A DNA stretch of 42,627 nt from a virus. The translations under genes and the position numbers were made by a program. The stretch lies in the UHGV virus genome UHGV-0123675; one strand, given 5' to 3'. This document shows positions 1 through 42,627 of the stretch, one piece after another; positions within the stretch are counted from its first letter, which is position 1; the number at the start of each line of letters is the position of its first letter. The notes under the pieces were generated by a model. That model did not search any database. It had not been told where the DNA came from and worked only from the letters and a program-made list of their open reading frames with translations.

Positions 1-49
1 AGTTAGATAATACATATTAAACCCATGGAAATTATATGGAATTTTAAGA

Positions 50-868
50 ATGGAAATTCATGTGCCTATGGAAGTTGTTGTAAGCGATGGTGAGGAGAGA
101 TTCACAGAACTTGACTTTTATTACGGTTCAAAAGCACTTGAAGGTACGTCAGAAATAATTACTGTTCTAACAAATACTATTCTGAATCGTGAGGTGGTTA
201 CTAAAATCCCATCTATAGAAGGCATAGCTGCATCATTTCGTACCAGTTATGAAGGTTCTTTTAGACAACGTTTTATGCTCAAAATCACTGGTGATCAACA
301 GCGACAAAACTACACCTCCATTGGAGAAGGGGCATTTTTAGATGTAATGTCCTATTATCTTACAAGACCGTTATTAACGCCTTATGTATTTGAATACAGA
401 AGAGCGGCTAGGATTGTAGAAGAACTTCAGCCAGATTATAGATCATTAATGAAAAGACTCTATGGCCCTTTATTAAAACTTCATAAACCAATTGAAGAAC
501 AGAATTATACTGTGGAATTGAAGCGTAGAAGGACAAATCTGGTACGCTATGATCATTCTACATTAGAAAACTTAATCATTGAACGTGCTGATGAGGAGAG
601 GATTATAATTGATGCTTCTATCACAAGATTTAATCGCTTGACTGGTACTGGAAGACTCATACTAGAAGAAGACTCGGATTCTGTAAGTTTTGAACCTGCA
701 TTTCTTTGGAGAGAATTTCCCGCAGAACAAAAACGAAAATTGTCACGAAACTTAGATGTAAATACGGATAATGAAAACTTTACTCGGTTACGTCTAGAGG
801 TGACAACTATCAGAAATTTTCTTGGTGAAATCAAAAAATATAGTCTACATCGAGTTATAATGGATTAA
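50..868 (+). CDS. Hypothetical protein (272 aa), AT-rich cargo gene next to integrase
   Basis: Long ORF with uniform coding character, tightly coupled (stop/start 1 nt apart) to downstream ORF; no motif recognised by eye. Confidence 0.5.
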   Translation: MEIHVPMEVVVSDGEERFTELDFYYGSKALEGTSEIITVLTNTILNREVVTKIPSIEGIAASFRTSYEGSFRQRFMLKITGDQQRQNYTSIGEGAFLDVMSYYLTRPLLTPYVFEYRRAARIVEELQPDYRSLMKRLYGPLLKLHKPIEEQNYTVELKRRRTNLVRYDHSTLENLIIERADEERIIIDASITRFNRLTGTGRLILEEDSDSVSFEPAFLWREFPAEQKRKLSRNLDVNTDNENFTRLRLEVTTIRNFLGEIKKYSLHRVIMD

Positions 869-869
869 T

Positions 870-1604
870 ATGATTAGATATTTCGCATTCTTGGTTATAT
901 TTATTACATGGTTAGTTTATTTCTCGAAATTCTATCCTTGGAATGGTTTTCCAATTGACAAGGCTGAGTGGGGAACATTTGGTGACTTCGTCGGTGGGGT
1001 GACGAACCCTATTTTAACTTTTTTTACAATGGTTATGCTAATTAAGTCTATTAATTTGCAAAAAGAGGCTAATGACAGCATTATCAAACAAAATTCGCAC
1101 ATGCATGAAGTATCTGAAAGGCAGAAGGAGATGGATGACTTACGTTCTTTTGAATCATCATTTTATAGCCTTGCAGAAGTTTCGAGAAGAGAGTTTGATG
1201 CACTCAAAATAGTTGGAAGAAATAAAAAGGTTTACTCAGCAGCAGATGCAGTGGTTTACTTAGAGGGATATTTATTGAATGCTTGCAAGTCAAAAACTTC
1301 TAAAGAATTAACTGAGCAATTTTCTAAATTTGATACAGACTCATCTATGGCAATTTTCTCTGCTGTTCGAAGCTTTTATATTTTGTTTAAATTTACAAAT
1401 GAATCATGCCCTGATAATCATAAAGAAAGATACTATGAGATTGCTAATTACATCATGCCAGTTAAGTTTCTTCATCTGGTATGCTTAGCATACGTATTTG
1501 GGAATTGGAAAATAACTAACGATTTTGAGCGCTATGGTTTTTTCAAACGTAAAGGCTTAGATAAATATGTTTTTAATTTCACATGTGTGAAAAATTATTA
1601 TTGA
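870..1604 (+). CDS. Hypothetical membrane-anchored protein (244 aa; two N-terminal hydrophobic helices)
   Basis: ORF begins 1 nt after previous stop; N-terminus FAFLVIFITWLVYF and ILTFFTMVMLI are transmembrane-like; rest soluble, no recognised motif. Confidence 0.5.
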   Translation: MIRYFAFLVIFITWLVYFSKFYPWNGFPIDKAEWGTFGDFVGGVTNPILTFFTMVMLIKSINLQKEANDSIIKQNSHMHEVSERQKEMDDLRSFESSFYSLAEVSRREFDALKIVGRNKKVYSAADAVVYLEGYLLNACKSKTSKELTEQFSKFDTDSSMAIFSAVRSFYILFKFTNESCPDNHKERYYEIANYIMPVKFLHLVCLAYVFGNWKITNDFERYGFFKRKGLDKYVFNFTCVKNYY

Positions 1605-1609
1605 TTTAT

Positions 1610-2740
1610 TCAGTCTAAAATTATTTTTTTCCATTCTTTACCTCGATCATCGTGATAGCCAGCAGTTTGGTTTGGTGATTTATGTCCCAGTAATTTTTGG
1701 GTATCGACTCCCTGTGCTTCATAAAGCCTTTCCGCCAAAGACCGCTGTTCGTGAAATGTAGCAGGTGTCCCATTACCCCAATCAATTCTGGCTAAATCTC
1801 GTGCTTTACTGAAATTCATTGTCAATGTATTGGATTTAACTTGTGTGCCGCGTTCAGCCTGTGAAGTCGTACGAAAAAAATGTACAAGGTAAGGGCTGAC
1901 TGCATAGTCACGGCAGCGAGCTACAACATCGCGCAGGCTCCAGTTGATTGCATTCAAACGCAGGGAAAGAGGAATAGCTATTTTGCTGCCGGTTTTTTCC
2001 TGTTCGATATGCAGATGATCATCCCATATATCGCTAAATTTCATTTTGGATATGTCACCAAGACGTTGCCCTGTCACAAGGGCAAGCAGCATTGCGTTCC
2101 CCATATACTGTTGTTTCTTATCTGCAATATCGAAAATCTTCTGCCACTCTTCGAGACTAAGTCGTTGTCTGGTAATCTTGCGCCTGGGCTGTTTAGTAGC
2201 AAGGGCAGGGTTGTGACCAGGCGGCACTTCACCGTAGTGTTGGGCCTCTTTGAATACATCGATCAGCACTGAACGAACAACTTGTGCCATTCTTGGTTGG
2301 CCTGCAGATAGATACTCTTCAAGAATTTGAGCAATATCCCTGACATCAACAGAAGATATCAGCTTCATTCCCGCACGTTCTTTCAAAAGTGCAACTGGCT
2401 TGGCTTTTTGTTTATATGTATTCTCCTTGATATCACCTGAAGCTAATCGTTCCTCCTGAATTTTCCAGTACCGCTCAAGCCAGGTAACTGTAGTAATTGC
2501 CTTACCCTTACTGGTAGCAATTCGATCGCTTATAGCCAGTACCTGTCTTGAACGCTGCTCAGCAAGTCTCGCGTTCGCTTCAGTAGCAATTGCTTTAGCC
2601 TCAGCTTCATCAGTACCTAGACTGTGAAATTTCCCAGTTACAGGGTGCTTGTACCTCCAATACACTTTATTGACCTTACGACTGTATAGTGGATATAGGT
2701 TAGGTATTGATACATTATTTTTACGTGGTCTCGCAGCCAT
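1610..2740 (-). CDS. int: Tyrosine recombinase / phage integrase, lambda Int family
   Basis: Translation resembles lambda Int (N-terminal PNLY...YWRY..TGK arm-binding region; C-terminal HELRSL..LLGH...Y catalytic region); start taken at internal Met (MAARPRK) giving the classic 20-bp overlap with xis; the longer ORF runs to 2806. Confidence 0.9.
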   Translation of the reverse strand: MAARPRKNNVSIPNLYPLYSRKVNKVYWRYKHPVTGKFHSLGTDEAEAKAIATEANARLAEQRSRQVLAISDRIATSKGKAITTVTWLERYWKIQEERLASGDIKENTYKQKAKPVALLKERAGMKLISSVDVRDIAQILEEYLSAGQPRMAQVVRSVLIDVFKEAQHYGEVPPGHNPALATKQPRRKITRQRLSLEEWQKIFDIADKKQQYMGNAMLLALVTGQRLGDISKMKFSDIWDDHLHIEQEKTGSKIAIPLSLRLNAINWSLRDVVARCRDYAVSPYLVHFFRTTSQAERGTQVKSNTLTMNFSKARDLARIDWGNGTPATFHEQRSLAERLYEAQGVDTQKLLGHKSPNQTAGYHDDRGKEWKKIILD

Positions 2741-2966
2741 CGCTGAGGATCCTTTGCAATTTTGGTGAATCAGATTTCTTGATAACCGGCGCAGCAAGTT
2801 CTCCAACCAATTCCGCGTCCTCTCTCACTCTCCATAGCCTACCTTGCTTCATGGCTGGTGGAGAAAAGAGGTTTTGCTTAGCGTAACGGCGCAATGTCGA
2901 GACGCTAGGTGGATTACTTCTGTATTTATCAGTTGCCCATTCTTCAAGAGTTAACATCTGAATCAT
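2721..2966 (-). CDS. xis: Excisionase (lambda Xis-like)
   Basis: MLTLEEWA...PPSVSTLRRYAKQNLFSPPAMKQGRLWRV resembles lambda Xis (MYLTLQEWNARQRRPRSLETVRRWVRECRIFPPPVKDGREY); overlaps int 5' end as in lambda; true start may be Met at 2957. Confidence 0.75.
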   Translation of the reverse strand: MIQMLTLEEWATDKYRSNPPSVSTLRRYAKQNLFSPPAMKQGRLWRVREDAELVGELAAPVIKKSDSPKLQRILSDGCETT

Positions 2967-3354
2967 GCGTCATTCTCCATATAACCCAGCTGCACCCGGG
3001 TTTTAACATCAAATATTCGTACGGTTCTCCGCTGCCGTGTATACCGCTACTTTCAGCAGATTAAATCAGTTAACTTTTCCTACGACCCACGGCTTAGAAG
3101 TCCGTTGCTCTCTTTAAGCTAACATCGCAACTGGAAGCGCGCTCCGGTAGCTTTGGATTAACGGCTGACCTTATAGGTTAAGGGACAGAACGCGCTTTCA
3201 TGTTGAGCCTTGAAAAAGGCTGGCGGTTACCGGACAAACGGGAAAACACCGGGCCGCCAGAACAGGGAAGTATTTGTTATTGCTTTGGCCTGCTTTTAAC
3301 CACATCAGGCGCGGTGGTATCTTGGTGTTCTCACACAGCCAAGAAGGAAATAGC

Positions 3355-3609
3355 ATGCGCGGAGTCGTCGTTCATCATGAGCACCGTATCGGTTATATCG
3401 TTATCCGTGACCCTATGGGGGAGTTCACAGTTGCAGAGCTGCTCGGCGGATATGATGTTGAGAAAGGGCACGTCATATCCGGAGATCTCCATAGCCTCGG
3501 AGGCGAAACATTTCTGAATGAGACTGAGGATGAAGATATTGATGTTTTCGTTCAGGGTTATGGCATGTCTGAACAGCAATCAATTCTTATGATCCGACGT
3601 ACTCGCTAA
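3355..3609 (+). CDS. Hypothetical small protein (84 aa)
   Basis: ORF with AAGGA RBS 7 nt upstream of ATG at 3355; overlaps 3' end of convergent minus-strand ORF; no recognised motif. Confidence 0.3.
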   Translation: MRGVVVHHEHRIGYIVIRDPMGEFTVAELLGGYDVEKGHVISGDLHSLGGETFLNETEDEDIDVFVQGYGMSEQQSILMIRRTR

Positions 3610-3781
3610 ACCACTTACGAAACAGAGCACAGCTTTTTAACGTTGCGTTGCAGTAATCAACGGATATGACCTGTCCTTCAGCAAATGGCTGTAGGAGCTC
3701 TTCGTTAATCTGCAACCCTCGTTTTGCAGCTTGTTCTAAGTCTGCAATCTTCTCGAAAAGCGCTTTCGCATTCTTATCCAC
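3587..3781 (-). CDS. Hypothetical small protein (64 aa) in leftward early operon
   Basis: ORF preceded on minus strand by GGAG RBS; lies between cI and xis where leftward early genes are expected. Confidence 0.4.
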   Translation of the reverse strand: MDKNAKALFEKIADLEQAAKRGLQINEELLQPFAEGQVISVDYCNATLKSCALFRKWFSEYVGS

Positions 3782-3876
3782 TGACTATCTCCACACTTAG
3801 GCGAATCATCCGATTATTCATACGCCACTGGCGGCTACTTCGTGGGCGTCCTGCCTGTTCGCTGTTGATGAACAAA

Positions 3877-3940
3877 ATCTAACTTAACTTAGCTTTTAGA
3901 TCAAGGAAAAAAACCAAACTATTCTTAGCTTGATGTTAAG
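3877..3940. promoter_or_regulatory. Putative left operator/promoter region (OL-like) with CTTAGC/TTAGAT-type inverted repeats
   Basis: ATCTAA-N13-TTAGAT inverted repeat at 3877-3901 and CTTAGC...GTTAAG at 3921-3940 share half-sites with the cI-cro intergenic palindromes. Confidence 0.35.
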
Positions 3941-3958
3941 AGAAAGGTTAGAGGTGGG

Positions 3959-4585
3959 TTAAAGCTCGTACTGAACGCCTTTGACAACGCCAATGATCAG
4001 GCAATTACCGTTAATTGAAATGTTTGGATAGCGTGGATTTAAGGGAACTAAGAACTTTTGAGGCCCATCGATGACAAGTTTTTTTATAGTAGCCTCGTTT
4101 GTCCCATCAAGCCTGGCTACGACTATCTTTCCATGAAGTGGCTCTGCATCTGGATCTACTATGACTGTTGCCCCTTCAGGGATTGTCGGGAGGCCATTAG
4201 GGTTTGTCATCGAATCACCTTTAACCTCCAATGCAAAGGAGCTATCCCCTATCCGGAGTGATGTCTCTATCCACTTATCTACTTCGCTGAAAACTTCTGC
4301 TGCTTTACATTCTGTAAACTGTCCAGCCTGAACCCAGGATATCACCGGAATCCTTTGCATCTTGGTTATCAGATTGCCTTCAAATTCAGTGCCATAAAGT
4401 ATGTAATCAATTGAGGTGTTGAAATACTTTGCAAGTTTAGCTAGTGACTCGCCGCCTGGCACATTAACGTCTTTTTCCCAATACCCAACCGCCACATCAC
4501 TAACACCGCAGAACTTACCCAGTTCTTTCTGCGAGGTTTTGGTTATGCGCCTGAGAGCTTTGATGCGCTGACCGACAGTTTCCAT
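3959..4585 (-). CDS. cI: CI-type prophage repressor (N-terminal HTH, C-terminal S24 LexA-like peptidase domain)
   Basis: N-terminus QRIKALRRITKTSQKELGKFCGVSDVAVGYWE is an XRE-type HTH; C-terminus contains GDSM..G and downstream Lys typical of self-cleaving S24 repressors; divergent from cro-like gene. Confidence 0.9.
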   Translation of the reverse strand: METVGQRIKALRRITKTSQKELGKFCGVSDVAVGYWEKDVNVPGGESLAKLAKYFNTSIDYILYGTEFEGNLITKMQRIPVISWVQAGQFTECKAAEVFSEVDKWIETSLRIGDSSFALEVKGDSMTNPNGLPTIPEGATVIVDPDAEPLHGKIVVARLDGTNEATIKKLVIDGPQKFLVPLNPRYPNISINGNCLIIGVVKGVQYEL

Positions 4586-4687
4586 TTGAACACCATAAAT
4601 AAATTAAAAGGCTAAGCAATCTTAGTTTTTATTGACCAAAGTTAGATTGGTTATTAATATCTAATCAAACTTAGCTAAGGAGGCGTT
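4586..4687. promoter_or_regulatory. cI-cro intergenic region with three palindromic operator-like sites (OR-like)
   Basis: CTAAG-caat-CTTAG (4612-4625), TTAGAT-N11-ATCTAA (4642-4664), CTTAGCTAAG (4670-4679) between divergent repressor genes. Confidence 0.5.
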
Positions 4688-4915
4688 ATGACAACCGATG
4701 ATATTGAAAACTACTTCGGAAATACTGAGAAGGTTGCCGAATTTTTTGGAATCACAAGCGAGGCTGTTTACCAGTGGCGTAATAGAACTGGTCGTCTTAT
4801 CCCAAAAGGGCGTGCAGCTGAAGCAGCCTATCGGACCGGGGGGAAATTGGTTTTTCATCCCGACCTTTACGAAAAGGGTAGCGATGCTTCAGTAAAACTC
4901 AAACCACAGGAATAA
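4688..4915 (+). CDS. cro: Cro-like small HTH regulator
   Basis: 75-aa ORF divergent from cI, RBS AAGGAGG upstream; position and size typical of Cro. Confidence 0.65.
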   Translation: MTTDDIENYFGNTEKVAEFFGITSEAVYQWRNRTGRLIPKGRAAEAAYRTGGKLVFHPDLYEKGSDASVKLKPQE

Positions 4916-4925
4916 GGGGGGAGCT

Positions 4926-5477
4926 GTGGGTAACGAACCTATTTGGAAAGTCGAACGTCAGCCAGCCTGGCTGGTGGCGGCGATAAAAAAAACGATCACC
5001 GATCTACCTGGTGGTTATGCCGAGGCGGCGGAATGGTTGGGCGTGACAGAGAACGCATTGTTTAACCGCCTTCGTGTGGATGGGGATCAGATCTTCCCTA
5101 TGGGATGGGCGATGGTGCTACAGAAAGCCGCCGGTGTTAGCTACATAGCAGATGCGTTTTCTCGTCAAACAGATAACGGGATTCATATCCCTGGTGCAGC
5201 ACCAGAAACAGAGAACGAAGAAATTGGCTTAAAGCTGGCTGAGCTGGTGGGCAGGCTTGGGGATCTGGTCAACGCATACCGTCGATACATCGATGATGGT
5301 GTAGTTGATAAAGGGGAGTGGGACAGTCTGAATGAAATCGCCTACCAGTTCCGGGTAACGCTTATGACGTTCCTGAACCTGATTTCACGAGTTTATTGCC
5401 TTCCAGAAAAGAGTGACGCCCGCGAGTGTGCAGCTCCGGGCGCCTTGGCGAACAACTCTTCGAGTATGGAGAAATAA
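4926..5477 (+). CDS. CII-like regulatory protein (phage 186 CII / CP76-like, tentative)
   Basis: GTG start after GGGGGGAG RBS; AEWLGVTENALFNRLRVDGDQ...F segment resembles the HTH region of phage 186 CII-family proteins; position after cro. Confidence 0.5.
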   Translation: MGNEPIWKVERQPAWLVAAIKKTITDLPGGYAEAAEWLGVTENALFNRLRVDGDQIFPMGWAMVLQKAAGVSYIADAFSRQTDNGIHIPGAAPETENEEIGLKLAELVGRLGDLVNAYRRYIDDGVVDKGEWDSLNEIAYQFRVTLMTFLNLISRVYCLPEKSDARECAAPGALANNSSSMEK

Positions 5478-5482
5478 TCCGC

Positions 5483-5809
5483 ATGAGCAGTTTAACGGCT
5501 TTTAACCGTCTACCGCAACTCAGGATGATCCCGGTTTCGGGTACTCCGTGGTTTCGGTATGAACGCAGATTATCAAACCGCTGGGTTCCGTGTAACCACA
5601 GTAGGGCGGTTTCAATTGTGGGGGGCTACAACCGGAGGGCAAAACGCCTGTGCGCGAACTTAACCGAAGGTTCAAAGACCACCGTGGAGTGCCAGTCCGT
5701 GTTATCCGCTGGGAGCCAGAAACACAGCGCGTTATCTATCTGCGAGATGGCTACCCGCACGAATGTTTCAGCCCACTTGAGCAATTCAGGCAGAAGTTCA
5801 GGGAGATAA
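5483..5809 (+). CDS. Hypothetical protein (109 aa), uncertain coding
   Basis: ORF packed between CII-like stop and replication gene start, but low-complexity S/R-rich translation; could be non-coding. Confidence 0.3.
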   Translation: MSSLTAFNRLPQLRMIPVSGTPWFRYERRLSNRWVPCNHSRAVSIVGGYNRRAKRLCANLTEGSKTTVECQSVLSAGSQKHSALSICEMATRTNVSAHLSNSGRSSGR

Positions 5810-5818
5810 CGGACGATC

Positions 5819-6676
5819 ATGAGCACTAAATTAACCGGCTACGTATGGGATGGTTGCGCGGCGTCGGGCATGAAGTTGTCTAGTGTCGCGATCATGGCTC
5901 GCCTTGCTGATTTCAGCAGCGATGAAGGTGTGTGCTGGCCGTCCATTGAAACTATTGCTCGCCAGCTTGGCGCAGGGCCGAGCACTATCAGAACGGCAAT
6001 CGCAAAGCTTGAAAAAGATGGCTGGCTCACGCGCACACAGCGCCGTAATGGTAACCGTAATGCTTCGAACGTGTACCGCCTGAATGTGGCGAAACTTCAG
6101 GCTGCCGCATTTTCTCAACTGTCAGATTCTGACACGTCAAAATCTGACGCATCAAATTTTGACGCCTCAAAAACTGACCCGTCGAAATCTGGCAAAAATG
6201 GCGGTTTTGACCCGTCAGAATCTGGCGGGGATCCGTCAGTAAAATCAACACAAGATCCACAAGTAAGTTCAAAACCCTCTTGTCCGGTTGCGGCGCAACC
6301 AGACCCTGAAGTTGTGATTACCGACCAGGCAATTTTGGTTCTGACCCATTTGAACAAGATCAGCGGATCCCGGTATCAGAAATCCAAAACATCCCTAGAG
6401 AATATCCGCGCCCGACTGCGTGAGGGATACAGCGTTGCAGACCTGCAACTTGTTATCGACCTGAAGCATGAGCACTGGCACGAGAACGACGAGCAGTACC
6501 AGTACATGCGGCCGGAAACGCTGTTTGGCCCGAAGAAATTCGAAAGCTATCTGCAAAGCGCTACCCGCTGGAATCAGAAGGGACGGCCTAAACGCGCTGA
6601 CTGGGGGGCGAAAAAGCGCGATGTGATGGCTTTAGGTCCGGTTGATACAACGATTCCTGCGGGGTTCAGAGGATGA
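5819..6676 (+). CDS. Replication initiator (lambda O-like: N-terminal winged-helix DNA-binding domain, conserved phage C-terminal domain)
   Basis: N-terminal ARLADFSSDEGVCWPSIETIARQLG..STIRTAIAKLEKDGWL is winged-helix like; C-terminus YMRPETLFGPKKFESY matches the conserved phage replication-protein C-terminus; internal iterons. Confidence 0.8.
   Translation: MSTKLTGYVWDGCAASGMKLSSVAIMARLADFSSDEGVCWPSIETIARQLGAGPSTIRTAIAKLEKDGWLTRTQRRNGNRNASNVYRLNVAKLQAAAFSQLSDSDTSKSDASNFDASKTDPSKSGKNGGFDPSESGGDPSVKSTQDPQVSSKPSCPVAAQPDPEVVITDQAILVLTHLNKISGSRYQKSKTSLENIRARLREGYSVADLQLVIDLKHEHWHENDEQYQYMRPETLFGPKKFESYLQSATRWNQKGRPKRADWGAKKRDVMALGPVDTTIPAGFRG
6124..6240 (+). repeat. Tandem ~15-bp direct repeats (iteron-like putative origin) inside the replication initiator gene
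   Basis: ATTCTGACACGTCAA / AATCTGACGCATCAA / ATTTTGACGCCTCAA / AAACTGACCCGTCGA and more degenerate copies; encode an S/D-rich linker. Confidence 0.6.
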
Positions 6677-7992
6677 CGTTAAACAAATATTGCCAGGCGC
6701 TGGCTGCACTACGTAGCCAACCAGCCCACGAATTGAAAGAAGTTGGCGATCAGTGGCGGACACCGGATCTGCTTTTCTGGGGTATCAACGCGCTATTTGG
6801 TCCATTAGTTCTGGACTTGTTTGCTGACGACGACAACGCGAAGTGCCCGGCATGGTACACCGCCGAAGATAATGCACTGACACAGGACTGGTCTGAACGT
6901 CTGGCAGAACTGGGCGGTGCAGGTTATGGCAACCCACCGTATAGCCGTTCGCAGTACCACGAGAAACAGGCGATCACCGGCATGACGCACATGATGAACT
7001 ACGCAGCAGCCCAGCGCGAAAAGGGCGGTCGCTATGTATTCCTGATAAAAGCTGCGCCGAGCGAAACGTGGTGGCCGGAAGATGCCGATCACATTGTATT
7101 CATCCGCGGGCGCATTGGGTTCGATCTGCCAGTGTGGTTTGTACCTGCTGACGAAAAACAAAAACCCACCAGCGCGTTTTTTGCCGGTGCCATAGCTGTA
7201 TTCGATAAGTCATGGCGTGGCGAGCGGTTCAGCTATATCAACCGTACAGAACTGGAGGCAAAAGGGCGTGCGTTTATGGCTTTGGCACAATTTGCTGCCA
7301 GCAAACCTCAACCAGCAACGTCCACACCAACAGTAGCCGGTAAGCCAGAAACAGAGTTGCCACTCACCCAGAACGATATTTTTGATATCAGCGGTGTCGA
7401 AGCGTGGGCATGTGTTAGAGCTGCGTTCGGCGATAAAGAGGAATACACATTCAGTGAATCGAAGTTTGGGCATACCTGGGCGGCGGATTCTGTCGAAGCA
7501 CCGGAATTCACTCAGGTATCACCATTAACGATCGACAAAGCGAAGCTGCTTATTCGTGAGAGTATTTTGTTCGGTGTGGATGAGTGGCTGTTGTCGATTC
7601 AATTCGATGACGCTGCTGCGCGCCTGGATATGTCGGAACGTATTCGCACTGTTGCCCTTGAAGCATCCGGTGAATATGGCATGAACAGTGCTGATTTCAT
7701 TGCAGCTATGGGAAGCCTGGATGTTTCCAGTTGGTCCAATATTCGCCACATCCGCATGCACATCCGTGAGAAAGCTAAACCAGTGGCGGATCCGCTTCCC
7801 GAGTCCCGTATCTGGTCGTTGGAGGTTGGAATTGTATTCGACCAGGTTGATGGCGCTGACATGCTGAATGAATCACAGCAGAACAAGCTGAAAGCCAACA
7901 TCAATCAACTCTGGCTGGAACGAACGGCCACCAGCGAAATTATCACAATTGCGCGTGGTCTTGTTCGCAATATGCGGGGAGTAGCCGCGTGA
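6673..7992 (+). CDS. Phage Dam-family N6-adenine DNA methyltransferase fused to a ~250-aa C-terminal domain of unknown function
   Basis: N-terminal WRTPDLLF...LDLFADDDNAKCPAWYT..NAL..DW...YGNPPYS is the phage Dam-type signature with NPPY catalytic motif. Confidence 0.8.
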   Translation: MTLNKYCQALAALRSQPAHELKEVGDQWRTPDLLFWGINALFGPLVLDLFADDDNAKCPAWYTAEDNALTQDWSERLAELGGAGYGNPPYSRSQYHEKQAITGMTHMMNYAAAQREKGGRYVFLIKAAPSETWWPEDADHIVFIRGRIGFDLPVWFVPADEKQKPTSAFFAGAIAVFDKSWRGERFSYINRTELEAKGRAFMALAQFAASKPQPATSTPTVAGKPETELPLTQNDIFDISGVEAWACVRAAFGDKEEYTFSESKFGHTWAADSVEAPEFTQVSPLTIDKAKLLIRESILFGVDEWLLSIQFDDAAARLDMSERIRTVALEASGEYGMNSADFIAAMGSLDVSSWSNIRHIRMHIREKAKPVADPLPESRIWSLEVGIVFDQVDGADMLNESQQNKLKANINQLWLERTATSEIITIARGLVRNMRGVAA

Positions 7993-8375
7993 AACTGCTC
8001 CTGCCTTTTCCCCCGAGCGTGAACACTTACTGGCGCGCCCCTAACAAGGGGCCGCTAGCCGGTCGTCACCTCATTAGCGCTGATGGCCGTAAATACCAGA
8101 GCGCTGCCTGCGTGGCAATCATTGAGCAATTACGACGCCTTCCAAAGCCATCGACTGAACTTGCAGCGGTAGAAATCACCCTGTACCCGCCGGATGCGCG
8201 CCGCCGGGATATCGATAATTACAACAAAGCCCTGTTTGACGCGCTGACGCATGCGGGTGTCTGGGAAGACGACAGCCAGATTAAGCGCATGCTGGTGGAA
8301 TGGGGACCCGTTGTGCCGAAAGGTCGGGTAGAGATAACGATCAGCAGATATGAACCGGCGGGTGCAGCCGCCTGA
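7989..8375 (+). CDS. rusA: Holliday-junction resolvase RusA
   Basis: GTG start overlapping upstream stop; LPFPPSVNTYW...DARRRDIDNYNKALFDALT..GVWEDDSQI matches RusA family. Confidence 0.9.
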   Translation: MKLLLPFPPSVNTYWRAPNKGPLAGRHLISADGRKYQSAACVAIIEQLRRLPKPSTELAAVEITLYPPDARRRDIDNYNKALFDALTHAGVWEDDSQIKRMLVEWGPVVPKGRVEITISRYEPAGAAA

Positions 8376-8388
8376 TATGGAGAAAAGT

Positions 8389-9072
8389 ATGAGCCAATTA
8401 GCAACAACAGCATTAACCATGTCCAGCAGCGATATTGCTGAGCTGGTGGAATCACGACATGACCATGTTAAACGGTCCATTGAACGCCTGGCAGAGCGCG
8501 GTGTTATTGAACTCCCCCCAATGGGGGAAGTTAAAAATCACCTCAATCAGTCGGTATCGGTTTATCTGATAGGGAAGCGGGACAGTTATATCGTTGTCGC
8601 GCAGCTGTCGCCGGAGTTTACCGCGCGTCTGGTTGATCGCTGGCAGGAGCTTGAGCAGGCACAGCAGCAGACGATTCCTCAATCATTCTCTGAAGCCCTA
8701 CGTCTTGCAGCTGACCTTGCAGAACAAAAACAGCAGTTGACTAACGAACTGGCTGCCGCGGCGCCGAAGGTAGCGTTTGTTGATCGGTACTGTACAGCCA
8801 GTGGGTCAATGTCATTCCGCCAGGTGGCAAAACTGCTTAAGGCCAAAGAGCCAGATCTGCGGTTATTCCTCCTTGAGAACGACATCATGTATCGCCTTGG
8901 CGGAACGATGACCCCACGGCATCAGCATATTGATGCGGGCCGTTTTGAAGTGAAAACCGGCACATCCGTAACCTCAAATCATGCATTCAGCCAGGCACGT
9001 TTCACGGCGAAAGGCGTGCGCTGGATTGGTGGACTGTGGGCAGAACACATTGCCAGGGGGCAGGTCGCGTGA
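8389..9072 (+). CDS. Antirepressor-like protein (Rha N-terminal domain plus KilA-C/ANT-type C-terminal domain)
   Basis: SSDIAELVESRHDHVKRSIERL is Rha-like; C-terminal FRQVAKLL...region resembles antirepressor KilAC; GGAG RBS before ATG 8389. Confidence 0.75.
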   Translation: MSQLATTALTMSSSDIAELVESRHDHVKRSIERLAERGVIELPPMGEVKNHLNQSVSVYLIGKRDSYIVVAQLSPEFTARLVDRWQELEQAQQQTIPQSFSEALRLAADLAEQKQQLTNELAAAAPKVAFVDRYCTASGSMSFRQVAKLLKAKEPDLRLFLLENDIMYRLGGTMTPRHQHIDAGRFEVKTGTSVTSNHAFSQARFTAKGVRWIGGLWAEHIARGQVA

Positions 9073-10064
9073 GAGCTCTGCTTACCCCCGAGATCGCCCA
9101 TCGTATGGGGATTGTGCTGTTCCGTCCCGGTGCGGAACTGATGCACCTCTTCATGCGTGGTCGCGTTTTGCTCGAGCCTGAACCAGAAGAAATGGCGTCA
9201 TTCAGTACCGGGGCTGTTCCGGCAGCCATTCAGCCGCTGGCTGATGATCCGGTAATGCGTCAGGTCTTCGAGAATGAGAGGGTTATTCAGCGTGCCGGTG
9301 GGCTTCCTTCCCTTGAGCAATGGTTGAGTAATCGGTTTGAATGCCAGTGGCCACATTCAACGTGGCACGACAAGAACTTCACAACAATGCGGCACCCACC
9401 AGGAAGTATTCGCCTGTGCTGGCATTGCGATCACACTTTGTCGGGGCAGCATACCGAACAGCTTGCAGGTATAGCGGCAGGAAACCTGGTATCCTGGATT
9501 CTGGAAGTCATTCGGCGTGATTCTGGTTTTCCCGAGTCGCATATCCTGACGCTTCCGGAACTGTGCTGGTGGATGGTCAGAAACGACCTGGCTGATGTTA
9601 TTCCGGAAAGCGTTGCGCACAAAGGGCTGCGCCTTCCGGATGAGAAGATCCGTTCTGTCATGAGGGAAAGCGACATAGTGCCTTCCTCGTCAGCAACCAG
9701 ACTCGTGCAGGAGAAGGCGAAGAAGATCCTCACGCTCTCTGTTGATCCGGAGTCGCCAGAGTCTTTTATGCTCAGGCCAAAACGTCGCCGCTGGATAAAT
9801 GAGACTTACTCCCGCTGGGTTAAAACACAACCCTGTGAGTGTTGCCGACGGCCAGCAGATGATCCGCACCATATCGTAGGGCACGGTATGGGGGGGACAG
9901 CAACAAAAGCCCATGACCTCTTCGTGATCCCTCTGTGCAGAGAGTGCCACGACGAGTTACACGCCGATGTACCGGCATTCGAGCAGAAGCATGGTACGCA
10001 GCTTGAGCTGCTACTGCGTTTTATGGATCGGGCGCTGGCGATCGGCGTAATTGCGACAGCTTAA
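9069..10064 (+). CDS. DUF968-like phage protein with C-terminal Cys/His (HNH-like) zinc-binding motif
   Basis: GTG start overlapping upstream stop; C-terminus CECCRRPADDPHHIVGHGMGG...CRECHDELH; nin-region position before Q. Confidence 0.55.
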   Translation: MRALLTPEIAHRMGIVLFRPGAELMHLFMRGRVLLEPEPEEMASFSTGAVPAAIQPLADDPVMRQVFENERVIQRAGGLPSLEQWLSNRFECQWPHSTWHDKNFTTMRHPPGSIRLCWHCDHTLSGQHTEQLAGIAAGNLVSWILEVIRRDSGFPESHILTLPELCWWMVRNDLADVIPESVAHKGLRLPDEKIRSVMRESDIVPSSSATRLVQEKAKKILTLSVDPESPESFMLRPKRRRWINETYSRWVKTQPCECCRRPADDPHHIVGHGMGGTATKAHDLFVIPLCRECHDELHADVPAFEQKHGTQLELLLRFMDRALAIGVIATA

Positions 10065-10081
10065 GTGTATGGAGAAAAGTA

Positions 10082-10447
10082 ATGCGTGATATTCAGATGG
10101 TTTTAGATCGCTGGGGGGGCTGGGCATCAGCTGATAATTCTGGTGTTGACTATTCCCATATTGCCGCTGGCTTCAAGGGACTTTTACCGCAGACAAGCAA
10201 AACCAGATTGTCATGTACAGATGATGATGCGCTTATCATCGAAGGTTGCCTAGCACGACTAAAAAGCCGAAAGCCATATGAGCATTCGCTTCTTGTCGCT
10301 CATTACCTGTACGGTATCTCGAAGAGGAAGATAGCTAAAGCGCGAAAGAAGGATGAGAAACTGATACGAATTGAGATACAGATGGCTGAGGGGTTTATTG
10401 ATGGTTGCCTCTCGATGCTAGATATTCGGCTAGAAATGGATTTATAG
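10082..10447 (+). CDS. Q: Late-gene antitermination protein Q
   Basis: MRDIQMVLDRWGGWA...IAAGFKGL...DDDALIIEGCLARLK...AEGFIDGCLSMLD pattern typical of the ~120-aa Q family of enterobacterial lambdoid prophages; located before lysis region. Confidence 0.75.
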   Translation: MRDIQMVLDRWGGWASADNSGVDYSHIAAGFKGLLPQTSKTRLSCTDDDALIIEGCLARLKSRKPYEHSLLVAHYLYGISKRKIAKARKKDEKLIRIEIQMAEGFIDGCLSMLDIRLEMDL

Positions 10448-10453
10448 AAAGAC

Positions 10454-10482
10454 AAAAAAGCGGGTTTTAATCCGCTTTTTTG
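10454..10482. terminator. Bidirectional rho-independent terminator between Q and the convergent cargo operon
   Basis: AAAAAAGCGG-gttttaat-CCGCTTTTTT: GC stem flanked by A-run and T-run. Confidence 0.6.
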
Positions 10483-10979
10483 TTTAATGAATCTATGAAC
10501 TCTTTTGTTTTTTTATTATTTTCAGCTCGATGTAATAAGATGCTTTTGAATCGCTGTATTTCGCTATTTATAGAGCTGATAAAAAAGAAAGAATACAGTG
10601 AGGCCGCAATCCCTCCACCGCAGGATGATATGAAATACAAGTAACTCATTGAGTTTTTTGGTATGGCAAACATACCAATTGCTCCTGAAAAAGCAGCCAA
10701 GAGATAAAAAATAATTAAAAATGCGAGGTGTCTTTTTTTTATATCGATAATTGGTCGTAATCTTCTAAGTTCACTATCGGATAATGATATATTTTCGTCA
10801 GCTTCAGACACCTTGAAAAATGCTGCAATGCAATAGCTGAAAGGAAATGCCAGTAAGGTTATGAGTGACCATGGTGCAGAAGTACCACTTAAGTCGATTT
10901 TTTTGGAAGCAAAATAAAAAACAATAAAGCCAATAATAAAGGCGGAAAAGAATCTTAATATAAATTTAAAGAAACTCAT
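10467..10979 (-). CDS. Hypothetical small membrane protein (170 aa, about four predicted TM helices), second gene of cargo operon
   Basis: Four hydrophobic stretches (FSAFIIGFIVFYFA, LITLLAFPFSYCIAAFF, LAFLIIFYLLAAFSGAIGMFAI, ASLYSFFFISSI); 18 nt downstream of the 394-aa gene; AT-rich. Confidence 0.6.
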   Translation of the reverse strand: MSFFKFILRFFSAFIIGFIVFYFASKKIDLSGTSAPWSLITLLAFPFSYCIAAFFKVSEADENISLSDSELRRLRPIIDIKKRHLAFLIIFYLLAAFSGAIGMFAIPKNSMSYLYFISSCGGGIAASLYSFFFISSINSEIQRFKSILLHRAENNKKTKEFIDSLNKKAD

Positions 10980-10997
10980 CTCCGCCTCCCAATAAAT

Positions 10998-12182
10998 TTA
11001 GTTTTTAACTTTTACTTCTCCAGTTTGAACCTTTGAAGCTAACCATTTGTGCATTTGTAAATATAAGTCATTTTCATCAATAAGTCCATTATTATATTGG
11101 ACATTTATTTTTCCAGATAGTTTCAGATCGCTTCCTTTAATAACCCCTCCACCTTGTAGATTGATGCTGATATCTTCATCATCTAAATTCCGGAGTGATG
11201 TCGCCAAAGTATCGAGCACACGCTGTCCATCTTTATTTGTTTTTCGGAAATAAGTTATTTCTAAGTTGACTTGTAAATTTGACTCGTCAAGAGAATCTTC
11301 AAGTTGTAAATTATTAAACCATCCTTCACCAAAAGCGGCTTTCATTATATCACCGCCTTTTCCTGTAGGCATAAATTTAATCTTTTTGACCTTTTCTAAC
11401 GGTTCCCTAGTATTTACAGGAAGGTCAAGTGGGTCGCTAATGTTTTTTAAAGTTACAACGTCATTTGAATCTGCGTTTTTGATTGGTACACTTCCAAGAT
11501 TTATTTTCTTTACAGGGGACTCGTGCATTTTTCTTATGGTGTCCTCTGTCGGTTTATCTTGAAGGACAAGAAAATCATCACCATTAAAGATGTTGCCGAA
11601 TGAATGTATTAACCAATTCAGATGGTTTTCTATATCCTTAGTTCTAAGGGAAGATGATTGAACGATCATCACGTGATTGTCACGAATGCCAAAGTAAAGT
11701 ATTGAATCAACGAATTCTCTTGTTATTTTTTCTTTGTCATGTTCACTTATTGCATCATCTTCGGCTAGCTTTATCTGCTTCGAAGTTATAGCGTTGATGT
11801 CATAGTAATTGACATCATCAGCGATTGTCATAAGAGTTTGGCTTTTACCCTGCTCAAATAAAATAAGTTGTCCGAATAACACTGTTTTGAATGTACTGCT
11901 TCGGTTTACCATTCTGAAACCGCTGTTACTATCAGAAGGATTAATCTGCTCCCTGCGGGTGCTGACTTTGTGAGCAGTGCCATTCTCAGAAATTATTGAG
12001 TCAATGATCTGCTGAAGCGTTGCTGTGCAGTTAGGAATGACCGCGCGTTTATATTGAATGACCTTGCTGCGACTTTCTTTCATTAGCCTTGTTCCTTGTC
12101 TCGTGAACGTAACCATCTGATTAGGTTGATTTTGTTTTGTTGTAATCAACATGGCTAGTAGACGGTAACTGTCTGTAAACAA
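10998..12182 (-). CDS. Hypothetical protein (394 aa), first gene of cargo operon
   Basis: Long AT-rich ORF, no recognised motif by eye; sits in the Q-to-lysis moron hotspot. Confidence 0.6.
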   Translation of the reverse strand: MFTDSYRLLAMLITTKQNQPNQMVTFTRQGTRLMKESRSKVIQYKRAVIPNCTATLQQIIDSIISENGTAHKVSTRREQINPSDSNSGFRMVNRSSTFKTVLFGQLILFEQGKSQTLMTIADDVNYYDINAITSKQIKLAEDDAISEHDKEKITREFVDSILYFGIRDNHVMIVQSSSLRTKDIENHLNWLIHSFGNIFNGDDFLVLQDKPTEDTIRKMHESPVKKINLGSVPIKNADSNDVVTLKNISDPLDLPVNTREPLEKVKKIKFMPTGKGGDIMKAAFGEGWFNNLQLEDSLDESNLQVNLEITYFRKTNKDGQRVLDTLATSLRNLDDEDISINLQGGGVIKGSDLKLSGKINVQYNNGLIDENDLYLQMHKWLASKVQTGEVKVKN

Positions 12183-12278
12183 TAAGATAAATCAAAAAAT
12201 TCAAAAAAGCATTAACGCGGTCCGCATTTTCTAGATTACTGTGTTAAGAGTGGTCACTTAGACACGAACTTAAGCATT

Positions 12279-12306
12279 CCGCACCTCGCTTCGGCGGGTT
12301 TTTTTA
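12279..12306 (+). terminator. Putative rho-independent terminator (plus strand) in cargo intergenic region
   Basis: CCGCACCTCGCTTCGGCGGG hairpin followed by TTTTTTTAT. Confidence 0.4.
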
Positions 12307-12385
12307 TGTCTTTTGCAAAGACTTCTTGCTGCTGTTTACAACCAGAGTTATCTGTATGTCACGCATATAATTTTAGGTAAAAGAC

Positions 12386-12577
12386 ATGCTAAATCAGGAA
12401 GATATGACAGAAACCGCGAAGGCTGTTTTCAATGAGTTAAGCGATAAACCAGCAACGGCTGGGGAGATTGCACAGAATACCCACCTAAGCCGCGAACGTT
12501 GCCAGCTCATCCTCACGCAACTGGTGATGGCGGGGTTATCTGATTATCAGTTTGGATGTTATAAGCGTCCCAATTAA
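12386..12577 (+). CDS. Small winged-helix-like putative regulator (63 aa; PapI/FaeA-like, tentative)
   Basis: ATAGEIAQNTHLSRERCQLILTQLVMAGL resembles the helix-turn-helix of small PapI-type regulators; AGGT RBS. Confidence 0.4.
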   Translation: MLNQEDMTETAKAVFNELSDKPATAGEIAQNTHLSRERCQLILTQLVMAGLSDYQFGCYKRPN

Positions 12578-12922
12578 TGGAGGCTGTTTTTATCTCTAGA
12601 TAGTGTTATTTAAATCAATTGGTTAGTGATTTTCTATTTCTGACTTAAAACTCATTTTTGAGATAACTCATTAGCGAGTAGGATTTTTACCCTACGACAC
12701 ATGGGGTTGTCACGGGCTTTTAATGTCCTCGCTATGCTGCGGGACTGCTGGCGTGTTGCACCTCCCATGCCCTGACGGGCATAAAACAACCAGGCACATG
12801 CTGTGCACACATATAAGGGCTGCTGTGCAAATGCTGATCTTTTGTGAGTGATGTGTTGAATTAATGCTGGTTATTTGAGATTTTATTTTCTTATTCATTA
12901 AAATAGGATAACAGGAGAGCTC

Positions 12923-13189
12923 ATGAACCCCCCCTATGAATTCAGCGTTTACTACGACAAGTTAACGCTAGAGGATATTAACAATGTTGTGGCCTTGGTC
13001 GACCGCAATTTCAAGTTCAACTATCCCGGCACTCGCACATCTGTCACTTTTAACTCTACGTTTTCCAGTGTTGGTATTTCTGTACATAGTACGAGACAAG
13101 TTGCTGAAATGATTAAAGAAAACATACTATCTCGACATAAAGGATGTACTCTCCGCAAAGATGTTCATGAGTCGAAAAGAACTTTTTAG
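12923..13189 (+). CDS. Hypothetical protein (88 aa)
   Basis: ORF with GGAG RBS 6 nt upstream; AT-rich; no recognised motif. Confidence 0.4.
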   Translation: MNPPYEFSVYYDKLTLEDINNVVALVDRNFKFNYPGTRTSVTFNSTFSSVGISVHSTRQVAEMIKENILSRHKGCTLRKDVHESKRTF

Positions 13190-13583
13190 CTCCTAACTCA
13201 TTTCGTTATCAATCGGTATGTTGGGTGTTAGATAGTACCATCACAAGGCTACAAATGGTTGACAATAAAGCCTTCTAGTCAGAAGGCCGCATGATATTTC
13301 CGACAATATATGGGGTTAGTTGGAACCTCATCTACCCGGGCGCTAAGGCACCCAGGAACAGCGAAAGATAATCAGCTGTTTATCGATATCTAGACAATTA
13401 ACTACCAGTTTAATCATGCTGCCGCCATATCCATGGCGGCTTTCTGCTGTGAAAATGGGCGGCTGGTGGGTGTTGTAGCACCCGGCCAGCCATCAGCTCA
13501 TGCTTTCAGGTCACAAGCTAACCAAGGCCCACTGCTTTAGCGCAAAAGCAACGTGAGCCTATCAGAGTTACGCTTACTGATCT

Positions 13584-14635
13584 ATGAAAAATACTGTAAA
13601 AATAAACAGTATTGAGTTAATCAACGCTGATAGCCTGCATTACGTCGCCACCCTCCCGGATAACTCTATTGATCTGATAGTTACGGATCCGCCGTACTTC
13701 AAAGTGAAGCCCAACGGCTGGGACAACCAATGGAAGGGGGACGAGGACTACTTACGCTGGCTTGATAGCTGTCTGGCTGAGTATGCTCGCGTTCTTAAAC
13801 CTGCTGGCAGCATTTACCTGTTTTGCGGTCACCGACTGGCCTCAGATATAGAGATTATGATGCGTGCCCGGTTCAACGTTTTGAATCACATCATTTGGGC
13901 AAAACCATCGGGCCGTTGGAATGGATGTAATAAAGAAAGCCTGCGCGCGTACTTTCCATCTACGGAACGGATTTTGTTTGCTGAGCACTATCTTGGGCCG
14001 TACACAGGTAAAGAGGATGTTTACGAAAGGAAAAGCACAGAGCTAAAGCAGCACATTATGACGCCGCTGATTGATTACTTCCGTAATGCCCGTGAATCAC
14101 TGGGTGTCAGCTCGAAAGAAATAGCTGAGGCAACCGGAAAAAAAAACATGGCGTCACACTGGTTTGGTGCAAGCCAATGGCAACTACCAAATGAAGTGGA
14201 CTATAGAAAATTGCAGGAACTGTTCACGCGGATCGCTATCGATAAGCACATTCAGTTGAAGCTTGAACATCCTCACCACCAGCTGGTGGCTACCTATCAG
14301 TCATTAAACCGCAAGTATTGAGAATTGCTGGAGGAATACAAAACCCTCCGGCGCTGCTTCTCTGTTTCCGCTCTTGTTCCGTATACCGACGTATGGACGC
14401 ATAAGCCTGTTCAGTTTTATCCGGGCAAACATCCATGCGAAAAACCTGCCGACATGCTGAAGCAGATCATTAGCGCCAGCAGCAGACCAGGGGATATCGT
14501 TGCCGATTTCTTTATGGGCTCTGGTTCAACTGTGAAAGCTGCAATAGAACTTGGCCGTCGGCGATCGGGGTAGAACTGGAAGCTGACAGATTTATTCAGA
14601 CCACCGAAGAGGTGGAAAAACTGAGCAAAACATAA
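13584..14635 (+). pseudogene. DNA methyltransferase (DPPY motif IV ... FxGSG motif I, N4/N6 beta-class type) disrupted by an in-frame TGA and a downstream frameshift
   Basis: ORF 13584-14321 (LIVTDPPYF) and ORF 14325-14573 (HPCEKP..DIVADFFMGSGST) are in the same frame separated by TGA at 14319-14321; the expected C-terminus (IGVELEADRFIQTTEEVEKLSKT) continues in another frame from about 14564. Confidence 0.65.
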
Positions 14636-14781
14636 CGATCATCCCGCCCCTGTGGATGTGGTGATCACCATTTTCAGGCACCGGGAATCATCCTTACTTT
14701 TATTTGAACAAAAGAGCCCGGTTGCCTGATTCCACATCCCCTCATTTCTGAGAGGAATCACAGCAATTAAGAGGGGGCTAA

Positions 14782-15168
14782 ATGTCCGATCCGATTTCCG
14801 GTACTGGGCTGGCTGGTGGTGTCCTGACGGGAGCCAGCGTCTATGGATTTCTGTCCGGAACCGATTATGGTGTGGTGTTTGGCGCATTTGCTGGGGCTGT
14901 ATTTTACATTGCAACCGCAGCGGATCTAAGTGCAGCGCGCCGACTGGCATATTTTCTGGTTTCGTATATCGCGGGGATCCTTTGTTCCGGGCTGGTGGGT
15001 TCAAAGCTGGCTCAGGCTACCGGCTACAGTGATAAACCACTGGATGCCATTGGCGCCGTAATCGTTTCTGCTTTAGCCGTCAAAATCTTGACGTTCCTGA
15101 ATAATCAGGATGTCGGCTCGCTGGTGGCGCTGATAACGCGCCGGGGAGGTTCAGGTGGTACAAAATGA
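14782..15168 (+). CDS. Putative holin (multi-TM small membrane protein)
   Basis: 128-aa protein with three hydrophobic helices and charged C-terminus, strong RBS AGAGGGGG, first gene of lysis cassette. Confidence 0.55.
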   Translation: MSDPISGTGLAGGVLTGASVYGFLSGTDYGVVFGAFAGAVFYIATAADLSAARRLAYFLVSYIAGILCSGLVGSKLAQATGYSDKPLDAIGAVIVSALAVKILTFLNNQDVGSLVALITRRGGSGGTK

Positions 15169-15436
15169 CCCATCGGCAACTTTAAATGCATTGCTTTGCG
15201 CTGGGGTAGTGCTGACCCTGATGTTTTATCGCCGTGGCGATTCGCGACATCGACCATGGATATCTCGCCTGGCGTGGCTGCTTACGGTCATCTACAGCGC
15301 AGTTCCGCTGGCATATCTGTGCGGTATCTACCCTTATTCATCGTGGGCCACTATCGGGGCCAACATTATTTTCCTGTCTGTGCTGGTCGCCGTCAGAGGC
15401 AACGTGGCACGCCTGGTTGATCATCTGAGGCAATAA
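15155..15436 (+). CDS. Holin/antiholin-like small membrane protein
   Basis: 93-aa protein with 2-3 hydrophobic helices between holin and endolysin, overlapping both. Confidence 0.45.
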   Translation: MVQNDPSATLNALLCAGVVLTLMFYRRGDSRHRPWISRLAWLLTVIYSAVPLAYLCGIYPYSSWATIGANIIFLSVLVAVRGNVARLVDHLRQ

Positions 15437-16053
15437 TGAACCAATCACAATTTCAGCAGGCGGCTGGTATCAGCGCCGGGCTTTCTGCACGCTGGTTTCC
15501 GCACATTGATGCGGCAATGAAAGAGTTTGGAATCACAGCAGTTAACGATCAGGCCATGTTCATTGCACAAGTTGGGCATGAATCTGCTGGTTTTACCTCG
15601 TTGGTCGAGAGCTTCAACTACTCGGTAGACGGGCTGAAGAAAACCTTTGGTAAACGCCTGACGCCGTATCAGTGTGAAATGCTGGGGCGTGTCGATAGTA
15701 AGCAGGTGGCCCACCAGCCGCAAATAGCCAATCTGGTTTATGGTGACCGCATGGGGAATAACAGCCAGGGTGACGGCTGGAAATATCGCGGTCGTGGCCT
15801 GCTTCAAATCACCGGTCGCGAGAACTACGCCAAATGCGGTGCTGCGCTGAAGCTTGATCTGATCAGCACACCAGAGTTGCTGACACAGGAGAAGCATGCA
15901 GCCCGTTCTGCTGCATGGTATTTCACATTACGTGGTTGTCTGATGTACTCAGGTGATGTTGTCCGTGTAACGCAGATCATCAATGGTGGCCAGAATGGAC
16001 TGGCTGACAGAAATAGTCGTTATAACAAAGCGCGGGCGGCGTTGCTGGTATGA
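15436..16053 (+). CDS. Endolysin, glycoside hydrolase family 19 (chitinase-like) type
   Basis: [10 protein letters not shown] ... [13 protein letters not shown] signature of GH19-type phage endolysins; between holin and Rz. Confidence 0.85.
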
Positions 16054-16583
16054 CAGCGGTCTTTGCTTTTGTTATGGCGCGGTGGAAAACAATCATTGTT
16101 TTGCTGATGTTGGCTGGTGCATTTCTTGCCGGGAACATCTGGAGTGAGCGGGACTGGCAAAAGAAGTGGGCTGACCGCGATAGCATGGAATCTTCACAGG
16201 TAGCGAACGCTCAGACTGCCGCACGCTGGATTGAACAAGGGCGCATAATTGCCCGTGATGAGGCTGTAAAAGATGCACAAGCACAAGCCGCTAAATCTGC
16301 TGCCACTGCTGCTGGCCTGTCTGCCACTGTTAGCCAGTTGCGCACCGAAGCAACAAAGCTTGCCGCCCGCCTGGACGCCGCAAAGCACACCTCAGATCTT
16401 GCCGCTGCCGTCAGAAGCAAAACAGCCGGAGCCAACGCAGGATTGCTTGCCAACATGCTCGGAGATATTGCAGAAGAAGCTAAACGTTATGCTGGAATCG
16501 CTGACGAGCGCTACATCGCTGGGATAACATGTGAACGTATTTATAAAAATTTACTTGAGACGAATAATCAGCAGTTAGAATAA
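16050..16583 (+). CDS. Rz: Rz-like inner-membrane spanin (i-spanin)
   Basis: N-terminal TM ([17 protein letters not shown]) followed by Ala/Gln-rich coiled-coil periplasmic domain; start overlaps endolysin stop (ATGA). Confidence 0.8.
16273..16527 (+). CDS. Rz1: Rz1-like outer-membrane lipoprotein spanin (o-spanin) embedded in Rz in +1 frame
   Basis: Signal peptide with lipobox LLASC, proline-rich mature part, entirely nested inside Rz. Confidence 0.7.
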
Positions 16584-16662
16584 TATAATTTTTATTCGAA
16601 TTCTAATTATAATATTACGTGACTGATGTTTAGATTTGTTGTTGAAAATGCTTCAACTATAT

Positions 16663-16695
16663 AGCAGGTGGTAGCAAGCCACCTGCTAACTTTTT
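16663..16695. terminator. Bidirectional rho-independent terminator after Rz / after convergent cargo gene
   Basis: AGCAGGTGG-tagcaag-CCACCTGCT 9-bp stem followed by AACTTTTTAAAAC. Confidence 0.5.
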
Positions 16696-16709
16696 AAAAC
16701 ACTGTGGTT

Positions 16710-17171
16710 TTATATTACGATGAGTTCATTGCGGGCTAGTGAAGTAAACAGATGCTCAAAAAATTCATCATATAGCCGTTGTGATTGGACTAACACAGGA
16801 TATTGTAGCTCCTCAAAGTTACAGGTTTTTGTTTCGCTGAATGCTACCTGTCCATCTTTGTTAATATAAACATTAAGCAGCTCGATAAAATTATCATCAA
16901 AGCTAGGTGAGCAATAAAAAATTATGTTTTTAATGATTTTTTTATTCGGGTATATGAATTTCTCTCGGTAGTCTATAGAAAGACCGAGGCTGCTTAAATC
17001 TATCTCAACTTTATCATTAATATTGGTTAAATTGAATAACTTGGGTTCGACTTCTTTATAAACAGCTGTGTGTTCAGAATACAATGTGTTGAAGAATCGA
17101 TCTCTTTGGAAGTTTAGAATTTTTCCGTTGTTATCTGTCATGTGACGAATTGTTTCAAAGATATCTTCCAT
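16710..17171 (-). CDS. Hypothetical protein (153 aa), AT-rich single-gene moron between lysis and packaging modules
   Basis: Minus-strand ORF in otherwise plus-strand late region, flanked by AT-rich intergenic DNA on both sides. Confidence 0.55.
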   Translation of the reverse strand: MEDIFETIRHMTDNNGKILNFQRDRFFNTLYSEHTAVYKEVEPKLFNLTNINDKVEIDLSSLGLSIDYREKFIYPNKKIIKNIIFYCSPSFDDNFIELLNVYINKDGQVAFSETKTCNFEELQYPVLVQSQRLYDEFFEHLFTSLARNELIVI

Positions 17172-17543
17172 TAGCTTAACTCCTTTATATAGACGTTGAA
17201 AAAAAGAATATCATTATAGTGGCGTTTTTTTTGTAATCAATATGTTAAATGTGGAACTACTGAAAATAGTACAATTAGGATGTTAATTGTTTATCAAGAT
17301 ATGGTGTCTATTCGTATCTATTTTATAGTTAATTAACTTCAGCCTCTATCATTTGGAATCGGGTATTTAAATATTAATTAGGGTGGGTCCTCCTGGCGAT
17401 TCTGAACACCGAGGGGGCGAGGACACGCGGAAAACGGCTGGTTTTTTGCATTTTATCGGCATCATCATCATTCCCTTAACTTGTTGATATTTCAGTCGTG
17501 AAATTATTCACGATGTCGAAATGGTTAAATATTGTTCATCATC

Positions 17544-18050
17544 ATGGATAACGAACTGAAAAACCTTCGCCTCAACATCAATCAACTTGCAGCGGTGACC
17601 GACCTTCATCGTCAGACGATCTCAAGCAAGCTGAATAACGTTGAGCCTGCTCCGGGCAGTAATTCTCGTCTCAAGCTTTATTCTGTCGTGGATATTCTCC
17701 GGGAACTGCTGGGCCGAACCACGGCACCCGAGCTGGTGGATATCGATAAGATGTTACCGCCGGATCGTAAGGCGTGGTTTCAGTCTGAACGCGAGAGGCT
17801 TAAATTCCAGCAGGAAACAGGTGAGTTAATCCCGGCATCGACAGTGACCCGAGAATTTTCATCAATGGCAAAAGCCGTCGTTCAGGTGCTGGAAACGCTG
17901 CCGGATATTCTTGAACGTGATTGCGCGATGACGCCTGCAGCTGTCGTTCGGGTTCAAAAAGTCATCGATGACCTGCGGGATCAGATAGCCCTGAAGGTTG
18001 AGCAGGCAGATACGCCGCAACAGGAGGACAGTTCGCCAGAAGAGGAGTAA
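17544..18050 (+). CDS. Terminase small subunit (lambda Nu1-like)
   Basis: N-terminal NINQLAAVTDLHRQTISSKLN HTH-like segment as in Nu1, acidic C-terminus, immediately upstream of large terminase; ORF may start at 17532 (TTG). Confidence 0.7.
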   Translation: MDNELKNLRLNINQLAAVTDLHRQTISSKLNNVEPAPGSNSRLKLYSVVDILRELLGRTTAPELVDIDKMLPPDRKAWFQSERERLKFQQETGELIPASTVTREFSSMAKAVVQVLETLPDILERDCAMTPAAVVRVQKVIDDLRDQIALKVEQADTPQQEDSSPEEE

Positions 18051-18053
18051 GCC

Positions 18054-20171
18054 ATGCGACAGGCCACGGCGGCGGAGCTAAGAAAAAACACTGCCGGGAT
18101 CATCAGAGCACCGCGCCGAATGCCTGTAGCGGAAGCCGTACATAAATATATGCGTGTTCCGGTCGGCGTGGGTAACTCCGTTGAGTGGGATCCTAATCTT
18201 GCCCCTTATGTTGTGGAGCCGATGAATTGCCTGGCATCACGCGAATATGATGCTGTCATTTTTGTTGGCCCTGCCCGAACGGGTAAAACCATTGGTCTGA
18301 TTGATGGCTGGGTGGTGTACAACGTTGTCTGCGATCCGTCTGACATGCTCATCATTCAGATGACGGAAGAGAAAGCGCGCGAACACTCAAAAAAACGTCT
18401 GGCCCGAACATTTCGTGTCAGCCCGGAGGTGGCGTGCCGGCTGAGTCCTTCACGCAATGACAACAACGTGCATGACCGGACTTTCCTTGCCGGAAACTAC
18501 CTGAAGATAGGCTGGCCGTCTATCAACATCATGTCGTCCTCAGATTTTAAGTGTGTGGCGCTGACGGATTACGATCGCTTCCCGGAAGATATCGACGGGG
18601 AAGGGGACGGATTTTCGCTTGCTTCAAAACGTACCACCACCTTTATGTCGGCGGGGATGACGCTGGTCGAGAGTTCACCGGGCAGGGAAATCACCAATAC
18701 GAAGTGGCGGAGAAAGTCACCTCACGAAGCTCCTCCCACGACTGGGATCCTGTCTTTATATAACCGCGGCGATCGTCGTCGCTGGTACTGGCCATGTCCA
18801 CATTGCGGGGAATACTTTCAACCGGCCATGGAGGCGATGACAGGTTACCGGGAAACGTCTGACCCGGTAAAAGCCAGTGAAGCGGCGCATATTGATTGCC
18901 CGCATTGTAGCGGCATGATTACCGCCGACAGAAAGCGGGAACTGAACGGAAAGGGTGTCTGGTTGCGTGAGGGACAGACTATCGACCGTGAGGGCAACAT
19001 AACCGGAGAAGCCCGACGCTCGCGCATTGCCTCGTTCTGGATGGAGGGACCTGCGGCGGCATACCAGACATGGGCGCAACTGGTTTACAAATTACTGACG
19101 GCGGAACAGGACTATGAAGCCACCGGCAGCGAAGAAACGCTCAAAACGGTAATTAATACTGACTGGGGGCTGCCTTATCTTCCCCGTTCAGCCAGTGAGC
19201 AGCGACGTGCTGACGTGCTGATGCTGCGGGCAGAAGACTATGGCAAACGACTTGTGCCGCCGAAAGTCCGTTTTCTTCTGGCGTCGGTGGATGTGCAGGG
19301 CGGGAAGAAGCGCCGTTTTGTCGTTCAGATAATCGGGTACGGTGAAAACGGCGAACGCTGGCTGGTGGACCGCTATAACATCCGCCAGTCCCTGCGTTGT
19401 GATGAAAATGGTGAGGCGCAGCAGGTGCATCCCGGATCCTATCCGGAAGACTGGCAACTGCTTATCACAGATGTTCTCGAAAAAACTTATGCGTTGCAGT
19501 CAGACCCTTCGCGACGGATGCCCATTCTTGCAATGGCTGTCGACAGCGGCGGGGAAGATGGGGTAACGGATAACGCCTATAAATTCTGGCGCCAGTGTCG
19601 TCGTGACGGACTGGGTAAACGGGTTTACCTGATAAAAGGTGACAGCACCCGACGCCAGAAAATCATTACCAAAACCCACCCTGACAACACAGGCCGAAGC
19701 GACCGCCGGGCGGATGCGCGTGGTGAGGTTCCAGTATATCTGTTGCAGACGGACCTGTTAAAAGATCAGCTCAGTAACAACCTTGAACGTGAAACCCCAG
19801 GTGCCGGGTATATCCATTTTCCTGACTGGCTGGGGGAGTGGTTCTACGAGGAACTGACCTACGAAGAACGCGGCACGGACGGAAAATGGCGCAAGCCCGG
19901 AAAAGGCAATAACGAAGCCTTTGACCTTTTCTGTTATGCCCACGCCGTCGCTGTCCTGCGTGGTTATGAAAAAATCCGGGACTGGGAACAGCCCCCGGCA
20001 TGGGCTGCCGCTCAGGAGAGTAATTCAAACATCATTGACGGGGAGCGCCCCAGGGAGATTGCTGTGAAAAAAGCGGTACCTGTACGTTCGTCTCCTGTTT
20101 CTGTAACTGAACAGCCCAGCCCGCTTTCTGGTGGCTGGCTGGGTGTCAGTGACAACGGAGGCTGGCTGTGA
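18054..20171 (+). CDS. Terminase large subunit (lambda gpA-like)
   Basis: Walker A VGPARTGKT; CPHCGEYFQP motif paralleling lambda gpA CPHCGEEQY; 705 aa. Confidence 0.9.
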   Translation: MRQATAAELRKNTAGIIRAPRRMPVAEAVHKYMRVPVGVGNSVEWDPNLAPYVVEPMNCLASREYDAVIFVGPARTGKTIGLIDGWVVYNVVCDPSDMLIIQMTEEKAREHSKKRLARTFRVSPEVACRLSPSRNDNNVHDRTFLAGNYLKIGWPSINIMSSSDFKCVALTDYDRFPEDIDGEGDGFSLASKRTTTFMSAGMTLVESSPGREITNTKWRRKSPHEAPPTTGILSLYNRGDRRRWYWPCPHCGEYFQPAMEAMTGYRETSDPVKASEAAHIDCPHCSGMITADRKRELNGKGVWLREGQTIDREGNITGEARRSRIASFWMEGPAAAYQTWAQLVYKLLTAEQDYEATGSEETLKTVINTDWGLPYLPRSASEQRRADVLMLRAEDYGKRLVPPKVRFLLASVDVQGGKKRRFVVQIIGYGENGERWLVDRYNIRQSLRCDENGEAQQVHPGSYPEDWQLLITDVLEKTYALQSDPSRRMPILAMAVDSGGEDGVTDNAYKFWRQCRRDGLGKRVYLIKGDSTRRQKIITKTHPDNTGRSDRRADARGEVPVYLLQTDLLKDQLSNNLERETPGAGYIHFPDWLGEWFYEELTYEERGTDGKWRKPGKGNNEAFDLFCYAHAVAVLRGYEKIRDWEQPPAWAAAQESNSNIIDGERPREIAVKKAVPVRSSPVSVTEQPSPLSGGWLGVSDNGGWL

Positions 20172-20383
20172 CGAAATCAGAAATTCAGCAGATGCTGGTA
20201 ACAGTACGCCAGGCATACCGTGATTCCCTGGACGGGAAAAGTGTGTCTTTTACGGGCGTAAATGGTCGCGCCATAACTAACCATGATCCCGTGGCGCTTC
20301 GCAGAGAGCTGGAATACTGGGAAAAACGCTGGGTTGCCGTGAACCGTCGCGGTGGATCTTTCAAACTCGCCAGATTTAATTAA
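20168..20383 (+). CDS. Head-tail joining protein (lambda gpW-like)
   Basis: 71-aa ORF, GTG start with GGAGG RBS, between terminase and portal as gpW in lambda. Confidence 0.65.
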   Translation: MTKSEIQQMLVTVRQAYRDSLDGKSVSFTGVNGRAITNHDPVALRRELEYWEKRWVAVNRRGGSFKLARFN

Positions 20384-20391
20384 GGTCTTCC

Positions 20392-21903
20392 ATGGGTATT
20401 TTCGACAGAGCACTTGGTGCAATTGCGCCAGGGTGGGCAGTCGCACGCGCCAGAAACAAAATGCTGTTGCAGGCATACGATGCGGCACAGCCTTCCAGGC
20501 TTAATAAAACGAAGCGCGAGAGCCGCGCGGCTGACACTGCTGTTGGTGTTGCAGGTGTATCACTGCGCGAGCAGGCGCGGGCGCTGGATGAAGACCATGA
20601 CATTGTAATTGGTCTGCTGGATAAGCTCGAGGAGCGGGTGATTGGTGCCCAGGGGATTCAGGTTGAACCGCAGCCGCTGGGGCTGAACGGAAAACTGCAT
20701 GAAGAATTTGCGGCAAAGATTTCCGCGCTCTGGTCCGAATGGTCAGTTCGCCCGGAAGTGACCGGGATGTTTACCCGCCCGGAAGCGGAACGGCTGGCGC
20801 TGCGTTCCGCATTGCGTGATGGTGAAATTTTTACCCAGATTGTGAGAGGGCCGGTTGCTGGTCTGACTCACTCGACCAGTGTGCCGTTTTCTCTGGAGTT
20901 ACTTGAGGCTGACTTTGTGCCGATGAACCTGAACAGCACCTCGGGGCAGCAGATCCGTCAGGGTATTATTGTGAATAACTGGGGACGTCCGACAGGCTAC
21001 CGGGTATATAAATTCCATCCGGCCAACATGACGCGTTTTAGCGCAGAACTGAAAACTGTTGCTGCTGAGAATATGCTGCATCTCGCACAGCGAAAACGTC
21101 TTCATCAGTTACGCGGGGTGAGTCTGTTACACGGCGTAATCCGCCGCCTTGGCGACATTAAGGATTACGAAGAGAGTGAGCGCGTGGCCGCAAGAATCGC
21201 TGCTGCGCTGGGCTTTTATATCAAGAGAGGTGATGCCGCTACTTTCCCGCAAGAAGATGACTGGAAGCCGTCAGAAAATAAATACCGCTATTTTGATATC
21301 GCGCCCGGGATGATTTTTGACGATCTGGCACCGGGCGAAGATCTGGGCATGGTCGAGTCCAATCGTCCGAATGTCCATCTTCATGAGTTTCGCAACGGGC
21401 AATTACGTGCTGTTGCCGCCGGAAGCCGGGGAAGCTATTCCAGCATTGCCCGTGACTACAATGGCACATACAGCGCCCAGCGCCAGGAACTGGTGGAAAG
21501 CTATGAAGGCTATAACGTACTGCAGCAATGGTTTGTTGGCCAGCACAGTCGCCCGGTATACCGCGCCTGGCTGGCGATGGCGCTGTTAACGACAGATATC
21601 CCACCGGATGTGGATCGAACAACCCTCTTTAATGCGACCTATCTTGGCCCGGTTATGCCATGGATTGACCCTGTAAAAGAGGCAATGGCATGGCGGGGAA
21701 TTGTGCGCGGTGGTGCGGGAACTGAAGCTGAATGGATCCGCGCCCGCGGGCAATCCCCCCAGGAGGTGAAGCGACAGCGTATGCGTGAAACCGAATTCAA
21801 CCGAGAAAACGGGCTGGTGTTCGACTCAGACGCCGCCAACGATAAAGGAGTGCTCCCTGATGCAGCAAATGATAAGCCCGCCCCGTCGCGGGACGATGAT
21901 TAA
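20392..21903 (+). CDS. Portal protein (lambda gpB family)
   Basis: 503-aa protein directly after terL/gpW; size and position of lambda-family portal. Confidence 0.8.
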   Translation: MGIFDRALGAIAPGWAVARARNKMLLQAYDAAQPSRLNKTKRESRAADTAVGVAGVSLREQARALDEDHDIVIGLLDKLEERVIGAQGIQVEPQPLGLNGKLHEEFAAKISALWSEWSVRPEVTGMFTRPEAERLALRSALRDGEIFTQIVRGPVAGLTHSTSVPFSLELLEADFVPMNLNSTSGQQIRQGIIVNNWGRPTGYRVYKFHPANMTRFSAELKTVAAENMLHLAQRKRLHQLRGVSLLHGVIRRLGDIKDYEESERVAARIAAALGFYIKRGDAATFPQEDDWKPSENKYRYFDIAPGMIFDDLAPGEDLGMVESNRPNVHLHEFRNGQLRAVAAGSRGSYSSIARDYNGTYSAQRQELVESYEGYNVLQQWFVGQHSRPVYRAWLAMALLTTDIPPDVDRTTLFNATYLGPVMPWIDPVKEAMAWRGIVRGGAGTEAEWIRARGQSPQEVKRQRMRETEFNRENGLVFDSDAANDKGVLPDAANDKPAPSRDDD

Positions 21904-23962
21904 TCCCCGTGCCAGTGTGGCTGGTATCGATGCAGCAAACGGTCAGTGCTGGTATGAGATACGCGCCCTGGCTGCAGGACGCGTGGAAATATTTCTCTAT
22001 GACGTGATCGGCGGCTGGGGGATTACCGCTCAGCAGTTCGTCTCCGACTGTAAGGAAGCCGGGGTGTTTGAGGCCAGCGCCGTCGATCTGCATATCCACA
22101 GCCCGGGCGGGGATGTGATGCAGGGATTTGCCATCTTTAACACCTTGTCCCGTCTGAAGGCGAAGCTGGATATCTGGGTGGACGGCGTGGCTGCCAGTAT
22201 GGCTTCAATGATTGTCTGCCTGCCCGGTGCCACGGTGCATATGCCGGAAAATGCCTGGCTGATGGTACACAAGCCGTGGGGCGGGATCGCCGGAGATTCC
22301 GATGATATGCGTGACTACGCTGCCTGGCTTGATCGTAATGAAGCGTTGATGCTCAGTGCCTACATGAACAAGACCGGGCTGGGGCAGGAAGAACTGGAGG
22401 CGATGTTGAAAGCTGAAACTTGGCTTAATGGCGCGGAGGCGGTGGAAAAAGGTTTCGCTGACACGCTTGAACCAGAACTGCAGGCCGCGGCCTGTGTGAA
22501 TCAAAATAAACTGAAGGATTACCAGAATATGCCAGAACAGATTAACAACCTTTTTGGGCCGCGCGCCGAAGCTCCTGTCAGTCAGCCGCAACCCGCACAA
22601 AATCCGGCTCCGCAGGCCGCAAATAACCCAACAACACCGCAGCCAGCCCAGCAACCGCTGGCGGGAAATATCGACATTACCGCGCTGGCCGCCCAGCTCC
22701 AGCAGCAGATGCAGGCGGCGAATACTGAACGAGTCAGCGCAGTTTCCGCTGTGTTTGATGCGTTTCCTGCTTTCGGCTCGCTGAAAGCAGAATGCATCAC
22801 GGATATTTCCTGCTCAGCGGAACAGGCCCGCACCAAATTGCTCAATGCGCTGGCGGCAGGGACGACCCCGAGTGCCGGACCGGGTGCAGTTCACATCCAT
22901 GCGGGTAACGGGAATATTGTTGGTGATTCCATTCGTGCGGCGGTGATGAACCGTGCGGGCTATGCGCAGGCAGAAAAAGATAACGCCTACAACGGGTATA
23001 CCCTGCGCGAACTGGCCCGCGCCTCGCTGGTGGATCGTGGTATCGGTATTTCTGGTGTCGGTACCGCACAGGCGATGGTTGGGCTGGCGTTCACCCACAG
23101 CAGCAGCGATTTCGGCAATATCCTGATGGATGTGGCGCATAAGGCGGCATTGCTTGGCTGGGATGAGGCCAGCGAAACATTCGAACAGTGGACCCGTAAA
23201 GGCACACTGACCGATTTCAAAACCGCGCACCGCGTTGGCCTGGAATCACTGGCATCGCTGCGTAAGGTTCGCGCCGGGGCGGAATATAAATATGTCACCA
23301 TTAAAGATCGCGGTGAGCCGATTGCACTGGCCACCTATGGTGAGCTTTTCAGCATTGACCGCCAGACTATCATCAACGACGACCTGGATATGCTGACGCG
23401 TATCCCGCAGGCAATGGGGCTTGCTGCGCGAGCCACCGTCGGCGATCTGGTCTGGGCTGTACTGACCAGCAATCCGAAAATGTCGGACGGTAAGCCGTTG
23501 TTCCACGCCGATCATGGCAACCTTGTTGCAGCCGATCTAAGTATTGAAGGGCTGGATATTGCACGTAAGGCAATGCTGCTGCAAAAATCCGGCGATCGTC
23601 GTCTGAATATTCGTCCGGCCTACATGCTGACGCCAGTCGCAATTGAGTCACGGGCAAACCAGCTGATTAAATCCGCCAGCGTACCGGGCGCAGACGCGAA
23701 CAGCGGGATCGTTAACCCGATCCAGAACTTTGTGACAGTGGCTTCTGAGGCCCGCCTGGATGACAGCAGCCCGACGGATTATTACCTGACTGCTGCGCAG
23801 GGGCGCGACACCATTGAAGTGGCCTATCTGGACGGTATCGACACGCCATATCTGGAACAGCAGCAGGGCTTCACTGTTGACGGTGCCGCTTTCAAGGTGC
23901 GCATTGATGCGGGTGTGGCCCCGCTTGACTGGCGCGGGCTGGTTAAAGTCACCAAAAAATAA
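21860..23962 (+). CDS. Fused prohead protease (ClpP/S14-like) - linker/scaffold - major capsid protein
   Basis: N-terminal domain with IHSPGGDV...MVHKPWGG ClpP-like Ser protease motifs; Pro/Gln/Ala-rich linker; C-terminal ~400 aa capsid-like domain; start chosen at ATG 21860 after AAAGGAG (longest ORF starts 21785). Confidence 0.8.
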   Translation: MQQMISPPRRGTMINPRASVAGIDAANGQCWYEIRALAAGRVEIFLYDVIGGWGITAQQFVSDCKEAGVFEASAVDLHIHSPGGDVMQGFAIFNTLSRLKAKLDIWVDGVAASMASMIVCLPGATVHMPENAWLMVHKPWGGIAGDSDDMRDYAAWLDRNEALMLSAYMNKTGLGQEELEAMLKAETWLNGAEAVEKGFADTLEPELQAAACVNQNKLKDYQNMPEQINNLFGPRAEAPVSQPQPAQNPAPQAANNPTTPQPAQQPLAGNIDITALAAQLQQQMQAANTERVSAVSAVFDAFPAFGSLKAECITDISCSAEQARTKLLNALAAGTTPSAGPGAVHIHAGNGNIVGDSIRAAVMNRAGYAQAEKDNAYNGYTLRELARASLVDRGIGISGVGTAQAMVGLAFTHSSSDFGNILMDVAHKAALLGWDEASETFEQWTRKGTLTDFKTAHRVGLESLASLRKVRAGAEYKYVTIKDRGEPIALATYGELFSIDRQTIINDDLDMLTRIPQAMGLAARATVGDLVWAVLTSNPKMSDGKPLFHADHGNLVAADLSIEGLDIARKAMLLQKSGDRRLNIRPAYMLTPVAIESRANQLIKSASVPGADANSGIVNPIQNFVTVASEARLDDSSPTDYYLTAAQGRDTIEVAYLDGIDTPYLEQQQGFTVDGAAFKVRIDAGVAPLDWRGLVKVTKK

Positions 23963-23964
23963 CG

Positions 23965-23988
23965 ACCGCCGCCTGGCGGTTTTTTTTA
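23965..23988 (+). terminator. Rho-independent terminator after capsid gene
   Basis: ACCGCC-gcct-GGCGGT stem followed by TTTTTTTT. Confidence 0.6.
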
Positions 23989-24035
23989 TCCCTGAAGGCG
24001 GCGCTGGTCGCCTTTTCCTTTTATGGAGAAAAAAC

Positions 24036-24371
24036 ATGGCGAATAACTATCAGCAGGACGGTACCACACTGGATTATCACAATGCGGGTGTTGATGCCGT
24101 TTCATCCGGTGCGCTGGTGGCGGTCGGCGGAATTGCCGGGGTGGCACACAGCGATATTCCAGCAGGCGAGTGGGGAACACTGCATATGGCCGGTGTTTTT
24201 GTGCTGCCTAAAGCGGCAGAAGAAATTGCGGCAGGCCAGAAGCTGTATCTGGCTGGCGGCAAGCTGACGGTGGCAAAAGGCGATGATGCAACGCCAAACC
24301 CGGTTGTTGGTTCCGCCTGGGGAGCAGCTGAGGCGGATGCTGCTGATGTTGCCGTCCGCCTGGGGTTCTGA
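24036..24371 (+). CDS. Small head-associated protein (DUF2190/decoration-like, tentative)
   Basis: 111-aa ORF with GGAG RBS directly after capsid gene terminator; Gly/Ala-rich. Confidence 0.45.
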   Translation: MANNYQQDGTTLDYHNAGVDAVSSGALVAVGGIAGVAHSDIPAGEWGTLHMAGVFVLPKAAEEIAAGQKLYLAGGKLTVAKGDDATPNPVVGSAWGAAEADAADVAVRLGF

Positions 24372-24727
24372 TGAGCCGGTTCCGGGAGCGTTTGGCTAAA
24401 GCAGATGCCCGGATTAACCGGGCGTTTGCCGAAGAAGTCCCTGCATGCCTGCAAACGGGTGAAGGCCCGCGTCTGGTGACCGTGATTTTTGAATCACCGG
24501 ATGCGCTGTCGGGTGTACCGGGGGGCGGGGAAATTCAGAACCATTCCCCGGCGTTCAGTGCAATGACTGCGGATATTTCCGGTCTCGAAAAACATGACGG
24601 TGTGGTTATCAATACTATCCCTTACCGGGTGACACATATCGGCGCGGATGAAGAAGGGCGGACCCGCGTCACGCTGGCATATGGGGAACCCGGCAAAACA
24701 CAGCCTCAGATCGATAAATGGAGCTGA
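24371..24727 (+). CDS. Putative head-tail connector / head completion protein
   Basis: 118-aa ORF in head-to-tail junction position; start overlaps upstream stop. Confidence 0.45.
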   Translation: MSRFRERLAKADARINRAFAEEVPACLQTGEGPRLVTVIFESPDALSGVPGGGEIQNHSPAFSAMTADISGLEKHDGVVINTIPYRVTHIGADEEGRTRVTLAYGEPGKTQPQIDKWS

Positions 24728-24728
24728 T

Positions 24729-25385
24729 ATGGCGCGGGAGTCTCGACTGCGGCGGGATTTACCCGTCGATATTGATGTGGATGTTATCTGGCGAATTGCG
24801 GACAGTATCGGTGCGACGCAAAAACAGTTCCGTGCAGCATACTCGCGCGCGCTCAGGCGTACTGCCGCCACGCTGCGAAAGAAAGCGATGGCGGATCTGA
24901 AAGACGGGCTGGCCCCACGCAGTATGGATCTGGTCCGGCGCCGTCTGCTGTCTTTTCGCCTGGACAGGGGATCGCAACTGGATAACTTCCGGCTCTGGTT
25001 CGGGCTGAATGCCATTAAGGTGAAAGACCTTAAAGGACGAATCAACGGGCGGCTGCGACCGCACCATACCCGGCGTGACCGCAACACGGGGCGTTTTATT
25101 AAAGCGCGCCGCCAGGCAGAAAACGCCGGATTTTCCCCGAAAGGTAATCTGCTGAGCGAACGGTCGTTTGAAAACGGGGAGGTGTCCCGTTCAAAACGGG
25201 ATAATCGCCGGACGGTGGTTATTCGCGATCCCCAGACCCGCCGGACACGCGAAGCAGAAATGGATATCTACGAACCGATGCTGAACTACATCGAAGACAA
25301 CGCATTTGCGGAAGCGATGGAGATTTTTATGCATCACTTTGAAACCGACATTCGCGGGCGCGTAAAAGCCCGTATTTCTGTCTGA
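24729..25385 (+). CDS. Putative neck / tail completion protein (Arg-rich, 218 aa)
   Basis: ORF between head and tail modules; function from position only. Confidence 0.4.
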   Translation: MARESRLRRDLPVDIDVDVIWRIADSIGATQKQFRAAYSRALRRTAATLRKKAMADLKDGLAPRSMDLVRRRLLSFRLDRGSQLDNFRLWFGLNAIKVKDLKGRINGRLRPHHTRRDRNTGRFIKARRQAENAGFSPKGNLLSERSFENGEVSRSKRDNRRTVVIRDPQTRRTREAEMDIYEPMLNYIEDNAFAEAMEIFMHHFETDIRGRVKARISV

Positions 25386-25396
25386 GGTAACGAACG

Positions 25397-25951
25397 ATGG
25401 CCGAGCCACTGTTGCTGGGGCGGTATCACGATGCTGTGACTGACGCATTAAAAAAAATCGGATGGGTGCGTGATGCCGGTGCGTATCCGGAAAGAAATGT
25501 TCCCCGCTTTTCGGGCCTGATCACGCCCGCGGTGTATTTCTCGATTAACAGCTGGGAACAGGGCGGAGGAAATGAGGGACAACTCAGCGTTAATTTAACC
25601 TGTGATCTCTTCGTGGTGGTGGATGCCGCCGGGTCGGGTGTGAGTCAGCCTGAAATCTTTGTCAGAACCGCTGCGGCCGATATTACCCAGTGGATTGACG
25701 GGCAGCAGTTTGGTCTGGGCCATATTGAGCCTGCGGTATTCACCACGGCTGAACGCGATGAGTTTGATCCGCGAATGGATGATTATCTGGTCTGGCGTAT
25801 TTCATTCACCCAGGCGGCTGCATTTGGTACTGACCCCTTTGCAAACAATGGCATGCCTCTGAAGCAGTCCTGGCTGGGTGCTGCACCTGATACGGGCCGT
25901 AATCACGTGGATAACTATCAGCTTATCTGGGAGGCTCAGCCCGATGAGTGA
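25397..25951 (+). CDS. Putative tail completion protein (184 aa)
   Basis: ORF immediately upstream of baseplate spike gene; function from position only. Confidence 0.4.
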   Translation: MAEPLLLGRYHDAVTDALKKIGWVRDAGAYPERNVPRFSGLITPAVYFSINSWEQGGGNEGQLSVNLTCDLFVVVDAAGSGVSQPEIFVRTAAADITQWIDGQQFGLGHIEPAVFTTAERDEFDPRMDDYLVWRISFTQAAAFGTDPFANNGMPLKQSWLGAAPDTGRNHVDNYQLIWEAQPDE

Positions 25952-26561
25952 TATCGCAGGCGACCTGCAGCGCAGACTGGCGAACCTTGTCCGGCGCGGC
26001 GTTATCCACTCCGTCAGGCACGATCGCATCCCAAAATGCCGGGTGGATTTGGGGGATATCATCACGACCTGGCTGCCGTTGTGCCAGGGCTTTTCCGGAA
26101 CTAACCGCGCTGATTCAAATCCTTATGCCGTGGGGGATGCGGTTACGGTCCTGTCCGAAGCCGGAGAGCTCAACAACGGACGGGTGTTTCCCGGCTGGAA
26201 CACGGGAAAGCTGCCAGTGCCGGAAGGAAGTGACAGCGAGCACATTACCCGTTACAGCGACGGGACCGAGATCCGTTATGACAGGAACGCGCATGCCCTG
26301 ACGATTACGCTGGCTGATGGTGGAACTTACAAAATTGTCGGTAAAGGCACGCTGGATGGTCCGGTTGAAATTACCGATACCCTGACAGTTCATGGCAAAA
26401 CCCAGATTAATGCCGACACGTCGGTTGCAGGGAATATCGGGGCGTCAAAGGAGATAACGGATAAATCCGGCAGCATGAGCAAGATACGTGAAGTCTTTAA
26501 CAACCACGATCACCGCGGCGACAGCGGCGGGCTCACCGATAAACCTAATCAGAAAATGTGA
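25944..26561 (+). CDS. Baseplate spike protein (P2 gpV-like)
   Basis: C-terminus HNHDHRGDSGGLTDKPN parallels P2 gpV HTHKHPGDSGGTTGSP; start ATG 25944 overlaps upstream stop. Confidence 0.7.
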   Translation: MSDIAGDLQRRLANLVRRGVIHSVRHDRIPKCRVDLGDIITTWLPLCQGFSGTNRADSNPYAVGDAVTVLSEAGELNNGRVFPGWNTGKLPVPEGSDSEHITRYSDGTEIRYDRNAHALTITLADGGTYKIVGKGTLDGPVEITDTLTVHGKTQINADTSVAGNIGASKEITDKSGSMSKIREVFNNHDHRGDSGGLTDKPNQKM

Positions 26562-26582
26562 CCTGCTGCGGCAGGTTTTTTT
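26562..26582 (+). terminator. Hairpin plus T-run (terminator/attenuator-like) upstream of sheath gene
   Basis: CCTGC-tgcg-GCAGG followed by TTTTTTT then GGAG-A-rich-ATG. Confidence 0.45.
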
Positions 26583-26599
26583 ATGCCTGGAGAAAAAAC

Positions 26600-28069
26600 A
26601 TGTCTCAGTTACATGGCGTTGAAACTATTGAACTCACCTCGGGTACGGTGGCGGTTACCACGATTCAGACCGCCATTATCGGCCTGGTGGGAACTGCACC
26701 TGATGCGTCGGGGGGAACAGCCGCATCGGGATCATCCGGTACACCCATTCTAGATAACGTTATCGACTTCACGGCAACCATTAAGGGGCGGGAAGGCAAT
26801 GTCATCAATGTCGCTGCGCTGGCCGGACAGCCGGCAGCCGAAAATCCTGCTGCGGTTGTGACGTCAGCAAGCTGGGATCCTGAATCGCTGACACTGAACA
26901 TCACGCTGGGTTGTGATGAGCACGGTGTTATCACGGCTAAACCTGGAGAAGTTGCTGAGGCTGTCGGTGGTGTTGATGGCGTAAAAATCAGTGCGAGCGG
27001 GCGCGGTGACGGGATTGTCCAGCCCTTCAGCCTGCAATTAGCGGGGGGTGAAGATGAACCCTTTCCACTCAATACGCCGGTGGCGGTCATCGGCACCACG
27101 CTGTTATCCCGCCTGGGTGAAAAAGGTACGCTTAAACAGGCACTGACTGATATTAACGATCAGCGTAATGCGCTGACGGTGGTGGTGCGTGTGGCGGATG
27201 AAAACGATGTGGCAAAACGACGCGCGGCGGTACTGAAGGGGATTGGCACCCTGTCATCAGCGAAATCTGTTACGACGTACCAGCCGCGTATTGTGATTGC
27301 GCCGGAATTCAGTGAGGACGATGCGGTTGGTAAGGGGCTGGAAACCGTGGCCGGGAAATTGCGCGCCGTTGCCTATGTTGACTGCGCCTCCGGTGCGACG
27401 CTGCAGGAAGTGGTACAGCGTCGCCAGTCCTATGGCGCACGAACTGAACTGTTGCGCCCGCGGGTCCAGGCGAGTGATGCAGATGGCCAGCTGGTTTATC
27501 GCCCTTACTCTGCATTTGCTGCCGGATTACGCGCCCGCATCGACTTTGAAAAAGGCTGGTGGTGGAGCAAGTCGAACCAGAACATCAATAACATCCTCGG
27601 TGTTGAGCAGATCGATGAATTTATCCTCGGGGATGAGAACTGCGATGCAAACCTGCTCAACATGCAGAACGTGTCCACCATTATCCGCCGGGCGGGTTTT
27701 AAACACTGGGGGAACCGCCTGTGTGCAACCAATCCTCAGTGGCGTTTTGAATCTGTACGCCGTACAGCTGATGTTATTGAGGACAGCATTCAGGAAACCA
27801 TGCTGGAGTATGTTGACCGCCCACTGGACCGGGAAAATGCGGATGACATTATCGGTACCATCAATGCCTATATGCGGCAACTGGTCGGTCTTGGCGCCAT
27901 ATTCGGTGGGCGGGCCTGGCTGGATGAAGAACTGAACACCGCGGAAACCATGGCGTCGGGTGTCCTGTACATCAACTATGACTTTGGTCCGAAATCGCCG
28001 ACTGAACTTATCAGCCTGCGCGTCCGGGTGAACAATAACTATGCGCTTGAGGAGATGCTTGCAGCATGA
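26600..28069 (+). CDS. Contractile tail sheath protein (P2 FI-like)
   Basis: ~490-aa protein followed directly by FII-like tube gene; start ATG 26600 after GGAGAAAAAAC. Confidence 0.85.
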   Translation: MSQLHGVETIELTSGTVAVTTIQTAIIGLVGTAPDASGGTAASGSSGTPILDNVIDFTATIKGREGNVINVAALAGQPAAENPAAVVTSASWDPESLTLNITLGCDEHGVITAKPGEVAEAVGGVDGVKISASGRGDGIVQPFSLQLAGGEDEPFPLNTPVAVIGTTLLSRLGEKGTLKQALTDINDQRNALTVVVRVADENDVAKRRAAVLKGIGTLSSAKSVTTYQPRIVIAPEFSEDDAVGKGLETVAGKLRAVAYVDCASGATLQEVVQRRQSYGARTELLRPRVQASDADGQLVYRPYSAFAAGLRARIDFEKGWWWSKSNQNINNILGVEQIDEFILGDENCDANLLNMQNVSTIIRRAGFKHWGNRLCATNPQWRFESVRRTADVIEDSIQETMLEYVDRPLDRENADDIIGTINAYMRQLVGLGAIFGGRAWLDEELNTAETMASGVLYINYDFGPKSPTELISLRVRVNNNYALEEMLAA

Positions 28070-28572
28070 GCGATAAAAACACACTACGCGTCTGGACCTT
28101 CTTCCGGCAGGGGATCCGTATTCAGGGGGCGCATGAATTTACGCCGCCGTCTCTGGCTATTGTTAAAACGGATTTGCGTACCGGCGCACAGGATGCGCCA
28201 ACTCCGGTTGATGACGGCATGGAAGCACTGACCTGTCAGGTTAAATTTTATGGGATAGATACGGATATGCTGGCCAGCTTTGGTTTTGTCAGCGGCAGTC
28301 GTTCACGCTTTACGGCTTATCAGGGCTATCTCGGTAACGGCACTGCGCGCGGTACGGTTGAGGAAATCGAGGGGTTTGTACAGACCGTCACGCCGGATGC
28401 GCGCAGTAAGGACACGCTTTCCGAAAATGCCGTGACGGTTGATATTGCCGTCAGCTACTACCGTCAGTCACTGGACGGGCGCGAACTGTTTGCCATCGAC
28501 ACAGAGCGTTTCGCCCGCCGGGTGAATGGCGTTGATGTGCTTTCTGGCCTGGCTGCCAAAGTGCGTCTCTGA
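28066..28572 (+). CDS. Tail tube protein (P2 FII-like)
   Basis: C-terminus YYRQSLDGRELFAIDTERFARRVNGVDVL parallels P2 FII YFRLTMDGKELVEIDTINMIEKVNGVDRL. Confidence 0.85.
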   Translation: MSDKNTLRVWTFFRQGIRIQGAHEFTPPSLAIVKTDLRTGAQDAPTPVDDGMEALTCQVKFYGIDTDMLASFGFVSGSRSRFTAYQGYLGNGTARGTVEEIEGFVQTVTPDARSKDTLSENAVTVDIAVSYYRQSLDGRELFAIDTERFARRVNGVDVLSGLAAKVRL

Positions 28573-28596
28573 TTTTACTGTTATCCCACCACTGTA

Positions 28597-28619
28597 ACGG
28601 CCTGCGGGCCGTTTTTTTA
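28597..28619 (+). terminator. Hairpin plus T-run after tail tube gene
   Basis: ACGGCC-tgcg-GGCCGT followed by TTTTTTTAT. Confidence 0.5.
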
Positions 28620-28630
28620 TGGAGCATCCT

Positions 28631-28930
28631 ATGAGCTTTCCTGGTGAAACCCGCGTTATAAAACTGTATTCCCCCGTATCACTTGATAGCGGGGTTGTGA
28701 TCGATGAAGTCACCATGCGTGAACCGCTGGTTCGCGATCGCATCACTCATGCCAAAGACCGCGGCAACGAAGAAGAGAAAGAAGCCCGCATGATTGCGCT
28801 GCTGTGCAATCTCAGTGAACAGGATCTCTGGCTGATGACGGCGGCAGATTATTCACAGCTGCTGGATGCCTTTAACGTTTTTATGCTCCCGCCCGCGAAG
28901 CGACCGAAGGCGGGCTCCTCCGGGCAATAA
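28631..28930 (+). CDS. Tail assembly chaperone (P2 gpE-like)
   Basis: ~100-aa ORF between tube and tape measure; start ATG 28631 after GGAG (ORF track starts at 28619). Confidence 0.65.
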   Translation: MSFPGETRVIKLYSPVSLDSGVVIDEVTMREPLVRDRITHAKDRGNEEEKEARMIALLCNLSEQDLWLMTAADYSQLLDAFNVFMLPPAKRPKAGSSGQ

Positions 28931-29058
28931 GATTTCTGGGGCGGCGGCTGCATTTTCCGATGGCGGAATACCTTGATATGCCGTTCAGCACTTTCTCTGA
29001 TTTTTTGACTGACGAACTGGAGACGATAAACCGTGGGCGGAATAAGCCAGAACCTTAA
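28631..29058 (+). other. Predicted -1 programmed frameshift product of the tail chaperone (E+E'-like), slip at the T-run near 28878-28884
   Basis: The -1 frame is open from 28876 to a TAA at 29056-29058 and opens exactly at the GTTTTTA run inside the chaperone gene; extension has no start codon of its own. Confidence 0.45.
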
Positions 29059-30958
29059 GGCCGTGATTACCTTTGGCGGGAACCTGGATAATTCATGGAA
29101 ACGATCTGCAGATGGTCTGCAAAAAAGCCTGAAAGATGTCGGAAAGCAGTCTGAACGACTGACAAAAGACCAGACCAGACTGGCAGCAGAAATCAAACGC
29201 GCCAAACTGGCCGGTGAAAGCCTGGGGGATTTGAAGCGCCGCTATACCGATGTTTCCAGGGAAATCCGCAAAACGGAGGCGGAGCAGCAGAAACTGAATG
29301 TACAGATGCAAAAAGCACAGCGCATTCAGGCATTCAAAGGAGCCGGTAAAGGTCTGTTCCGGCGCGGTCTGGGGATCGCCGGGCAGGTGGGCGGGATGTT
29401 TGGATCCGGGTTGGCTATTGGCGGTGGCGGTGTGGTGGCTTCAGCTCTTGGCACACTGATAGCGCCAGCTGCCACCAATGCTGAAACGGCAACCCGCACT
29501 AATGTCGCAAAAAGTTACGGCGTGGACGTGGCCACGTTTAATGCCTGGGATTCTCTGGCGAAGCAGTACGACATGAATGCGGAAAACATTGGCGATCTCT
29601 TTGAAGAGTATCTGCACAAATCCGGAGAGTATAAACAGAACGGTAAGCAGGGCTCGCTGCAGGATGCGTTTGAAACGCTCGGGTTCAAAGCGGGGGATTT
29701 TGCCGGGCTCAACGATATGGCGCAGTTCGACAAAATTGTTGAACGGGCGCTCAGCCTTCAGGACGAGTCAAAAGCCTCCTTCGCACTGGATTCTCTTTTT
29801 GGCGGGGAAGCGAGCAAACTGCTGATGCTTATCAAGCAGTCTGGCCGGAGCTACCGCGACCTGATGGACGAACAGCGGCGCTACAACCTTGTGACCAAAG
29901 AGGGGGCAGATGGGGCGGTTGCAGGGAATCAGGCTATCAATAATCTCCGCACTGTTTTCTCTTCTGCGGTTGCTGAAATTTCCGGGCAACTGGGAAATGA
30001 GCTTGCGCCTGATATCCGTAATCTGACGAATGATCTTGCCGACTGGTTCAAAGGTGGCGGGATCAAACGCATTGTGACTTTCCTGCGAAACGACCTTTAT
30101 CCCGGCGTTCTGTCGTTCGGGCAGGGGGTGGTTTTTGTCGGCAAAATTATTTACGCGCTGGCTAAAAAACTGTCCTGGTTGCTGCCGGATGAACGAAATG
30201 ATCAGCGCGATGTACTGAAAACACTGGCTGGTAATGGAATGAATATGGCTCGCCTCCGAGCTGAGCAGACAGGCCAGGGAGAATGGTTTACGCAGCAACT
30301 GGCAATTCATCCTGACTTGCCAGAAAAAGTAAAAGAGTCATGGAATGATACCCGCGGATGGTTCGGTCCTGACAGCGACGATGAGGCGTTTAACAAATCG
30401 CTTGATAAATACCTGTCACCGGAAGGCGGCGATTCGCTTTTAAACTGGAATGCGGCGCTACAGCAAAACAAGGACCATGTAGCGCAAACCGTTAAAGAGG
30501 ACCCGGAAAGCAGTGCCGAAGCCAGGGATAATTACGCGCATGAGCCGGTAACGTTTGCCAGTCAGTGGAAAAGAGAGCCATCAGGGCTGACGGACAGCCT
30601 GGGGGAAGGAGAAAGCGCCCGCGCAGGGGATAAGTATCCGAATGATCTCCTTCTTCCCGTCGTGCAGCAGGACAGGAATGTTACGACAACAAACAGATCA
30701 CCTGCTGAGCCGGTCATTTTGAAAGACGAGAGCACGGGTGGTTACTGGGAAAGCCTGCTTCAAAAAATGGATGTACTGGATAAGCAGCCGCCATCACGGC
30801 AGATAACTGATAACCGCAAATTTGAATACCACTTCGAAATTAATGCTGCGCCGGGACAGGATGAGAAAGCCATTGCCGATGAAGTGACCACGGTGACGAA
30901 AAACAATTCTGCTTTTAATGGTGATAACAGCCTTCTGGATGGGGGACTTGTCTGGTGA
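29033..30958 (+). CDS. Tail tape measure protein
   Basis: 641-aa Gly/Ala-rich, coiled-coil-prone protein after chaperone gene; GTG start. Confidence 0.85.
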   Translation: MGGISQNLKAVITFGGNLDNSWKRSADGLQKSLKDVGKQSERLTKDQTRLAAEIKRAKLAGESLGDLKRRYTDVSREIRKTEAEQQKLNVQMQKAQRIQAFKGAGKGLFRRGLGIAGQVGGMFGSGLAIGGGGVVASALGTLIAPAATNAETATRTNVAKSYGVDVATFNAWDSLAKQYDMNAENIGDLFEEYLHKSGEYKQNGKQGSLQDAFETLGFKAGDFAGLNDMAQFDKIVERALSLQDESKASFALDSLFGGEASKLLMLIKQSGRSYRDLMDEQRRYNLVTKEGADGAVAGNQAINNLRTVFSSAVAEISGQLGNELAPDIRNLTNDLADWFKGGGIKRIVTFLRNDLYPGVLSFGQGVVFVGKIIYALAKKLSWLLPDERNDQRDVLKTLAGNGMNMARLRAEQTGQGEWFTQQLAIHPDLPEKVKESWNDTRGWFGPDSDDEAFNKSLDKYLSPEGGDSLLNWNAALQQNKDHVAQTVKEDPESSAEARDNYAHEPVTFASQWKREPSGLTDSLGEGESARAGDKYPNDLLLPVVQQDRNVTTTNRSPAEPVILKDESTGGYWESLLQKMDVLDKQPPSRQITDNRKFEYHFEINAAPGQDEKAIADEVTTVTKNNSAFNGDNSLLDGGLVW

Positions 30959-31425
30959 GTGAAATTATCCCGATATTTGAAGATTCCGGCCAGCGCAGTG
31001 CAGGCGCATTACGGGGTGGGCAGGAAGCCCGCGTCATGATGATGCTGGGGAATTTCGCCTTTTCGATTGATACAGCGGCTTATCATCAGCTCACCCGTGA
31101 GGCCAGCTGGCGCTGGAGTGAACAGGAACGCATCGGCAAACAGGACCTTCTTCAGTACACCGGAAAGCCCGGGCGTACTGTCAGGCTCGAAGGGCAGTCT
31201 CACGCCTTTTTCCGTAAAGGGGTGGAAGGGGTGAATGATTTATTTGATCTTGCCGAACAGGCGAAACCGCAGCAGCTTGTCAGCGGAGAGGGCGATGTAC
31301 TGGGGTGGTGGGTGGTGACCGACTTTTCAGACACGACGAGTAAGTTTTTACCGGGTGGTGGTCACCGAAATAAAAACTGGACGATGACGCTAAAACACTA
31401 TGCCGACGATCTATCAAACCCGTGA
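30955..31425 (+). CDS. Tail protein (P2 gpU-like)
   Basis: Internal MMMLGNFAFS... resembles P2 gpU N-terminus (MMMLG); true start may be ATG 31036. Confidence 0.7.
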   Translation: MSEIIPIFEDSGQRSAGALRGGQEARVMMMLGNFAFSIDTAAYHQLTREASWRWSEQERIGKQDLLQYTGKPGRTVRLEGQSHAFFRKGVEGVNDLFDLAEQAKPQQLVSGEGDVLGWWVVTDFSDTTSKFLPGGGHRNKNWTMTLKHYADDLSNP

Positions 31426-31615
31426 CGGAGATGTACTGGATGCAATTTGTGCCGTGCATTACGGTACTGAAAATCTTTCAGACTCAGTGACTCAGGTTCT
31501 TGAAGCCAATCAGGGGCTGGCGGATAAGGGGGCTATGTATCCTTCCGGCCTGTATATCACACTGCCGGATCTGGTGACGCCTGTAGCGGAATCGCCATTC
31601 AGTTTATGGGATTGA
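31400..31615 (+). CDS. Tail protein X (P2 gpX-like, LysM-like)
   Basis: GDVLDAICAVHYG...VLEANQGLA resembles P2 gpX GDTLDAICVRYYG...VLAANPGLA. Confidence 0.75.
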   Translation: MPTIYQTRDGDVLDAICAVHYGTENLSDSVTQVLEANQGLADKGAMYPSGLYITLPDLVTPVAESPFSLWD

Positions 31616-31616
31616 T

Positions 31617-32735
31617 ATGGCAGATCAGACAGCGATGCCGGAATATGCTCCGGCTTTCAGCATTCAGGCCGAAGGGAAAGATATAACCCGGGTGCTGCAA
31701 CAATGCCTGAGTGAACTGACCCTGACGGATTATGGTGGGGCAACAGCGAAAGCCGATGAACTGAAAATCAGCCTCATCTCTGAAACGCTGGCGCTTCCCA
31801 CTAAAGGTGCCCGGCTTCGGGTTGCTCTGGGATTCAATGACCAACTGATCGATAAAGGCTGGTTTGTTGTCAGTGGTGTCTCGAGCAGCGGCCCGCCGAG
31901 GCGTATTGAGCTTTATGCGACCGCCGCGCCGATGAACGCCCAGAAACAACCCGGAGATGTGACAAGCCAGAAAACCCGGAGCTGGGATAACCTTCGCCTT
32001 GCCGATATTGTCAAAACAGTGGCCACCGATAACGGACTTATTCCCCGCGTGGCCGACGCGCTCAAAGATATTCATATCAATCACATCGATCAGGTGGCGG
32101 AATCCGATGCCAACCTGCTCGCAAGGCTTGCACGTGACTACAACGCAGTGAGCAAACCATCGGGAGGCTACTGGCTTTTTTTACAGCAGGGGGCCACGGC
32201 AACGGCTTCAGGAAAACAGACTGGCGGGATCACCATCACACCGGATGAAGTATCAAACTGGTCCTACAGTGAAGGTGAGCGGGGGAGTTCGACGGGGAAA
32301 GCTGCGGGGAGCGGAGGTAAAGCCAAAGAGAAAATCGGCGTGCGTTATTACGACGAGGAGGACGGCACGACAAAGACCTCCTCTGTTGAACATGATGGCC
32401 CGGCGATGACCAATCCCTATACCCAGTCGGAGAAAAACACCGCCGAGCAACAGGCAAACTCCAGGAAAACACAGGCGAAGCGTAACGAGCAGAAAATGAC
32501 GCTCACGGGGCCATGTCGCCCTAAACATGTTCCGCTGACAGCAGAAGCAGGTGTGTCGACTTCCGGTTTTGGTTCCCGTGAGGATCGGGCCTGGGTGGTT
32601 GAGTCTCTGGTCTTTTCTCTGACGTCAGCAGGATTCAGCTACACCTACAACCTTGTCGTGGATATTCGTAAACCCGCAGCGGCTTCGAAAAAATCAGAAA
32701 AGCAGGACAAAAAAGGCCCGTCCTACTTCGGTTAA
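31617..32735 (+). CDS. Tail protein D (P2 gpD-like late control/baseplate hub protein)
   Basis: 372-aa protein following U and X genes, size and position of gpD. Confidence 0.75.
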   Translation: MADQTAMPEYAPAFSIQAEGKDITRVLQQCLSELTLTDYGGATAKADELKISLISETLALPTKGARLRVALGFNDQLIDKGWFVVSGVSSSGPPRRIELYATAAPMNAQKQPGDVTSQKTRSWDNLRLADIVKTVATDNGLIPRVADALKDIHINHIDQVAESDANLLARLARDYNAVSKPSGGYWLFLQQGATATASGKQTGGITITPDEVSNWSYSEGERGSSTGKAAGSGGKAKEKIGVRYYDEEDGTTKTSSVEHDGPAMTNPYTQSEKNTAEQQANSRKTQAKRNEQKMTLTGPCRPKHVPLTAEAGVSTSGFGSREDRAWVVESLVFSLTSAGFSYTYNLVVDIRKPAAASKKSEKQDKKGPSYFG

Positions 32736-32774
32736 CCCTCCCGCCATCCGGCGACTCAGCAACGGAATTTAATC

Positions 32775-33128
32775 ATGAACGGTGTAAACAACCGGACCGG
32801 AAAACGCCTGTCCGGCGTCGCCCATTTGCGGCAGTCCGTCAGCGACATACTGACCACTCCCATCGGGAGCCGGGTTCTTGTTCGGGACTATGGCAGTGAT
32901 CTGTTTTCGCTGGTGGATAACCCCCGGGATGATTTGACCCGACTACAAATAATCGCTGCGTCTGCGACCGCACTGGCCCGGTGGGAGACGCGGCTGAAGG
33001 TAACACGTGTGCTTGTTTCCTTTCCTGAAGGGGAGTCCGGCTGTGTGCTGGATATCGAGGGGATCAACAAGGAAACCAATTTACCTGTCAGAACGGGAGA
33101 CATAACGATTTATGGCAAGCAGCTATGA
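32775..33128 (+). CDS. Baseplate assembly protein W (gp25/gpW-like)
   Basis: 117-aa protein with DILTTPIGSRVLVRDYGSDLFSLVDNP motif characteristic of gpW/gp25 family. Confidence 0.8.
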   Translation: MNGVNNRTGKRLSGVAHLRQSVSDILTTPIGSRVLVRDYGSDLFSLVDNPRDDLTRLQIIAASATALARWETRLKVTRVLVSFPEGESGCVLDIEGINKETNLPVRTGDITIYGKQL

Positions 33129-34032
33129 CGTGATCAACCTGTCCGAACTGGACGTACCGGATGCCATTGTGGTGCCTGATGCAACTGAAATCTTCACCCG
33201 GTGGCTGGTGCGGCTGAGGGAACTTGATAAGCAGTTTGATGCGCTGGTGGAATCCGATCCGACGTTTAAACAGGGGGAGGTGAATGCCTACCAGCTGACG
33301 CTGGCGTTTCAGCGGGTTAATGATGCCGTGCGGGCGGTATTTCTCGCGAGTGCAAAAGAGGCTGACCTTGACCAGATAGGTGCCGCATTCAACGTTAAAC
33401 GGCAGGTTATTAAGCCCGGAGATCCGCTTGCCATTCCGCCAGTGGAGCCTGAACTGGAAGACGATGCGGCATTTCGTGAACGTATCCAGCTTTCATGGGC
33501 GCAGCTGAATACAGCAGGCGCGCGCAACTCATACCGCTTTCATGCGAAGTCTGCCGATACGGATGTGCTGGATGCCGATGCCTATGGGCCGGAAACCCAT
33601 AACCGGCCCGGCTACGTTGATGTCTATGTCCTGTCACGTACCGGGGATGGGGCGGCGGGGCAGCCCCTGCTTGATAAGGTTAACAGCACACTGAATGCGG
33701 ATGAAATCCGCCCGTTAACGGACTACGTGACGGTTAAAAGTGCCACGATTGCAAACTATGCCGTTACGGCAGAGCTGGAGATCCCGGAAGGACCAGACGC
33801 CAGTACGGTGCTGAATAATGCCATCGATGTTTTACGGTCATACACCACGCTTTCCCATCGGATTAAAACCGTCGTCCCGTTATCCGCCATTTATGCCGCG
33901 CTGCAGCAATCCGGTGTGGTCCGGGTAAGGCTGATTTCTCCGGTAGCAGATCTGGAAGCGGAACCGGGTAAAGCGCCCTGGTGTACCGCCATTAATGTCA
34001 CCCGCAGGGAGGTAAGCAGCAATGACGGCTAA
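33112..34032 (+). CDS. Baseplate assembly protein J (P2 gpJ-like)
   Basis: 306-aa protein; RVNDAVRAV, DVYVLSR, LSAIYAALQ segments parallel P2 gpJ. Confidence 0.85.
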   Translation: MASSYDVINLSELDVPDAIVVPDATEIFTRWLVRLRELDKQFDALVESDPTFKQGEVNAYQLTLAFQRVNDAVRAVFLASAKEADLDQIGAAFNVKRQVIKPGDPLAIPPVEPELEDDAAFRERIQLSWAQLNTAGARNSYRFHAKSADTDVLDADAYGPETHNRPGYVDVYVLSRTGDGAAGQPLLDKVNSTLNADEIRPLTDYVTVKSATIANYAVTAELEIPEGPDASTVLNNAIDVLRSYTTLSHRIKTVVPLSAIYAALQQSGVVRVRLISPVADLEAEPGKAPWCTAINVTRREVSSNDG

Positions 34033-34585
34033 GTTTCGATCTCTGCTACCTCCTGGTGCATTTCATGAAGAGCGGGCGCAGGAGCAGGCCAGCGCTGAGC
34101 AGATCGCCACCCTCGATACCAATATGGTGCGCAAGTCCAAAAATCCTGACACCTGTCCGGCACATCTTCTCCCCTGGCTGGCCTGGGAGCATGCCGTTGA
34201 TTTCTGGGATGACGGCTGGACGGAGGCGCAAAAGCGACAGGTGATAAAGGATGCCGCTTATGTTCATCAGCACAGGGGAACGGCCGGGGCGGTACGCCGT
34301 TCTCTCGGGTCAGTGAACCTGCCCACGATCGTGGTTGAGTGGTGGGAAGACACCCCGCGCGCTGAACCTTACACCTTCCGGATCGAAGTACAGAGCAGTG
34401 AGGGGGTCAGTGACGCTCTCTATCATCAGATCCGCCAGCTTACCGAGCGGGCCAAGAACCTGCGCAGCTATCTGAGCAAAATCGATGTGATGGCGAATGT
34501 GGGTATGGACGGGGCTTTTTATATTTCGGGTGCGACAACAGCGCATATCGATGTGGACATTTTTGCCGGGGAATCTCATGGCTGA
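34022..34585 (+). CDS. Baseplate/tail protein I (P2 gpI-like)
   Basis: NPDTCPAHLLPWLAWEHAVDFWDDGWTEAQKRQVIKDA parallels P2 gpI NPDTCPANLLPWLAWAFSVDRWDEKWPEATKRAVIRDA. Confidence 0.8.
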   Translation: MTAKFRSLLPPGAFHEERAQEQASAEQIATLDTNMVRKSKNPDTCPAHLLPWLAWEHAVDFWDDGWTEAQKRQVIKDAAYVHQHRGTAGAVRRSLGSVNLPTIVVEWWEDTPRAEPYTFRIEVQSSEGVSDALYHQIRQLTERAKNLRSYLSKIDVMANVGMDGAFYISGATTAHIDVDIFAGESHG

Positions 34586-36350
34586 TTACTACTCAATTAT
34601 CACTAACCGGGGTAAAGAACTGGAGGCGGAGGCGCTTGCCAGTGGTCGCCTGATTGTACTGACTCACTTTGTGGTGGGTGACAGTAGTGGCAAGCAGGTC
34701 AAACCTGATCCGTCGCAAATCCGGTTAATCAATGAAACGTACCGGGGAGATATCGCTGAGCTGGTGGTGTCCCCGGAGCAGTCCACACAGTTAATGGCAA
34801 AAATCGTCCTGCCGACCGGGGTTGGTGGATTCACCGTTCGCGAAGTCGGTTTAATGACTGACGCCGGAGAGCTTTACGCGGTGGCAAACTGCCCATCGAT
34901 CGATAAGCCGGTTGGTGGTGTCAGCGTTAATATGCAGTTTCGCCTGGCAGTATCAGATACCTCAAATATCACGCTGAATGTTGCAACCGGCGACGGGTTA
35001 TTTCTGCGTATTGACCAGTACCTGAAAGAGATAAAAGCGCGGGGCGCGGAAGCACAAAAAACATCGCGTGAATCCATTGGTGTCCTCGATAGCACAACAC
35101 AACAAAGAGGGCTGGTTCAACTTAGCAGTTCGGTGAACAGCACCAGTGAAACGCAGGCCGCCACCCCGGCAGCAGTTAAGATCGCAATGGATAATGCGAA
35201 TGCGCGACTGGCTAAAGACCGGAACGGCAGTGATATTCCTAATGTCGCATTATTTCTACAAAACCTTGGCCTGGTAGAAACGATAAATCGAGCAGCCGGT
35301 TCGCTGCAAAAAAATCAGAACGGCGCTGATGTACCGCAACCGGATTCGTTTGTACGTAATATCGGTGCCGGGCGAGCTTTCAGTGGCTCAGTCAGTATTG
35401 GTGGAGGCGGTAACTGGACAACAGCGGACTTTATCGTCTGGCTTGAAAATCAGGGGGCATTTAATCATCCCTATTGGGTATGCAAAGGTTCATGGTCCTA
35501 CGGTGATAACAGGGTTATTACGGATACGGGATGCGGGAATATCAGTCTTGCTGGCTCGGTAGTTGAGGTTATGGGAGTGCGTGATGCGATGACTATTCGT
35601 ATCACCACGCCAACCACCACAGCAGGAAATGGAACGCCTTCCGCTCAGTTTACCTACATCAATCATGGTGATGGTTACTTGCCAGGCTGGCACAGGGATT
35701 TTAATACAGCAAATCCTCCTTATGAGTATTACCCCGTAGGCGCACCCATACCATGGCCTTCGGATATACCGCCTGCTAACCATGCGCTTATGCAGGGCCA
35801 ATCGTTTGATAAATCTGCCTATCCATTACTTGCTGTGGCATATCCTGTGGGGGTTATTCCTGATATGCGTGGTCAGACGATAAAAGGCAACCCAACAGGT
35901 AGAGGGGTATTAACACAAGAACAGGATGGTATTAAGTGGCACGATCACGGCGCAACGATCGCAAGTACCGATCTTGGAAGCAGGGATACAACCGGGTTTG
36001 ATTATGGCACCAAATCGGTATCAGTTTTTGACTACGGTACTAAATCAACAACCGGCGCGGGGGCTCACAATCACCCTATATCCGGGAGAACGCAGTTTGG
36101 TCAGGCAGGGGATGTCGTTGCAATGTCCAATACTGGCTCTGACAGAACAAACTGGGGAGCTGTTGGTGGCGTTGGCGACCATGCTCACGCCGTAGGAATT
36201 GGTGCACATGATCACGTGGTGGGTATTGGAGCGCATGCTCACTCTGTTTACATTGGCGCGCACAGCCATGGTGTGACGGTTTCACCATCTGGTCAGGCTG
36301 AAAACACTGTAAAAAATACGGCATTTAATTATTTAGTGAGGCTTGCATAA
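34578..36350 (+). CDS. Tail fibre protein (P2 gpH-like N-terminus; His-rich GxGAHxH repeats at C-terminal tip)
   Basis: GLVQLSSSVNSTSETQAATPAAVK matches the conserved gpH motif; start ATG 34578 overlaps gpI stop (ORF track starts 34497). Confidence 0.85.
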   Translation: MADYYSIITNRGKELEAEALASGRLIVLTHFVVGDSSGKQVKPDPSQIRLINETYRGDIAELVVSPEQSTQLMAKIVLPTGVGGFTVREVGLMTDAGELYAVANCPSIDKPVGGVSVNMQFRLAVSDTSNITLNVATGDGLFLRIDQYLKEIKARGAEAQKTSRESIGVLDSTTQQRGLVQLSSSVNSTSETQAATPAAVKIAMDNANARLAKDRNGSDIPNVALFLQNLGLVETINRAAGSLQKNQNGADVPQPDSFVRNIGAGRAFSGSVSIGGGGNWTTADFIVWLENQGAFNHPYWVCKGSWSYGDNRVITDTGCGNISLAGSVVEVMGVRDAMTIRITTPTTTAGNGTPSAQFTYINHGDGYLPGWHRDFNTANPPYEYYPVGAPIPWPSDIPPANHALMQGQSFDKSAYPLLAVAYPVGVIPDMRGQTIKGNPTGRGVLTQEQDGIKWHDHGATIASTDLGSRDTTGFDYGTKSVSVFDYGTKSTTGAGAHNHPISGRTQFGQAGDVVAMSNTGSDRTNWGAVGGVGDHAHAVGIGAHDHVVGIGAHAHSVYIGAHSHGVTVSPSGQAENTVKNTAFNYLVRLA

Positions 36351-36934
36351 TGGCTTTTAAAATGACCGATACCAACCGCGTTATTACTATTTACAACCTT
36401 TCATCAGCAACGAATGAGTTTATCGGTAAGGGGGATGGGTTTATTCCGGCTAATACAGGCTTACCTGCGTATAGTACTGATATAGCACCGCCAAAAGTGA
36501 AGGCGGGGTTCGTTGCTGTTTTCGATATTCAGACCAATAAGTGGTCGCAAGTAGAAGACCACCGGGGAGAGACCGTTTATGACATCAGCACAGGTAGACC
36601 CACTGTTATTGAGACGCTGGGGTCCCTGCCTGATAATGTTGTATCAGTGGCTCCCGAAGGAGGATATGTTAAATGGGACGGCACACAATGGGTTCATGAT
36701 GCAGAAGCGGAAAAAGCATTTTTTCAGGGACAGGCTGCGCAGGAAAAAGCAAACCTGTTGATGATTGCAACATCTGCTATTGCTCCTCTCCAGGATGCAG
36801 TTGATCTGGACATTGCGACGGAAGACGAATCGAAAGCACTTCTTGCATGGAAAAAGTATCGTGTAATGCTTAACCGAATTAACCCCGAAGATGCTCAAAA
36901 CATCATCTGGCCTGAATCTCCATTGCCCATATAA
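36350..36934 (+). CDS. Tail fibre assembly protein (Tfa chaperone)
   Basis: 194-aa protein directly after fibre gene with conserved C-terminal IAPLQDAVDLDIATEDE...WKKYRVMLNRI tfa signature. Confidence 0.85.
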   Translation: MAFKMTDTNRVITIYNLSSATNEFIGKGDGFIPANTGLPAYSTDIAPPKVKAGFVAVFDIQTNKWSQVEDHRGETVYDISTGRPTVIETLGSLPDNVVSVAPEGGYVKWDGTQWVHDAEAEKAFFQGQAAQEKANLLMIATSAIAPLQDAVDLDIATEDESKALLAWKKYRVMLNRINPEDAQNIIWPESPLPI

Positions 36935-36950
36935 CAGACTTAAGCAAAAC

Positions 36951-36978
36951 AATGCCGGGACTGATTAGAATCGGCATT
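36951..36978. terminator. Possible hairpin terminator between convergent tfa and HtrL-like genes
   Basis: AATGCCG ... CGGCATT 7-bp inverted repeat; loop long and T-run weak. Confidence 0.3.
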
Positions 36979-36998
36979 GTTCATACCTCAATTAAAAA

Positions 36999-37856
36999 TT
37001 ATTTACCTATAAGAGAGACCTTTAATCTTCTTAATAAAGTAATTACATCTTTCCTTCCGAATAGTTTAAACAGATTAAACCAGCGGTTCTTACCCAGGTA
37101 ATTTAGTTTTATTAATTTAGGGTTGTAATGATAGCACATTATAAAAAAACCCTGATCGTCATCAACTATATTATTTCTGAGTGTTTTTATTTGGCACTGA
37201 CAAACCAGTTTGTAAAACTCTTTCCATTTCTTTTGTGTTGCTACAATTGCCCCACCAATAATATAGGAACGATTGTTAATCATGTGGTCAAAAACCTGAT
37301 GGATAGTTTTGACGGCCAAGCCTTTTTTAACTGTAAAGAAATTTACTTTGTTGCGGTCAAATGGATAGTCCCATCGAGATAACCCTCTGGTTACGTCTGC
37401 ACTGCGACAGTAACCAAAGTCAACCCATGCAACCATATCATCATTCACAAGATTTAACTCTATAGCTCTGTTTACAAAATATGTTTTCAGATTGCAAACC
37501 AGTGCATAGTCTGGGGACCAGTATTCGGGGTTTATCAACTGGCGAGTTTCAAGTTTGCTTATGAACTCGTTATCTTTTTGAATCCGCGCAATTATTTTTT
37601 TGATGTGTTGAAATTTTTTATTAATATCTAAAGCCACTACAACAGTATTTTTCCCATTTCTGATTGCTTCAATTTTTGGTTTAAGTTCACTGGATGTGAA
37701 AATGACCATGTCATTATCCAATTCAGACAGATTTTCAAAGTACTGAATATAGGTATCAGCTGTTCTCTCTAAGTGAGGAGAGAAACCTTTATTACTCGTC
37801 CAGTCTCCTCGTCCTATATCGAAAAATGCTGTAACAATGGTAATAGATGAGTTCAT
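36999..37856 (-). CDS. HtrL/YibB-family-like protein (285 aa; tentative), AT-rich cargo gene
   Basis: N-terminus SITIVTAFFDIGRGDW resembles the conserved start of HtrL/YibB-family proteins; AT-rich, minus strand downstream of tail fibre genes. Confidence 0.5.
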   Translation of the reverse strand: MNSSITIVTAFFDIGRGDWTSNKGFSPHLERTADTYIQYFENLSELDNDMVIFTSSELKPKIEAIRNGKNTVVVALDINKKFQHIKKIIARIQKDNEFISKLETRQLINPEYWSPDYALVCNLKTYFVNRAIELNLVNDDMVAWVDFGYCRSADVTRGLSRWDYPFDRNKVNFFTVKKGLAVKTIHQVFDHMINNRSYIIGGAIVATQKKWKEFYKLVCQCQIKTLRNNIVDDDQGFFIMCYHYNPKLIKLNYLGKNRWFNLFKLFGRKDVITLLRRLKVSLIGK

Positions 37857-38342
37857 TTTTAAGCAATCCGTGTTTTATACCTATCCAATAACTACAAGAA
37901 TGTTGAATACATATTTTTTTTGATATCAGTCATATGGAAACATTCTATCAGTATCAACATGAGGCGGGAAGCATCATGTGATATTAAAACTTATAAGCAA
38001 CGGATGTACAAAATAACTGGTTGTGGCAAGGGATTATTTAATGGTGAATAATTTTCATTGGTATTATTTTTCTTGAAATTGTCGCTTTGTTCTAAGATAG
38101 GATAACAATAGGTTGCTGAATCATATCAAGCAGTGTTCCTTTGCCGATATTTTGAGTAATAACGGAAATCATTAAAGATGACCTGACTGGCCAATTGATG
38201 GTGAACCGTAACGAGAGTTGCCGCAACCACACCGTATGCAAGAGCATGATTGCGGCCGACTGGCGAACGTTCGATAGTGCGAGTATTGAATGATTGCCAG
38301 TCACGGCGGATTGTACTTAAGCAATATGACGGTTCAAGGCGT

Positions 38343-38585
38343 TTAATCTGAAACCAGCCACATTTCAGCCTCTTCAAACATTTCCTGAACAGTTCGGCTT
38401 ATCTGTTCCTTCTCATGCTTGCTGGCGTCAGTGTTGATCGCCGGCAGTGTCATCATCGGTTTAACCCGGACATCAGCATCGGGGAAGATCCGGTGAACCC
38501 TCTTGGTCAGTTCGCCCAAAATGATATCTTTTGCACCGGGCAGACCATCAAAATTCCTTTTGTCATAAACGAGTTCCACGAACAT
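38343..38585 (-). CDS. dinI: DinI-family DNA-damage-inducible protein
   Basis: 80-aa protein; ELTKRVHRIFPDADVRV ... EQISRTVQEMFEEAEMWLVSD parallels E. coli DinI (ELSRRIQYAFPD ... QRISEILQETWESADDWFVSE). Confidence 0.85.
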   Translation of the reverse strand: MFVELVYDKRNFDGLPGAKDIILGELTKRVHRIFPDADVRVKPMMTLPAINTDASKHEKEQISRTVQEMFEEAEMWLVSD

Positions 38586-38600
38586 TGATTATTGCTCCTT

Positions 38601-38620
38601 TACTGGATGGATATACAGTA
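38601..38620. promoter_or_regulatory. LexA-box-like operator (SOS box) between divergent dinI-like and UmuD'-like operons
   Basis: TACTGGATGGATATACAGTA matches the consensus TACTGTATATATATACAGTA at 17 of 20 positions (CTG-N10-CAG spacing), overlapping a second palindrome ACAGTAT..ATACTGT and a TATACT -10-like hexamer. Confidence 0.6.
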
Positions 38621-38659
38621 TTTATACTGTGTTTTTATCCGGTGTTCAAGAGGGGTTAA

Positions 38660-38902
38660 ATGATGCCACGACGTAGCGATATTGAAATAGCCTGGTATGC
38701 TTCGATACAGCAAGAACCGAATGGCCGGAAGACTGTCACCACACAGCGATTTGTCCAGGAACTGAGCAAGGTTAACTGGAACTGGACGATGAAGCAGGCC
38801 AACGAATGGATCGAGTGGTATGTGACAACATTCCGCGATGTATCAACGCAGGAAGGCGAGAACCGTACTTTTCAGTTGTTCAATCCAAACGGAGGACTGT
38901 AG
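38660..38902 (+). CDS. Hypothetical protein (80 aa) co-operonic with UmuD'-like gene
   Basis: ORF with AGAGGGG RBS; stop 2 nt before the UmuD'-like start. Confidence 0.45.
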   Translation: MMPRRSDIEIAWYASIQQEPNGRKTVTTQRFVQELSKVNWNWTMKQANEWIEWYVTTFRDVSTQEGENRTFQLFNPNGGL

Positions 38903-38904
38903 CC

Positions 38905-39294
38905 ATGGGCTTTCCTTCACCTGCCAGTGATTACGTTGAAAAAAGGATTTCGCTCGATCAGCAGCTTATAAGCCAGCCATCAGCAACTTATTTCATGCGG
39001 GCATCACGTTCACATTTCAGGGAAGGAATACTACAGGGGGCGCTGCTTGTTGTGGATGCGTCACTTACTGCCTGTGATGGCTCATTGCTGATATGTGTAA
39101 TTGACGGGGAATTCAGGATCAAGAGATATCGAAAGCATCCTCAACCCCACCTAATTAATCTGGAGAACGGGAGAAGGGAGGCGCTGCCAGCAGATGATGA
39201 CGGTTACAGTTCTGCACCCGCTATATTCGGGGTGATCACGTACATCATTAATGATGCCAGGAACGCGGAGTTTGATGACTGCCCGGTGATGTGA
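38905..39294 (+). CDS. UmuD'-like protein (S24 peptidase fold, lacks the N-terminal propeptide; HumD-like)
   Basis: GFPSPASDYVEKRISLDQQLISQPSATYF ... DGEF.IK parallels E. coli UmuD residues 25 onward ([29 protein letters not shown]); start ATG 38905 with GGAGGA RBS falls exactly at the UmuD autocleavage site; the longer ORF from 38806 overlaps the upstream gene. Confidence 0.8.
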   Translation: MGFPSPASDYVEKRISLDQQLISQPSATYFMRASRSHFREGILQGALLVVDASLTACDGSLLICVIDGEFRIKRYRKHPQPHLINLENGRREALPADDDGYSSAPAIFGVITYIINDARNAEFDDCPVM

Positions 39295-39384
39295 ATAGCT
39301 GAAACTTTACGGTAAAGCCGATGTTTTGTGTCGGGGTTTTTCCCCGATAATTCCCCATTGCTTCCCCGTTCAGAGAACAGGCAT

Positions 39385-39412
39385 AAAAAACCAGCCGTAA
39401 CAGGCTGGTTCT
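39385..39412. terminator. Bidirectional rho-independent terminator (after UmuD'-like gene; on the minus strand directly 3' of the tRNA fragment)
   Basis: AAAAAA-CCAGCC-gtaaca-GGCTGG-TTCTT. Confidence 0.5.
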
Positions 39413-39423
39413 TAAGGGATTTT

Positions 39424-39470
39424 TGGTCGGCACGAGAGGATTTGAACCTCCGACCCCCGACACCCCATGA
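39424..39470 (-). other. tRNA-Pro-like 3' fragment (anticodon-arm to CCA end only), probable attachment-site relic
   Basis: Minus-strand sequence ...TCATGGGGTGTCGGGGGTCGGAGGTTCAAATCCTCTCGTGCCGACCA has a tRNA-Pro-type T-arm and acceptor 3' strand ending CCA; no complementary 5' acceptor strand or D-arm upstream, so not an intact tRNA. Confidence 0.65.
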
Positions 39471-39560
39471 TGGCAAGCTACCGTCTTAAGAGCTATTCTG
39501 CACCAGAAGCTGACGTTGCTTACATAGTGTTATGCTTGTTTATGGGAGCAAGTCACCGAT

Positions 39561-39938
39561 TTAGGCTTTTATTTTGCGATGAACACCAGCCATGAGGCTA
39601 TGCTTCTCTTCTAAATCTACGTCAGATGTCCATACAGTGTTATTGCGGCTCCTGCGAACAGAGGCAACGATCTTACGCTTAATTTCTTTTGGAGACATGT
39701 TCTTGGCTTGGCCAGCAAGAACATAGTCTCTGGATGCTTTCTCTACTGTTTTCAGTAAATTATCAGTGAGGAGTTGTCCGGCGTTACGACATCTGCGAGT
39801 GTTAAACCGCACAGCGAATCTCAGCACATCCTGATAATCAGAGCGGACAATTTCAGTTTTGAGCATCTGTTGCACACGTTTTTGGGCAGTTGTCGAGTTG
39901 CCCAAGTGTTTAACTGCCGCTAGCTTACTTGGTCTCAT
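39561..39938 (-). CDS. Hypothetical basic protein (125 aa)
   Basis: Minus-strand ORF in AT-rich island; Lys/Arg-rich; no recognised motif. Confidence 0.5.
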   Translation of the reverse strand: MRPSKLAAVKHLGNSTTAQKRVQQMLKTEIVRSDYQDVLRFAVRFNTRRCRNAGQLLTDNLLKTVEKASRDYVLAGQAKNMSPKEIKRKIVASVRRSRNNTVWTSDVDLEEKHSLMAGVHRKIKA

Positions 39939-40004
39939 ATAACCCTCCTAACATTCTTCTCATAAGTATTTTATCATAACTGTTCACAAAATACTCAGTG
40001 CGTT

Positions 40005-40586
40005 CTATCTGATCAGTTTAGTTAACAGCTTAGCCCGGGGATTATTATTCCGCTTTACTCGAGCTTTGTCTGCAGCGTTTAGGAAATAGCCAAACGATTG
40101 ATATCTATTGATAAGTTCCTTATCAGGCCGACTTATATTGACCTGGCTTATACCATATGCATCAGCGAAGCTCTCTGAAATAATCAGGGCAATCGGCATG
40201 ACGAAACCTTTCAGGGGATGGTCATTGGGATTTCCTTCGAGGTAGCGAAGGGTTATGCAGAGCCGATTTTTTGAACGCCTCCCAAGCATCAACCCGCAAA
40301 GAAATTCGCGGCATCGAATACTTACATCAATGCGCTTGGTTTGGTTACTCCTTTCCTGGCTCCAGTTGAAGTCAATAAATTGACGTTTTTCTGGCAGACG
40401 CCAACTACTACTAGCCTCTTCTGAATCTATATAATAAATATGACCCAATTTGATTTCATCAACCGGAAGTTGGCTACTAAAGTTCTCAGTAATGGAAACC
40501 ATAGCATCCGCAATTGCCATGGAATAGATTAACTCATGATTTAGCTCTTCACCGGCAGAAAGGATGCCAGCTTGTACCGACGCCAT
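40005..40586 (-). CDS. Hypothetical protein (193 aa)
   Basis: Minus-strand ORF 66 nt upstream of the 125-aa gene; no recognised motif. Confidence 0.5.
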   Translation of the reverse strand: MASVQAGILSAGEELNHELIYSMAIADAMVSITENFSSQLPVDEIKLGHIYYIDSEEASSSWRLPEKRQFIDFNWSQERSNQTKRIDVSIRCREFLCGLMLGRRSKNRLCITLRYLEGNPNDHPLKGFVMPIALIISESFADAYGISQVNISRPDKELINRYQSFGYFLNAADKARVKRNNNPRAKLLTKLIR

Positions 40587-40823
40587 ATCAACTCCCTTTT
40601 TATTATTGTTACAATAACCTGCAACTTAAAACATTTTATTGATGTATAAAGCAAACACTGATGTCAGTTCCTCGCCCAGTGCTGGCAGTAGTATTTGATT
40701 GTGTGCTGCACGAGAAAACTGTCAGATCATACCTAAACTAATACATATGTATTAACTCTTATTGGATCTGACACTGGTACGGCACAGGGCTAAAACTGAT
40801 CTTACAGGCACATCTATCCAATT

Positions 40824-41918
40824 TCAGTCATTAAGGTACTTAGTATTCCCTTCACAAAATCCACAGCCAACCAGTCCACTCATTTCACTAACTGATGTAG
40901 AGCTTCCACCACAGTAGCCGCAAGTACTGATTGAATCATGAAAAACAAGGCAGTTCGTGCACAGATATCCACCTCCGTACTCACATACCGTCTCATAGCC
41001 GTCACAATCGGAACAACTTGCTGGAAGGCCTGAATAACTAATATCTTCTGGTTTGCCGACCCATTCATCCAGCAAATCGTATCTGGATGATGAGTAATTG
41101 CAGTTGTTGCAATTGAAATTCGTTTCACCGGTAGCGTTCAGATCCTGCCTTACTCCGCAACTAGGGCATGTAACTTCGACATAAGGATCAGATCTGCAGC
41201 CGCAGACTAAGCAATTTGCTTCGTGAAGAGTATTTCCTCTCTCCTCATTGATGGATATATCAACGGCAGCATTTTTACTGCAAGCACGACAGTTTGAGAT
41301 CGTGCATCCCTGTTTTCTGAGATCATCGAGTGTAGGCTGTAAATAACGAAATTTTGCATTAGCATAAAACAACGAACTTTCGAGCATACGATCCTCATCT
41401 GATGCCAACTTTGAGTTTAGAGGTTCTCCAAAAAGATAGAACCACTGATCACGCATAAAACGGTTAAGCGCAAACCAAGCGTCAGCCTGTTCATCAAGGA
41501 TTGTCTTCACCTGAGTGTCGGTAAAGTCGGAATGATAAAAATGAACCACACGGTTGCGGTGGTCTTTAACTTTTTTGAATACAGCGATGGTTTCTTTCGG
41601 TAGGGGATTTTGAAGTACATCACCTAACCGCTGACAGGTTTCATCGTATGTGACCGACTGGAAATCACCGGCAAGGTATTTTGCGCGCTCAATTTTCCTC
41701 CCGGAGCACACCAGACTCCAGTGTTCGTGTACTAGCGGCACTTTCAGCATGATCTCTACCGCGGTCCAGAAACTGACAATCGAAAATTTTGGCTTGGAAG
41801 CCTCTAGTTCTTCGCGTGCCTTATCTAGAAACTCCAGACCGTTGTTGATCAGAGCTTGAACGTCTTTAGATACAAACGATTCGTCATTGTACTGGAAGCT
41901 GTATTTTTTATTTTTCAT
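40824..41918 (-). CDS. Hypothetical protein (364 aa) with HEPN-like RNxxxH motif and Cys-rich (multi-CxxC) C-terminal region
   Basis: N-terminal helical region contains KDHRNRVVHFYH (R-N-x3-H); C-terminal ~150 aa contains at least ten CxxC/CxC pairs suggestive of several zinc ribbons. Confidence 0.55.
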   Translation of the reverse strand: MKNKKYSFQYNDESFVSKDVQALINNGLEFLDKAREELEASKPKFSIVSFWTAVEIMLKVPLVHEHWSLVCSGRKIERAKYLAGDFQSVTYDETCQRLGDVLQNPLPKETIAVFKKVKDHRNRVVHFYHSDFTDTQVKTILDEQADAWFALNRFMRDQWFYLFGEPLNSKLASDEDRMLESSLFYANAKFRYLQPTLDDLRKQGCTISNCRACSKNAAVDISINEERGNTLHEANCLVCGCRSDPYVEVTCPSCGVRQDLNATGETNFNCNNCNYSSSRYDLLDEWVGKPEDISYSGLPASCSDCDGYETVCEYGGGYLCTNCLVFHDSISTCGYCGGSSTSVSEMSGLVGCGFCEGNTKYLND

Positions 41919-42409
41919 GGCTATATAACCTGTTTATTCATCCGGTACCCATTGTAAATGCCCTACTTAAACGGAGCACTAATTTTTAGAAATCTTCCAG
42001 CTGGCTGATTATATCTTGGACTAGCCCCATTTGACTAATACACCTGTGTGCTGCGTCCATCAGTTGAACTCACAGCTCCTAGCGGACATTCGCAACATTA
42101 AATTCTTCACCATTTAGATTGTCTAATAGTGATAACCTTTTGAATAATCAAGAGTGACAATATTAAATTATTGGCGAAAAGATGATGTAACGTATTGATA
42201 AAGCATGATAACACGCATGATTTAAAATCCCTTTATCGTGAAAGGGCTGATAGGTACAGGCACTTGTTTTTGCCCTATATAACGGTTATCAAAATCCAAA
42301 AACACACATTGATAATCAATCGGTTAGGGGAATGCTGCAAACTAGTTGATTTACAATAAAATTATAGAATTATTTTTATTTATCATGTGGTTGTATATGA
42401 AGCATCTAA

Positions 42410-42577
42410 CTACTGCTGCGCCACATGGGTTGGGTCGAAGCGGCTGACCTGATCGTTAAAGGTATGGAAGGCGCGATCAACGCCAAGACCGTAACCTATG
42501 ACTTCGAACGTCTGATGGATGGCGCTAAACTGCTGAAATGTTCAGAGTTTGGTGACGCGATCATCGAAAACATGTAA
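42410..42577 (+). pseudogene. icd: 3' fragment of isocitrate dehydrogenase gene (icd), attachment-site duplicate
   Basis: Translation [54 protein letters not shown]-stop matches the Icd C-terminus; an in-frame TAA lies immediately upstream and the preceding DNA is unrelated AT-rich sequence. Confidence 0.8.
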
Positions 42578-42599
42578 TCCAGATTCTGGGTTGTGTGAG

Positions 42600-42627
42600 A
42601 ACGGGAGCCGAGAGGTTCCCGTTTTTT
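42600..42627 (+). terminator. Rho-independent terminator downstream of the icd 3' end
   Basis: AACGGGA-gccgagaggt-TCCCGTT followed by TTTTT. Confidence 0.6.

Follow-up and report, generated by a model that had tools for sequence, protein, structure and literature searches.

A candidate two-gene anti-phage module combining an AbiC-like membrane protein with a predicted OB-fold partner in an e14-like Citrobacter prophage

The DNA analysed here (the window) is a stretch of 42,627 nucleotides of the virus genome UHGV-0123675, and the element that it represents is an e14-like Citrobacter prophage integrated in icd. Two adjacent genes, here termed A and B, occupy its left end. The features needed below, in window coordinates, are:

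13..18, plus strand: candidate -10 element (CATATT) of a sigma70-like promoter with a 9/12 consensus match
50..868, plus strand: gene A, 272 aa
50..574, plus strand: N-terminal alpha/beta domain of A, DUF7946-like (aa 1-175)
584..856, plus strand: predicted C-terminal OB-fold domain of A, DUF7947-like (aa 179-269)
870..1604, plus strand: gene B, 244 aa
969..1013, plus strand: conserved motif WGTFGDFVGGVTNPI of B (aa 34-48), at the start of the predicted second transmembrane helix (TM2)
1610..2740 (called start), minus strand: lambda-type integrase gene, 86% identical to e14 IntE, convergent with B
2721..2966, minus strand: excisionase gene, 85% identical to e14 XisE
42414..42623, plus strand: attR, made up of the final 164 nt of icd and the terminator, with 94-96% identity to the attL copy

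A first-pass annotation of the window had described two AT-rich plus-strand genes 1 nt apart, and this description was accurate. The TAA stop codon of A (866-868) is followed after 1 nt by the ATG of B at 870, an arrangement suited to co-transcription. The GC content of the pair is 0.343 compared with 0.512 in its flanks. Along the window, the first 2 kb have a GC content of 0.35-0.36 and the phage body one of 0.50-0.57. In each of seven loci compared, the pair was poorer in GC than the sequence on either side. Comparison with the copy in E. coli O26 gave dN/dS ratios of 0.05 for A and 0.04 for B, against 1.7-1.9 in an off-frame control. Both genes are thus under purifying selection. Since full-length homologues reach down to ≈ 21-26% identity as well, A and B are genuine genes and not chance open reading frames.

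The integrase carries the Arm-DNA-bind_1 and Phage_integrase domains. Its gene lies on the minus strand with the stop codon at 1610, 5 nt from that of B, and the two genes are therefore convergent. In sequence to the left of the window, taken from identical contigs, icd ends 153 nt upstream of A. With attR, where the 3' end of icd is repeated at 95% identity, at the right end of the window and icd itself at the left, the pair is inside the prophage, in the slot between the icd attL junction and int. This disposes of the possibility, raised with the first description, that A and B are host genes outside the prophage; nor did we find a housekeeping role or context among the homologues of A and B. 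The pair shows the traits of a moron: it lies inside the att boundaries, has an atypical GC content and sits in a slot that is filled by other genes in e14. It is accessory gene cargo of the prophage at the att-int junction.

The proposed equivalence of this junction with the slot of e14 lit was borne out by the integrase and excisionase identities and by the icd junction. In e14, ymfD, ymfE and lit occupy the same attL-int slot beside the 86% identical integrase gene, and lit is convergent with intE as B is with int. Lit is an exclusion gene product, a cell-death peptidase. Neither A nor B is similar to YmfD, YmfE or Lit (best blastp E value 0.16, over 15 residues). A-B is thus different cargo in the same hotspot, which shows that e14-like prophages integrating in icd swap exclusion or defence genes in the slot between attL and int.

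One promoter candidate was found for the pair, TTGTCA-18-CATATT (window -11..18, equivalent to L001 9940-9969), downstream of the phage-borne icd terminator hairpin. The earlier placement of the promoter outside the window holds for its -35 element TTGTCA, 6-11 nt left of the window edge, but not for its -10 element, which is inside at 13-18. Promoter-like matches of this quality were no commoner than in shuffled sequence, and we regard the assignment to A-B as no more than a candidate.

Neither protein had been credited with a recognisable motif, but profile and structure tools link A to DUF7946/DUF7947 and an OB fold, and B to putAbiC. Protein A matches phrog_13337 (E value 6.5e-63), and hydropathy gave no transmembrane segment. 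Against the Pfam models DUF7946 and DUF7947 (PF25678 and PF25679) it scores 14.9 and 14.1 bits, below the gathering cut-offs of 27 bits, which places it in a divergent subfamily. All 21 members of this subfamily match DUF7946 and 16 of the 21 match DUF7947, in the correct order; all but one are below threshold, the exception being P0010 (DUF7947, 29.2 bits). A search with the subfamily profile retrieved 271 clusters at 50% identity, with full-length members of ≈ 260-300 aa. Distant members among them pass both cut-offs (P0202, for example, scores 114.7 and 33.6 bits). Judged by these profiles, A belongs to the uncharacterised DUF7946+DUF7947 family as a divergent member.

An AlphaFold2 model of A (pLDDT 86.8, pTM 0.79) was used to assess its fold. 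The invariant residues of the N-terminal domain include the block LDFYxGxKAxEGxxE (aa 21-35) and H145, P147 and E149 of the block H145-K-P-I-E149; we found no solved structural relative of this domain. For the C-terminal domain an OB fold is predicted: the model shows a beta-barrel of five strands, with a helix between the third and the fourth, and resembles known OB folds. Invariant in this domain are the motif TRFNxLTGTGR (aa 192-202) and S211, S213, F214 and W220. The conserved aromatic and basic residues F194, R202, F214 and W220 are compatible with, but do not prove, a putative binding of single-stranded DNA or RNA, and some of the top structural matches of the domain bind metal or sugar (SilF, pertussis toxin).

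Protein B matches phrog_8999 (E value 1.9e-39). Hydropathy indicated hydrophobic segments at residues ≈ 1-22 and 40-58, and the AlphaFold2 model (pLDDT 84.3) has helices at 2-21 and 31-110, after which comes a helical C-terminal domain of ≈ 185 aa. B is therefore predicted to be an inner-membrane protein with two N-terminal transmembrane helices and a soluble C-terminal domain, as had been read from the sequence at first. The motif WGTFGDFVGGVTNPI is the most conserved of the superfamily. It is invariant in both alignments, is common to putAbiC-domain proteins and is kept in the plasmid-borne partners of A.

The relationship of B to proteins bearing the putAbiC domain (PF16872) was seen at several levels. 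In phmmer searches, B found the PF16872 proteins P0069-P0072 at E values of 3e-7 to 4e-5. Alignment of the B family with PF16872-bearing proteins by hhalign gave a probability of 99.7% (E value 4.8e-26, 225 columns), and the N-terminal 99 residues of B alone gave 99.6% (E value 4.3e-24). Conversely, an HMM built from four PF16872 proteins matched every B-type partner at E values of 1e-18 to 1e-26. P0072 itself matches PADLOC AbiC (E value 1.8e-6), PADLOC AbiP (E value 1.6e-3) and Pfam putAbiC (66.8 bits); relatives of it on plasmids bear the annotation 'putative phage abortive infection protein'. The C-terminal halves alone were co-linear over 121 columns but weakly similar (24% probability, E value 8e-4), and in a tblastn search residues 54-239 of P0072 aligned to the E. 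coli B homologue (E value 2e-4). The PF16872 model, which describes a C-terminal domain of 80 aa, had no match at E ≤ 1 in B, in 21 family members or in six further B-type partners, and B matched neither the AbiC nor the AbiP model of PADLOC. By these comparisons the membrane and juxtamembrane module of B is homologous to that of putAbiC/AbiC-type proteins.

This homology bears on one way in which B could exclude phages, namely as an inner-membrane protein that blocks the entry of incoming phage DNA without cell death, with A as an accessory. B is indeed a prophage-encoded membrane protein in a lysogenic-conversion slot, and its most conserved motif lies at the periplasm-proximal start of TM2. 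However, B is related to Abi-type and not to Sie-type proteins, and a conserved, co-evolving cytoplasmic OB-fold partner is hard to reconcile with blockage at the membrane. As a rule, phage entry is blocked by one small membrane protein. The pair is also found on plasmids and islands that have no specific phage relationship. We consider envelope exclusion of this kind quite unlikely.

The pair is widely distributed. A gene for A directly followed by a B-type gene was found in icd prophages of Citrobacter and Kosakonia, in Mixta, in an E. coli O26 island, in the Klebsiella phage Kp4865-4, in two Pseudomonas elements, on an IncX1 plasmid, on a 6-kb ColRNAI plasmid and on plasmids of Acinetobacter, Photobacterium and Plesiomonas. 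Across these loci the identity of A drops to about 21-26%, while A and B are almost always tightly juxtaposed or overlapping. The gap between them was -11 to +11 nt in ten pairs measured in prophages, a satellite-like element, integrative islands and plasmids. The pairwise identities of A and of B were strongly correlated (r = 0.95; Mantel test, 0/5000). A and B are thus inherited together and co-diverge across many unrelated mobile elements. Among 5426 complete E. coli genomes, 82 (≈ 1.5%) carry the pair, including O26 and O103 STEC.

Such a distribution is difficult to reconcile with a role in the life cycle of one mobile element, such as membrane-anchored replication or packaging, or the timing of lysis. 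Two observations would fit such a non-antiviral function: in Kp4865-4 the pair lies among early and replication-region genes, and OB folds are common in replication proteins. Yet the carriers (a lambdoid prophage, a satellite-like element, IncX and ColE1 plasmids and a genomic island) share no life-cycle machinery, and the position of the pair differs within the elements. e14-like prophages with 86% identical integrases do without it, and few E. coli genomes have it. In addition, the window contains a separate lysis cassette (ORFs at 15436-16583, matching the L004 genes for Glyco_hydro_19, weakly, and DUF2514). We regard this explanation as highly improbable.

Defence or toxin–antitoxin genes of known type are often found near the pair. 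It adjoins Mrr_cat with a TIR protein nearby in L010; SduA_C of Shedu is near it in L011, DndB and HipA_2 in L012, SLATT, HEPN and DqlB in L026, and DUF4365 in L030. RelE/ParE modules flank it on an Acinetobacter plasmid (L028). On a 6.1-kb ColE1-type plasmid (L027), the pair is the largest of the few annotated genes besides Rop.

The last two loci, together with DqlB in the neighbourhood of another, could also point to an addiction module in which A restrains a membrane toxin B, with maintenance of the carrier as the main benefit and phage defence as a secondary one. The tight coupling or overlap of an upstream gene for a soluble protein and a downstream gene for a membrane protein would agree with this. 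Against it, A with its 272 aa and two conserved domains is far larger than typical antitoxins and has no recognisable DNA-binding or antitoxin domain, and integrated prophages and islands have no need of such modules. We therefore hold maintenance as the main function to be unlikely. Many Abi systems are formally toxin–antitoxin systems, so that this explanation overlaps with abortive infection rather than excluding it.

A defence or exclusion pair is the best-supported reading of A-B, given the putAbiC link of B, the DUF and OB-fold link of A and the occurrence of the two genes as a conserved mobile unit that often lies beside known defence or toxin–antitoxin genes. The same evidence lends substance to the first-pass proposal of a candidate exclusion or defence pair. 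It stays a candidate because no curated defence model matches: neither A nor B matched any of the 5027 models of PADLOC-DB 2.0 at E ≤ 1. We also found no published paper that covers the pair. More specifically, we lean, by a modest degree, towards A-B being a self-contained anti-phage module of two genes that spreads horizontally and acts by abortive infection, present here as lysogenic-conversion cargo.

Such a module might work as follows. In B, both the N terminus and the C-terminal domain would be cytoplasmic, and A would be a cytoplasmic sensor whose OB fold recognises a product of phage infection, either a single-stranded nucleic acid or its binding protein. Sensing by A would lead to the activation or release of B. 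The site of action of B would be the inner membrane, where B would probably form oligomers by way of the Gly-rich WGxFGDFxGG motif of TM2 and cause a collapse of membrane function or a block in late phage development. The infected cell would yield no progeny. If this reading is right, two Pfam DUFs (271 clusters at 50% identity) receive their first function, and a defence system is added that, judged by PADLOC-DB 2.0, current annotation misses.

The DUF7946+DUF7947 proteins resemble A in length (≈ 270 aa) and in the order of the two domains. In contrast to the AbiC-like partner of A, the canonical members examined are paired with DUF4760-like single-TM proteins or with other genes; the gene after the distant DUF7946 gene encodes a DUF4760-like single-TM protein in L023-L025 and a multi-TM protein in L019. 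This variety of membrane partners among distant DUF7946 proteins suggests a portable sensor module in A and, in its membrane partner, an effector that can be exchanged. In a more tentative extension, which we think possible but would not bet on, DUF7946-DUF7947 would be a hitherto unrecognised family of portable cytoplasmic OB-fold infection sensors. Their membrane effectors would be interchangeable and would include two-TM proteins of the AbiC-like kind and single-TM proteins of the DUF4760-like kind. Sensors and effectors together would make up a new modular class of membrane-acting Abi systems, spread over prophages, satellites, plasmids and islands in Proteobacteria and beyond, and would offer a first clue to the trigger of AbiC-type membrane proteins.

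Among known systems, the same logic is seen in RexA/RexB of lambda, a prophage pair of a ≈ 270-aa soluble protein followed by a small membrane protein, and in RexAB-like systems such as Sucellos SclA/SclB. Neither A nor B showed homology to RexA or RexB in sequence or structure. The soluble protein of the RexAB pair is the sensor of infection, and its membrane partner is the killer, acting by depolarisation (bioRxiv 10.1101/2024.07.02.601686).

Lactococcal AbiC, which confers an Abi phenotype, consists of two transmembrane helices and an extramembrane domain; it was reported in 1992, and its mechanism and trigger have not been established since (PMC13064643). AbiP, which is grouped with AbiC as AbiC/P, requires both a transmembrane anchor and a nucleic-acid-binding domain (PMC13064643). 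B shares with AbiC the order of two N-terminal transmembrane helices and an extramembrane domain. Its first ≈ 100 residues, including WGxFGDFVGGxxNPI, are homologous to those of the PF16872-bearing proteins with which they were compared, among them P0072 with its matches to the PADLOC AbiC and AbiP models. The C-terminal domain is weakly similar, and B falls below the PF16872 and PADLOC AbiC models. AbiP unites in one protein a membrane anchor and nucleic-acid binding, and this is paralleled here by the putative OB-fold partner A. AbiC and AbiP are single-gene systems, whereas B is invariably paired with A. As a Gram-negative AbiC relative with a dedicated OB-fold partner, B would offer a two-component form that is tractable and allows sensing to be separated from killing by genetics. 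Finally, AbiC and AbiP are lactococcal, whereas the hosts of B are Gram-negative and its carriers are prophages, plasmids and islands.

Genes A and B were found as two linked plus-strand genes at the integrase end of the window, with 1 nt between the stop of A and the start of B. B and the integrase gene (int) are convergent, their stops lying 5 nt apart. The features that frame the pair are:

50-868, plus strand: gene A, 272 aa, TAA stop at 866-868
870-1604, plus strand: gene B, 244 aa, ATG at 870
stop at 1610, minus strand: lambda-type integrase (Arm-DNA-bind_1 and Phage_integrase)
2721-2966, minus strand: excisionase, adjoining the integrase gene
42414-42623, right end of the window: attR, repeating the final 164 nt of icd together with the terminator at 94-96% identity

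GGA triplets, weakly Shine-Dalgarno-like, can be read in the sequence 9 nt (A) and 6 nt (B) 5' of the ATGs. GC content is 35-36% over the first 2 kb as compared with 50-57% in the phage structural region, and 34.3% for the pair as compared with 51.2% for its flanks. Comparison with the E. coli O26 copy (80% identical) gave dN/dS values of 0.05 (A) and 0.04 (B), against 1.7-1.9 for the off-frame control, and full-length homologues of the pair proteins were traced to ~21-26% identity. A and B are genuine genes. Hydrophobic segments lie at residues ~1-22 and 40-58 of B; hydropathy analysis detected none in A. The first-pass annotation, which described two AT-rich genes spaced by 1 nt and encoding a soluble protein and one with two N-terminal TM segments, was thus correct in these respects.

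Contigs encoding a protein identical to A come from the Citrobacter freundii complex and were used to extend the window leftward. The end of icd (isocitrate dehydrogenase) was found 153 nt 5' of A, followed by the icd terminator hairpin, an AT-rich spacer and then A. The attR copy places the pair inside the prophage, in the slot between the icd junction and int, and not in the host chromosome, an origin that had been named as a possible objection. The integrase and excisionase are 86% and 85% identical to IntE and XisE of e14. The proposed position at the att-int junction of an e14-like prophage is confirmed by these data. In e14, the same slot is filled by ymfD, ymfE and lit; sequence comparison revealed no similarity of A or B to YmfD, YmfE or Lit.

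The spacer holds a single promoter-like plus-strand site, TTGTCA-18-CATATT, a 9/12 match of a kind no more frequent than in shuffled sequence. The promoter had been placed outside the window; for this chance-level match, that holds for the candidate -35, just beyond the window edge, and fails for the candidate -10, at 13-18. No terminator-like structure was seen at 1604-1610, between the B and int stops, so that transcription of the pair would run antisense into int. This could affect how int is expressed in the lysogen.

Two side observations concern this junction. At locus L001, the minus-strand segment 9864-9937, located 14-87 nt to the left of the window, covers the phage-borne icd terminator in antisense. 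It gave a sub-threshold Rfam match to the 3' end of STnc150, an Hfq-binding sRNA (40 bits, E 2e-6; gathering score, 60 bits). At locus L004 (CP101082.1, 1-9898 compared with window 15715-42627), the counterpart of window 36427-42627, that is, the prophage right end plus icd fragment, stands directly upstream of window position 1, with a patchwork of further segments from the window in front of it, an arrangement that points to tandem or mosaic copies of the prophage at icd.

An A gene with a B-type gene immediately after it was found in a variety of settings:

icd prophages of Citrobacter and Kosakonia
Mixta theicola
E. coli O26 genomic island, with Ag43, DUF4365 and IS66 also aboard
Klebsiella phage Kp4865-4, early region (35% and 39% identity)
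small Pseudomonas element that encodes an integrase, DUF3987, capsid and S78 protease
P. viridiflava integrative element, adjoining Mrr_cat, with a TIR protein near
IncX1 plasmid pSTY1, adjoining SLATT, HEPN and DqlB genes
6.1-kb ColRNAI plasmid, the pair being the largest of few annotated genes besides Rop
Acinetobacter plasmid, with RelE/ParE modules on both sides
Photobacterium and Plesiomonas plasmids

The downstream proteins of all these settings matched the B HMM (1e-23 to 1e-129). The small Pseudomonas element looks like a satellite, and the E. coli island copy is present in 82 of 5426 complete E. coli genomes. Among 10 pairs, spacing ranged from an 11-nt overlap to an 11-nt gap, a 4-nt ATGA-type overlap being commonest, and the pairwise identities of A and B were correlated (r = 0.95; Mantel 0/5000). 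The pair was lower in GC than its flanks at 7/7 loci tested. Shedu (SduA_C), DndB, HipA_2 or KAP NTPase genes lie near the pair in Kosakonia and metagenomic icd prophages. A function in the life cycle of the carrying element is very unlikely, given that the carriers are varied and unrelated, that the position of the pair is variable and that close relatives such as e14 lack it. The small-plasmid and TA-rich contexts would suit a toxin-antitoxin or addiction module; we regard this explanation, which overlaps with abortive infection (Abi), as unlikely.

On a Vibrio sp. HDW18 plasmid (L031, 2465-4363), an unrelated gene of 141 aa stands between an A-like gene and the gene for a B-like protein, truncated to 121 aa and with two TM segments (B HMM, E 4e-5). 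The surroundings resemble an integron-cassette-like array (VOC, GNAT and RelE/ParE genes), and the locus may represent the pair in decayed or split form.

Two Pfam domains matched A in their proper order: DUF7946 at aa 20-81 with 14.9 bits, then DUF7947 at aa 187-215 with 14.1 bits, both below the cut-off of 27 bits that applies to each. DUF7946 was matched by 21/21 and DUF7947 by 16/21 aligned A-subfamily members, one of which passed the DUF7947 threshold. When 1.84 billion representatives were searched exhaustively with a profile, 271 clusters emerged (full-length members, ~260-300 aa), and sampled distant members passed both thresholds, for example the homologue P0202 (114.7 and 33.6 bits). 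The matches in A are therefore not due to chance, and DUF7946/DUF7947 proteins are its nearest relatives by descent. A literature search found no paper mentioning either domain, and PHROGs returned phrog_13337, of unknown function (E 6.5e-63). No sequence-related solved structure was found. The AlphaFold2 model of A is confident (pLDDT 86.8, pTM 0.79), with an alpha/beta N-domain (aa 1-175) and a beta-beta-beta-alpha-beta-beta barrel (aa 179-269), a predicted OB fold. Invariant residues of the family centre on the barrel (TRFNxLTGTGR at 192-202, S211, S213, F214, W220); the N-domain has a set of its own (LDFYxGxKAxEGxxE at 21-35, H145, P147, E149).

We also inspected canonical DUF7946 proteins with usable contigs, a small sample. 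The next gene after three of these (and after one more, on a short contig) encodes a conserved protein of 176-193 aa. This protein has one TM helix, matches DUF4760 weakly (E 1e-3 to 6e-3) and is not homologous to B (hhalign 0.3%). Three such partners, 53-61% identical to one another, are:

L023, 6858-7427: single-TM protein, ~180 aa
L024, 6875-7405: single-TM protein, ~180 aa
L025, 6827-7396: single-TM protein, ~180 aa

At L023, the gene pair adjoins Mrr_cat and PLDc_2 genes; at L025, an Abi_C gene lies ~3 kb away. Another DUF7946 gene precedes an unrelated multi-TM protein, and one DUF7946 protein, adjoining an HExxH protein and a ParE module, is without a membrane neighbour. From this small sample, it seems that what stays constant is the soluble protein, whereas its membrane partner can be exchanged.

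No PADLOC model matches A or B, and B has no match in Pfam or NCBIfam; in PHROGs it matched phrog_8999 (E 1.9e-39). Its weakest phmmer matches are P0069-P0072 (E 3e-7 to 4e-5). These proteins bear PF16872 (putAbiC, 'putative phage abortive infection protein'), a model that B did not reach, and nor did six further B-type partners. When the B family was compared with P0069-P0072 profile to profile, the probability was 99.7% (E 4.8e-26, 225 columns), and the first 99 residues alone, comprising the TM hairpin, an invariant WGTFGDFVGGxxNPI motif and an RSFExxFYSL helix, gave 99.6%. The C-terminal halves alone matched co-linearly and weakly (24%, E 8e-4), so that the C-terminal domain of B is at most a candidate for a divergent putAbiC domain. 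Judged from sequence, B and the putAbiC proteins share a membrane and juxtamembrane module, and the secure statement is limited to that module. P0072 matches AbiC (E 1.8e-6) and AbiP (E 1.6e-3) in PADLOC, and its plasmid relatives carry abortive-infection annotations, which ties B indirectly to experimentally defined Abi proteins. Charge counts (R3 at the N-terminus; K59, K65 and K73 after TM2) weakly favour an N-in/C-in topology.

Other genes of note in the prophage are:

40827-41918, minus strand: 364-aa ORF adjoining attR, PADLOC candidate defence family HEC-08 (E 4.1e-163) and DUF3644
40008-40586 and 39564-39938, minus strand: two ORFs beside it, without Pfam or PADLOC match
10082-10447: antiterminator-Q-like gene
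10467-12182, minus strand: low-GC block (36-39%) directly after it, two ORFs of 170 and 394 aa without Pfam or PADLOC match
36999-37856, minus strand: HtrL_YibB family gene (E 9.2e-86), within an island of 34% GC that follows the tail-fibre region

The HEC-08/DUF3644 match suggests that candidate defence cargo may stand at both prophage ends. The 10467-12182 block looks like another accessory-gene (moron) insertion.

Operon structure, co-inheritance, the membrane signals of B, the predicted OB fold of A, the AbiC-type homology of the B module and the often defence-associated contexts lead us to lean towards a two-component abortive-infection module. Exclusion of superinfecting DNA at entry would sit uneasily with a cytoplasmic OB-fold partner that co-evolves, and with carriage on plasmids and islands, and we consider it quite unlikely. 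In an abortive-infection module, A would be cytoplasmic and its OB domain would sense a product of infection. OB folds bind proteins, sugars and metals as well as nucleic acids; in the model, conserved F194, R202, F214 and W220 would suit a single-stranded nucleic acid. On sensing, A would activate or release B, which would perhaps oligomerise via its Gly-rich TM2 motif and damage membrane function or block late development. The pair is a well-defined, testable candidate missed by current annotation.

AbiC has two TM helices and an extramembrane domain, AbiP one TM helix and a nucleic-acid-binding domain; they are grouped as 'AbiC/P', of unknown mechanism, and AbiC lowers production of the major capsid protein (2026 review, PMC13064643). 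AbiC/putAbiC is the nearest relative of B by descent, the likeness being confined to the membrane module. AbiC stands alone in Lactococcus, and lone B-type proteins likewise occur, for example in a Leptospira phage, whereas here an AbiC-type membrane protein would be coupled to a dedicated partner with a predicted OB fold.

What the first reader, a model, noticed from the sequence alone, without database searches (positions are those of the whole stretch)
6124..6240. Iteron array embedded in the replication initiator gene
At least four tandem 15-bp repeats with a TGAC-N3-TC core (plus degenerate copies) lie in the linker between the N- and C-terminal domains of the O-like protein, as the lambda origin lies inside gene O. 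The repeats encode a Ser/Asp-rich low-complexity linker, so the DNA element and the protein linker are constrained together.
Basis: partly seen in the sequence, partly recalled or inferred. Interest (0 to 1): 0.35.

Follow-up and report, generated by a model that had tools for sequence, protein, structure and literature searches.

The report
Replication origin inside prophage initiator gene
A Citrobacter-type prophage carries what is very probably its replication origin (repeated initiator-binding sites, an A/T-rich stretch and a small palindrome) inside the gene for its own replication initiator, as phage lambda does, so this is a well-supported but ordinary example of a textbook arrangement in a protein family where it had not been described.

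Summary
Six to seven copies of a dyad-symmetric 13-bp site (GTCAGA-A-TCTGAC type) lie at 6121-6226, mostly 15 bp apart. They sit in the linker between a winged-helix N-domain (HTH_36) and a Phg_2220_C C-domain of the 285-aa protein encoded at 5819-6676.

Three comparative results argue for a DNA element rather than a slippage-prone linker.
- In 43-48 homologues from many Enterobacterales genera, synonymous sites are nearly frozen across about 6104-6300, while they drift freely in both flanking domains.
- The repeat core changes together with the recognition helix and wing of the N-domain, giving at least three specificity classes, and it stays palindromic each time.
- Genes recombine just after the element. 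The N-domain plus repeats travels as one module and is found with two unrelated C-domains.

To the right of the repeats lie a class-independent A/T-rich stretch with two conserved GATC sites and a 23-nt imperfect palindrome.

The lambda-like origin reading is supported. However, the protein is not a member of the lambda O family, and neither binding nor origin activity has been tested. The principle is textbook, so I rate this a new member of a known kind with modest interest.

The parts
5819..6676 (+). Replication-initiator gene (285 aa) that contains the element
   Evidence: ORF list. Pfam HTH_36 plus Phg_2220_C. PHROG replication-initiation and O-like families, E = 5e-81 to 6e-50. NCBIfam TIGR02220.
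5885..6028 (+). Winged helix-turn-helix DNA-binding domain (aa 23-70; the wing runs to about aa 90)
   Evidence: Pfam HTH_36, E = 4.7e-12, plus weaker GntR and MarR hits. The recognition helix STIRTAI and wing GNRNASN co-vary with the repeat core across homologues.
6104..6304 (.). Whole zone under DNA-level (synonymous-site) constraint; proposed origin
   Evidence: Sliding-window synonymous conservation is 0.86-0.99 here against 0.45-0.70 elsewhere, in 43 full-length homologues. The codon-position entropy ratio falls to 1.0-1.8. The single-strand DNA fold has z = -5.1.
6121..6195 (.). Five tandem 15-bp units, each with a 13-bp dyad-symmetric core (iterons 1-5)
   Evidence: In 260 units from 48 loci the core TCARAWTCTGA carries 1.1-2.0 bits per position and the flanks 0.5-0.96 bits. 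Spacing is 15 bp in 176 of 212 neighbouring pairs.
6199..6226 (.). One degenerate unit (6199-6211) and the last, well-kept iteron (6214-6226, GTCAGAATCTGGC)
   Evidence: The last iteron changes with specificity class in homologues: GTCAATGGTTGAC in class B, and GTCCAGAATCTGGA or GTCCAAAATCTGGAC in class C.
6230..6280 (.). Class-independent A/T-rich stretch with two GATC sites (6230, 6254); candidate DNA-unwinding region
   Evidence: The most A/T-rich 40-mer of the gene starts at 6235-6236 (67.5% A+T; window mean 51%). The stretch is conserved across iteron classes A, B and C, with 2-3 GATC sites and 63-72% A+T in most loci.
6282..6304 (.). 23-nt imperfect palindrome GTCCGGTTGCG-G-CGCAACCAGAC
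   Evidence: Inverted repeat I10. In 27 distinct homologous sequences, 79.8% of cells are paired against 12-41% when the partner is slid, and 4 of 11 pairs show changes on both sides.
6338..6556 (+). Phg_2220_C C-terminal domain (aa 174-246); presumed partner-recruiting domain
   Evidence: Pfam, E = 1.5e-23. Helical with pLDDT about 80-90 in an otherwise poor model. Exchanged as a module against an unrelated C-domain in SfIV-type genes.

Best explanation
The segment at about 6104-6304 is the prophage's replication origin, embedded in the gene of the initiator that recognises it.

Proposed mechanism:
1. Dimers of the N-terminal winged-helix domain bind the dyad-symmetric 13-bp iterons. There are five packed at 15-bp spacing, then a degenerate one and a final good one.
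2. The resulting nucleoprotein complex destabilises the adjacent A/T-rich stretch (6230-6280).
3. The C-terminal Phg_2220_C domain then brings in the host helicase machinery.
4. Rightward early transcription from the cro-side promoter runs through the site.

Because the element is translated, its 15-bp period reads as a 5-residue Ser/Asp/Lys-rich repeat in a flexible linker. Copies can therefore be gained or lost in frame.

Shown here: the anatomy, the DNA-level selection, the co-variation with the DNA-binding domain, and the modular exchange.

Inferred only: initiator binding, unwinding at the A/T-rich stretch, helicase recruitment, and origin activity itself.
For: (1) Anatomy. Six to seven palindromic sites, then the most A/T-rich 40-mer of the gene, then a small palindrome. 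All lie between two folded domains.

(2) Selection on DNA rather than on protein. In 48 class-A homologues the mean share of the major synonymous codon is 0.94-0.96 in the element, against 0.52-0.64 in the N-domain. The mapped zone is aa 96-160. Third-position entropy is 0.46-0.60 there against 1.23 in the N-domain, while first- and second-position entropy is as high or higher. The segment is therefore not simply young. Within each unit the core is conserved and the 2-3-nt spacer drifts.

(3) Specificity co-variation. Recognition helix STVRTAI with wing GNRN(A/T)SN goes with GTCAAAATCTGAC. STVIT-type helices go with TTCAGAnTCTGAA or TCCAnAATCTGGA. TTVSAAI with GGRN(L/V)SN goes with TCAAnnnTTGA. 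The changes are symmetric, so the dyad is kept, while the encoded peptide changes completely (SDxSK becomes IDPSN, TVEG and so on).

(4) Module structure. Nucleotides 1-440 of the gene (N-domain plus repeats) match SfIV-like genes that have a different C-domain. Nucleotides 453-858 match Salmonella phage 118970_sal3, whose unrelated N-domain brings its own 23-bp dyad repeats. In 1850 of 5426 complete E. coli genomes the match breaks at the same point. Both C-domain types combine with iteron classes A and B.

(5) Context. The gene follows cI, cro and a cII-like gene. A relative in an O157:H7 prophage is followed by an IstB/DnaC-like ATPase. No other comparable repeat array exists in the 42.6-kb window.

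(6) Precedent. Lambda and Stx-phage origins consist of iterons plus an A/T-rich tract in the middle of gene O, and each iteron is an imperfect inverted repeat (PMC7466680). P22 and L gene 18 each carry their own internal repeats (PMC8022706). SPP1 oriL lies inside gene 38 (PMC6316719).
Against: - There is no experimental datum for any member of this family in the literature I could search.
- The A/T-rich stretch is only 63-72% A+T.
- Fifteen-bp spacing puts neighbouring dimers on nearly opposite faces of the helix, unlike the roughly two-turn spacing recalled for lambda. The stoichiometry and the binding unit are therefore uncertain. The unit could be 13 bp, a 30-bp super-repeat (Tandem Repeats Finder scores period 30 higher), or half-sites.
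- The window has no helicase-loader gene next to the initiator; a Dam methyltransferase fusion follows instead. The recruitment step is thus unexplained.
- The structural model was too poor to confirm a dimeric winged helix.
Confidence: 0.8

Rival explanations
1. The palindromic sites are operators. The winged-helix protein binds inside its own gene to autoregulate or block early rightward transcription, and the true origin lies elsewhere.
For: The N-domain also resembles GntR, MarR and PaaX repressors, and NCBI names many copies 'GntR family transcriptional regulator'. Dyad sites that co-vary with a recognition helix fit any DNA-binding protein.
Against: - PHROG families for this protein are replication initiators.
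- It sits at the O position of a lambdoid early operon, and in relatives a DnaC-like loader follows.
- Five to seven packed sites followed by a conserved A/T-rich stretch is origin anatomy rather than operator anatomy.
- No other iteron-like array exists in the window.
- Origin and autoregulatory roles are not mutually exclusive.
Confidence: 0.08
2. The zone is a conserved homology 'joint' between exchangeable modules. It looks conserved because recombination spreads it repeatedly among phages, not because it has a function of its own.
For: Mosaic breakpoints fall exactly at its right edge. An O157:H7 relative shares only the 45 nt at 6214-6258 with the window at 95.6% identity. The A/T-rich stretch is shared by all iteron classes and both C-domain types.
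Against: - First- and second-codon positions in the zone vary as much as in the flanks, so the zone is not young. Only the third-position excess is missing.
- Variation inside the array is confined to the spacers between cores.
- The iterons themselves differ between classes, so they are not a shared joint.
- A functional origin would also act as a recombination joint, so this reading explains at most the A/T-rich stretch.
Confidence: 0.05
3. The constraint acts on the mRNA. The palindromes form hairpins that tune translation, stability or ribosome pausing in the linker.
For: The strand folds much better than shuffles (z = -5.1). The 23-nt palindrome shows some two-sided changes.
Against: - No Rfam family matches; there are only sub-threshold hairpin hits.
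- Each unit is a short self-complementary site with a conserved central sequence, and that sequence changes with the protein's recognition helix. An RNA role does not predict this.
- Strand-symmetric dyads are typical of sites for dimeric proteins.
Confidence: 0.04
4. This is an ordinary low-complexity Ser/Asp linker generated by replication slippage, with no function at the DNA level.
For: Copy number varies from 3 to 7 between homologues. The linker is predicted as coil.
Against: - Six-fold degenerate Ser is fixed as TCA or TCT at given positions in 48 sequences from many genera.
- Codon resampling never reproduces the motif count (0 of 20,000).
- The peptide changes completely between classes, while the 15-bp period and the dyad are kept.
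Confidence: 0.03

Closest known systems
ori-lambda inside gene O of phage lambda and Stx phages (P27, 933W)
   Same: Several initiator-binding repeats, each an imperfect inverted repeat, lie in the middle of the initiator gene and are followed on one side by an A/T-rich tract (PMC7466680). The N-terminal part plus origin forms a specificity module and the C-terminal part is exchangeable. Extra iterons add residues to the protein (PMC7466680), which parallels the 5-residue steps here.
   Different: - The protein family is different. There is no Pfam Phage_rep_O match; the protein is HTH_36 plus Phg_2220_C.
- Iterons are 13 bp at 15-bp spacing, against 19-bp iterons in lambda (PMC7466680).
- The A/T-rich tract is weaker, at 63-72% A+T.
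- No P-like loader gene follows in this window.
Gene 18 of Salmonella phages P22 and L
   Same: These are distantly related or unrelated origin-binding proteins, each with its own short repeats inside the coding region: four ~20-bp repeats in P22 and six 11-bp repeats in L. The published reading is the same as mine, and for L it also rests on sequence alone (PMC8022706).
   Different: The repeat sequences and protein families differ. Those phages carry a DnaB-type helicase gene (gene 12) next door (PMC8022706), and this window does not.
oriL inside gene 38 of Bacillus phage SPP1
   Same: Direct repeats bound by the origin-binding protein, plus an A/T-rich unwinding element, all located within the initiator's own gene (PMC6316719).
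   Different: The host is Gram-positive and the protein is unrelated. SPP1 has a second origin copy (oriR) elsewhere and its own loader and helicase (PMC6316719). Only one array exists in this window.
Iteron plasmids with winged-helix Rep proteins (pPS10 RepA, R6K pi, F RepE); comparison from general knowledge
   Same: A winged-helix initiator binds an array of directly repeated sites next to an A/T-rich unwinding region.
   Different: In those plasmids the iterons lie outside the rep gene and are about 17-22 bp, spaced at about two helical turns. No Rep_3-type Pfam match was found here.

Membership tests
Lambdoid intragenic origin (iterons plus A/T-rich tract inside the initiator gene) | [quoted passage not shown] | tested here: met
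   Six to seven sites at 6121-6226, which is aa 101-136 of 285. There are 3-7 copies at the same place in all 63 usable homologues.
Lambdoid intragenic origin (iterons plus A/T-rich tract inside the initiator gene) | Each repeat has internal dyad symmetry | tested here: met
   GTCAGA-N-TCTGAC. The consensus has 5-6 of 6 arm positions complementary in nearly all class-A loci. Classes B and C are also palindromic.
Lambdoid intragenic origin (iterons plus A/T-rich tract inside the initiator gene) | A/T-rich tract directly flanking the repeats | tested here: met
   The most A/T-rich 40-mer of the gene starts at 6235 (67.5% A+T), 9 nt after the last iteron. It is 63-72% A+T in most homologues. This is weaker than I recall for lambda.
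Lambdoid intragenic origin (iterons plus A/T-rich tract inside the initiator gene) | Repeat sequence is specific to, and travels with, the N-terminal DNA-binding domain | tested here: met
   Three helix/wing classes go with three cores. The unrelated N-domain of phage 118970_sal3 carries different 23-bp repeats. The mosaic break lies after the element.
Lambdoid intragenic origin (iterons plus A/T-rich tract inside the initiator gene) | The initiator binds the repeats, and the segment supports initiator-dependent replication | not testable with these tools
   This needs footprinting, EMSA and origin cloning. No paper on this family was found.
Lambda O protein family (Pfam Phage_rep_O) | Sequence match to the family profile | tested here: not met
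   No such family appears among Pfam hits at E <= 0.01; the hits are HTH_36, Phg_2220_C and generic winged-helix families. PHROG 'O-like' labels are functional names.
HTH_36 / Phg_2220_C (TIGR02220) phage proteins | Both domains score above the curated cut-offs | tested here: met
   HTH_36 scores 46 bits (cut-off 25) and Phg_2220_C 83 bits (cut-off 27). TIGR02220 scores 66.9 bits (cut-off 66.65).
DnaD-like initiators / helicase-loader adaptors | DnaD N-terminal domain or DnaD-like C-terminal domain | tested here: inconclusive
   DnaD_N scores 22.2 bits, below its cut-off of 27. PHROG 'DnaD-like helicase loader' families hit only weakly, at E = 1.5e-8 and 7.9e-7. There is no PDB relative by sequence or by fold.
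YdaU family (Rac prophage replication module) | Homology to K-12 YdaU | tested here: not met
   K-12 YdaU has an unrelated sequence and no 15-bp array. It shares only the C-terminal IPxGFRG ending.

The most novel reading that the evidence does not exclude
The roughly 75-bp segment to the right of the iterons (twin GATC sites, an A-rich tract and a 23-nt palindrome, 6230-6304) may be a universal 'firing cassette'. It would be shared by initiators of different DNA specificity and by both C-domain types. It would serve both as the unwinding and helicase-entry site and as the joint at which replication modules are shuffled. Its two conserved GATC sites would make firing sensitive to methylation by the Dam-type methyltransferase encoded immediately downstream (6673-7992).
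Probability: 0.15. Interest if true: 0.5.

Novelty: new member of a known kind. Interest (0 to 1): 0.3.

Why it matters
It gives a concrete, testable origin for a very common enterobacterial prophage replication module. The module occurs in about a third of complete E. coli genomes, in Shigella serotype-converting phages SfII and SfIV, and in many Citrobacter and Salmonella prophages. Databases label the gene only as 'helix-turn-helix' or 'GntR family regulator'.

The family also offers a natural series of matched recognition-helix and iteron variants, which could be used to study initiator specificity. Its 15-bp, in-frame repeat period shows plainly how one DNA stretch can serve as both origin and protein linker. 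It does not change the known picture of how lambdoid phages start replication.

Tried and rejected
- **Structure.** A single-sequence AlphaFold model was poor (mean pLDDT 54.5, N-domain below 62). It shows only a coil linker at aa 103-162 and a helical C-domain. Foldseek against the PDB found nothing at E < 1. PDB sequence search gave only weak MarR and PaaX winged-helix hits.
- **Rac prophage lead.** I asked whether the O157 relative's YdaT-to-DnaC-like context means the family equals YdaU and origin oriJ. This was rejected: K-12 YdaU is unrelated and has no array.
- **RNA family.** Rfam gave only sub-threshold miRNA-like hairpin hits.
- **Host DnaA boxes.** There are none near the element, and the window count equals chance.
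- **Overlapping gene as the cause of synonymous constraint.** No alternative frame stays open through the zone across 48 loci.
- **Plasmid evidence for autonomous replication.** The module occurs on some 37-64-kb non-mobilizable circular records. These may be circular phage genomes, so the evidence is inconclusive.
- **Literature.** Searches for the family, its Pfam name, SfIV replication and the iteron sequence found no description of this origin.
- **First clustering of C-domains.** It was too permissive and was redone.
- **Homologue search.** The search for homologous proteins returned only near-identical proteins, which were of no use for diversity.

Full report
**What is there.**
The ORF at 5819-6676 (+, 285 aa) lies in a lambdoid early-right operon. 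In order, the operon holds a cI-like repressor (3959-4585, minus strand), a cro-like gene (4688-4915), a cII-like gene (4926-5477), a DUF4222 ORF (5650-5829), this gene, a Dam-methyltransferase fusion (6673-7992) and RusA (7989-8375). The protein has an HTH_36 winged-helix domain (aa 23-70) and a Phg_2220_C domain (aa 174-246). PHROGs places it in replication-initiation and 'O-like' families. It is 98-100% identical to proteins of Citrobacter freundii and Salmonella prophages. The window's structural genes resemble Citrobacter phage Chris1.

**Check of the observation.**
Tandem Repeats Finder and the repeat finder confirm a 15-bp-period array at 6121-6191, with further in-register copies to 6229. 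Each unit holds a 13-bp dyad (GTCAGA-N-TCTGAC; the most common form is GTCAAAATCTGAC) followed by a 2-nt spacer. I count five tandem units (6121-6195), a degenerate unit (6199-6211) and a last good unit (6214-6226).

The motif is confined to this spot. Seven of its 8 matches at up to 2 mismatches in the window lie here, against 1.18 expected. With the peptide held fixed and synonymous codons resampled, none of 20,000 samples reached the observed motif count or half-site count. That test alone cannot exclude shared descent of the copies, so I turned to homologues.

**Comparative evidence.**
A scan of one genome per species gave 64 loci with N-domains 99-54% identical, spread across Enterobacterales. 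Every usable locus has a periodic array at the same place, with 3-7 copies.

1. *Selection acts on DNA.*
   - In 48 'class A' genes the major-codon share at conserved degenerate residues is 0.52-0.64 in the N-domain but 0.94-0.96 in the repeats and the segment after them. Six-fold degenerate Ser is always TCA or TCT at a given position.
   - A sliding window over 43 full-length genes maps the constrained zone to aa 96-160, which is nt ~6104-6300.
   - Third-position entropy there is 0.46-0.60 against 1.23 in the N-domain. First- and second-position entropy is as high or higher. The ratio of third-position to first/second-position entropy falls from 4.8 to 1.0-1.8. The zone has therefore diverged, but not in the way a protein-constrained sequence does.
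   - Inside the units, the core TCARAWTCTGA carries 1.1-2.0 bits per position and the spacers 0.5-0.96 bits.
   - No alternative reading frame is kept open through the zone, and no Rfam family matches.

2. *The repeat co-varies with the DNA-binding domain.*
   - Class A: helix STVRTAI with wing GNRN(A/T)SN goes with GTCAAAATCTGAC.
   - Class C (Rahnella, Klebsiella spallanzanii, Tatumella): STVIT-type helices go with TTCAGAnTCTGAA or TCCAnAATCTGGA.
   - Class B (an O157:H7 prophage, Erwinia, Edwardsiella, Morganella): TTVSAAI with GGRN(L/V)SN goes with TCAAnnnTTGA, for example GTCAACGGTTGAC.
   - The changes are symmetric, so the dyad survives, while the encoded peptide changes completely. This is what a dimeric protein and its site would be expected to do.

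3. *The element travels with the N-domain.*
   - Nucleotides 1-440 of the gene match SfIV, SfII and many E. coli prophages whose C-domain is unrelated.
   - Nucleotides 453-858 match Salmonella phage 118970_sal3. Its unrelated N-domain carries its own 23-bp dyad repeats (TTGCGG-N5-CCGCAA type) in the equivalent position.
   - The break at nt 440 recurs in the matches found in 1850 of 5426 complete E. coli genomes.
   - Both C-domain types are found with iteron classes A and B.

**What lies to the right of the repeats.**
After the last iteron comes a segment conserved in all classes: GATCCGTCAGTAAAWTCAAAACAWGATCCATCAGATAAAAAAC. It has two (sometimes three) GATC sites and 63-72% A+T. In the window this is 6230-6280, and it contains the most A/T-rich 40-mer of the gene (67.5% against 51% for the window).

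It is followed by a 23-nt imperfect palindrome (6282-6304). In 27 distinct sequences, 79.8% of cells pair, against 12-41% when the partner is slid, and 4 of 11 pairs show two-sided changes. That is suggestive but not strong. The order of iterons followed by an A/T-rich tract is that of ori-lambda as described in PMC7466680.

**Mechanism.**
I propose that initiator dimers occupy the iterons through the winged helix. The complex then opens the adjacent A/T-rich stretch, and the C-domain recruits host helicase machinery, with early transcription passing through. Only the anatomy, the selection, the co-variation and the modularity are shown here; binding, unwinding and recruitment are inference by analogy (PMC7466680, PMC8022706, PMC6316719).

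Several points remain open:
- Fifteen-bp spacing puts neighbouring sites on nearly opposite helix faces. Tandem Repeats Finder prefers a 30-bp super-period, and class B clearly alternates two unit types.
- No loader gene follows the initiator in this window, although an O157 relative has an IstB/DnaC-like ATPase.

**Comparison with what is known.**
Functionally this is the lambda, P22 and SPP1 arrangement. It is not a member of the lambda O protein family, nor of YdaU. The idea that distant lambdoid initiators each carry their own iterons inside their genes is already in print (PMC8022706). I found no description of this particular family's origin or of its iteron sequence. I therefore rate it a new member of a known kind.

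**Verdict.**
My confidence that this is the origin is about 0.8. Interest is modest at 0.3: a specialist would not be surprised, but the annotation gain is real and the helix-iteron series is useful.

Noticed in passing
window 6650-6676; also L001, L004, L072:7377-8234 and most of L006-L068: Most of these initiators end in (I/V)PxGFR(G/S). This holds for both unrelated C-domain types and also for the non-homologous Rac prophage protein YdaU (IPPGFRG). It looks like a short docking motif shared by unrelated phage initiators.
   Followed up: partly
window 6673-7992: The gene after the initiator overlaps its stop codon (ATGA). It encodes a 439-aa protein with an N-terminal Dam-type N6-adenine methyltransferase domain (aa 19-199) and a long C-terminal extension with no Pfam match. 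It sits next to an origin whose A/T-rich stretch keeps two GATC sites in nearly all homologues.
   Followed up: partly
window 5650-5829: A 59-aa DUF4222 ORF overlaps the initiator start by 11 nt and accompanies the module in most E. coli hits. It is absent upstream of the phiNP and O157 relatives, so it is not needed to specify the iterons.
   Followed up: partly
window 5819-8375: No P-, DnaC- or DnaB-like gene lies in the replication region of this prophage. The O157:H7 relative has an IstB/DnaC-like ATPase directly downstream (L004 3027-3767).
   Followed up: partly
L003 2434-3747 (Salmonella phage 118970_sal3): A 437-aa protein annotated 'putative transcriptional activator' has an N-domain with no Pfam match and its own 23-bp dyad repeats (2813-2906). 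These are followed by a 12-bp repeat (2956-2998), then the same Phg_2220_C domain as the window, then a further ~110-aa extension after an internal IPEGFRG.
   Followed up: partly
L063 (Tatumella saanichensis), gene from 1501: Here the linker array has a 45-bp (15-residue) unit, EPSEPQGPKSGLSESEGLKTG, repeated several times, instead of 15-bp units.
   Followed up: no
L005 2501-2707 (E. coli K-12 CPS-53/KpLE1 prophage): The K-12 pseudogene next to yfdN and yfdM has lost its N-terminus but still carries the iteron region (window gene nt 234-440 at 86% identity). K-12 laboratory strains thus hold an orphan copy of this putative origin.
   Followed up: no
window 36180-36242: This is the only other tandem repeat in the window: a 27-bp unit with 2.3 copies. 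A single 2-mismatch iteron-like site lies nearby at 36020-36032.
   Followed up: no
L070 (CP085522.1, 41.5 kb) and L071 (NZ_CP146678.1, 64 kb): The module occurs on non-mobilizable circular E. coli records deposited as plasmids, with no replicon type shown. They may be circular phage genomes or phage-plasmids that use this origin.
   Followed up: partly

Follow-up and report, generated by a model that had tools for sequence, protein, structure and literature searches.

The A-B locus and its borders

The window analysed here is the whole of the virus genome UHGV-0123675, 42,627 nucleotides in length. After the antiterminator gene Q it carries two adjacent minus-strand genes, designated A and B. 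The following features were assigned at the locus.

10082..10447, plus strand: antiterminator Q gene (PF06530, E 4e-53), forming the left border of the slot
10441..12203, no strand: swapped AT-rich cargo cassette, bounded by the end of Q and by conserved late-region sequence
10452..10483, no strand: bidirectional terminator-like hairpin with a 12-bp stem and flanking A and T runs, separating the convergent genes Q and B
10467..10979, minus strand: gene B, 170 aa, four-helix predicted inner-membrane protein, putative RexB-like effector
10980..10997, minus strand: A-B spacer of 18 nt, with a GGGAGG ribosome-binding site
10998..12083, minus strand: gene A, 361 aa, cytoplasmic protein with a predicted RexA fold, putative sensor
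12084..12203, minus strand: leader of the A-B operon, with its presumed promoter
12285..12306, plus strand: intrinsic-terminator-like hairpin and T run (stem-loop 12285-12298), outside the cassette

A preliminary description of this DNA had given two open reading frames (ORFs) 18 nt apart, coding for 394 and 170 aa. Its coordinates were exact; the first length was revised. The longest ORF of A spans 10998..12182 on the minus strand and uses a TTG start codon, giving 394 aa. The alignment of PHROG 3482 to A begins at residue 34, and M34 corresponds to the first residue of every homolog as well as of the E. coli copy as annotated in RefSeq, so translation most likely begins there. The resulting protein has 361 aa and the 394-aa length is most likely an ORF artefact. 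The extra 99 nt of the longer frame are non-conserved leader sequence, within 12084..12203. Searched for sigma-70 promoters, this region gave weak matches by eye only, none of which passed the scan.

GC content was 0.33-0.39 over 10400-12200, compared with 0.53-0.57 in the upstream phage genes. The cassette is preceded by genes for an antirepressor, a DUF968 protein and Q, and followed by a small winged-helix-like ORF, a DNA methylase, holin (14782-15168), a GH19 endolysin and spanin. An AT-rich, opposite-strand operon between Q and the lysis genes, as first described, was thus confirmed by composition, strand and flanks. Hydropathy analysis identified no hydrophobic segment in A and four in B; together with the four helices of the B model described below, this agrees with the earlier estimate of about four transmembrane (TM) helices.

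The borders of the cassette were placed by local alignment with a prophage of E. coli PCN061, which carries other cargo in the same slot. Since homology ends at 10440 and restarts at 12204, the borders lie at approximately 10441 and 12203. The block 12204-12273 was 90% conserved in prophages with other cargo, and 12274-12323 gave no alignment. Both hairpins that had been proposed to bracket the operon were found; the plus-strand one, however, is not part of the swapped cassette: it follows directly on the block common to other-cargo prophages, and probably belongs to the late operon. Taken together, the 12204-12273 block and this terminator would hold the late promoter and its tR'-like terminator. 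With the late promoter in that block, the cassette would be situated between Q and the late promoter and read away from the promoter. The terminator scan returned six terminator-like sites against 3.1 +/- 1.5 expected, so that single calls are only suggestive, even though their positions make sense.

A-B also occupies the Q-to-holin interval of Shigella phage SfIV and of two complete E. coli genomes, the nucleotide identity being 80.7%. IS1 truncates B in the SfIV copy and leaves A intact. Approximately 140 other E. coli genomes have the same flanks with a single unrelated 339-aa minus-strand gene as cargo. The PCN061 copy of this gene was considered as a partnerless A homolog and ruled out, being unrelated. 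Judged from these alignments, the post-Q gap is a cargo-exchange slot that has received at least two unrelated cassettes.

Family, pairing and genomic contexts

Searches of Pfam, NCBIfam and PADLOC 2.0 returned nothing for A or B beyond sub-threshold noise. The same three collections yielded only noise for 55 A homologs, e.g. bCoV_S1_RBD, GvpD and Anthrone_oxy. Matches in PHROGs were confined to families of unknown function, and a sequence-profile search against the PDB gave no match. The Pfam HMM for RdgC did not match the A family, placing it outside the RdgC sequence family. PADLOC likewise assigned neither A nor B to any Kiwa or CBASS-Pycsar family; the sole match was one of 15.9 bits between an Acinetobacter B homolog and a '4TM effector' model. 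Kiwa (KwaAB) and the CBASS/Pycsar 4-TM effectors also set a small multi-pass membrane protein beside a soluble one, but no cyclase is present at A-B and the gene order is opposite to that of Kiwa. The preliminary description had set Kiwa and Pycsar aside, with which these results agree.

A word-indexed search with A retrieved 86 clusters, all from Gammaproteobacteria and all labelled 'hypothetical'. An exhaustive profile search of 1.84 billion representatives (clusters at 50% identity) yielded 760 proteins at E <= 1e-3, of which 567 also passed E <= 1e-10; almost all of the 760 were full-length matches of 315-360 aa. A second word-indexed search, using a 137-sequence alignment, returned essentially the same proteins among the best 8000 candidates. 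E. coli, Klebsiella, Enterobacter, Shigella and Acinetobacter baumannii are the named sources of members, and the contigs bearing a single A variant numbered from hundreds to at least 1000. One family member had been labelled 'Recombination-associated protein RdgC' by its depositor, and in one Acinetobacter phage record the A homolog is labelled 'DefenseFinder protein'. For B, the nearest named homolog was from Citrobacter freundii (99% identity), which makes UHGV-0123675 a probable Citrobacter prophage.

Occurrence in E. coli was counted by near-identity DNA search of 5426 complete genomes. A cI-adjacent variant was found in 42 of these, including LF82, and the variant of Stx2a phages in 13, including O157:H7 Stx2a prophages. 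The A-B variant of UHGV-0123675 itself was present in two. Jointly, the three variants occur in approximately 1% of complete E. coli genomes.

The neighbourhood check proposed in the preliminary description came out in favour of a conserved pair. At all 23 loci inspected, with A identity down to 23%, A was followed by a protein of 165-225 aa with four hydrophobic segments, the two genes being separated by -23 to +52 nt or overlapping. Where tested, the B partners were homologous (37% identity, E 2e-31; 27% identity, E 1e-7; and E 4e-11).

The surroundings of the pair varied. In five lineages (E. coli/phage Perceval, an Acinetobacter phage, Morganella, Methylobacter and Marinobacter), it lies directly downstream of, and co-oriented with, a repressor gene encoding HTH and S24 domains, S24 repressors being called by Pfam scan. 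The gene order cI-A-B followed by kil/gam/bet, seen in the E. coli prophages and in phage Perceval, puts the pair where rexA-rexB stand behind cI in lambda. In UHGV-0123675, on the other hand, the pair follows Q and is not beside a repressor. SfIV-type phages carry it in the same post-Q slot, and so do Stx2a_1447-type phages, where it is again encoded opposite to Q and the methylase, tRNAs and stx2 come after it. The earlier equation of this site with the stx-carrying slot of Stx phages is therefore only approximate: the Stx2a_1447 pair adjoins Q, and stx lies beyond the methylase and tRNAs. Other placements were after a P4-type primase at the edge of an integrated element (Aeromonas), after a tail-fibre gene (Serratia) and after a transposase (one Marinobacter).

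Predicted folds and comparison with Rex-type systems

The A model was built with AlphaFold2 using 55 homologs and had moderate confidence (pLDDT 67.9, pTM 0.65). Its N-terminal, central and C-terminal parts were confident and residues 199-273 were unmodelled; the poorly conserved middle of the protein, at approximately 199-225, falls inside this segment. The predicted structure is of the RexA/RdgC type, combining a split globular domain with a dimerisation domain as in RdgC/IML3/CHL4-like proteins. RexA was the single outstanding structural match, that to RdgC (PDB 2OWL) being much weaker. In a Foldseek comparison with viral models (BFVD) the five matches, at E 1e-10 to 1e-5, were uncharacterised phage proteins 277-322 aa in length, and RexA was absent by name among them.

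For B, the AlphaFold2 model (pLDDT 81.7) consists of four long helices at 3-27, 35-61, 68-105 and 111-169, the C-terminal one being long and basic. Only three residues were invariant across 19 homologs sharing 20-53% identity: P46, which lies in TM2, and the pair E70 and R73 of the TM2-TM3 loop. This loop is rich in Arg and Lys and, by the positive-inside rule, both it and the termini would be cytoplasmic. The predicted protein thus has the four TM segments and central cytoplasmic loop of a RexB-type component.

The best Foldseek match of B among the BFVD models was the truncated SfIV copy. Next came a Mycobacterium phage Sbash protein of 165 aa (probability 1.00, TM 0.61/0.63, E 0.09); the E value of this match and the generic character of four-helix membrane bundles count against the link. 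The BFVD entry was equated with Sbash gp31 by organism and length only, gene 31 of Sbash coding for 165 aa. RexB was absent by name from the top 50 matches.

According to the preliminary description, the gene order and sizes did not obviously fit the systems it knew. They do fit lambda, where rexA (279 aa, soluble) is followed after 15 nt by rexB (144 aa, 4 TM). In A-B the order is the same and the spacing, 18 nt, is similar; both comprise co-oriented adjacent genes with the cytoplasmic protein first and the membrane protein second. On the evidence of the model, A shares the fold of lambda RexA (PDB 8TWQ, PF15969). Several differences were also noted. A is approximately 80 aa longer than lambda RexA and has the poorly modelled 199-273 segment, and B is approximately 25 aa longer than lambda RexB (PF15968) and ends in the long basic helix. 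Whereas lambda rexAB is located in the cI operon, the UHGV-0123675 pair follows Q on the opposite strand.

Sequence comparison with the Rex families was negative. The RexA models of Pfam (PF15969) and PADLOC did not match A or 55 family members at E <= 1-10, while the lambda RexA control scored E 1e-97 and 9e-110. Neither did the RexB models (PF15968 and PADLOC) match B or its homologs, lambda RexB scoring E 8.5e-92 and 8.6e-61 as a control. BLASTP of B against RexB was negative too. When family profiles were compared by hhalign and hmmsearch with RexA (10 sequences), RexB (9 sequences) and gp30/31 of Sbash and Butters, probabilities were below 1% and scores approximately 0 bits; for A against Sbash gp30, hhalign gave E 0.08. 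These profile tests against RexA and RexB are weak, however, because the Rex profiles are shallow (Neff ~2), the RexA relatives in phage and viral-contig collections being few and close.

The Rex-like proteins of lambda, Sbash and Butters are themselves mutually undetected by BLASTP (E > 0.08), and Sbash gp30 and gp31 had no match in Pfam or PADLOC either. Since accepted Rex-like systems cannot detect one another by sequence, 'RexAB-type' denotes a class by fold, architecture and mechanism. A and B do not belong to the RexA and RexB sequence families, but membership of the RexAB-type class is supported.

Within this class, Sbash gp30/gp31 is close in dimensions, with 372 + 165 aa against 361 + 170 aa for A/B. 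Sbash gp31 is a RexB-like 4-TM effector in which the central-loop substitutions R70A and D73A abolish defence (PMC6426596). Charged central-loop residues are thus conserved in both membrane proteins, R70 and D73 being essential in gp31 and E70 and R73 invariant in B. In Sbash, the two genes lie away from the repressor and are served by a promoter of their own (PMC6426596); A-B is similarly placed and would likewise have its own promoter. Sbash gp30/gp31 and gp44/gp43 of Gordonia phage CarolAnn provide Rex-like defence in the hosts of actinobacteriophages, and the Sbash proteins share no significant sequence similarity with A/B.

The pair gp30/gp31 of phage Butters also consists of a soluble protein (403 aa) and a 4-TM protein (187 aa), encoded after the lysis genes and lacking sequence similarity to A/B. 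It is counted as RexAB-type, the roles reportedly being reversed with the cytosolic protein as the effector (2026 paper). RexABpp of Pseudomonas putida prophage P1 (PP_5643/PP_5644) is a further RexAB-type system and serves as an analogue for the mechanism proposed below; for PP_5643, a match to RexA (8TWQ/PF15969) with a probability above 95% has been reported. RdgC differs in being a stand-alone ring-forming DNA-binding protein without a membrane partner, whereas A was paired with B at all 23 loci inspected.

Interpretation and significance

The A-B pair is interpreted as a prophage-borne RexAB-type exclusion (abortive infection) system belonging to an unannotated sequence family, to which a probability of roughly two in three is assigned. 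This reading is based on the gene anatomy, the predicted fold of A, the architecture of B with its likeness to the Sbash protein, the co-occurrence of the two genes and their placements. A-B is probably a new, highly diverged lineage of the known RexAB class rather than something categorically new. The earlier suggestion of a soluble sensor with a small membrane effector, carried as an anti-phage moron, is supported in part, namely by fold, architecture and context.

The system might work as follows. A-B would be driven by its own promoter, divergent from the late operon, and the terminator shared with Q would insulate the pair, making expression possible in the lysogen. Such expression is suggested by the divergent orientation, the separate upstream region and the shared terminator. 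A would be a cytoplasmic, probably DNA-binding dimer that detects a phage product or an intermediate of replication or recombination, by analogy with RexA and with RexApp of P. putida. Once activated, A would act on the cytoplasmic TM2-TM3 loop of B, which contains the invariant E70 and R73. B could then oligomerise into a channel or otherwise damage the membrane, a step modelled on RexB, Sbash gp31 and RexBpp. Membrane potential and ATP would be lost, so that the infected cell no longer supports phage growth.

Four other explanations were weighed. A might be a RexA/RdgC-like DNA-binding regulator of the life cycle of its own prophage, biasing the lysis-lysogeny switch or modulating recombination, with B as an accessory membrane tether and defence secondary or absent. 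The predicted RexA/RdgC fold and the single depositor label 'RdgC' would suit such a role. Lambda RexA, for its part, binds DNA without sequence specificity and stabilises the lytic state in the absence of RexB (PMC11077077), and a survey of lambdoid phages remarks on RdgC homologs just left of cI, which might act like RexA (PMC12315714). Against this, B accompanies A at every one of the 23 loci and its cytoplasmic loop is strongly constrained, and the Pfam RdgC model fails to match the A family. The pair also occurs in non-lambdoid contexts without a nearby cI/Cro switch (beside the P4-type primase and the transposase), and this explanation is considered unlikely. Many prophage exclusion proteins are small membrane proteins. 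B, a small predicted inner-membrane protein in a prophage moron slot, could accordingly be imagined to block, together with A, DNA entry or receptor function without killing or arrest. An injection block of this kind would not be expected to involve so large and conserved a cytoplasmic partner, with a fold of the DNA-binding type, and the closest structural analogues act after injection (PMC6426596), leaving superinfection exclusion at the membrane very unlikely.

The tight linkage of the genes, their mobility between unrelated slots and their AT-rich, foreign composition would equally suit an addiction or toxin-antitoxin-like module, in which B is a membrane toxin restrained by A and the prophage or cassette is stabilised; in P. 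putida, imbalance between RexA and RexB is toxic (PMC12894663). Yet the order and sizes are unlike those of typical type II toxin-antitoxin pairs, no antitoxin-type DNA-binding domain was matched, and SfIV tolerates its IS1-truncated B beside an intact A, all of which makes such a module highly improbable here. Addiction and abortive infection are not mutually exclusive. The proximity of lysis genes and the negative sequence tests against the Rex families would also be compatible with a non-defence moron affecting host fitness, virulence or lysis timing, or with a coincidental resemblance to Rex. This is the most improbable of the four, given that the operon runs opposite to the late transcript and is not part of it, that the same pair is found beside repressors and in satellites, far from lysis genes, and that RexA stood alone as the outstanding structural match to A. 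The RexAB-type reading accords better than any of the four with the strict pairing of the genes, the conservation of the loop and the diversity of contexts.

Rex is the oldest known phage-exclusion system, going back to the rII work of Benzer, and its trigger and mode of action are unsettled. Only five Rex-like systems have been described so far (2026 paper), and a limited literature search found no published description, test or validation of the A-B family. It would constitute a sixth Rex-like lineage, and a far more widespread one. Because Pfam, NCBIfam and PADLOC 2.0 are blind to the family, it is missed by inventories of prophage defences and by host-range predictions for phage therapy; the current gap concerns Enterobacterales and Acinetobacter.

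A broader proposal is put forward tentatively, and is rather doubtful as a whole: that A-B represents a large unrecognised Rex-type lineage, that the middle segment of A is a fast-evolving specificity module, and that the post-Q gap is a dedicated defence hotspot. Members of the lineage are found in Stx2a phages, in E. coli LF82 and in prophages of Klebsiella and Acinetobacter baumannii. If the proposal is true, the middle segment of A would sense differing phage triggers, and the gap between Q and the late promoter in SfIV- and Stx-type lambdoid phages would be a swappable hotspot transcribed against the late operon. The family would then offer many natural alleles for resolving the way in which infection is sensed, and the membrane opened, by Rex systems.

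Sequences flanking the A-B pair

Three features to the right of the A-B pair (the putative sensor A and the four-transmembrane protein B) were annotated in the window:

12386-12577, 63-aa ORF, just 3′ of the plus-strand terminator
12562-13432, second AT-rich variable insert, containing an 88-aa ORF at 12923-13189
13584-14573, DNA methylase gene, split into ORFs of 245 and 82 aa

The 63-aa ORF gave weak matches to winged-helix families (DprA_WH, TrmB) and is kept in the Stx2a_1447 phage at 75% nucleotide identity, adjoining that phage's own A-B pair. The variable insert, whose 88-aa ORF had no match in Pfam, is missing from the prophages of E. coli PCN061 and Stx2a_1447, which otherwise share its flanks. 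Further downstream, the methylase gene is divided by a single in-frame stop (14322-14324), and both resulting ORFs matched PF01555; the split may mean that the gene is a pseudogene, or it may reflect an error in sequencing or a stop that is read through.

Variation within the slot

Two compared loci carry a different gene or an altered pair:

PCN061 (NZ_CP006636.1), 4174-5193, minus strand, hypothetical gene of 339 aa (WP_000357056.1)
Shigella phage SfIV, 3482-4305, IS1-truncated copy of B

The slot between Q and the late region holds the single gene WP_000357056.1 instead of A-B in some 140 of the complete E. coli genomes. Its product is unrelated to A and is a candidate for another defence or moron cargo. 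In SfIV, B was cut to 108 aa by the IS1 insertion and A is intact; A alone is therefore tolerated.

Related and distant pairs

An A-B pair 66% identical to that of the window was found on a 4.8-kb contig (JAEWEJ010000284.1) from a metagenome-assembled genome labelled Actinomycetes. This assignment is probably a binning error, since all other close relatives come from Enterobacterales. Following Foldseek searches of predicted viral structures (BFVD), the uncultured phage Myoviridae sp. ctgr818 (A0A8S5PCY0, A0A8S5PEF7) gave a significant A-like match (E = 1e-5) and a weak B-like match (E = 2.1), which hints at another pair of this kind. One A homolog was deposited with a defence label:

Acinetobacter phage phi1_092021 (PQ859669.1), 3983-4984, A homolog, 29% identity

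The depositors call this homolog a 'DefenseFinder protein'; no defence match was obtained for it using PADLOC 2.0 and Pfam. Of two distant A-B pairs, one (L047, 163-3928) adjoins genes for a Ser/Thr kinase and an RHH regulator and the other (L023, 4839-5711) an FRG-domain gene; the neighbourhoods of both pairs look like defence islands.

Follow-up and report, generated by a model that had tools for sequence, protein, structure and literature searches.

The window, the whole stretch of 42,627 nucleotides that was analysed (virus genome UHGV-0123675), is a prophage of the Citrobacter freundii complex with lambdoid regulation and a contractile tail; proteins identical to its own carry the names C. 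braakii, C. freundii and C. portucalensis. Between the antitermination gene and the lysis genes lies an interrupted methyltransferase gene preceded by a conserved leader. The order along the window is Q, a reverse-strand gene pair, a 63-aa ORF, an 88-aa ORF, the leader, the interrupted gene, the holins, an endolysin and a spanin-like gene, and the features surrounding the interrupted gene are the following.

10082-10447, forward strand: antiterminator Q (Pfam Phage_antitermQ, E = 4e-53), which bounds the late regulatory region on the upstream side.
10467-12182, reverse strand: pair of genes of unknown function (PHROGs 16807 and 3482), for a multi-pass membrane protein of 170 aa and a protein of 394 aa.
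About 12285-12304: hairpin with a T7 run, terminator-like.
12386-12577: 63-aa DprA_WH-like ORF.
12586-13432: insert of about 850 bp, carrying an 88-aa ORF (12923-13189, without family match) and a hairpin (13421-13440).
13455-13583, forward strand: 5' leader of the methyltransferase gene, about 130 nt, conserved, structured and intact in the window.
14782-16053, forward strand: two holins and a GH19 endolysin (Pfam; full length compared with phage Chris1), directly downstream of the interrupted gene.

The same order of Q, methyltransferase and holin was found in the prophage of E. coli Nissle and in phage Flotzy. The interrupted gene appears to head a Q-dependent late/lysis operon and, judged from this position, would be expressed late. 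No tRNA genes were found in the late leader, where Stx phages have them. The segment 12215-12305 is probably a late promoter and early-terminator module, beginning with TTAAGAGTGGTCACTTAGACACGAACTTAAGC and ending in the hairpin and T7 run; in some relatives (e.g. contig L022) it abuts the methyltransferase leader directly. The insertion of about 850 bp is absent from C. murliniae and most relatives and is shared with contig L107. Further cargo was located past the tail-fibre genes, with an HtrL/YibB-family glycosyltransferase-like gene (36999-37856, reverse strand) and a UmuD-like S24 peptidase gene (38806-39294). The cargo at the right prophage end includes a gene for a 364-aa protein (40824-41918, reverse strand), assigned by PADLOC to the candidate defence family HEC-08 (E = 4e-163), with a DUF3644 match, and named 'hsdR' in NCBI records.

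The methyltransferase coding region is divided over two reading frames and contains the following elements.

13584-14321, forward strand: N-terminal fragment of the apparent methyltransferase pseudogene (ATG, 245 codons and TGA, as in the ORF list).
14138-14146, forward strand: A9 homopolymer, with a silent G>A at 14141 (AAG>AAA, Lys186).
14256-14258, forward strand: Q225L substitution (CAG>TTG), with CA at 14256-14257 in 24 of 24 close alleles.
14319-14321, forward strand: premature TGA, lesion 1, located from alignments with intact alleles.
14322-14573, forward strand: same-frame continuation with FFMGSGST, ending out of register in TAG (14571-14573) after ...GRRRSG.
14560-14561, forward strand: G run reduced to GG at codon 326, lesion 2 (GGG in all intact alleles).
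14561-14635, forward strand: C-terminal tail, now stranded in the -1 frame and reading AIGVELEADRFIQTTEEVEKLSKT and stop, the final 24 codons (from the frame translation).

The N-terminal fragment encodes the first Rossmann half with DPPY (residues 35-38 of the 245-aa ORF), a charged linker and a helix-turn-helix target-recognition domain, and the continuation the beginning of the second Rossmann half including the AdoMet-binding motif. Each half separately matched Pfam N6_N4_Mtase (PF01555), with E = 2.8e-18 over profile positions 1-106 and E = 3.7e-20 over positions 135-205, and the intact homologue of the Nissle prophage gave a single match to the same model (profile 1-215, E = 4.7e-44). 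As both halves match one Pfam model, the split-ORF layout is not due to chance. The sequence-only reading had described a DPPY-containing and an FxGSG-containing ORF in one frame separated by TGA at 14319-14321, and these coordinates were confirmed. Its proposal that the C-terminal tail continues in another frame through a single-base indel also held: the tail is read from 14561, one G having been lost at 14560-14561.

When both lesions were repaired in silico, a protein of 350 aa was obtained with DPPY at residues 35-38 and FMGSGS at residues 310-315, in the circularly permuted order of beta-class enzymes (N-terminal DPPY, central target-recognition domain, C-terminal FxGxG). This protein is approximately 75% identical to M.EcoGII (349 aa) over its full length (348 aligned residues), with only two single-residue gaps, both past residue 270, so that residues 1-270 align without gaps. 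Identity to the reconstructed ancestors Anc291 and Anc289 was 83-85% and to SUPREM 70%; all these identities are approximate, the sequences having been machine-read from Supplementary Table S1 (PDF) of PMC11551740. The accessible part of that paper reports methyltransferase activity for Anc291 and not for Anc289. The methyltransferase of phage 1720a-02, named a close relative of M.EcoGII by Murray et al. 2018 (PMC5778455), is 75.5% identical to the repaired protein. Together with the Pfam matches, the identity to M.EcoGII bears out the earlier assignment as a DNA methyltransferase.

M.EcoGII is encoded by a prophage in E. coli and methylates adenine in any sequence context (PMC5778455). The window copy shares with it the beta-class motif order, the charged linker, the four-helix, helix-turn-helix target-recognition domain, the location on a prophage and the lack of a restriction partner. 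Unlike M.EcoGII, it has a stop at codon 246 and a frameshift at codon 326 that disable it, and its host is Citrobacter instead of E. coli. With its reading frame interrupted at these two codons, the locus is best classified as a pseudogene member of the M.EcoGII family and not as a functional one. By homology, the ancestral enzyme of the window allele probably methylated adenine with little or no sequence specificity, although the REBASE cluster of M.EcoGII also holds the site-specific M.PflMI (PMC11551740). Solved beta-class structures (M.RsrI, 1eg2/1nw5; M.MboIIA, 1g60; CcrM, 6pbd; 8urk/9c3u, 'Methyltransferase') aligned with E values from 1e-13 to 6e-26. They share the Rossmann halves, in that the DPPY block and the FxGxG...G-x-E block align, whereas these enzymes are site-specific, have a low overall identity and match in the two Rossmann halves only. 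The target-recognition domain and linker of the M.EcoGII-type family were covered by none of the solved structures matched.

The window allele was aligned with the intact 350-aa genes of the E. coli Nissle prophage and phage Flotzy, with that of Citrobacter murliniae 24249, and with a set of 24 close alleles of full length, drawn from genomes, metagenomes and IMG/VR (96-99% nucleotide identity). The sequence-only reading had suggested that alignment with intact homologues would pinpoint both lesions, and it did so. Lesion 1 is a C>G change at 14320, turning TCA (Ser246) into TGA. Lesion 2 is a one-base deletion, GGG to GG, in the run now at 14560-14561, which shifts the reading frame at codon 326. 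No interruption was found in any of the 24 close alleles, which have C at 14320 and GGG at the site of lesion 2. Five nucleotide states are private to the window in this comparison: the two lesions, CA>TT at 14256-14257 and G>A at 14141. The CA>TT change yields Q225L, a non-conservative substitution within the target-recognition domain that is private to the window allele. The A9 tract, in frame, results from the silent G>A, where all other alleles have AAAGAAAAA. Runs of A9 are liable to transcriptional or replication slippage; such slippage would be without consequence in a gene that is dead already.

The nearest intact alleles are those of C. murliniae 24249 (L004, 98.1% nucleotide identity to the window), the E. 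coli Nissle 1917 prophage (WP_001704131.1, L001; 96%, an intact 350-aa gene) and IMG/VR contig L093. All three (96-99% nucleotide identity) share the leader and occupy the same place with respect to the holins and the 63-aa ORF, but read TCA, GGG, CAG (Q225) and AAAGAAAAA at the four sites and encode a 350-aa protein without interruption. A pattern scan across lesion 1 of IMG/VR and JGI metagenomes, in which either base was allowed, retrieved 33 contigs. TCA was present in 33 of 33, and GGG and AAAGAAAAA wherever the sequence covered those sites; for GGG this amounts to about 26 contigs, being all that reach the site. The broken allele was thus not found among the pattern matches in these two collections, and the derived states appear restricted to the window's lineage among all alleles examined.

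A competing explanation is that lesion 1, lesion 2 or both are sequencing or assembly artefacts and the true gene is intact. The second lesion alters the length of a short run of G, an error type classic for some platforms, but a run of two or three G is too short to disturb Illumina-type data, and a C>G transversion is atypical as a systematic error. The exact 245-aa product was found on 14 public contigs of differing lengths, which come from both Logan and ENA assemblies. One of these, an ENA scaffold of 464 kb (L003), matches the window without a single difference over 6,738 nt and has both lesions as well as the A9 tract. The frameshift was checked in this contig alone out of the 14; since L003 matches the window completely it might derive from the same clone or reads, and the other contigs may likewise share their origin with the window's reads. 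With both lesions on the ENA scaffold and the truncated product on 14 contigs, a one-off sequencing error is unlikely. The two further private changes, Q225L and A9, are expected for a drifting pseudogene, and the combination of a transversion, GGG>GG and two other private substitutions on one allele is consistent with a real one. Overall, we regard an artefact as highly improbable.

The effect of the lesions was assessed with the published domain map of M.EcoGII (Rossmann fold 1-134 and 260-349, helix-turn-helix target-recognition domain 160-237, charged linker between; PMC11551740) and the ungapped alignment. Because there are no gaps through residue 270, the stop at codon 246 can be placed in the return linker past the DNA-binding domain. 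The 245-aa product keeps the DPPY half and the DNA-binding domain, and the entire AdoMet-binding Rossmann half is absent. The frameshift strips residues 327-350. In this segment G329, E331, T340 and E343 are invariant in 43 of 43 species-level homologues, and V330, L332, E333, R336 and F337 are nearly invariant in the same set; residues 327-350 align with the G-x-E strand that follows FxGxG in the solved beta-class enzymes. The nonsense mutation would thus truncate the enzyme in the linker and remove its AdoMet-binding half. Were the stop read through, the enzyme would still lose its final helix and the invariant G-V-E-L-E strand to the one-base deletion at codon 326. This conservation strongly suggests that enzymatic activity is lost.

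Activity could be retained if the UGA were read through and a -1 frameshift followed, or if a split enzyme were formed by re-initiation at TTG 14325, the earliest start codon available downstream of the TGA in the frame that reopens at 14322. TGA is the leakiest stop codon, and residue 246 is variable across the family (S, L, V, C or M), so that several amino acids would be tolerated there upon readthrough. A -1 slip following CGG (14558-14560) restores exactly ...RRAIGVE. Yet the shift site, CGT CGG CGA, has neither an X XXY YYZ slippery heptamer nor a long homopolymer, and recoding needs two independent low-efficiency events on one molecule. Split C5 methyltransferases consisting of two polypeptides exist, which counts in favour of a split enzyme, and since TTG 14325 sits 3 nt past the stop, re-initiation is conceivable. 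This codon, however, is without a preceding Shine-Dalgarno sequence, and the re-initiated fragment still stops at TAG 14573, without the invariant G329, E331, T340 and E343. Decay had been preferred over recoding from the outset, and the comparison strengthens this preference: neither lesion was seen in any other family copy examined, be it one of the 24 close alleles, the 33 contigs, the roughly 45 homologues at species level or the 98 copies from IMG/VR, and there is consequently no evolutionary signature of recoding. That the gene still works is, of all explanations weighed here, the one to which we give almost no credence. A phase-variable switch in a simple repeat is likewise not supported, since the indel is only GGG>GG, no length variation was seen, and the A9 tract is in frame and private.

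The gene had also been described as an orphan, and no neighbour was found to resemble a restriction enzyme: no restriction endonuclease partner was recognisable among the 63-aa ORF, the 88-aa ORF, the holins, the endolysin and the reverse-strand pair (Pfam, with PADLOC on the 10467-12182 pair). The proteins of this pair had no Pfam or PADLOC match and are of unknown function, which is a caveat on the orphan call. The closely related Citrobacter phage Chris1 is without a methyltransferase in this slot. Its late proteins are mostly 88-100% identical to those of the window (range 66-100%), and the window has each of the 24 Chris1 late genes compared at full length, without interruption. The methyltransferase is therefore an accessory gene, and decay is confined to it.

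Across the family the gene is mostly maintained. A count of segregating sites over the 24 intact close alleles gave 118 synonymous against 42 non-synonymous ones, which indicates purifying selection. The private branch of the window carries one silent and three protein-altering events (Fisher p about 0.06, on 4-5 events only). Of the enterobacterial species-representative loci, about 45 are intact and four broken (about 4/49). Among 106 evaluable IMG/VR loci with the leader, this element precedes an intact methyltransferase gene in 98, a broken one in four and other cargo in four. Decayed relatives in the matching prophage slot were found in Erwinia tracheiphila (L046), Pantoea (L051 and L056), Enterobacter (L054) and four IMG/VR contigs (L151, L201, L203 and L233). 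Their lesions are independent frameshifts, stops, truncations or an interruption; they all differ, and neither lesion of the window allele recurs in any of them. Decay appears to be a recurrent minority outcome of this gene, reached through different lesions each time.

Such recurrence, with independently broken copies at 4-8% of loci, would also be expected if inactivation were selected instead of neutral, either by leaky toxicity in the lysogen or by m6A-dependent Type IV restriction of the progeny. Constitutive expression of M.EcoGII is deleterious, giving slower growth and unstable clones (PMC5778455), and m6A-dependent Type IV enzymes that cut M.EcoGII-modified DNA are described in the accessible part of PMC11037411. 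The very short branch of the window, moreover, bears several protein-altering changes. On the other hand, more than 90% of the copies are intact and under purifying selection, from which the gene is normally beneficial or harmless, and neutral drift past a first hit predicts multiple lesions equally well. Only one concrete incompatibility was tested, that with the 10467-12182 cassette. Sister contig L107 shows the reverse of the window, an intact methyltransferase and a 2-nt deletion in the 394-aa gene (window 11716-11717), a pattern that raised the suspicion of mutual exclusion; coverage of L107 is about 5x, and its deletion may be an assembly error. Incompatibility was rejected as a general rule, as IMG/VR contigs L120 and L142 carry intact homologues of both genes. 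Selected inactivation is accordingly considered unlikely, although it retains more weight than a sequencing artefact.

The 5' leader (13455-13583) is better conserved than the coding sequence: it is near-invariant in about 40 species-level relatives, whose coding region is only 72-80% identical. Its predicted fold has an MFE of -71 kcal/mol (z = -3.8), with helices at 13461-13491, 13495-13498 with 13516-13519, 13525-13529 with 13555-13560, 13534-13538 with 13545-13549, and 13509-13512 with 13579-13582, the latter directly ahead of the start codon. In the five-helix model 95.9% of cells were paired, compared to 27-45% with the partners slid. The pair 13495:13519 covaries cleanly (CG 17, AU 7, UA 4, UG 1, exceptions 0). 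Helix 13509-13512 pairs with GATC immediately 5' of the ATG, and a Shine-Dalgarno sequence is not obvious there. No Rfam match was obtained at E <= 1 over 12100-14800, and the literature searched held nothing relevant on the regulation of M.EcoGII-type genes in Stx phages. A conserved upstream ORF (ATG at 13455, MGGWWVL and stop) was considered and rejected, because its stop codon falls in a hairpin loop that varies and no codon periodicity is seen in the conservation. In IMG/VR contigs L159, L197, L222 and L240 only the first hairpin of the leader is shared, followed by a different cargo gene of about 245 aa; this switch past the first hairpin points to a recombination breakpoint within the leader.

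From its conservation and fold, the leader may be a cis-regulatory RNA or may control the translation of an enzyme that is potentially toxic. It would fit a scenario in which the methyltransferase became a liability in this Citrobacter lineage and its knock-out was adaptive, with 13455-13583 as a dedicated, undescribed cis-regulatory RNA restraining the enzyme; we consider this combined proposal doubtful, and rather more so than selected inactivation in general.

We are highly confident that the locus is a true pseudogene, derived from the phage-borne gene of an orphan N6-adenine DNA methyltransferase (beta class, M.EcoGII family) in a Citrobacter prophage. In intact relatives a 350-aa enzyme would be made from the Q-antiterminated late operon, just upstream of the holins. 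By analogy it would presumably methylate adenines of the progeny phage and shield their DNA from host restriction. Since the gene is accessory its loss would be tolerated, probably as a neutral change. After the first hit, the second lesion, Q225L and the A9 tract could accrue free of constraint.

This is a known family in its usual prophage location, with ordinary accessory-gene loss, and by itself the decay of another accessory ('moron-slot') prophage gene carries little weight. For annotation, the locus is a single M.EcoGII-family pseudogene and not two small methylase ORFs. The leader RNA may hold more interest than the pseudogene. A comparison of lysogen methylomes with and without the locus, as suggested earlier, would probably be uninformative, because M.EcoGII is not expressed in the lysogen (PMC5778455); virion DNA or induced cells would suit instead. 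Virions of the window prophage should be without the dense, non-specific m6A expected in sister phages, and the window allele, set beside the intact alleles that are 98-99% identical to it, offers a natural control for the role of M.EcoGII-type methylation in a temperate phage.

What the first reader, a model, noticed from the sequence alone, without database searches (positions are those of the whole stretch)
23960..28635. Recurrent hairpin plus T7 run plus TATGGAG-A-rich-ATG cassette before highly expressed structural genes
Three intergenic sites share the same build: a short GC hairpin with a 4-nt loop, TTTTTTTAT, then GGAG and an A-rich spacer leading to the start codon. They precede the decoration-like gene (23965-24038), the sheath gene (26562-26602) and the chaperone gene (28597-28633). 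The same TATGGAGAAAAG start context recurs at 8375-8391 and 10068-10084. They could be partial terminators, attenuators tuning stoichiometry, or RNA-stability elements.
Basis: seen in the sequence. Interest (0 to 1): 0.35.

Follow-up and report, generated by a model that had tools for sequence, protein, structure and literature searches.

The report
Conserved terminator hairpins inside phage late operon
Three short hairpin-plus-T-run elements between the structural genes of a temperate phage are real, conserved, ordinary Rho-independent-type terminators inside a late operon that is probably read by a terminator-resistant (Q-modified) polymerase; this kind of element is already known, but its role is still unsettled.

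Summary
A strict hairpin+T-run scan finds three hits in the 42.6 kb window, exactly the three reported sites (0.14 expected per strand). They fill three of the four true non-coding gaps over 15 nt in the head/tail operon.

All three are conserved in about 80 related phage contigs and in Hafnia phage yong2 (69% DNA identity). Stems, T-runs and GGAG are kept while loops and spacers drift. Site 1 shows strong covariation.

The "cassette" is two ordinary things joined: a terminator that ends one translationally coupled gene block, and the strong Shine-Dalgarno site the next block needs for fresh initiation.

The phage encodes a Q antiterminator (PF06530). It also has a promoter-proximal hairpin+T7 upstream of the late genes, probably tR'. 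The internal terminators are therefore probably read through during lytic growth.

Most likely they stop polymerase that Q has not modified, and afterwards serve as RNA 3' barriers. Residual attenuation is expected mainly at site 3.

Distant phages carry the same layout after the capsid gene and around sheath-tube. P2-like phages keep the post-tube hairpin without a U-tract.

Verdict: a new member of a known kind. Intra-operon terminators in lambdoid late operons have been noted, with "roles not known". Interest is modest.

The parts
23964..23987 (+). Site 1, hairpin 1 plus T8. It starts 1 nt after the stop codon (23960-62) of the protease-scaffold-major capsid fusion gene.
   Evidence: -11.9 kcal/mol, z -3.2. 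Covariation CG<->UA at one pair across relatives. Present in all 40 distinct variants from 71 loci.
23994..24022 (+). Site 1, hairpin 2 (9 bp, loop GCUG) plus a TTTTCCTTTT tail, directly 5' of the decoration-gene SD.
   Evidence: -14.2 kcal/mol. 6 of 8 pairs show changes on both sides across relatives. A second hairpin lies at the same place in CP-1639, Gifsy-2 and mEp460.
24025..24038 (+). SD GGAG, spacer AAAAAAC and ATG of the head-decoration gene (24036-24371).
   Evidence: phrog_122 head decoration and PF09956 Phage_cement_2.
26560..26582 (+). Site 2 hairpin (7 bp, loop UGCG) plus T7. Its 5' arm overlaps the stop codon TGA 26559-61 of the upstream gene (25944-26561).
   Evidence: -11.6 kcal/mol. 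The stem is unchanged in 23 of 25 distinct variants from 79 loci, with at least 10 loop variants. Hafnia yong2 has a compensatory U-A -> C-G change. 1-nt indels in relatives exclude coding from the in-frame GTG at 26558.
26589..26602 (+). SD GGAG, spacer AAAAAAC and ATG of the tail sheath gene (26600-28069).
   Evidence: phrog_23, PF04984 and PF17482.
28596..28618 (+). Site 3 hairpin (7 bp, loop UGCG) plus T7. It lies 23 nt after the tube gene stop (28570-72).
   Evidence: -12.7 kcal/mol. The stem is unchanged in 42 of 45 distinct variants from 81 loci, although the upstream spacer is hypervariable. The exact 20-mer sits in tube->chaperone context in 79 of 80 loci fetched from 109 IMG/VR matches.
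28621..28633 (+). SD GGAG, spacer CATCCT and ATG of the tail assembly chaperone gene (28631-28930).
   Evidence: PF10109 Phage_TAC_7 and phrog_166.
12285..12305 (+). Fourth hairpin (5 pairs incl. one G-U, loop UUCG) plus T7. Candidate tR', the promoter-proximal terminator of the late operon.
   Evidence: -7.2 kcal/mol, z -1.0, so weak on its own. mEp390 and SfIV have a hairpin+T-run at the homologous place upstream of their holin genes.
12208..12255 (+). Conserved non-coding block, the candidate late promoter / Q-loading region (PR'-like).
   Evidence: Nearly identical in mEp390 and SfIV, where it lies in the non-coding region upstream of the holin gene. No strong sigma-70 consensus was called, so this assignment is an inference.
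10082..10447 (+). Q-family late antiterminator gene.
   Evidence: PF06530 Phage_antitermQ, full length, 178.7 bits against a cutoff of 26, E 4e-53. phrog_79, E 1.4e-44.
8376..8391 (+). TATGGAGAAAAGTATG: ribosome-binding site of the ant-like gene. It has no T-run and is not part of the terminator set.
10068..10084 (+). TATGGAGAAAAGTAATG: ribosome-binding site of the Q gene. It has no hairpin or T-run.

Best explanation
The three elements are genuine Rho-independent-type terminators: a 7-bp GC-rich stem, a 4-nt loop and U7-8. They sit in three of the four true non-coding gaps over 15 nt in the head/tail late operon of a temperate phage with a lambda-like head and a P2-like contractile tail. The nearest named relative is Citrobacter phage Chris1.

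Each element closes a block of overlapping, translationally coupled genes. The GGAG plus 6-7 nt spacer after it is the strong ribosome-binding site the next block needs for fresh initiation.

The phage makes a Q antiterminator and has a promoter-proximal hairpin+T7 (tR'-like) ahead of the late genes. The proposed mechanism has three steps.

1. RNA polymerase that Q has not modified stops at these sites. This covers the prophage state, moron promoters and spurious starts, so structural genes stay silent. (Inferred.)
2. Q-modified polymerase reads through all of them during lytic growth. (Inferred from the known properties of Q.)
3. In the read-through mRNA the hairpins persist as 3'-exonuclease barriers at the ends of the capsid and sheath-tube segments. 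(Inferred by analogy.)

Any residual termination should be strongest at site 3, which lies 13-27 nt from the stop codon. Sites 1 and 2 abut or overlap the stop codon, where a terminating ribosome represses hairpin formation.

Shown here: the structure, its non-randomness, purifying selection on stem, U-tract and SD, covariation, and the presence of Q.
For: - **Non-randomness.** There are only 3 strict hits in 42.6 kb, all in late-operon gaps, against 0.14 expected per strand.
- **Selection.** Hairpins and T-runs are kept in 71, 79 and 81 related loci while loops and spacers vary. At site 1, 97.5% of cells are paired, 7 of 14 pairs change on both sides, and 0 of 500 shuffles reach this. Hafnia yong2 keeps all three, with a compensatory change at site 2.
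- **Antitermination context.** Q is PF06530 at 178.7 bits. A conserved block plus hairpin/T-run lies upstream of the late genes here and in mEp390 and SfIV.
- **No internal promoters.** Promoter-like sites are below the chance count (11 against 18.8) in 20-40 kb.
- **Gene layout.** Other late-gene junctions overlap or have at most 11 nt, with weak or no SD. The three genes after the hairpins have GGAG at -10/-11.
- **Depth of conservation.** The same layout is found in distant phages: the two-hairpin capsid gap in CP-1639, Gifsy-2 and mEp460, with one hairpin in F10, and hairpin+T-run before sheath and after tube in Valp1, PPpW-3 and ep3.
- **Literature.** The phage L genome paper reports an intra-late-operon terminator after the procapsid module and offers the same two roles, partial termination or stopping non-antiterminated transcription, with 'roles not known' (10.1101/2020.10.05.325894). 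Terminators a few bp after a stop codon are repressed by the ribosome (PMC4824070). In a Gram-positive plasmid antitermination system (conAn), an extraordinarily long stem was the feature that made a terminator resistant to processive antitermination (PMC10325885).
Against: - There are no transcript data. Termination, read-through and RNA protection are all inferred.
- The PR' promoter was not identified by consensus. The tR' hairpin alone is weak (z -1.0).
- If Q read-through is near complete, selection for perfect U-tracts must come from the non-lytic state, which is untested.
- P2-like phages, for which I know of no processive antitermination, keep a hairpin without a U-tract at the tube/chaperone junction. 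This suggests the hairpin itself, not termination, may be the ancestral function.
- Stems at sites 2 and 3 are almost invariant, so they give little covariation evidence of their own.
Confidence: 0.55

Rival explanations
1. The elements are partial terminators (attenuators). They leak during lytic growth and set a stepwise transcript gradient, so upstream genes such as capsid and tube get more mRNA than downstream ones.
For: Site 1 follows the capsid gene and site 3 follows the tube gene and precedes low-copy tail genes. In phage LUZ7 more than 60% of mapped termination sites have average efficiency below 50%, with stepwise read-through, and inefficient terminators balance expression in T7 (PMC9163698). 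Site 3 lies 13-27 nt from the stop codon in all relatives, so it is free to act.
Against: - Site 2 lies directly before the sheath gene, which I expect to be the most abundant tail protein (my own knowledge).
- Site 1 lies before the decoration gene, expected to be about equimolar with capsid.
- Four strong terminators in series would starve the baseplate and fibre genes unless overridden, and the phage encodes Q.
- Sites 1 and 2 abut or overlap the stop codon, where ribosomes repress termination (PMC4824070).
Confidence: 0.2
2. The elements are purely post-transcriptional RNA-stability elements. The hairpins block 3'-5' exonucleases, or protect a 5' end after RNase E cleavage, giving the capsid and sheath-tube mRNA segments longer half-lives. 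On this view the U-tract is secondary.
For: A GC-rich hairpin of unrelated sequence sits at the tube->E junction in all 9 sampled Peduoviridae, and 8 of them have no uninterrupted T-run (phage D14A has a short interrupted TTTCTCT). The second hairpin at site 1 lacks a T-run in CP-1639, Gifsy-2 and mEp460. One paper's abstract describes investigating the link between terminator strength and upstream mRNA stability (PMC11696848 abstract).
Against: The U-tract is itself under strong constraint. It is T6-8 in all site 1 variants and T7-8 in all site 2 variants, and at least T5 in most site 3 variants. A mere exonuclease barrier does not need this.
Confidence: 0.17
3. The element is a translation-initiation device. 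The unstructured U-tract directly 5' of the SD acts as an A/U-rich standby site or enhancer that binds ribosomal protein S1, and the hairpin keeps it exposed. This would boost fresh initiation on decoration, sheath and chaperone.
For: The T-run ends 2-7 nt before GGAG at sites 2 and 3, and the T-rich tail ends 2 nt before GGAG at site 1. [quoted passage not shown] From my own memory, not checked here because the paper is not held, Zhang & Deutscher 1992 reported a hairpin plus U8 upstream of the E. coli rnd SD that is needed for translation.
Against: At site 1 the perfect T8 is 37 nt from the SD, with another hairpin in between. In relatives of site 3 the distance and sequence between the T-run and the SD vary. 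This idea does not explain the conserved hairpins, nor the P2-like hairpins that lack U-tracts. It is at best an added benefit.
Confidence: 0.07
4. The elements are chance palindromes, or a small mobile or recombination-linker repeat, with no expression function.
For: The site 3 stem sequence is invariant amid hypervariable flanks. This could look like a repeat element or a conserved linker for module exchange.
Against: Shuffles give 0.14 strict hits per strand against 3 observed. Of 80 loci fetched from the 109 IMG/VR matches to the exact 20-mer, 79 are in the same tube->chaperone context, so it is not dispersed. Covariation at site 1 shows selection on structure.
Confidence: 0.01

Closest known systems
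Intra-operon Rho-independent terminators in lambdoid late operons, such as the predicted terminator after the procapsid gene module of P22-like phage L.
   Same: It is a hairpin+U-tract inside a late operon thought to have a single promoter and to depend on a Q-type antiterminator, placed at the end of the capsid gene block. The same two candidate roles were proposed there (10.1101/2020.10.05.325894).
   Different: There are three such sites here (four hairpins), including a pair that brackets sheath-tube in a P2-like tail module. Conservation and covariation are shown here across about 80 relatives. The phage L case was only an in-silico prediction.
Lambda-type tR' and Q-mediated processive antitermination.
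   Same: There is a Q-family protein (PF06530). A short hairpin+T7 lies downstream of a conserved non-coding block and upstream of the lysis and structural genes.
   Different: This Q family is a different Pfam entry from lambda Q as I recall it (my own knowledge, not tested here). The promoter, Q-binding element and pause site were not identified, and two minus-strand genes lie between Q and the block.
T7 T-phi and other leaky terminators after phage major capsid genes.
   Same: A terminator directly follows the capsid gene, and read-through is needed for downstream structural genes (PMC9163698 cites T7 for this).
   Different: T7 uses its own RNA polymerase and has no antiterminator. Here host polymerase plus Q is expected, and the gene just downstream (decoration) is needed in capsid-like amounts.
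Intercistronic mRNA-stabilising hairpins, such as the REP hairpins of malE-malF and the puf operon hairpins (my own knowledge).
   Same: A stable GC hairpin sits between cistrons with very different required outputs. The P2-like version lacks a U-tract, as these do.
   Different: The elements here carry a perfect, conserved U-tract. They are single short hairpins, not REP repeats. No decay data exist.
The hairpin annotated in the phage P2 record as 'putative transcription attenuator; O operon' (8399-8417).
   Same: It is an intra-operon hairpin in a late structural operon of a phage with a related tail module.
   Different: The P2 hairpin has no T-run and lies inside a coding overlap region. 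P2 late operons are annotated with activator-dependent promoters, not antitermination.

Membership tests
Rho-independent (intrinsic) terminator | A GC-rich stem of about 5-11 bp with a short (3-8 nt) loop. | tested here: met
   The stems are 7 bp with 4-5 GC pairs and 4-nt loops at all three sites, folding at -11.6 to -12.7 kcal/mol with z -2.6 to -3.2.
Rho-independent (intrinsic) terminator | An uninterrupted U-tract of about 6-8 nt directly 3' of the stem. | tested here: met
   The tracts are T8, T7 and T7. They are conserved as T6-8 in all site 1 and site 2 variants and as at least T5 in most site 3 variants.
Rho-independent (intrinsic) terminator | Lies on the sense strand, downstream of a stop codon, in non-coding sequence. 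| tested here: met
   All three are in gaps of the + strand late operon. Indels in relatives exclude coding at site 2.
Rho-independent (intrinsic) terminator | The structure is maintained in evolution (compensatory changes). | tested here: met
   Site 1 has 7 of 14 pairs with double changes, and 0 of 500 shuffles reach this. Site 2 has one compensatory pair in Hafnia yong2. The site 3 stem is invariant, which is uninformative for covariation but shows strong purifying selection.
Rho-independent (intrinsic) terminator | Produces transcript 3' ends / releases RNA polymerase. | not testable with these tools
   This needs Term-seq, in vitro transcription or reporter assays.
Q-dependent lambdoid late operon (processive antitermination) | Encodes a Q-family antiterminator at the end of the early-right region. 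| tested here: met
   PF06530 at 178.7 bits and phrog_79 at E 1.4e-44, for window 10082-10447, after the rusA, ant-like and HNH genes.
Q-dependent lambdoid late operon (processive antitermination) | A late promoter with a Q-loading site, followed by a promoter-proximal terminator (tR') upstream of the lysis genes. | tested here: inconclusive
   A conserved 45-nt block plus hairpin/T-run lies upstream of the late genes in the window, mEp390 and SfIV. No consensus promoter was called and no Q-binding element was defined.
Q-dependent lambdoid late operon (processive antitermination) | Read-through of downstream terminators only when Q is present. | not testable with these tools
   This needs a comparison with and without Q.
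Transcription attenuator with alternative (antiterminator) structure | A conserved, mutually exclusive alternative fold or leader peptide upstream of the terminator. | tested here: not met
   The site 2 hairpin overlaps the stop codon. The site 3 upstream spacer is hypervariable in sequence and length. An alternative fold at site 1 appears in only some variants.
Intercistronic mRNA-stabilising hairpin | A stable hairpin between cistrons, conserved regardless of any U-tract. | tested here: met
   A hairpin at the tube->chaperone junction is present in all 9 sampled Peduoviridae, 8 of them without an uninterrupted T-run, and in the window lineage.
Intercistronic mRNA-stabilising hairpin | The upstream segment has a longer half-life that depends on the hairpin. 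| not testable with these tools
   This needs decay measurements.
RNase III processing site (T7-type) | A long (about 20 bp or more) double-stranded stem, often with an internal loop. | tested here: not met
   The stems are only 7-9 bp.
Any curated Rfam RNA family | A covariance-model match at the gathering score. | tested here: not met
   There are no matches anywhere in the window.

The most novel reading that the evidence does not exclude
Hairpins at fixed gene junctions form an old, widely shared RNA-level way of dividing phage structural operons. The junctions are after the major capsid gene, before the sheath gene and after the tube gene.

On this reading the hairpin is the ancestral working part, setting segment stability. 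A full U-tract is added in phages that possess processive antitermination, which turns the hairpins into checkpoints only Q-modified polymerase can pass. The distance from the stop codon tunes how far a terminating ribosome overrides each one: overlapping at site 2, 1-4 nt at site 1, and 13-27 nt at site 3.

This would give a concrete, testable answer to the stated open question of what intra-operon terminators in late operons are for.
Probability: 0.2. Interest if true: 0.55.

Novelty: new member of a known kind. Interest (0 to 1): 0.3.

Why it matters
Intra-operon terminators in antitermination-dependent phage late operons are often predicted, but their roles are explicitly described as unknown (phage L genome paper).

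This locus offers a clean test set. It has three strong terminators, conserved and in part covarying, at defined junctions with different stop-codon distances. It also has a recognisable Q gene. A natural comparison group exists in P2-like phages, which keep the post-tube hairpin without a U-tract.

The practical uses are modest. The elements help set correct gene starts: ATG 26600, not GTG 26558, and ATG 28631, not 28619. They are also compact terminator-plus-RBS junctions that could be reused in phage engineering. Nothing here overturns current understanding.

Tried and rejected
- **Rfam.** A search of the whole window at gathering scores found nothing. No tRNA or tmRNA genes were found.
- **Coding reading of site 2.** An in-frame GTG at 26558 could extend the sheath ORF through the hairpin. 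This is rejected because relatives carry 1-nt indels and Hafnia yong2 has a TAA stop there.
- **Mobile or dispersed repeat.** Rejected: of 80 loci fetched from the 109 IMG/VR matches to the exact site 3 20-mer, 79 are in the tube->chaperone context.
- **Attenuator with alternative folds.** One variant of site 1 has an alternative fold of similar energy, but it is not kept in other variants.
- **Internal promoters in the late operon.** Promoter-like hits are below the chance count and lie inside genes.
- **Fourth late-operon gap (32736-32774).** It holds only a weak 4-bp hairpin with no T-run (z -0.6), so it is not part of the set.
- **vB_EcoM-569R10.** This distant tube relative (a 19.9 kb record) lacks both sheath/tube hairpins, so the feature is not universal.
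- **Diversity of P2-like phages.** The search for related loci with P2 FII returned only near-identical P2 copies and was useless for this purpose. I sampled Peduoviridae from the annotated phage collection instead.
- **Literature on the P2 FII-E hairpin.** The search found nothing. Zhang & Deutscher 1992 is not held, so its content is cited from memory only.

Full report
**What is in the sequence**

The three sites exist as described.

- Site 1: the stop codon TAA (23960-62) of the 688-aa protease-scaffold-capsid fusion gene is followed after one base by GACCGCC-GCCT-GGCGGTT and eight T (23964-23987). A second 9-bp hairpin follows (23994-24015) with a TTTTCCTTTT tail. Then come GGAG (24025) and the ATG of the decoration gene (24036).
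- Site 2: the stop TGA (26559-61) of the upstream gene overlaps the hairpin GACCTGC-TGCG-GCAGGTT (26560-77). Next come T7, ATGCCT, GGAG, AAAAAAC and the sheath ATG (26600).
- Site 3: 23 nt after the tube stop (28570-72) comes AACGGCC-TGCG-GGCCGTT (28596-28613), then T7, AT, GGAG, CATCCT and the chaperone ATG (28631).

The hairpins fold at -11.6 to -12.7 kcal/mol, with z-scores of -2.6 to -3.2 against shuffles.

**Is it more than chance?**

I ran a strict scan of my own: stem at least 6 bp, at least 4 GC pairs, loop 3-6, and at least 6 T in the next 7 bases. It returns exactly these three sites on the + strand of the 42.6 kb window and none on the - strand. Dinucleotide shuffles give 0.14 per strand. 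TTTTTTTAT occurs 10 times against 0.93 expected.

From the ORF map and start contexts, the head/tail operon from 17532 to 36934 has five gaps longer than 15 nt, of 73, 38, 58, 102 and 39 nt.

- The 102-nt gap (28931-29032) lies where P2 carries the E+E' frameshift extension and where the Hafnia yong2 record annotates a small ORF.
- The 39-nt gap (32736-74) has only a weak 4-bp hairpin with no T-run.
- The three terminator-like elements occupy the other three gaps.

**Gene identities**

| Window coordinates | Assignment | Family evidence |
|---|---|---|
| 24036-24371 | head decoration | phrog_122, PF09956 |
| 26600-28069 | tail sheath | phrog_23, PF04984, PF17482 |
| 28066-28572 | tail tube | PF04985 |
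| 28631-28930 | tail assembly chaperone | PF10109 |
| 29033-30958 | probable tape measure | phrog_3654 (function unknown) E 4.5e-228; weaker tape-measure families, best E 1.6e-16 |

The window is 97.7% identical to Citrobacter phage Chris1 over this stretch.

**The "cassette" is a composite**

Most late genes overlap their neighbour or are at most 11 nt apart, and have weak or no Shine-Dalgarno sequence. That is the pattern of translational coupling. The three genes that follow a gap have GGAG at -10/-11.

The recurrent GGAG plus spacer is therefore the strong ribosome-binding site needed for fresh initiation after a non-coding gap. The two extra TATGGAGAAAAG sites (8376 and 10068) are the ribosome-binding sites of the ant-like and Q genes. 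They have no T-run.

**Conservation in close relatives**

A tube-protein search of IMG/VR gave 80 loci with 88-100% tube identity. I extracted the three gaps from these loci, Chris1 and Hafnia phage yong2.

| Site | Loci | Distinct variants |
|---|---|---|
| 1 | 71 | 40 |
| 2 | 79 | 25 |
| 3 | 81 | 45 |

Nearly every variant folds into the same hairpin followed by a T-run. Position by position, the stems, T-runs and GGAG sit at 90-100% consensus. Loops, the spacer between SD and ATG, and the spacer upstream of the site 3 hairpin sit at 30-60%.

At site 1, an alignment of 32 variants gives these results:
- 97.5% of cells are paired.
- 7 of 14 pairs change on both sides.
- The covariation score is 0.427 against 0.221 in shuffles, with 0 of 500 shuffles reaching it.
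- All slid controls fall far below.

At site 2 the stem is unchanged in 23 of 25 variants, while the loop takes at least 10 forms. Hafnia yong2, at 69% DNA identity, has a compensatory U-A to C-G change. One-base indels at site 2 rule out a coding reading from the in-frame GTG at 26558.

At site 3 the exact 20-mer gave 109 IMG/VR matches. Of the 80 loci fetched, 79 have a tube homologue upstream and a chaperone downstream, with tube identity down to 68%. The element is therefore specific to this lineage and under strong purifying selection. It is not a dispersed repeat.

**Conservation in distant phages**

The gap after the homologous capsid gene in CP-1639, Gifsy-2 and mEp460 has the same two-hairpin layout: a first hairpin plus T7, and a second hairpin next to the SD. 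Pseudomonas phage F10 has one hairpin with a weak T-tail.

Myoviruses whose tube protein is only about 30% identical carry a hairpin+T-run after the tube gene. These are Vibrio Valp1, Pseudomonas PPpW-3, E. coli ep3 and Salmonella PT1. The first three also carry one before the sheath gene, and the PT1 record starts at its sheath gene. One relative, vB_EcoM-569R10, has neither.

In P2 and eight other Peduoviridae genera the tube-to-E junction always holds a GC-rich hairpin of unrelated sequence. Eight of the nine have no uninterrupted T-run.

**Regulatory context**

- The window encodes a full-length Q antiterminator (10082-10447): PF06530 at 178.7 bits and phrog_79.
- After two minus-strand genes comes a 45-nt non-coding block (12208-12255). 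It is almost identical in mEp390 and SfIV, where it lies just upstream of the holin gene.
- In all three phages this block is followed by a hairpin+T-run. In the window that is the fourth hairpin+T7AT (12285-12305).
- This is the expected shape of a late promoter with its tR'. I could not call a consensus promoter, and the hairpin alone is weak.
- Promoter-like matches inside the structural region are fewer than chance.

**How it most likely works**

The first step is shown. These are terminator-type structures under selection for stem, U-tract and position.

The remaining steps are inferred.

1. Four strong terminators in series would starve the distal tail genes. Q-modified polymerase must therefore read through them. 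Q is known for this property (my own knowledge).
2. The stems are short (7-9 bp). In a Gram-positive plasmid antitermination system, an extraordinarily long stem was the feature that made a terminator resistant (PMC10325885).
3. Without Q, the elements would stop any polymerase entering the structural genes.
4. In read-through RNA, the hairpins remain at the 3' ends of the capsid and sheath-tube segments, where they could block exonucleases.
5. The distance from the stop codon differs consistently between sites. Site 2 overlaps the stop in all 79 loci, site 1 lies 1-4 nt after it, and site 3 lies 13-27 nt after it.
6. A terminator a few base pairs after a gene is almost fully repressed by the terminating ribosome (PMC4824070). 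Residual termination should therefore fall mainly at site 3.
7. Site 3 is also the only site where lower downstream expression fits the expected protein copy numbers.

**Rival explanations**

- **Simple attenuators.** This fits site 3, but not site 2 (before sheath) or site 1 (before decoration).
- **Pure RNA-stability elements.** The U-less hairpins of P2-like phages support this. The strict U-tract conservation here argues against it as the whole story.
- **An S1-binding U-rich enhancer** (PMC2176067). This may add to translation but does not explain the hairpins.
- **Chance or a mobile repeat.** Both are excluded.

**Comparison with what is known**

The phage L genome paper reports a predicted terminator inside the late operon after the procapsid module. 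[quoted passage not shown] Long-read transcriptomics of phage LUZ7 shows that leaky, sequential terminators are common. The P2 record itself annotates an intra-operon hairpin as a putative attenuator.

The finding is therefore a new, well-conserved member of a known kind, not a new mechanism. The cross-family pattern is the only part that goes beyond routine annotation. It rests on small samples and no transcript data.

Noticed in passing
window 13584-14321 and 14325-14573 (+): A Dam-like DNA methyltransferase is split into two adjacent ORFs. phrog_6952 profile positions 2-76 match the end of the first ORF and positions 80-158 match the second. It is a pseudogene, or a stop codon that is read through.
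   Followed up: no
window 12208-12255 (+); L181 (mEp390) about 910-960; L182 (SfIV) about 905-955: A 45-nt non-coding block (CATTAACGCGGTCCGCATTTTCTAGATTACTGTGTTAAGAGTGGT) is almost identical in three otherwise different lambdoid phages. It always lies upstream of the late genes and is followed by a hairpin+T-run. It is probably the late promoter and Q-loading region for this Q family.
   Followed up: partly
window 10467-12182 (-): Two minus-strand genes (169 and 393 aa) lie between Q and the presumed late promoter. The 393-aa protein has no Pfam match, and the 169-aa protein matches only a PHROG of unknown function. mEp390 and SfIV also have a minus-strand gene just upstream of the conserved block. 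A bidirectional-looking terminator lies at 10452-10483.
   Followed up: no
window 16600-17530: An AT-rich insert with a minus-strand 152-aa ORF (16710-17171, no family match) lies between the spanin and small-terminase genes. It is flanked by + strand terminator-like hairpins at 16662-16688 and 17427-17449. The late transcript has to cross it, which is further reason to expect antitermination.
   Followed up: no
L177 (CP-1639) 1287-1379; L178 (Gifsy-2) 1364-1459; L180 (mEp460) 1364-1455; window 23980-23997: The capsid-to-next-gene gap shares not only the two-hairpin layout but also the short motif TTTTTTT(A/G)T.CCTGAA between the hairpins in distant lambdoid phages. Site 2 of the window has the similar TTTTTTTATGCCTGGAG. 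I have no explanation for this.
   Followed up: partly
L088 (P2) 19381-19401 and eight other Peduoviridae loci, L169-L176: The tube (FII) to E junction always carries a GC-rich hairpin of unrelated sequence. Eight of nine have no uninterrupted T-run (Shewanella M16-3 has one). The P2 record does not annotate it.
   Followed up: partly
window 28619-28621 and 26558-26560: In-frame upstream start codons (ATG inside TATGGAG at site 3; GTG overlapping the stop at site 2) make ORF finders over-extend the chaperone and sheath genes. Comparison with relatives supports ATG 28631 and ATG 26600.
   Followed up: yes
window 6673-7992 (+): A 439-aa protein matches both a DNA methyltransferase family (phrog_111) and a PAPS-reductase-like family (phrog_33262). 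It is an unusual fusion-like gene in the replication / nin-like region.
   Followed up: no
L253 5704-5723: This is the only fetched IMG/VR locus where the exact site 3 hairpin 20-mer occurs outside a tube->chaperone context. There it follows an unrelated gene and is followed by AGGAAAGATTCATG. It is probably convergent.
   Followed up: no

Follow-up and report, generated by a model that had tools for sequence, protein, structure and literature searches.

Does the gene between the tube and tape-measure genes of this phage encode a single tail assembly chaperone, or does a second, longer product arise from it by recoding? The original prediction had placed a programmed -1 ribosomal frameshift in a chaperone gene of UHGV virus genome UHGV-0123675, a sequence of 42,627 nt (hereafter, the window). 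Based on the comparison with related loci, we consider it highly probable that such a frameshift generates an extended chaperone, join(28631..28882, 28882..29058). This reading is supported by the position of the gene, its PF10109 domain, a start-less extension under selection and an invariant slip motif. The predicted fusion has 142 aa, the same length as P2 gpE+E', and thereby agrees with the initial estimate of about 140 aa and the size of P2 E+E'.

The chaperone gene and its open -1 frame

ORFs and Pfam matches define a block of contractile-tail genes on the + strand of the window. Pfam and PHROG matches give the gene order sheath, tube, chaperone (PF10109), tape measure, gpU, X and gpD. 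The chaperone gene thus lies directly between the tube gene and the tape-measure gene, which is the expected position for a frameshifted chaperone pair. The features considered here are as follows.

26558-28069, + strand: sheath gene (PF04984/PF17482)
28066-28572, + strand: tube gene (PF04985)
28631-28930, + strand: chaperone gene, zero-frame product, analogue of P2 gpE (ORF, Pfam, PHROG, RefSeq)
28879-28882, + strand: proposed -1 slip site, tetramer U_UUU (invariance in sequence and phase)
28882-29058, + strand: putative extension in the -1 frame with 58 codons (first codon TAT 28882) and the stop TAA 29056-58 (translation, conservation, selection)
28883-28930, + strand: putative dual-coding zone (synonymous rate depressed in both frames)
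29033-30958, + strand: tape-measure gene, 641 aa (ORF, PHROG tape-measure families)

The chaperone ORF extends from ATG 28631 to TAA 28928-30, and its 99-aa product matches Phage_TAC_7 (PF10109) over residues 10-85 with 38.1 bits (cut-off 25; E 1.6e-9), a family that Pfam describes as 'Phage tail assembly chaperone proteins, E, or 41 or 14'. PF10109 is also present in every close homologue from the databases. Furthermore, the product matches PHROG 166 'tail protein' at 5e-23, and RefSeq labels the gene in E. coli SC476, with a start identical to that of our ORF, as 'phage tail assembly protein'. A NCBIfam scan of the chaperone, the fusion and the extension gave no match. For the tape-measure product, PHROG matches to tape-measure families were obtained at 1.6e-16, 3.4e-10 and weaker values; its gene starts at GTG 29033 (ATG in some relatives) and shares the reading frame of the chaperone gene.

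Several features of the surrounding module were also recorded. A hairpin resembling a terminator (AACGGCC-TGCG-GGCCGTT, with a T run behind it) is located at 28596-28618, within the 58 nt that separate the tube gene stop from the chaperone start. It was found in 14 of 15 related loci, and in Providencia (GCGACC/GGTCGC) and Erwinia (GCAGCC/GGCTGC) its stem is changed on both sides yet kept. The hairpin is probably an attenuator that lowers expression of the chaperone and tape measure relative to sheath and tube. The wider tail order at 25878-34032 (gpV-like spike, sheath, tube, chaperone, tape measure, gpU, X, gpD, gpW-like, gpJ-like) is a mosaic common to Citrobacter phage Chris1 and unlike that of P2, whose baseplate genes V, W and J form a separate operon upstream. 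On the contig of the most distant relative, Rouxiella sp. T17 (L103 1-1500), two small ORFs (59 and 63 aa) without Pfam match lie upstream of the chaperone and no sheath-tube pair was called there; the tail module of this strain may be rearranged or degraded.

The positions of the stops in the -1 frame (position mod 3 = 1) agree with those given in the original prediction. The frame is closed by TAA 28873-28875, opens at 28876 and stays open past the chaperone stop until the next stop, TAA 29056-29058. The 60 sense codons between the two stops begin with RFYAPAREATEGG and end with NKPEP (full translation: RFYAPAREATEGGLLRAIRFLGRRLHFPMAEYLDMPFSTFSDFLTDELETINRGRNKPEP), and the overlap of the zero and -1 frames is 52 nt. 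At its downstream end, the -1 ORF overlaps the tape-measure start as predicted, ending 24 nt inside that gene. The fusion stop is thus situated within the tape-measure initiation region, so that termination there could lead to translational coupling or interference.

How unusual is such an open frame by chance? Open runs of at least 60 codons make up 0.8% of the -1-frame runs inside genes of the window, and a geometric estimate gives P of about 0.015 for a 60-codon run (stop frequency 0.068). This within-gene control was used instead of an open-frame control across gene ends, which is confounded by overlapping downstream genes. Since in-phase T_TTT occurs 24 times in 4784 codons, and given these run-length odds, the sequence of the window alone is only suggestive. 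The comparative data described below, in contrast, carry the -1 ORF well beyond chance.

According to the proposed mechanism, most ribosomes would reach the chaperone stop and produce a 99-aa chaperone like P2 gpE, while a minority would slip back one nucleotide on U_UUU. The tRNA-Phe on UUU 28880-82 would re-pair with UUU 28879-81, and the slipped ribosomes, next reading TAT 28882, would remain in the -1 frame until TAA 29056-58. The predicted product (...LDAFNVF-YAPAREATEGG...NKPEP) would correspond to P2 gpE+E' and lambda gpGT. If these systems are taken as a guide, the shared N-terminal part may bind the tape-measure protein and the extension may recruit tail tube subunits, in which case a fixed low ratio of long to short form would be built into translation. 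Predicted GluC/AspN peptides are AFNVFYAPARE for the fusion junction and AFNVFMLPPAKRPK... for the short form. An AlphaFold2 model of the single fusion sequence was poor (mean pLDDT 54, pTM 0.37).

Conservation and selection across relatives

Our comparison included as close relatives Citrobacter phage Chris1 (97.9% identical) and the E. coli SC476 prophage (99.5% identical), and as more distant ones three other E. coli prophages and Hafnia phage yong2 (68% DNA identity). This sample was extended by 15 loci from Citrobacter, Enterobacter, Scandinavium, Pantoea, Providencia, Izhakiella, Erwinia and Tatumella, by 80 IMG/VR contigs, and by Mixta and Rouxiella loci. The arrangement persists in about 100 related loci, which represent some ten genera of enterobacteria and have protein identities as low as 54%. 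In every locus, a -1 ORF of 59-90 codons that spans the chaperone stop is retained, and its extension shares the conserved core LRAIRFLGRRLHFxMxDYLDMPFSTF.

Past the chaperone stop, pairwise diversity in the extension is 0.29, 0.13 and 0.48 at -1-frame codon positions 1, 2 and 3, respectively. In the same stretch pN/pS is 0.31 for the -1 frame compared to 0.96 and 2.33 for the other two frames, which carry stops in most loci. A second sample gave pN/pS values of 0.39 for the extension and 0.24 for the chaperone at similar synonymous divergence (0.61 and 0.66). Judged by these substitutions, the stretch after the E stop evolves as protein, and it does so in the -1 frame only. A Mu-style -2/+1 shift was rejected, as the -2/+1 frame has stops and a pN/pS above 2. 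Because the extension is under selection and has no conserved start, it is a real coding sequence that can be reached only from the chaperone frame.

Between the slip site and the chaperone stop, both frames appear to be constrained. In the zone at 28883-28930, where the zero frame reads MLPPAKRPKAGSSGQ (the C-terminal tail of the short chaperone) and the -1 frame YAPAREATEGGLLRAI, pS is 0.40 and 0.23 for the two frames versus 0.61-0.66 in the flanking single-coding parts. By this measure, the zone behaves as a true dual-coding stretch. The zero-frame tail past the slip site, MLPPxKRPK, was also seen to be conserved.

The slip site and competing explanations

The position of the frame change can be confined from both sides. 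The shift must take place after TAA 28873-75, and the earliest chaperone stop among the homologues, at codon 96, sets the upper limit at window position 28916. Within this zone, the -1-frame Tyr (28882-84) and Ala (28891-93) are invariant and Ala 28885-87 is nearly so. Moreover, Arg at 28894-96 was kept in the -1 frame through a CGC-to-AGA double change in two lineages, which indicates that the -1 frame is already read by about 28894.

The original prediction had noted that the -1 frame opens exactly at the run GTTTTTA. This run is indeed located there (28877-28883), with five T at 28878-82, but it is out of phase as an X_XXY_YYZ heptamer: since the zero-frame codons at the site are AAC GTT TTT ATG, it contains no such heptamer in phase. 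The in-phase motif is instead C_GUU_UUU (context C_GUU_UUU_AUG), in which the zero-frame TTT 28880-82 is preceded by T 28879. In 21 genome and phage loci (Citrobacter, Escherichia, Enterobacter, Scandinavium, Pantoea, Providencia, Izhakiella, Erwinia, Tatumella and Hafnia phage yong2) and 80 IMG/VR loci, 101 in total, GTTTTTATG is invariant in both sequence and phase. In the Rouxiella relative (54% protein identity), the codons are AAC CGT TTT ATG, so that the run is reduced to TTTT and only T_TTT is kept, again in phase. T_TTT is thus in phase in every locus examined, Rouxiella included, and this tetramer is the sole conserved slippery element.

Part of the invariance of the motif, at T 28882 and the following A, T and G, can be explained by dual coding too. 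A change at position 28879, on the other hand, would be silent in the chaperone frame, and the position precedes the first translated -1 codon. Nevertheless, in a non-redundant set of 31 sequences, all below 97% mutual identity, this third base of the Val GTT codon is the same throughout, whereas the third positions of the codons before it have a diversity of 0.40-0.67. Conservation of synonymous sites therefore begins exactly at 28879. One protein from a contig of 996 bases (P0058) has four instead of five T at the equivalent of 28878-28882, and its chaperone reads into the +1 frame (...FNVLCSRPRS...); this reflects either a homopolymer sequencing error or a natural indel.

Slippage at this site would involve a single tRNA. 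The P-site codon cannot re-pair, as GUU would meet CGU and, in Rouxiella, CGU would meet CCG, which leaves tRNA-Phe as the only tRNA that could do so. In the Atkins review (PMC5009743), Z_ZZN is given as the minimal motif for -1 shifting, and U_UUU has this form, with three identical bases before the third base of the A-site codon and cognate re-pairing. In E. coli, U_UUU ranks third among 16 tetramers (A_AAG >> U_UUC > U_UUU > C_CCY > A_AAA; Sharma et al. 2014, PMC4066793), and U_UUY serves in IS elements (PMC4066793). In the same study, bare tetramers in reporters gave 0.147% frameshifting versus a background of 0.112%, and tetramers reached 0.26-5.6% only with a strong IS3 pseudoknot (PMC4066793). 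We infer that the frame change is ribosomal and occurs on U_UUU.

A search for a downstream stimulatory structure had been suggested along with the original prediction, and fold, consensus and covariation tests found no conserved one. The 84 nt and 43 nt downstream of the site folded no more stably than shuffled sequences in the window and 11 relatives (z -1.2 to +1.9). RNAalifold on 17 sequences returned only a hairpin of -4 kcal/mol that includes the T run itself, and the consensus fold of 21 non-redundant sequences (0 to -0.8 kcal/mol) was no better than that of column shuffles. No conserved hairpin was found 5-9 nt 3' of the slip site, nor a pseudoknot in a non-exhaustive search, and an Rfam scan of 28400-29300 (E up to 1) returned nothing. 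Two candidate stems, GCCCG/CGGGC (28891-95 with 28921-25) and CCGCCC/GGGCGG (28889-94 with 28939-44), were rejected because they show no compensatory change and are lost in several loci (broken in 3-7 of 17 sequences). A further downstream candidate, CCCGCC/GGCGGG, was considered and not separately counted, and a mini-hairpin, CGC-GAA-GCG, is not conserved.

In most loci, a Shine-Dalgarno-like sequence, GGA(U/G), precedes the site by 12-13 nt. A role for it as stimulator is unsupported: it falls within a conserved Asp/Glu codon, Izhakiella and Tatumella lack it, and synonymous sites around it vary. Upstream synonymous sites in general vary freely and thus give no signal of an upstream stimulator. 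Of the two hallmarks of canonical -1 frameshifting, an in-phase heptamer and a 3' stimulatory structure, we therefore found neither. Since no stimulator was found, the efficiency of the frameshift may be low.

Four alternatives to a ribosomal frameshift on U_UUU were weighed, and even taken jointly they are improbable. The -1 ORF might be translated separately, without any frameshift, from the in-frame ATG at 28960 (MAEYLDMPF..., 32 aa) or from a non-canonical start; such stand-alone calls do exist, namely a CDS of 39 aa in Hafnia phage yong2 as well as P0070, P0073, P0075 and P0077. However, Met 28960 is not conserved, as Citrobacter-like, Providencia, Izhakiella, Erwinia and Tatumella loci encode Leu, Val or Phe at this position, and by eye no Shine-Dalgarno-like sequence precedes it. 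Moreover, the best-conserved block, IRFLGRRLHF, is encoded upstream of 28960, with no ATG, GTG or TTG between 28876 and that position, and the retention of Arg through CGC to AGA places -1-frame constraint already at 28894-96. Separate translation is thus very unlikely. Transcriptional slippage on T5, in which the polymerase drops one U or adds two, would yield the fusion from a minority of the mRNA, and a homopolymeric run is indeed present exactly at the junction. Productive slippage by bacterial RNA polymerase, however, requires runs of about 7-9 A or T, compared to 5 T here and 4 T in Rouxiella. Furthermore, the run strictly keeps its phase with respect to the reading frame, a feature that ribosomal slippage needs and polymerase slippage does not. 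Although transcriptional slippage is a known route to such products (PMC5009743), we give it an equally slim chance at this locus.

The shift could also occur at another point of the 52-nt overlap, such as C_CCG (28888-91), which is in phase in the window and produced frameshifting 1.8- to 3.6-fold over background in the tetramer study (PMC4066793). The base before CCG varies among C, G, A and T (CTC, CTG, CTA, CTT, TTA), so that this motif is not conserved. In addition, since Tyr and Ala at 28882-87 are invariant or nearly so in the -1 frame, these residues are expected to be translated, and a shift beyond them is even less probable than the previous two explanations. The lowest probability goes to the absence of any recoding, with the open -1 frame as a chance by-product of a conserved non-coding spacer or tape-measure initiation region. 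The region is annotated as intergenic in every record examined, and the estimate of about 0.015 for a 60-codon run is by itself only modest evidence; yet the three-base periodicity of substitutions and a pN/pS of 0.31-0.39 in exactly one frame effectively refute this explanation, and the -1 frame is stop-free in about 100 loci in most of which the other frames have stops.

Relation to known systems and missed annotation

A programmed -1 frameshift on U_UUU would place this locus next to two classical pairs of chaperones. The pair gpE and gpE+E' of P2 was reportedly described by Christie et al. in 2002, and the pair gpG and gpGT of lambda is said to have been characterised by Levin et al. in 1993 and Xu et al. 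in 2004, 2013 and 2014. As in the present locus, the P2 gene (GenBank AF063097) lies between the tube and tape-measure genes and encodes an N-terminal PF10109 domain, and its -1 extension, starting a few codons ahead of the stop of E, runs until shortly after the tape-measure start. In contrast to P2, where the annotated -1 shift occurs at the canonical T_TTT_TTG (GGT TTT TTG), the site here is C_GTT_TTT, in which only the tetramer re-pairs. The tail gene order around the module differs as well.

The designation of the gene as E/E'-type in the original prediction thus holds for the architecture and the N-terminal domain, but the extension is not detectable as Phage_P2_GpE. P2 E' matches PF06528 at 2.2e-22, whereas a Pfam scan of nine extensions from the present lineage found no match to PF06528 at E values up to 10. 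When a profile of 13 fusions was compared to P2 gpE+E' with hhalign, the two aligned collinearly (residues 7-122 with 4-126) with their shift points opposite each other, at a weak score (E 0.015, probability 2.9%). The extension profile alone aligned with P2 E' over 15 columns, which is not significant (E 0.12).

Lambda shares the logic of a chaperone and a rarer frameshift-extended form encoded just upstream of the tape-measure gene. It has a siphovirus tail and is compared here by logic, as similarity in sequence is not expected; its slip heptamer is G_GGA_AAG. The molar ratio of gpG to gpGT is about 30:1 and neither protein occurs in the virion, as stated in the Atkins review (PMC5009743). 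In Mu, gp41 is named in the description of PF10109, and its gene likewise lies between the tube and tape-measure genes and uses a non-canonical frameshift. A difference is that a verified -2 shift is annotated for Mu gp41/Mu_56, whereas the conserved extension here is in the -1 frame. Non-canonical shifts were therefore already known in this class of chaperone genes.

With regard to the slip site itself, the closest parallels are Z_ZZN sites such as U_UUU and U_UUC in IS1/IS3-family elements and A_CGA_AAG in Bacillus cdd, where, as here, one tRNA re-pairs wholly or mainly. G_GUU_UUC of T7 gene 10, listed as an intermediate site in the Atkins review (PMC5009743), likewise has GUU as 5' codon followed by UUY. 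According to the same review, the T7 shift depends on a distant 3' element (PMC5009743). While the tetramer reporters needed a strong 3' pseudoknot and T7 gene 10 such a distant element, we identified no stimulator here. It is a speculative possibility, which we consider unlikely, that a bare U_UUU suffices without any mRNA stimulator and, separately, that the extension founds a domain family of its own with no sequence relation to P2 E'. If the former is true, it would point to an unrecognised stimulatory input or to a long-to-short ratio far below that of lambda or P2; candidate inputs would be the nascent peptide (...LDAFNVF), the invariant AUG/CCG-CCN context that comes next, or some factor from phage or host.

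Gene callers were expected to miss this recoding event, and in fact none of seven annotated records or gene-call tables carries the fusion. In a word-indexed search of a 5.8-billion-sequence protein collection with the 142-aa fusion, no entry covered more than 69% of it. An exhaustive phmmer search with the 60-codon extension against 1.84 billion representatives gave 10 matches, among which we found no in-frame natural fusion and no outside family. Eight of the 10 are short versions of this -1 ORF that were called on their own or mis-assembled; the remaining two (P0074 and P0076) are long repetitive proteins and were judged spurious. Stand-alone 'hypothetical proteins' that correspond to fragments of the -1 extension include the yong2 CDS at 11466-11585 (L005 2859-2978), P0066, P0070, P0075 and P0077. 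Such fragments begin at arbitrary internal codons and are artefacts of the missed frameshift. A literature search for phages Chris1 and yong2 gave nothing on the chaperone gene.

Overall, the known picture of tail assembly chaperones is unchanged, and the recoding is of a known kind. What is new is an unannotated case with a non-canonical slip site and an extension without recognisable family. A predicted essential tail product is absent from all records of this lineage, including those of Chris1, yong2 and the RefSeq E. coli prophages, and some records contain a spurious small ORF in place of the extension; the join given above corrects this. The locus would represent a natural, conserved -1 shift on the single-tRNA tetramer U_UUU without detectable stimulator, a type of site that heptamer-based genome screens, as in PMC4066793, would miss. 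It may therefore serve as a simple system to study the lowest frameshift rate that tail assembly tolerates, or what else stimulates slippage.

Follow-up and report, generated by a model that had tools for sequence, protein, structure and literature searches.

The viral DNA studied here (UHGV virus genome UHGV-0123675; 42,627 nucleotides, the whole of which we call the window) carries, near its right-hand end, a UmuD-like gene with no polymerase gene beside it, and the question raised by this locus is what such a gene does for a prophage. A preliminary description of positions 38343-39294, made from the sequence alone, read them as an SOS-type module in which a LexA operator accompanies a DinI homologue and a UmuD'/HumD-type protein that is already truncated, with no umuC. 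This central reading was correct, and every element lies where it had been placed or within a few bases of it: a DinI-family gene runs leftward, a LexA box follows, and orf80 and humD run rightward. The core is a catalogued DNA-damage-inducible accessory cassette of enterobacterial prophages, combining a RecA modulator with a ready-made UmuD' for the host's error-prone polymerase, and we consider it probable (at about 0.8) that the locus is a LexA-repressed accessory (‘moron’) cassette of a Citrobacter prophage, with dinI and orf80-humD in divergent arrangement.

The cassette follows the tail-fibre genes in the late arm, which is the slot where phage HK140 carries its own cassette just before attP. 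All three genes are present together in 39 of 80 close IMG/VR relatives, in HK140 (gp26-28) and in the Citrobacter genomes C. braakii and C. portucalensis, and in most relatives dinI and humD share one operator. The synteny of the cassette is established here, as is the purifying selection acting on it, the dN/dS ratio being ~0.1 for each of the three genes. No umuC accompanies it; tblastn with three UmuC/ImpB proteins gave nothing better than E=0.3 across the whole window, and the claim that no UmuC-like polymerase follows humD holds within those bounds.

A UmuD' truncated at the level of the gene

The humD gene (38905-39294, plus strand) encodes a 129-aa HumD-family protein, a genetically pre-truncated UmuD'. 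It scores 224.3 bits (cut-off 120) against the NCBIfam equivalog NF051876 “HumD family”, residues 1-129 matching positions 1-129 of a 129-position model, and shares 72.9% identity with P1 HumD across 129/129 residues. Gly2 falls opposite residue 1 of crystallised UmuD' (1UMU, E=2.5e-23) and opposite Gly25 of full-length UmuD (8GMT). Translation thus begins at the equivalent of UmuD Gly25, without the N-terminal arm, as is characteristic of the HumD family, and the earlier claim of a UmuD homologue starting exactly at the UmuD autocleavage site is borne out. The likeness to P1 HumD that had been pointed out was equally well founded, given the identity, the full-length family match and a P1 LexA site at the corresponding position. 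The protein falls outside the autoproteolytic-subunit family of UmuD (NCBIfam NF007621; 92.8 against 110 bits), having neither arm nor cleavage site.

The true start of humD is the ATG at 38905, the ORF start at 38806 having been assigned mechanically. A Shine-Dalgarno sequence, GGAGGA (38891-38896, plus strand), lies 8 nt upstream of this ATG, inside the last codons of orf80, and all 80 close relatives, like P1, N15 and HK140, keep the M-GF.SP start. The preliminary description had named use of an upstream in-frame start, restoring the N-terminal arm, as the finding that would overturn its reading. We examined the one candidate, 38806, which would give a 162-aa protein with such an arm, and do not find it credible: the extension lies within conserved orf80, in another frame, and the Shine-Dalgarno sequence precedes 38905; moreover the extension is impossible in the 35 of 80 relatives that lack orf80, where the promoter and LexA box stand 63 nt upstream of the M-GFPSP start.

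Whether the protein keeps a catalytic serine depends on the placement of a one-residue gap, over which four alignments split two against two. UmuD Ser60 lies opposite His37 in the phmmer and 10-sequence MAFFT alignments, and opposite Ser36 in a 5-sequence MAFFT alignment and in an hmmalign alignment to a profile of self-cleaving relatives; P1 has Ser at the Ser36 position, where N15 and HK140 have Thr. The equivalent of the UmuD GxSM therefore reads SRSH or RSHF by register, the canonical GxSM not being kept, and Lys73, equivalent to UmuD Lys97, is kept in HumD. The preliminary statement that GDSM reads RSHF here is accordingly true of the first register only, the other two alignments putting Ser36 in the nucleophile column. 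Of the further statement that self-cleavage is probably neither possible nor needed, the second half stands, since the gene is already truncated at the exact UmuD cleavage position and no RecA-mediated processing is needed; the first half goes further than the alignments allow, in view of the Ser36 register and the retained Lys73.

A predicted shared LexA operator and the DinI-family gene

The 20-bp palindrome TACTGGATGGATATACAGTA at 38601-38620 is a predicted LexA operator (SOS box) common to the two divergent promoters. It agrees with the LexA consensus TACTGTATATATATACAGTA at 17/20 positions, confirming the palindrome that had been described between the dinI-like gene and the divergent operon; the 42.6-kb window holds two sites with three or fewer mismatches to this consensus, and 100 dinucleotide shuffles held 0. 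When 20-mers are scored with a weight matrix derived from E. coli LexA sites, it ranks first in the window, at 24.9 bits against a shuffle maximum of 19.6, a value within the range of those E. coli sites. The box is kept at the same position in 77/80 close relatives, with CTG...CAG invariant, and HK140, P1 and N15 have a different but good LexA-type box at the corresponding position. The site thus has the attributes of a LexA operator, namely a CTG-N10-CAG palindrome close to TACTGTATATATATACAGTA, overlap with a promoter-like site and conservation in orthologous regions. A weak second LexA-like box, TACTGTGTTTTTATCCGGTG, lies at 38625-38644 (15.0 bits; its right half-site is degenerate, CGG not CAG), and about 12 of the 80 relatives have a better version of it in the same place, ending ...ATCCAGTA.

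The candidate promoter of orf80-humD (38599-38628, plus strand) has a -35 hexamer TTTACT (38599-38604), an 18-nt spacer and a -10 hexamer TATACT (38623-38628), scoring 9/12 in a consensus scan, and the LexA box overlies its -35 hexamer and spacer. The candidate dinI promoter (38621-38649, minus strand), read directly from the sequence, has a -35 TTGAAC (38649-38644), a 17-nt spacer and a -10 TATAAA (38626-38621); it is absent from the scan output, its -10 hexamer lacking the final T. The LexA box begins directly downstream of this second site and would cover its +1 region. We infer LexA control of both dinI and orf80-humD from this strong, conserved box overlapping predicted promoters, that is, from consensus matches. 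LexA control of prophage dinI homologues has been shown by experiment in the Gifsy phages of Salmonella (PMC3121763, PMC8072944).

The leftward gene (38343-38585, minus strand; 80 aa) belongs to the DinI family, matching Pfam PF06183 at E=1.2e-19 and 70.8 bits (cut-off 24.2) and phrog_189, ‘RecA filament binding protein DinI’. It aligns with E. coli DinI (1GHH) through the acidic C-terminal helix, its C-terminal ISRTVQEMFEEAEMWLVSD lying opposite ISEILQETWESADDWFVSE, so that the dinI-like gene of the preliminary description is confirmed. The NCBIfam equivalog for chromosomal dinI, NF007893, gives 39.1 bits, below its cut-off of 111, and judged by these matches the gene is a prophage paralogue of the RecA-filament modulator (of the MsgA/‘virulence protein’ type) and not the chromosomal orthologue. 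Its dN/dS is ~0.09 (62 alleles).

orf80, a predicted winged-helix companion of HumD and UmuC

The first gene of the rightward operon, orf80 (38660-38902, plus strand), encodes 80 aa, or 79 aa from the second ATG at 38663, which is the likelier start because homologues begin MPR. Its stop codon lies 2 nt upstream of the humD ATG, and in every locus examined the stop and start are 0-2 nt apart or overlap. The protein is phrog_3893, and many of its homologues are labelled ‘DNA polymerase V’ by NCBI; no published function for orf80 was found in the literature. It is predicted to be a winged-helix protein of a small Enterobacterales family: the modelled topology is H1-S1-H2-H3-S2-wing-S3 and the structural matches are to winged-helix domains, although these are generic and low-scoring, and a BFVD structure search returned its own homologue as sole match. 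At the recognition position, the predicted helix (residues 44-54, KQANEWIEWY) has an acidic and hydrophobic make-up and is not basic.

The distribution of orf80 ties it to HumD and UmuC in phages, plasmids and chromosomes. A LexA box stands upstream of it in 47 of 52 species-level loci, and the window's tail-fibre and integrase proteins were matched at just 9 of these 52 in a check of phage context. The orf80-humD pair is also found on IncX3 plasmids, backbones that carry blaNDM. In two complete Pantoea loci (L121, L122) the LexA box-orf80 unit runs straight into a 420-aa umuC through a stop/start overlap, orf80 there taking the slot normally held by umuD; a third locus (L135) has a junction of the same type, but its UmuC-like ORF is only 77 aa. 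At three further loci (L123, L127, L130) the unit adjoins a full umuDC operon, about 12 loci have no neighbouring S24 or umuC gene, and in metagenomes orf80 is occasionally fused in frame to a HumD-type UmuD' or to UmuC. Within the close relatives it is cleanly absent from 35 of 80, and in these humD uses the same promoter and Shine-Dalgarno sequence directly, which indicates that orf80 is dispensable for HumD. The earlier suggestion that the 80-aa protein could be a partner of the UmuD'-like protein is therefore plausible from the conserved synteny, but not in the sense of an obligatory partner.

Taken together, these associations suggest that orf80 is probably an optional accessory or regulatory factor associated with polymerase V. 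A more tentative proposal, possible but for now doubtful, is that it forms an SOS-induced subunit, accessory or regulatory, of the Enterobacterales polymerase V pathway that has so far escaped characterisation. The invariant C-terminal tail, RTF[QMK][LV][FY]NPNGG, is separated from the HumD start by as many residues as TFPLF is from Gly25 in UmuD, TFPLF being the beta-clamp-binding motif of the UmuD arm, and orf80 might supply in trans something that the missing arm provides. As a beta-clamp-binding motif the tail was set aside, its Gln position varying (Q/M/K) and the segment being predicted as strand 3, and we keep it as a low-probability idea. If it is true that orf80 modulates polymerase V, it would be an extra component of a very well studied system; small, conserved and LexA-boxed, it is the unexplored piece of this locus.

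Proposed function and related systems

We propose that in the undamaged cell LexA, bound to the one strong operator, would block the -35 and spacer of the orf80-humD promoter along with the +1 region of the dinI promoter, and that DNA damage, through RecA-stimulated LexA self-cleavage, would derepress both. Leftward, a DinI-family protein would be made which, by homology, may bind in the groove of the RecA filament and tune its co-protease activity; rightward, a translationally coupled pair would be made, the 79/80-aa winged-helix protein and HumD. By analogy with P1 HumD, the protein would form dimers that load onto a UmuC from the host chromosome or from a plasmid, so that translesion synthesis of the polymerase V type could begin sooner in the SOS response; orf80 is most likely an optional factor, accessory or regulatory, in this pathway. 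P1 HumD was reported by McLenigan et al. (1999, J Bacteriol 181:7005), which we cite via passages of PMC7092418 and PMC4713147, and it functionally complements E. coli UmuD' as far as its GenBank record (AF234173) and a passage on UmuC-dependent SOS mutagenesis in PMC7092418 state. The cassette is one more copy of a catalogued kind, and its HumD and DinI genes are already named by current annotation pipelines; still, it is an example of temperate phages carrying SOS-wired genes by which a host checkpoint is bypassed. Mutagenic synthesis is normally delayed by RecA-dependent cleavage of UmuD. HumD skips this delay, which bears on stress-induced mutagenesis and the evolution of antibiotic resistance in lysogens.

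Other roles have to be weighed against this one. HumD could be mainly a phage-encoded modulator which, with the DinI-like protein, damps or re-times the host SOS response and RecA activity, including RecA-stimulated cleavage of the phage's own CI, and so sets its own induction threshold, acting through heterodimers with host UmuD/UmuD' or through UmuD'2C-like complexes that inhibit RecA-mediated recombination. The resident prophage repressor (3959-4585, minus strand) is of the classical CI type, with an HTH and a complete Peptidase_S24 domain in which GDSM and the Lys are intact, and would thus depend on RecA*; this, the operator common to dinI and humD in most relatives, and the want of a polymerase gene in the cassette all fit such a role. 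Against it, P1 HumD, 73% identical, is recorded as complementing UmuD' in mutagenesis, and although sequence does not distinguish a modulator from a polymerase V subunit and the two roles are not mutually exclusive, we think it unlikely that modulation is the main function. The same repressor bears on the idea that orf80 is a LexA-controlled antirepressor or transcription factor coupling induction to the SOS response, in the manner of GfoA/GftA, Tum or AntC of N15, with humD as a passenger. Small LexA-controlled antirepressor genes beside dinI homologues are established in Gifsy and 186-type phages (PMC3121763), and orf80 is small, directly behind a LexA box and of a fold common among DNA-binding regulators. 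An antirepressor of that kind, however, is required for induction where the partner repressor does not cleave itself, and a repressor with a complete self-cleaving S24 domain needs none; orf80 is moreover missing from 35 of 80 near-identical prophages, occurs on IncX3 plasmids and joined to umuC in Pantoea, and has at the recognition position an acidic/hydrophobic helix that is not basic. Judged by repressor type, distribution and this helix, the antirepressor role is a distinctly poor candidate.

Highly improbable, lastly, is that the UmuD'-like ORF is a decaying, 5′-truncated umuD pseudogene left after umuC loss, without present function. The want of umuC in the window and of the canonical GxSM would agree with decay, as would the broken copies in some relatives, such as a frameshifted one in E. 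coli SC476 and an IS26-truncated one in IncX3. Yet 71 distinct intact humD alleles give a dN/dS of ~0.09, the M-GF.SP start is invariable and has its own Shine-Dalgarno sequence, a curated equivalog family exists, and the P1 orthologue is functional.

Several known systems lie close to this locus. P1 lxr-humD (GenBank AF234173) likewise encodes a 129-aa protein that begins M-GFPSP where UmuD is cleaved, and its annotated LexA site lies just upstream of humD, in the divergent region between lxr and humD; no umuC adjoins it, and both HumD proteins share a conserved C-terminal extension, ...NDARSGEFDDCPV. In P1, however, humD is paired divergently with lxr, which encodes 190 aa without a Pfam domain and is not DinI-like; there is no orf80, and humD is followed by phd-doc on a plasmid-prophage, whereas here it is followed by an att region. 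The three-gene layout recurs in gp26-gp27-gp28 of HK140 (also found in HK225, mEp390 and Klebsiella/Enterobacter prophages), with dinI leftward, a LexA-type box, and a small ORF and humD rightward, after a tail-fibre gene and, in HK140, immediately before attP. The sequences have diverged (DinI 64%, orf80 39% and HumD 68% identity; the HK140 box is TACTGTATTCATATACAGTC), and no experimental studies of cassettes from these phages and prophages were found in the literature.

With E. coli umuDC and the plasmid-borne mucAB and samAB, the locus shares an S24 fold, a dimeric accessory subunit of a Y-family polymerase, an upstream LexA box and the Lys97 equivalent; unlike them, it lacks the 24-residue N-terminal arm, the Cys/Ala-Gly cleavage site, GxSM and a umuC in its operon. 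On IncI-type plasmids, the impCAB operon (ImpC DinI-like, ImpA UmuD-like, ImpB UmuC-like) places DinI-family and UmuD-family proteins under SOS control, as is predicted here, with a small (~80 aa) first gene before the UmuD-like one. There, all three genes run in one direction, ImpA has its full length and can be cleaved, and a polymerase is included; at the present locus dinI points the other way, the small gene that runs with humD encodes a predicted winged-helix and not a DinI-like protein, and the polymerase is missing. The Gifsy dinI-antirepressor-irsA operon and Tum of phage 186 (PMC3121763) resemble the locus in that a prophage dinI homologue has a LexA box immediately before it, with small SOS-induced proteins alongside, but these operons are co-directional, lie in the early region and induce phages with uncleaved repressors; the present cassette occupies a late-arm site past the tail-fibre genes, in a prophage with a CI-type repressor that cleaves itself.

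Downstream of humD, the operon had been described as ending at a terminator and a tRNA relic, and both kinds of element are present. Terminator-like hairpins occupy 39309-39349 (plus strand; a scan match at 39318-39334, then GGTTTTTCCC; fold -18.6 kcal/mol, z = -2.95), although they form no textbook intrinsic terminator. A strong hairpin with a U6 run at 39389-39410 (minus strand, -16.1 kcal/mol, z = -4.43) is an intrinsic terminator belonging with the tRNA fragment, and may act bidirectionally. That fragment, an att-type relic (39424-39473, minus strand), is the 3′ part, ~50 nt, of a tRNA-Pro-like gene, which we take to be a proL-like tRNA-Pro(GGG). ARAGORN found no intact tRNA at this place, and an Rfam scan of 38000-40000 gave no hits. 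When positions 1-3200 were compared with 39250-42627, at the other end of the window, no att repeat longer than 12 nt was found, so that the window does not define the prophage boundaries. The tRNA fragment has matches in all 5426 E. coli genomes, and the same segment also occurs near the ends of lambdoid phage genomes, that of Gifsy-2 included.

Arrangement of the cassette and its putative LexA operator

Reading 37800-40000 and listing its ORFs gave the arrangement that the preliminary description had drawn: a dinI-family gene (80 aa, 38343-38585, minus strand), a LexA-like palindrome and, on the plus strand, orf80 (80 aa, 38660-38902; a predicted winged-helix ORF) followed by humD, a UmuD'-type gene (129 aa, ATG 38905 to 39294). 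We propose that this cassette is bidirectional and LexA-repressed, and that after DNA damage it would yield three proteins: a DinI-type modulator of the RecA filament; an optional winged-helix factor; and a UmuD' that would have no need of RecA-mediated cleavage and would pair with UmuC from the host or a plasmid.

The dinI product matches Pfam DinI (E=1.2e-19), falls in phrog_189 ('RecA filament binding protein DinI') and aligns with E. coli DinI (PDB 1GHH), acidic C-terminal helix included. Its score of 39 bits lies far under the cut-off of 111 for the NCBIfam chromosomal DinI equivalog, so it is a prophage paralogue. LexA control of dinI homologues in Salmonella prophages has been shown by experiment (PMC3121763; PMC8072944). 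The dinI cassette is separated from the tail fibre assembly gene by a reverse-oriented cargo gene of the HtrL/YibB family (36999-37856, minus strand; PF09612, E=9e-86).

The palindrome TACTGGATGGATATACAGTA (38601-38620), 15 bases from the dinI start codon, does agree with the LexA consensus at 17 of 20 positions; the window holds just two sites with three mismatches or fewer, and 100 dinucleotide-preserving shuffles produced no such site. Scored with a weight matrix derived from 18 LexA sites of E. coli, it ranks first among the 20-mers of the window at 24.9 bits (maximum across 20 shuffles, 19.6; leave-one-out scores of the real E. coli sites, 6-26). Among 80 IMG/VR loci with HumD identity of at least 90%, 77 keep the box at the same position, with CTG and CAG invariant and only the centre varying, and in the diverged contexts of phages HK140, P1 and N15 a different yet good LexA box occupies the equivalent place. 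This comparative evidence argues strongly for a LexA operator, and we infer that LexA would bind here. A second box, at 38625-38644, is weak (15 bits; right half-site degenerate) and is better formed in about 12 of the 80 relatives.

A consensus scan predicted a plus-strand promoter (TTTACT, 18-nt spacer, TATACT; 38599-38628), and a minus-strand one was found by eye (TTGAAC, 17-nt spacer, TATAAA; 38649-38621). If these are used, the LexA box would overlie the -35 hexamer and spacer of the former and the start region of the latter. The predicted -10 hexamers, TATAAA on the minus and TATACT on the plus strand, overlap at 38621-38628, so that on this prediction there would be room for only one RNA polymerase at once.

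Elsewhere in the window, TACTGTAAAAATAAACAGTA (13592-13611) is a perfect CTGT-N8-ACAG scoring 24.0 bits on the same matrix; it begins 8 nt within a DNA methyltransferase ORF (13584-14321, phrog_6025), after a non-coding stretch of about 400 nt, and may mark either an SOS-controlled phage methyltransferase or a mis-placed gene start. The marginal TACTGGCTTTTTTTACAGCA (32169-32188, 17.4 bits), within a tail-region ORF, scores below the shuffle maximum of 19.6 and is probably a chance match.

HumD: family, start and catalytic segment

The humD start codon lies 2 nt past the orf80 stop, with GGAGGA ahead of it. Against the NCBIfam equivalog NF051876 ('HumD family translesion DNA polymerase') the product scores 224.3 bits (cut-off 120) over model positions 1-129 of 129, and it misses the self-cleaving UmuD subunit model (92.8 vs 110 bits); the gene thus belongs to the curated HumD family. 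In tblastn of phage genomes it is 72.9% identical, over full length, to HumD of P1 and P7, 70% to N15 gp26 and 67-68% to the phiKO2 and HK140 proteins. The P1 GenBank record states that HumD 'functionally complements E. coli UmuD'' and places a LexA binding site 'in the regulatory region of lxr and humD'. HumD residues 117-129 (39255-39294) form a C-terminal extension, N-D-A-R-x-x-E-F-D-D-C-P-V, reaching some 10-13 residues past the UmuD end; it is common to HumD of P1, N15, HK140 and the window, and shorter HumD-like proteins (104-107 aa) are without it.

That this UmuD homologue begins at the cleavage site is borne out by alignment: Gly2 pairs with UmuD' residue 1 and with Gly25 of full-length UmuD (8GMT), and phmmer against PDB sequences matched UmuD' 1UMU (E=2.5e-23). 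An upstream start at 38806, adding 33 residues, was rejected: the extension sits inside orf80 in another frame, and in 35 of the 80 close relatives just 63 nt separate the upstream promoter and operator from the same M-GFPSP start, leaving no room for it. The N-terminal arm that the preliminary description had allowed for therefore falls away.

The catalytic GDSM of UmuD had been read as RSHF here, and self-cleavage judged probably impossible. The first statement holds in one of two registers. UmuD Ser60 falls opposite His37 in phmmer and in a 10-sequence MAFFT alignment, but opposite Ser36 in a 5-sequence MAFFT alignment and in hmmalign to a profile of self-cleaving relatives only (UmuD, ImpA, two plasmid UmuDs and the prophage's own CI), with posterior probabilities of 0.5-0.9. 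In this second register the column holds Ser in P1, Thr in N15 and HK140 and Tyr in the homologue of IncX3 plasmids; Lys73, equivalent to Lys97, is conserved except in the IncX3 copy. Under either register the canonical G-x-S-M is lost, and the cleavage site is absent, leaving nothing to cut; given the Ser36 register and the retained Lys73, 'impossible' nonetheless goes too far.

As had been claimed, no umuC accompanies the gene: tblastn of the whole window with three UmuC/ImpB proteins found none (best E=0.3). It is most improbable that this UmuD'-like gene is the remnant of a decaying umuDC operon: dN/dS, pairwise by Nei-Gojobori against the window allele, is 0.09 for humD (71 alleles), 0.09 for dinI (62 alleles) and 0.10 for orf80 (35 alleles), the mark of working genes, not relics. 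A further, less probable rival to pairing of HumD with UmuC in this host is that HumD and DinI would act as modulators of RecA-dependent CI cleavage. It has also been considered that orf80 might be an antirepressor. We disfavour this: the prophage encodes its repressor (3959-4585, minus strand) as an intact HTH+S24 protein that retains GDSM and Lys, and orf80 is found also on plasmids and beside chromosomal umuC.

orf80 and its association with polymerase V genes

No Pfam or NCBIfam family matched orf80; it falls in phrog_3893 (function label: unknown), and many homologues carry the NCBI label 'DNA polymerase V'. When 1.84 billion representative proteins were searched exhaustively with an HMM, only 174 members emerged, nearly all of about 80 aa. 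Across 52 species-level genome loci (Citrobacter, Klebsiella, Raoultella, Enterobacter, Pantoea, Erwinia and others), a LexA box stands 29-42 nt ahead of the orf80 start in 47, one being the perfect consensus. The next gene in about 30 of the 52 is a HumD-type S24 gene (start M-GF.SP), whose start codon overlaps the orf80 stop or lies 0-2 nt from it; orf80 is alone in about 12. Three loci (L123, L127, L130) have a complete umuDC operon shortly downstream. In two Pantoea loci (L121, 2950-4502, Pantoea sp. B9002; L122, P. allii), the LexA box and orf80 lead straight into a 420-aa umuC through an overlap of stop and start codons, GGCATGTGATGTTT; no umuD-like gene intervenes, and the winged-helix protein there takes the slot usual for umuD. 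L135 has the same junction, but its UmuC-like ORF is just 77 aa.

On IncX3 resistance plasmids an orf80 (65% identity) and HumD-like (47% identity) pair is flanked by ISKox3, which replaces the upstream region, and by IS26, which cuts the HumD-type C-terminus; in pHNAH695 (L086, 2259-2857) and its many relatives the Lys97 equivalent is Met. The 'truncated umuD' of the IncX3 literature is a pre-truncated HumD type with an orf80 partner gene. Rare in-frame fusions in metagenomic proteins, of orf80 to HumD (P0194, P0152, P0245, P0254, P0256) or to UmuC (P0166), could be genuine, or could be sequencing, frameshift or assembly artefacts since the genes sit 0-2 nt apart.

It is this synteny that argues for orf80 acting in the polymerase V pathway; that it is a new polymerase V-associated factor we put forward tentatively, as the less probable outcome. 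Its conserved tail, RTF[QMK][LV][FY]NPNGG-stop, holds a TFQLF-like motif six residues ahead of the HumD start, a spacing that matches UmuD, where TFPLF (which we take to be a clamp-binding motif) lies six residues ahead of Gly25. We treat a TFPLF-like role as a low-probability lead, because this stretch is predicted to form one of the strands of the fold, and its Gln is not constant.

Residues 1-37 of orf80 (38660-38770) recur as the N-terminus of a 101-aa protein in phage PhiR29_1 (L085, 2510-2815) and in about 15 further E. coli phages (76% amino acid and about 90% DNA identity). This protein, annotated as a tail fibre assembly protein and with PF02413 in its C-terminal part, is a recombination chimera that occupies the same position in the genome.

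Distribution of the cassette and the prophage end

The 80 close relatives divide into 39 with dinI, box and orf80-humD, 35 with dinI, box and humD without orf80, and six in which dinI is undetectable. When cassettes with and without orf80 are aligned, the shorter form proves to use the same set of signals (promoter, operator, Shine-Dalgarno sequence) directly for humD, so orf80 is a clean cassette-type indel; it is optional because half of the closest relatives lack it. Citrobacter braakii ATCC 51113 and C. portucalensis A60 each encode an orf80 protein of 100% identity, which places the window in a genome of the Citrobacter freundii complex, and E. coli copies (91% identity) are labelled 'DinI family protein', 'S24 family peptidase' or 'HumD family translesion DNA polymerase'.

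Phage HK140 has the like series, gp26 DinI, gp27 hypothetical and gp28 UmuD-like, past the tail-fibre gene and right before attP. The combination of DinI, LexA box and HumD is already on record, through this annotated cassette, a curated HumD model and the LexA site marked in P1, and the window locus is a further member. What is unexplored here is only orf80, on which a literature search found no publications, and the regularity with which it accompanies SOS boxes and polymerase V genes.

Downstream of humD, where a terminator and a tRNA relic were expected, lie terminator-like hairpins and then a 3' fragment of about 50 nt, presumably of tRNA-Pro, for which ARAGORN and Rfam gave no gene call. 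A search for an att repeat joining both window ends found none. Between the tRNA-Pro fragment and an icd fragment, 39561-42577 holds three minus-strand ORFs of 125, 193 and 364 aa with no family assigned, the last having Cys-rich zinc-ribbon-like repeats. The icd 3' fragment (50 codons, 42425-42577) encodes the isocitrate dehydrogenase C-terminus, an arrangement familiar from the e14/phage 21 attachment site.
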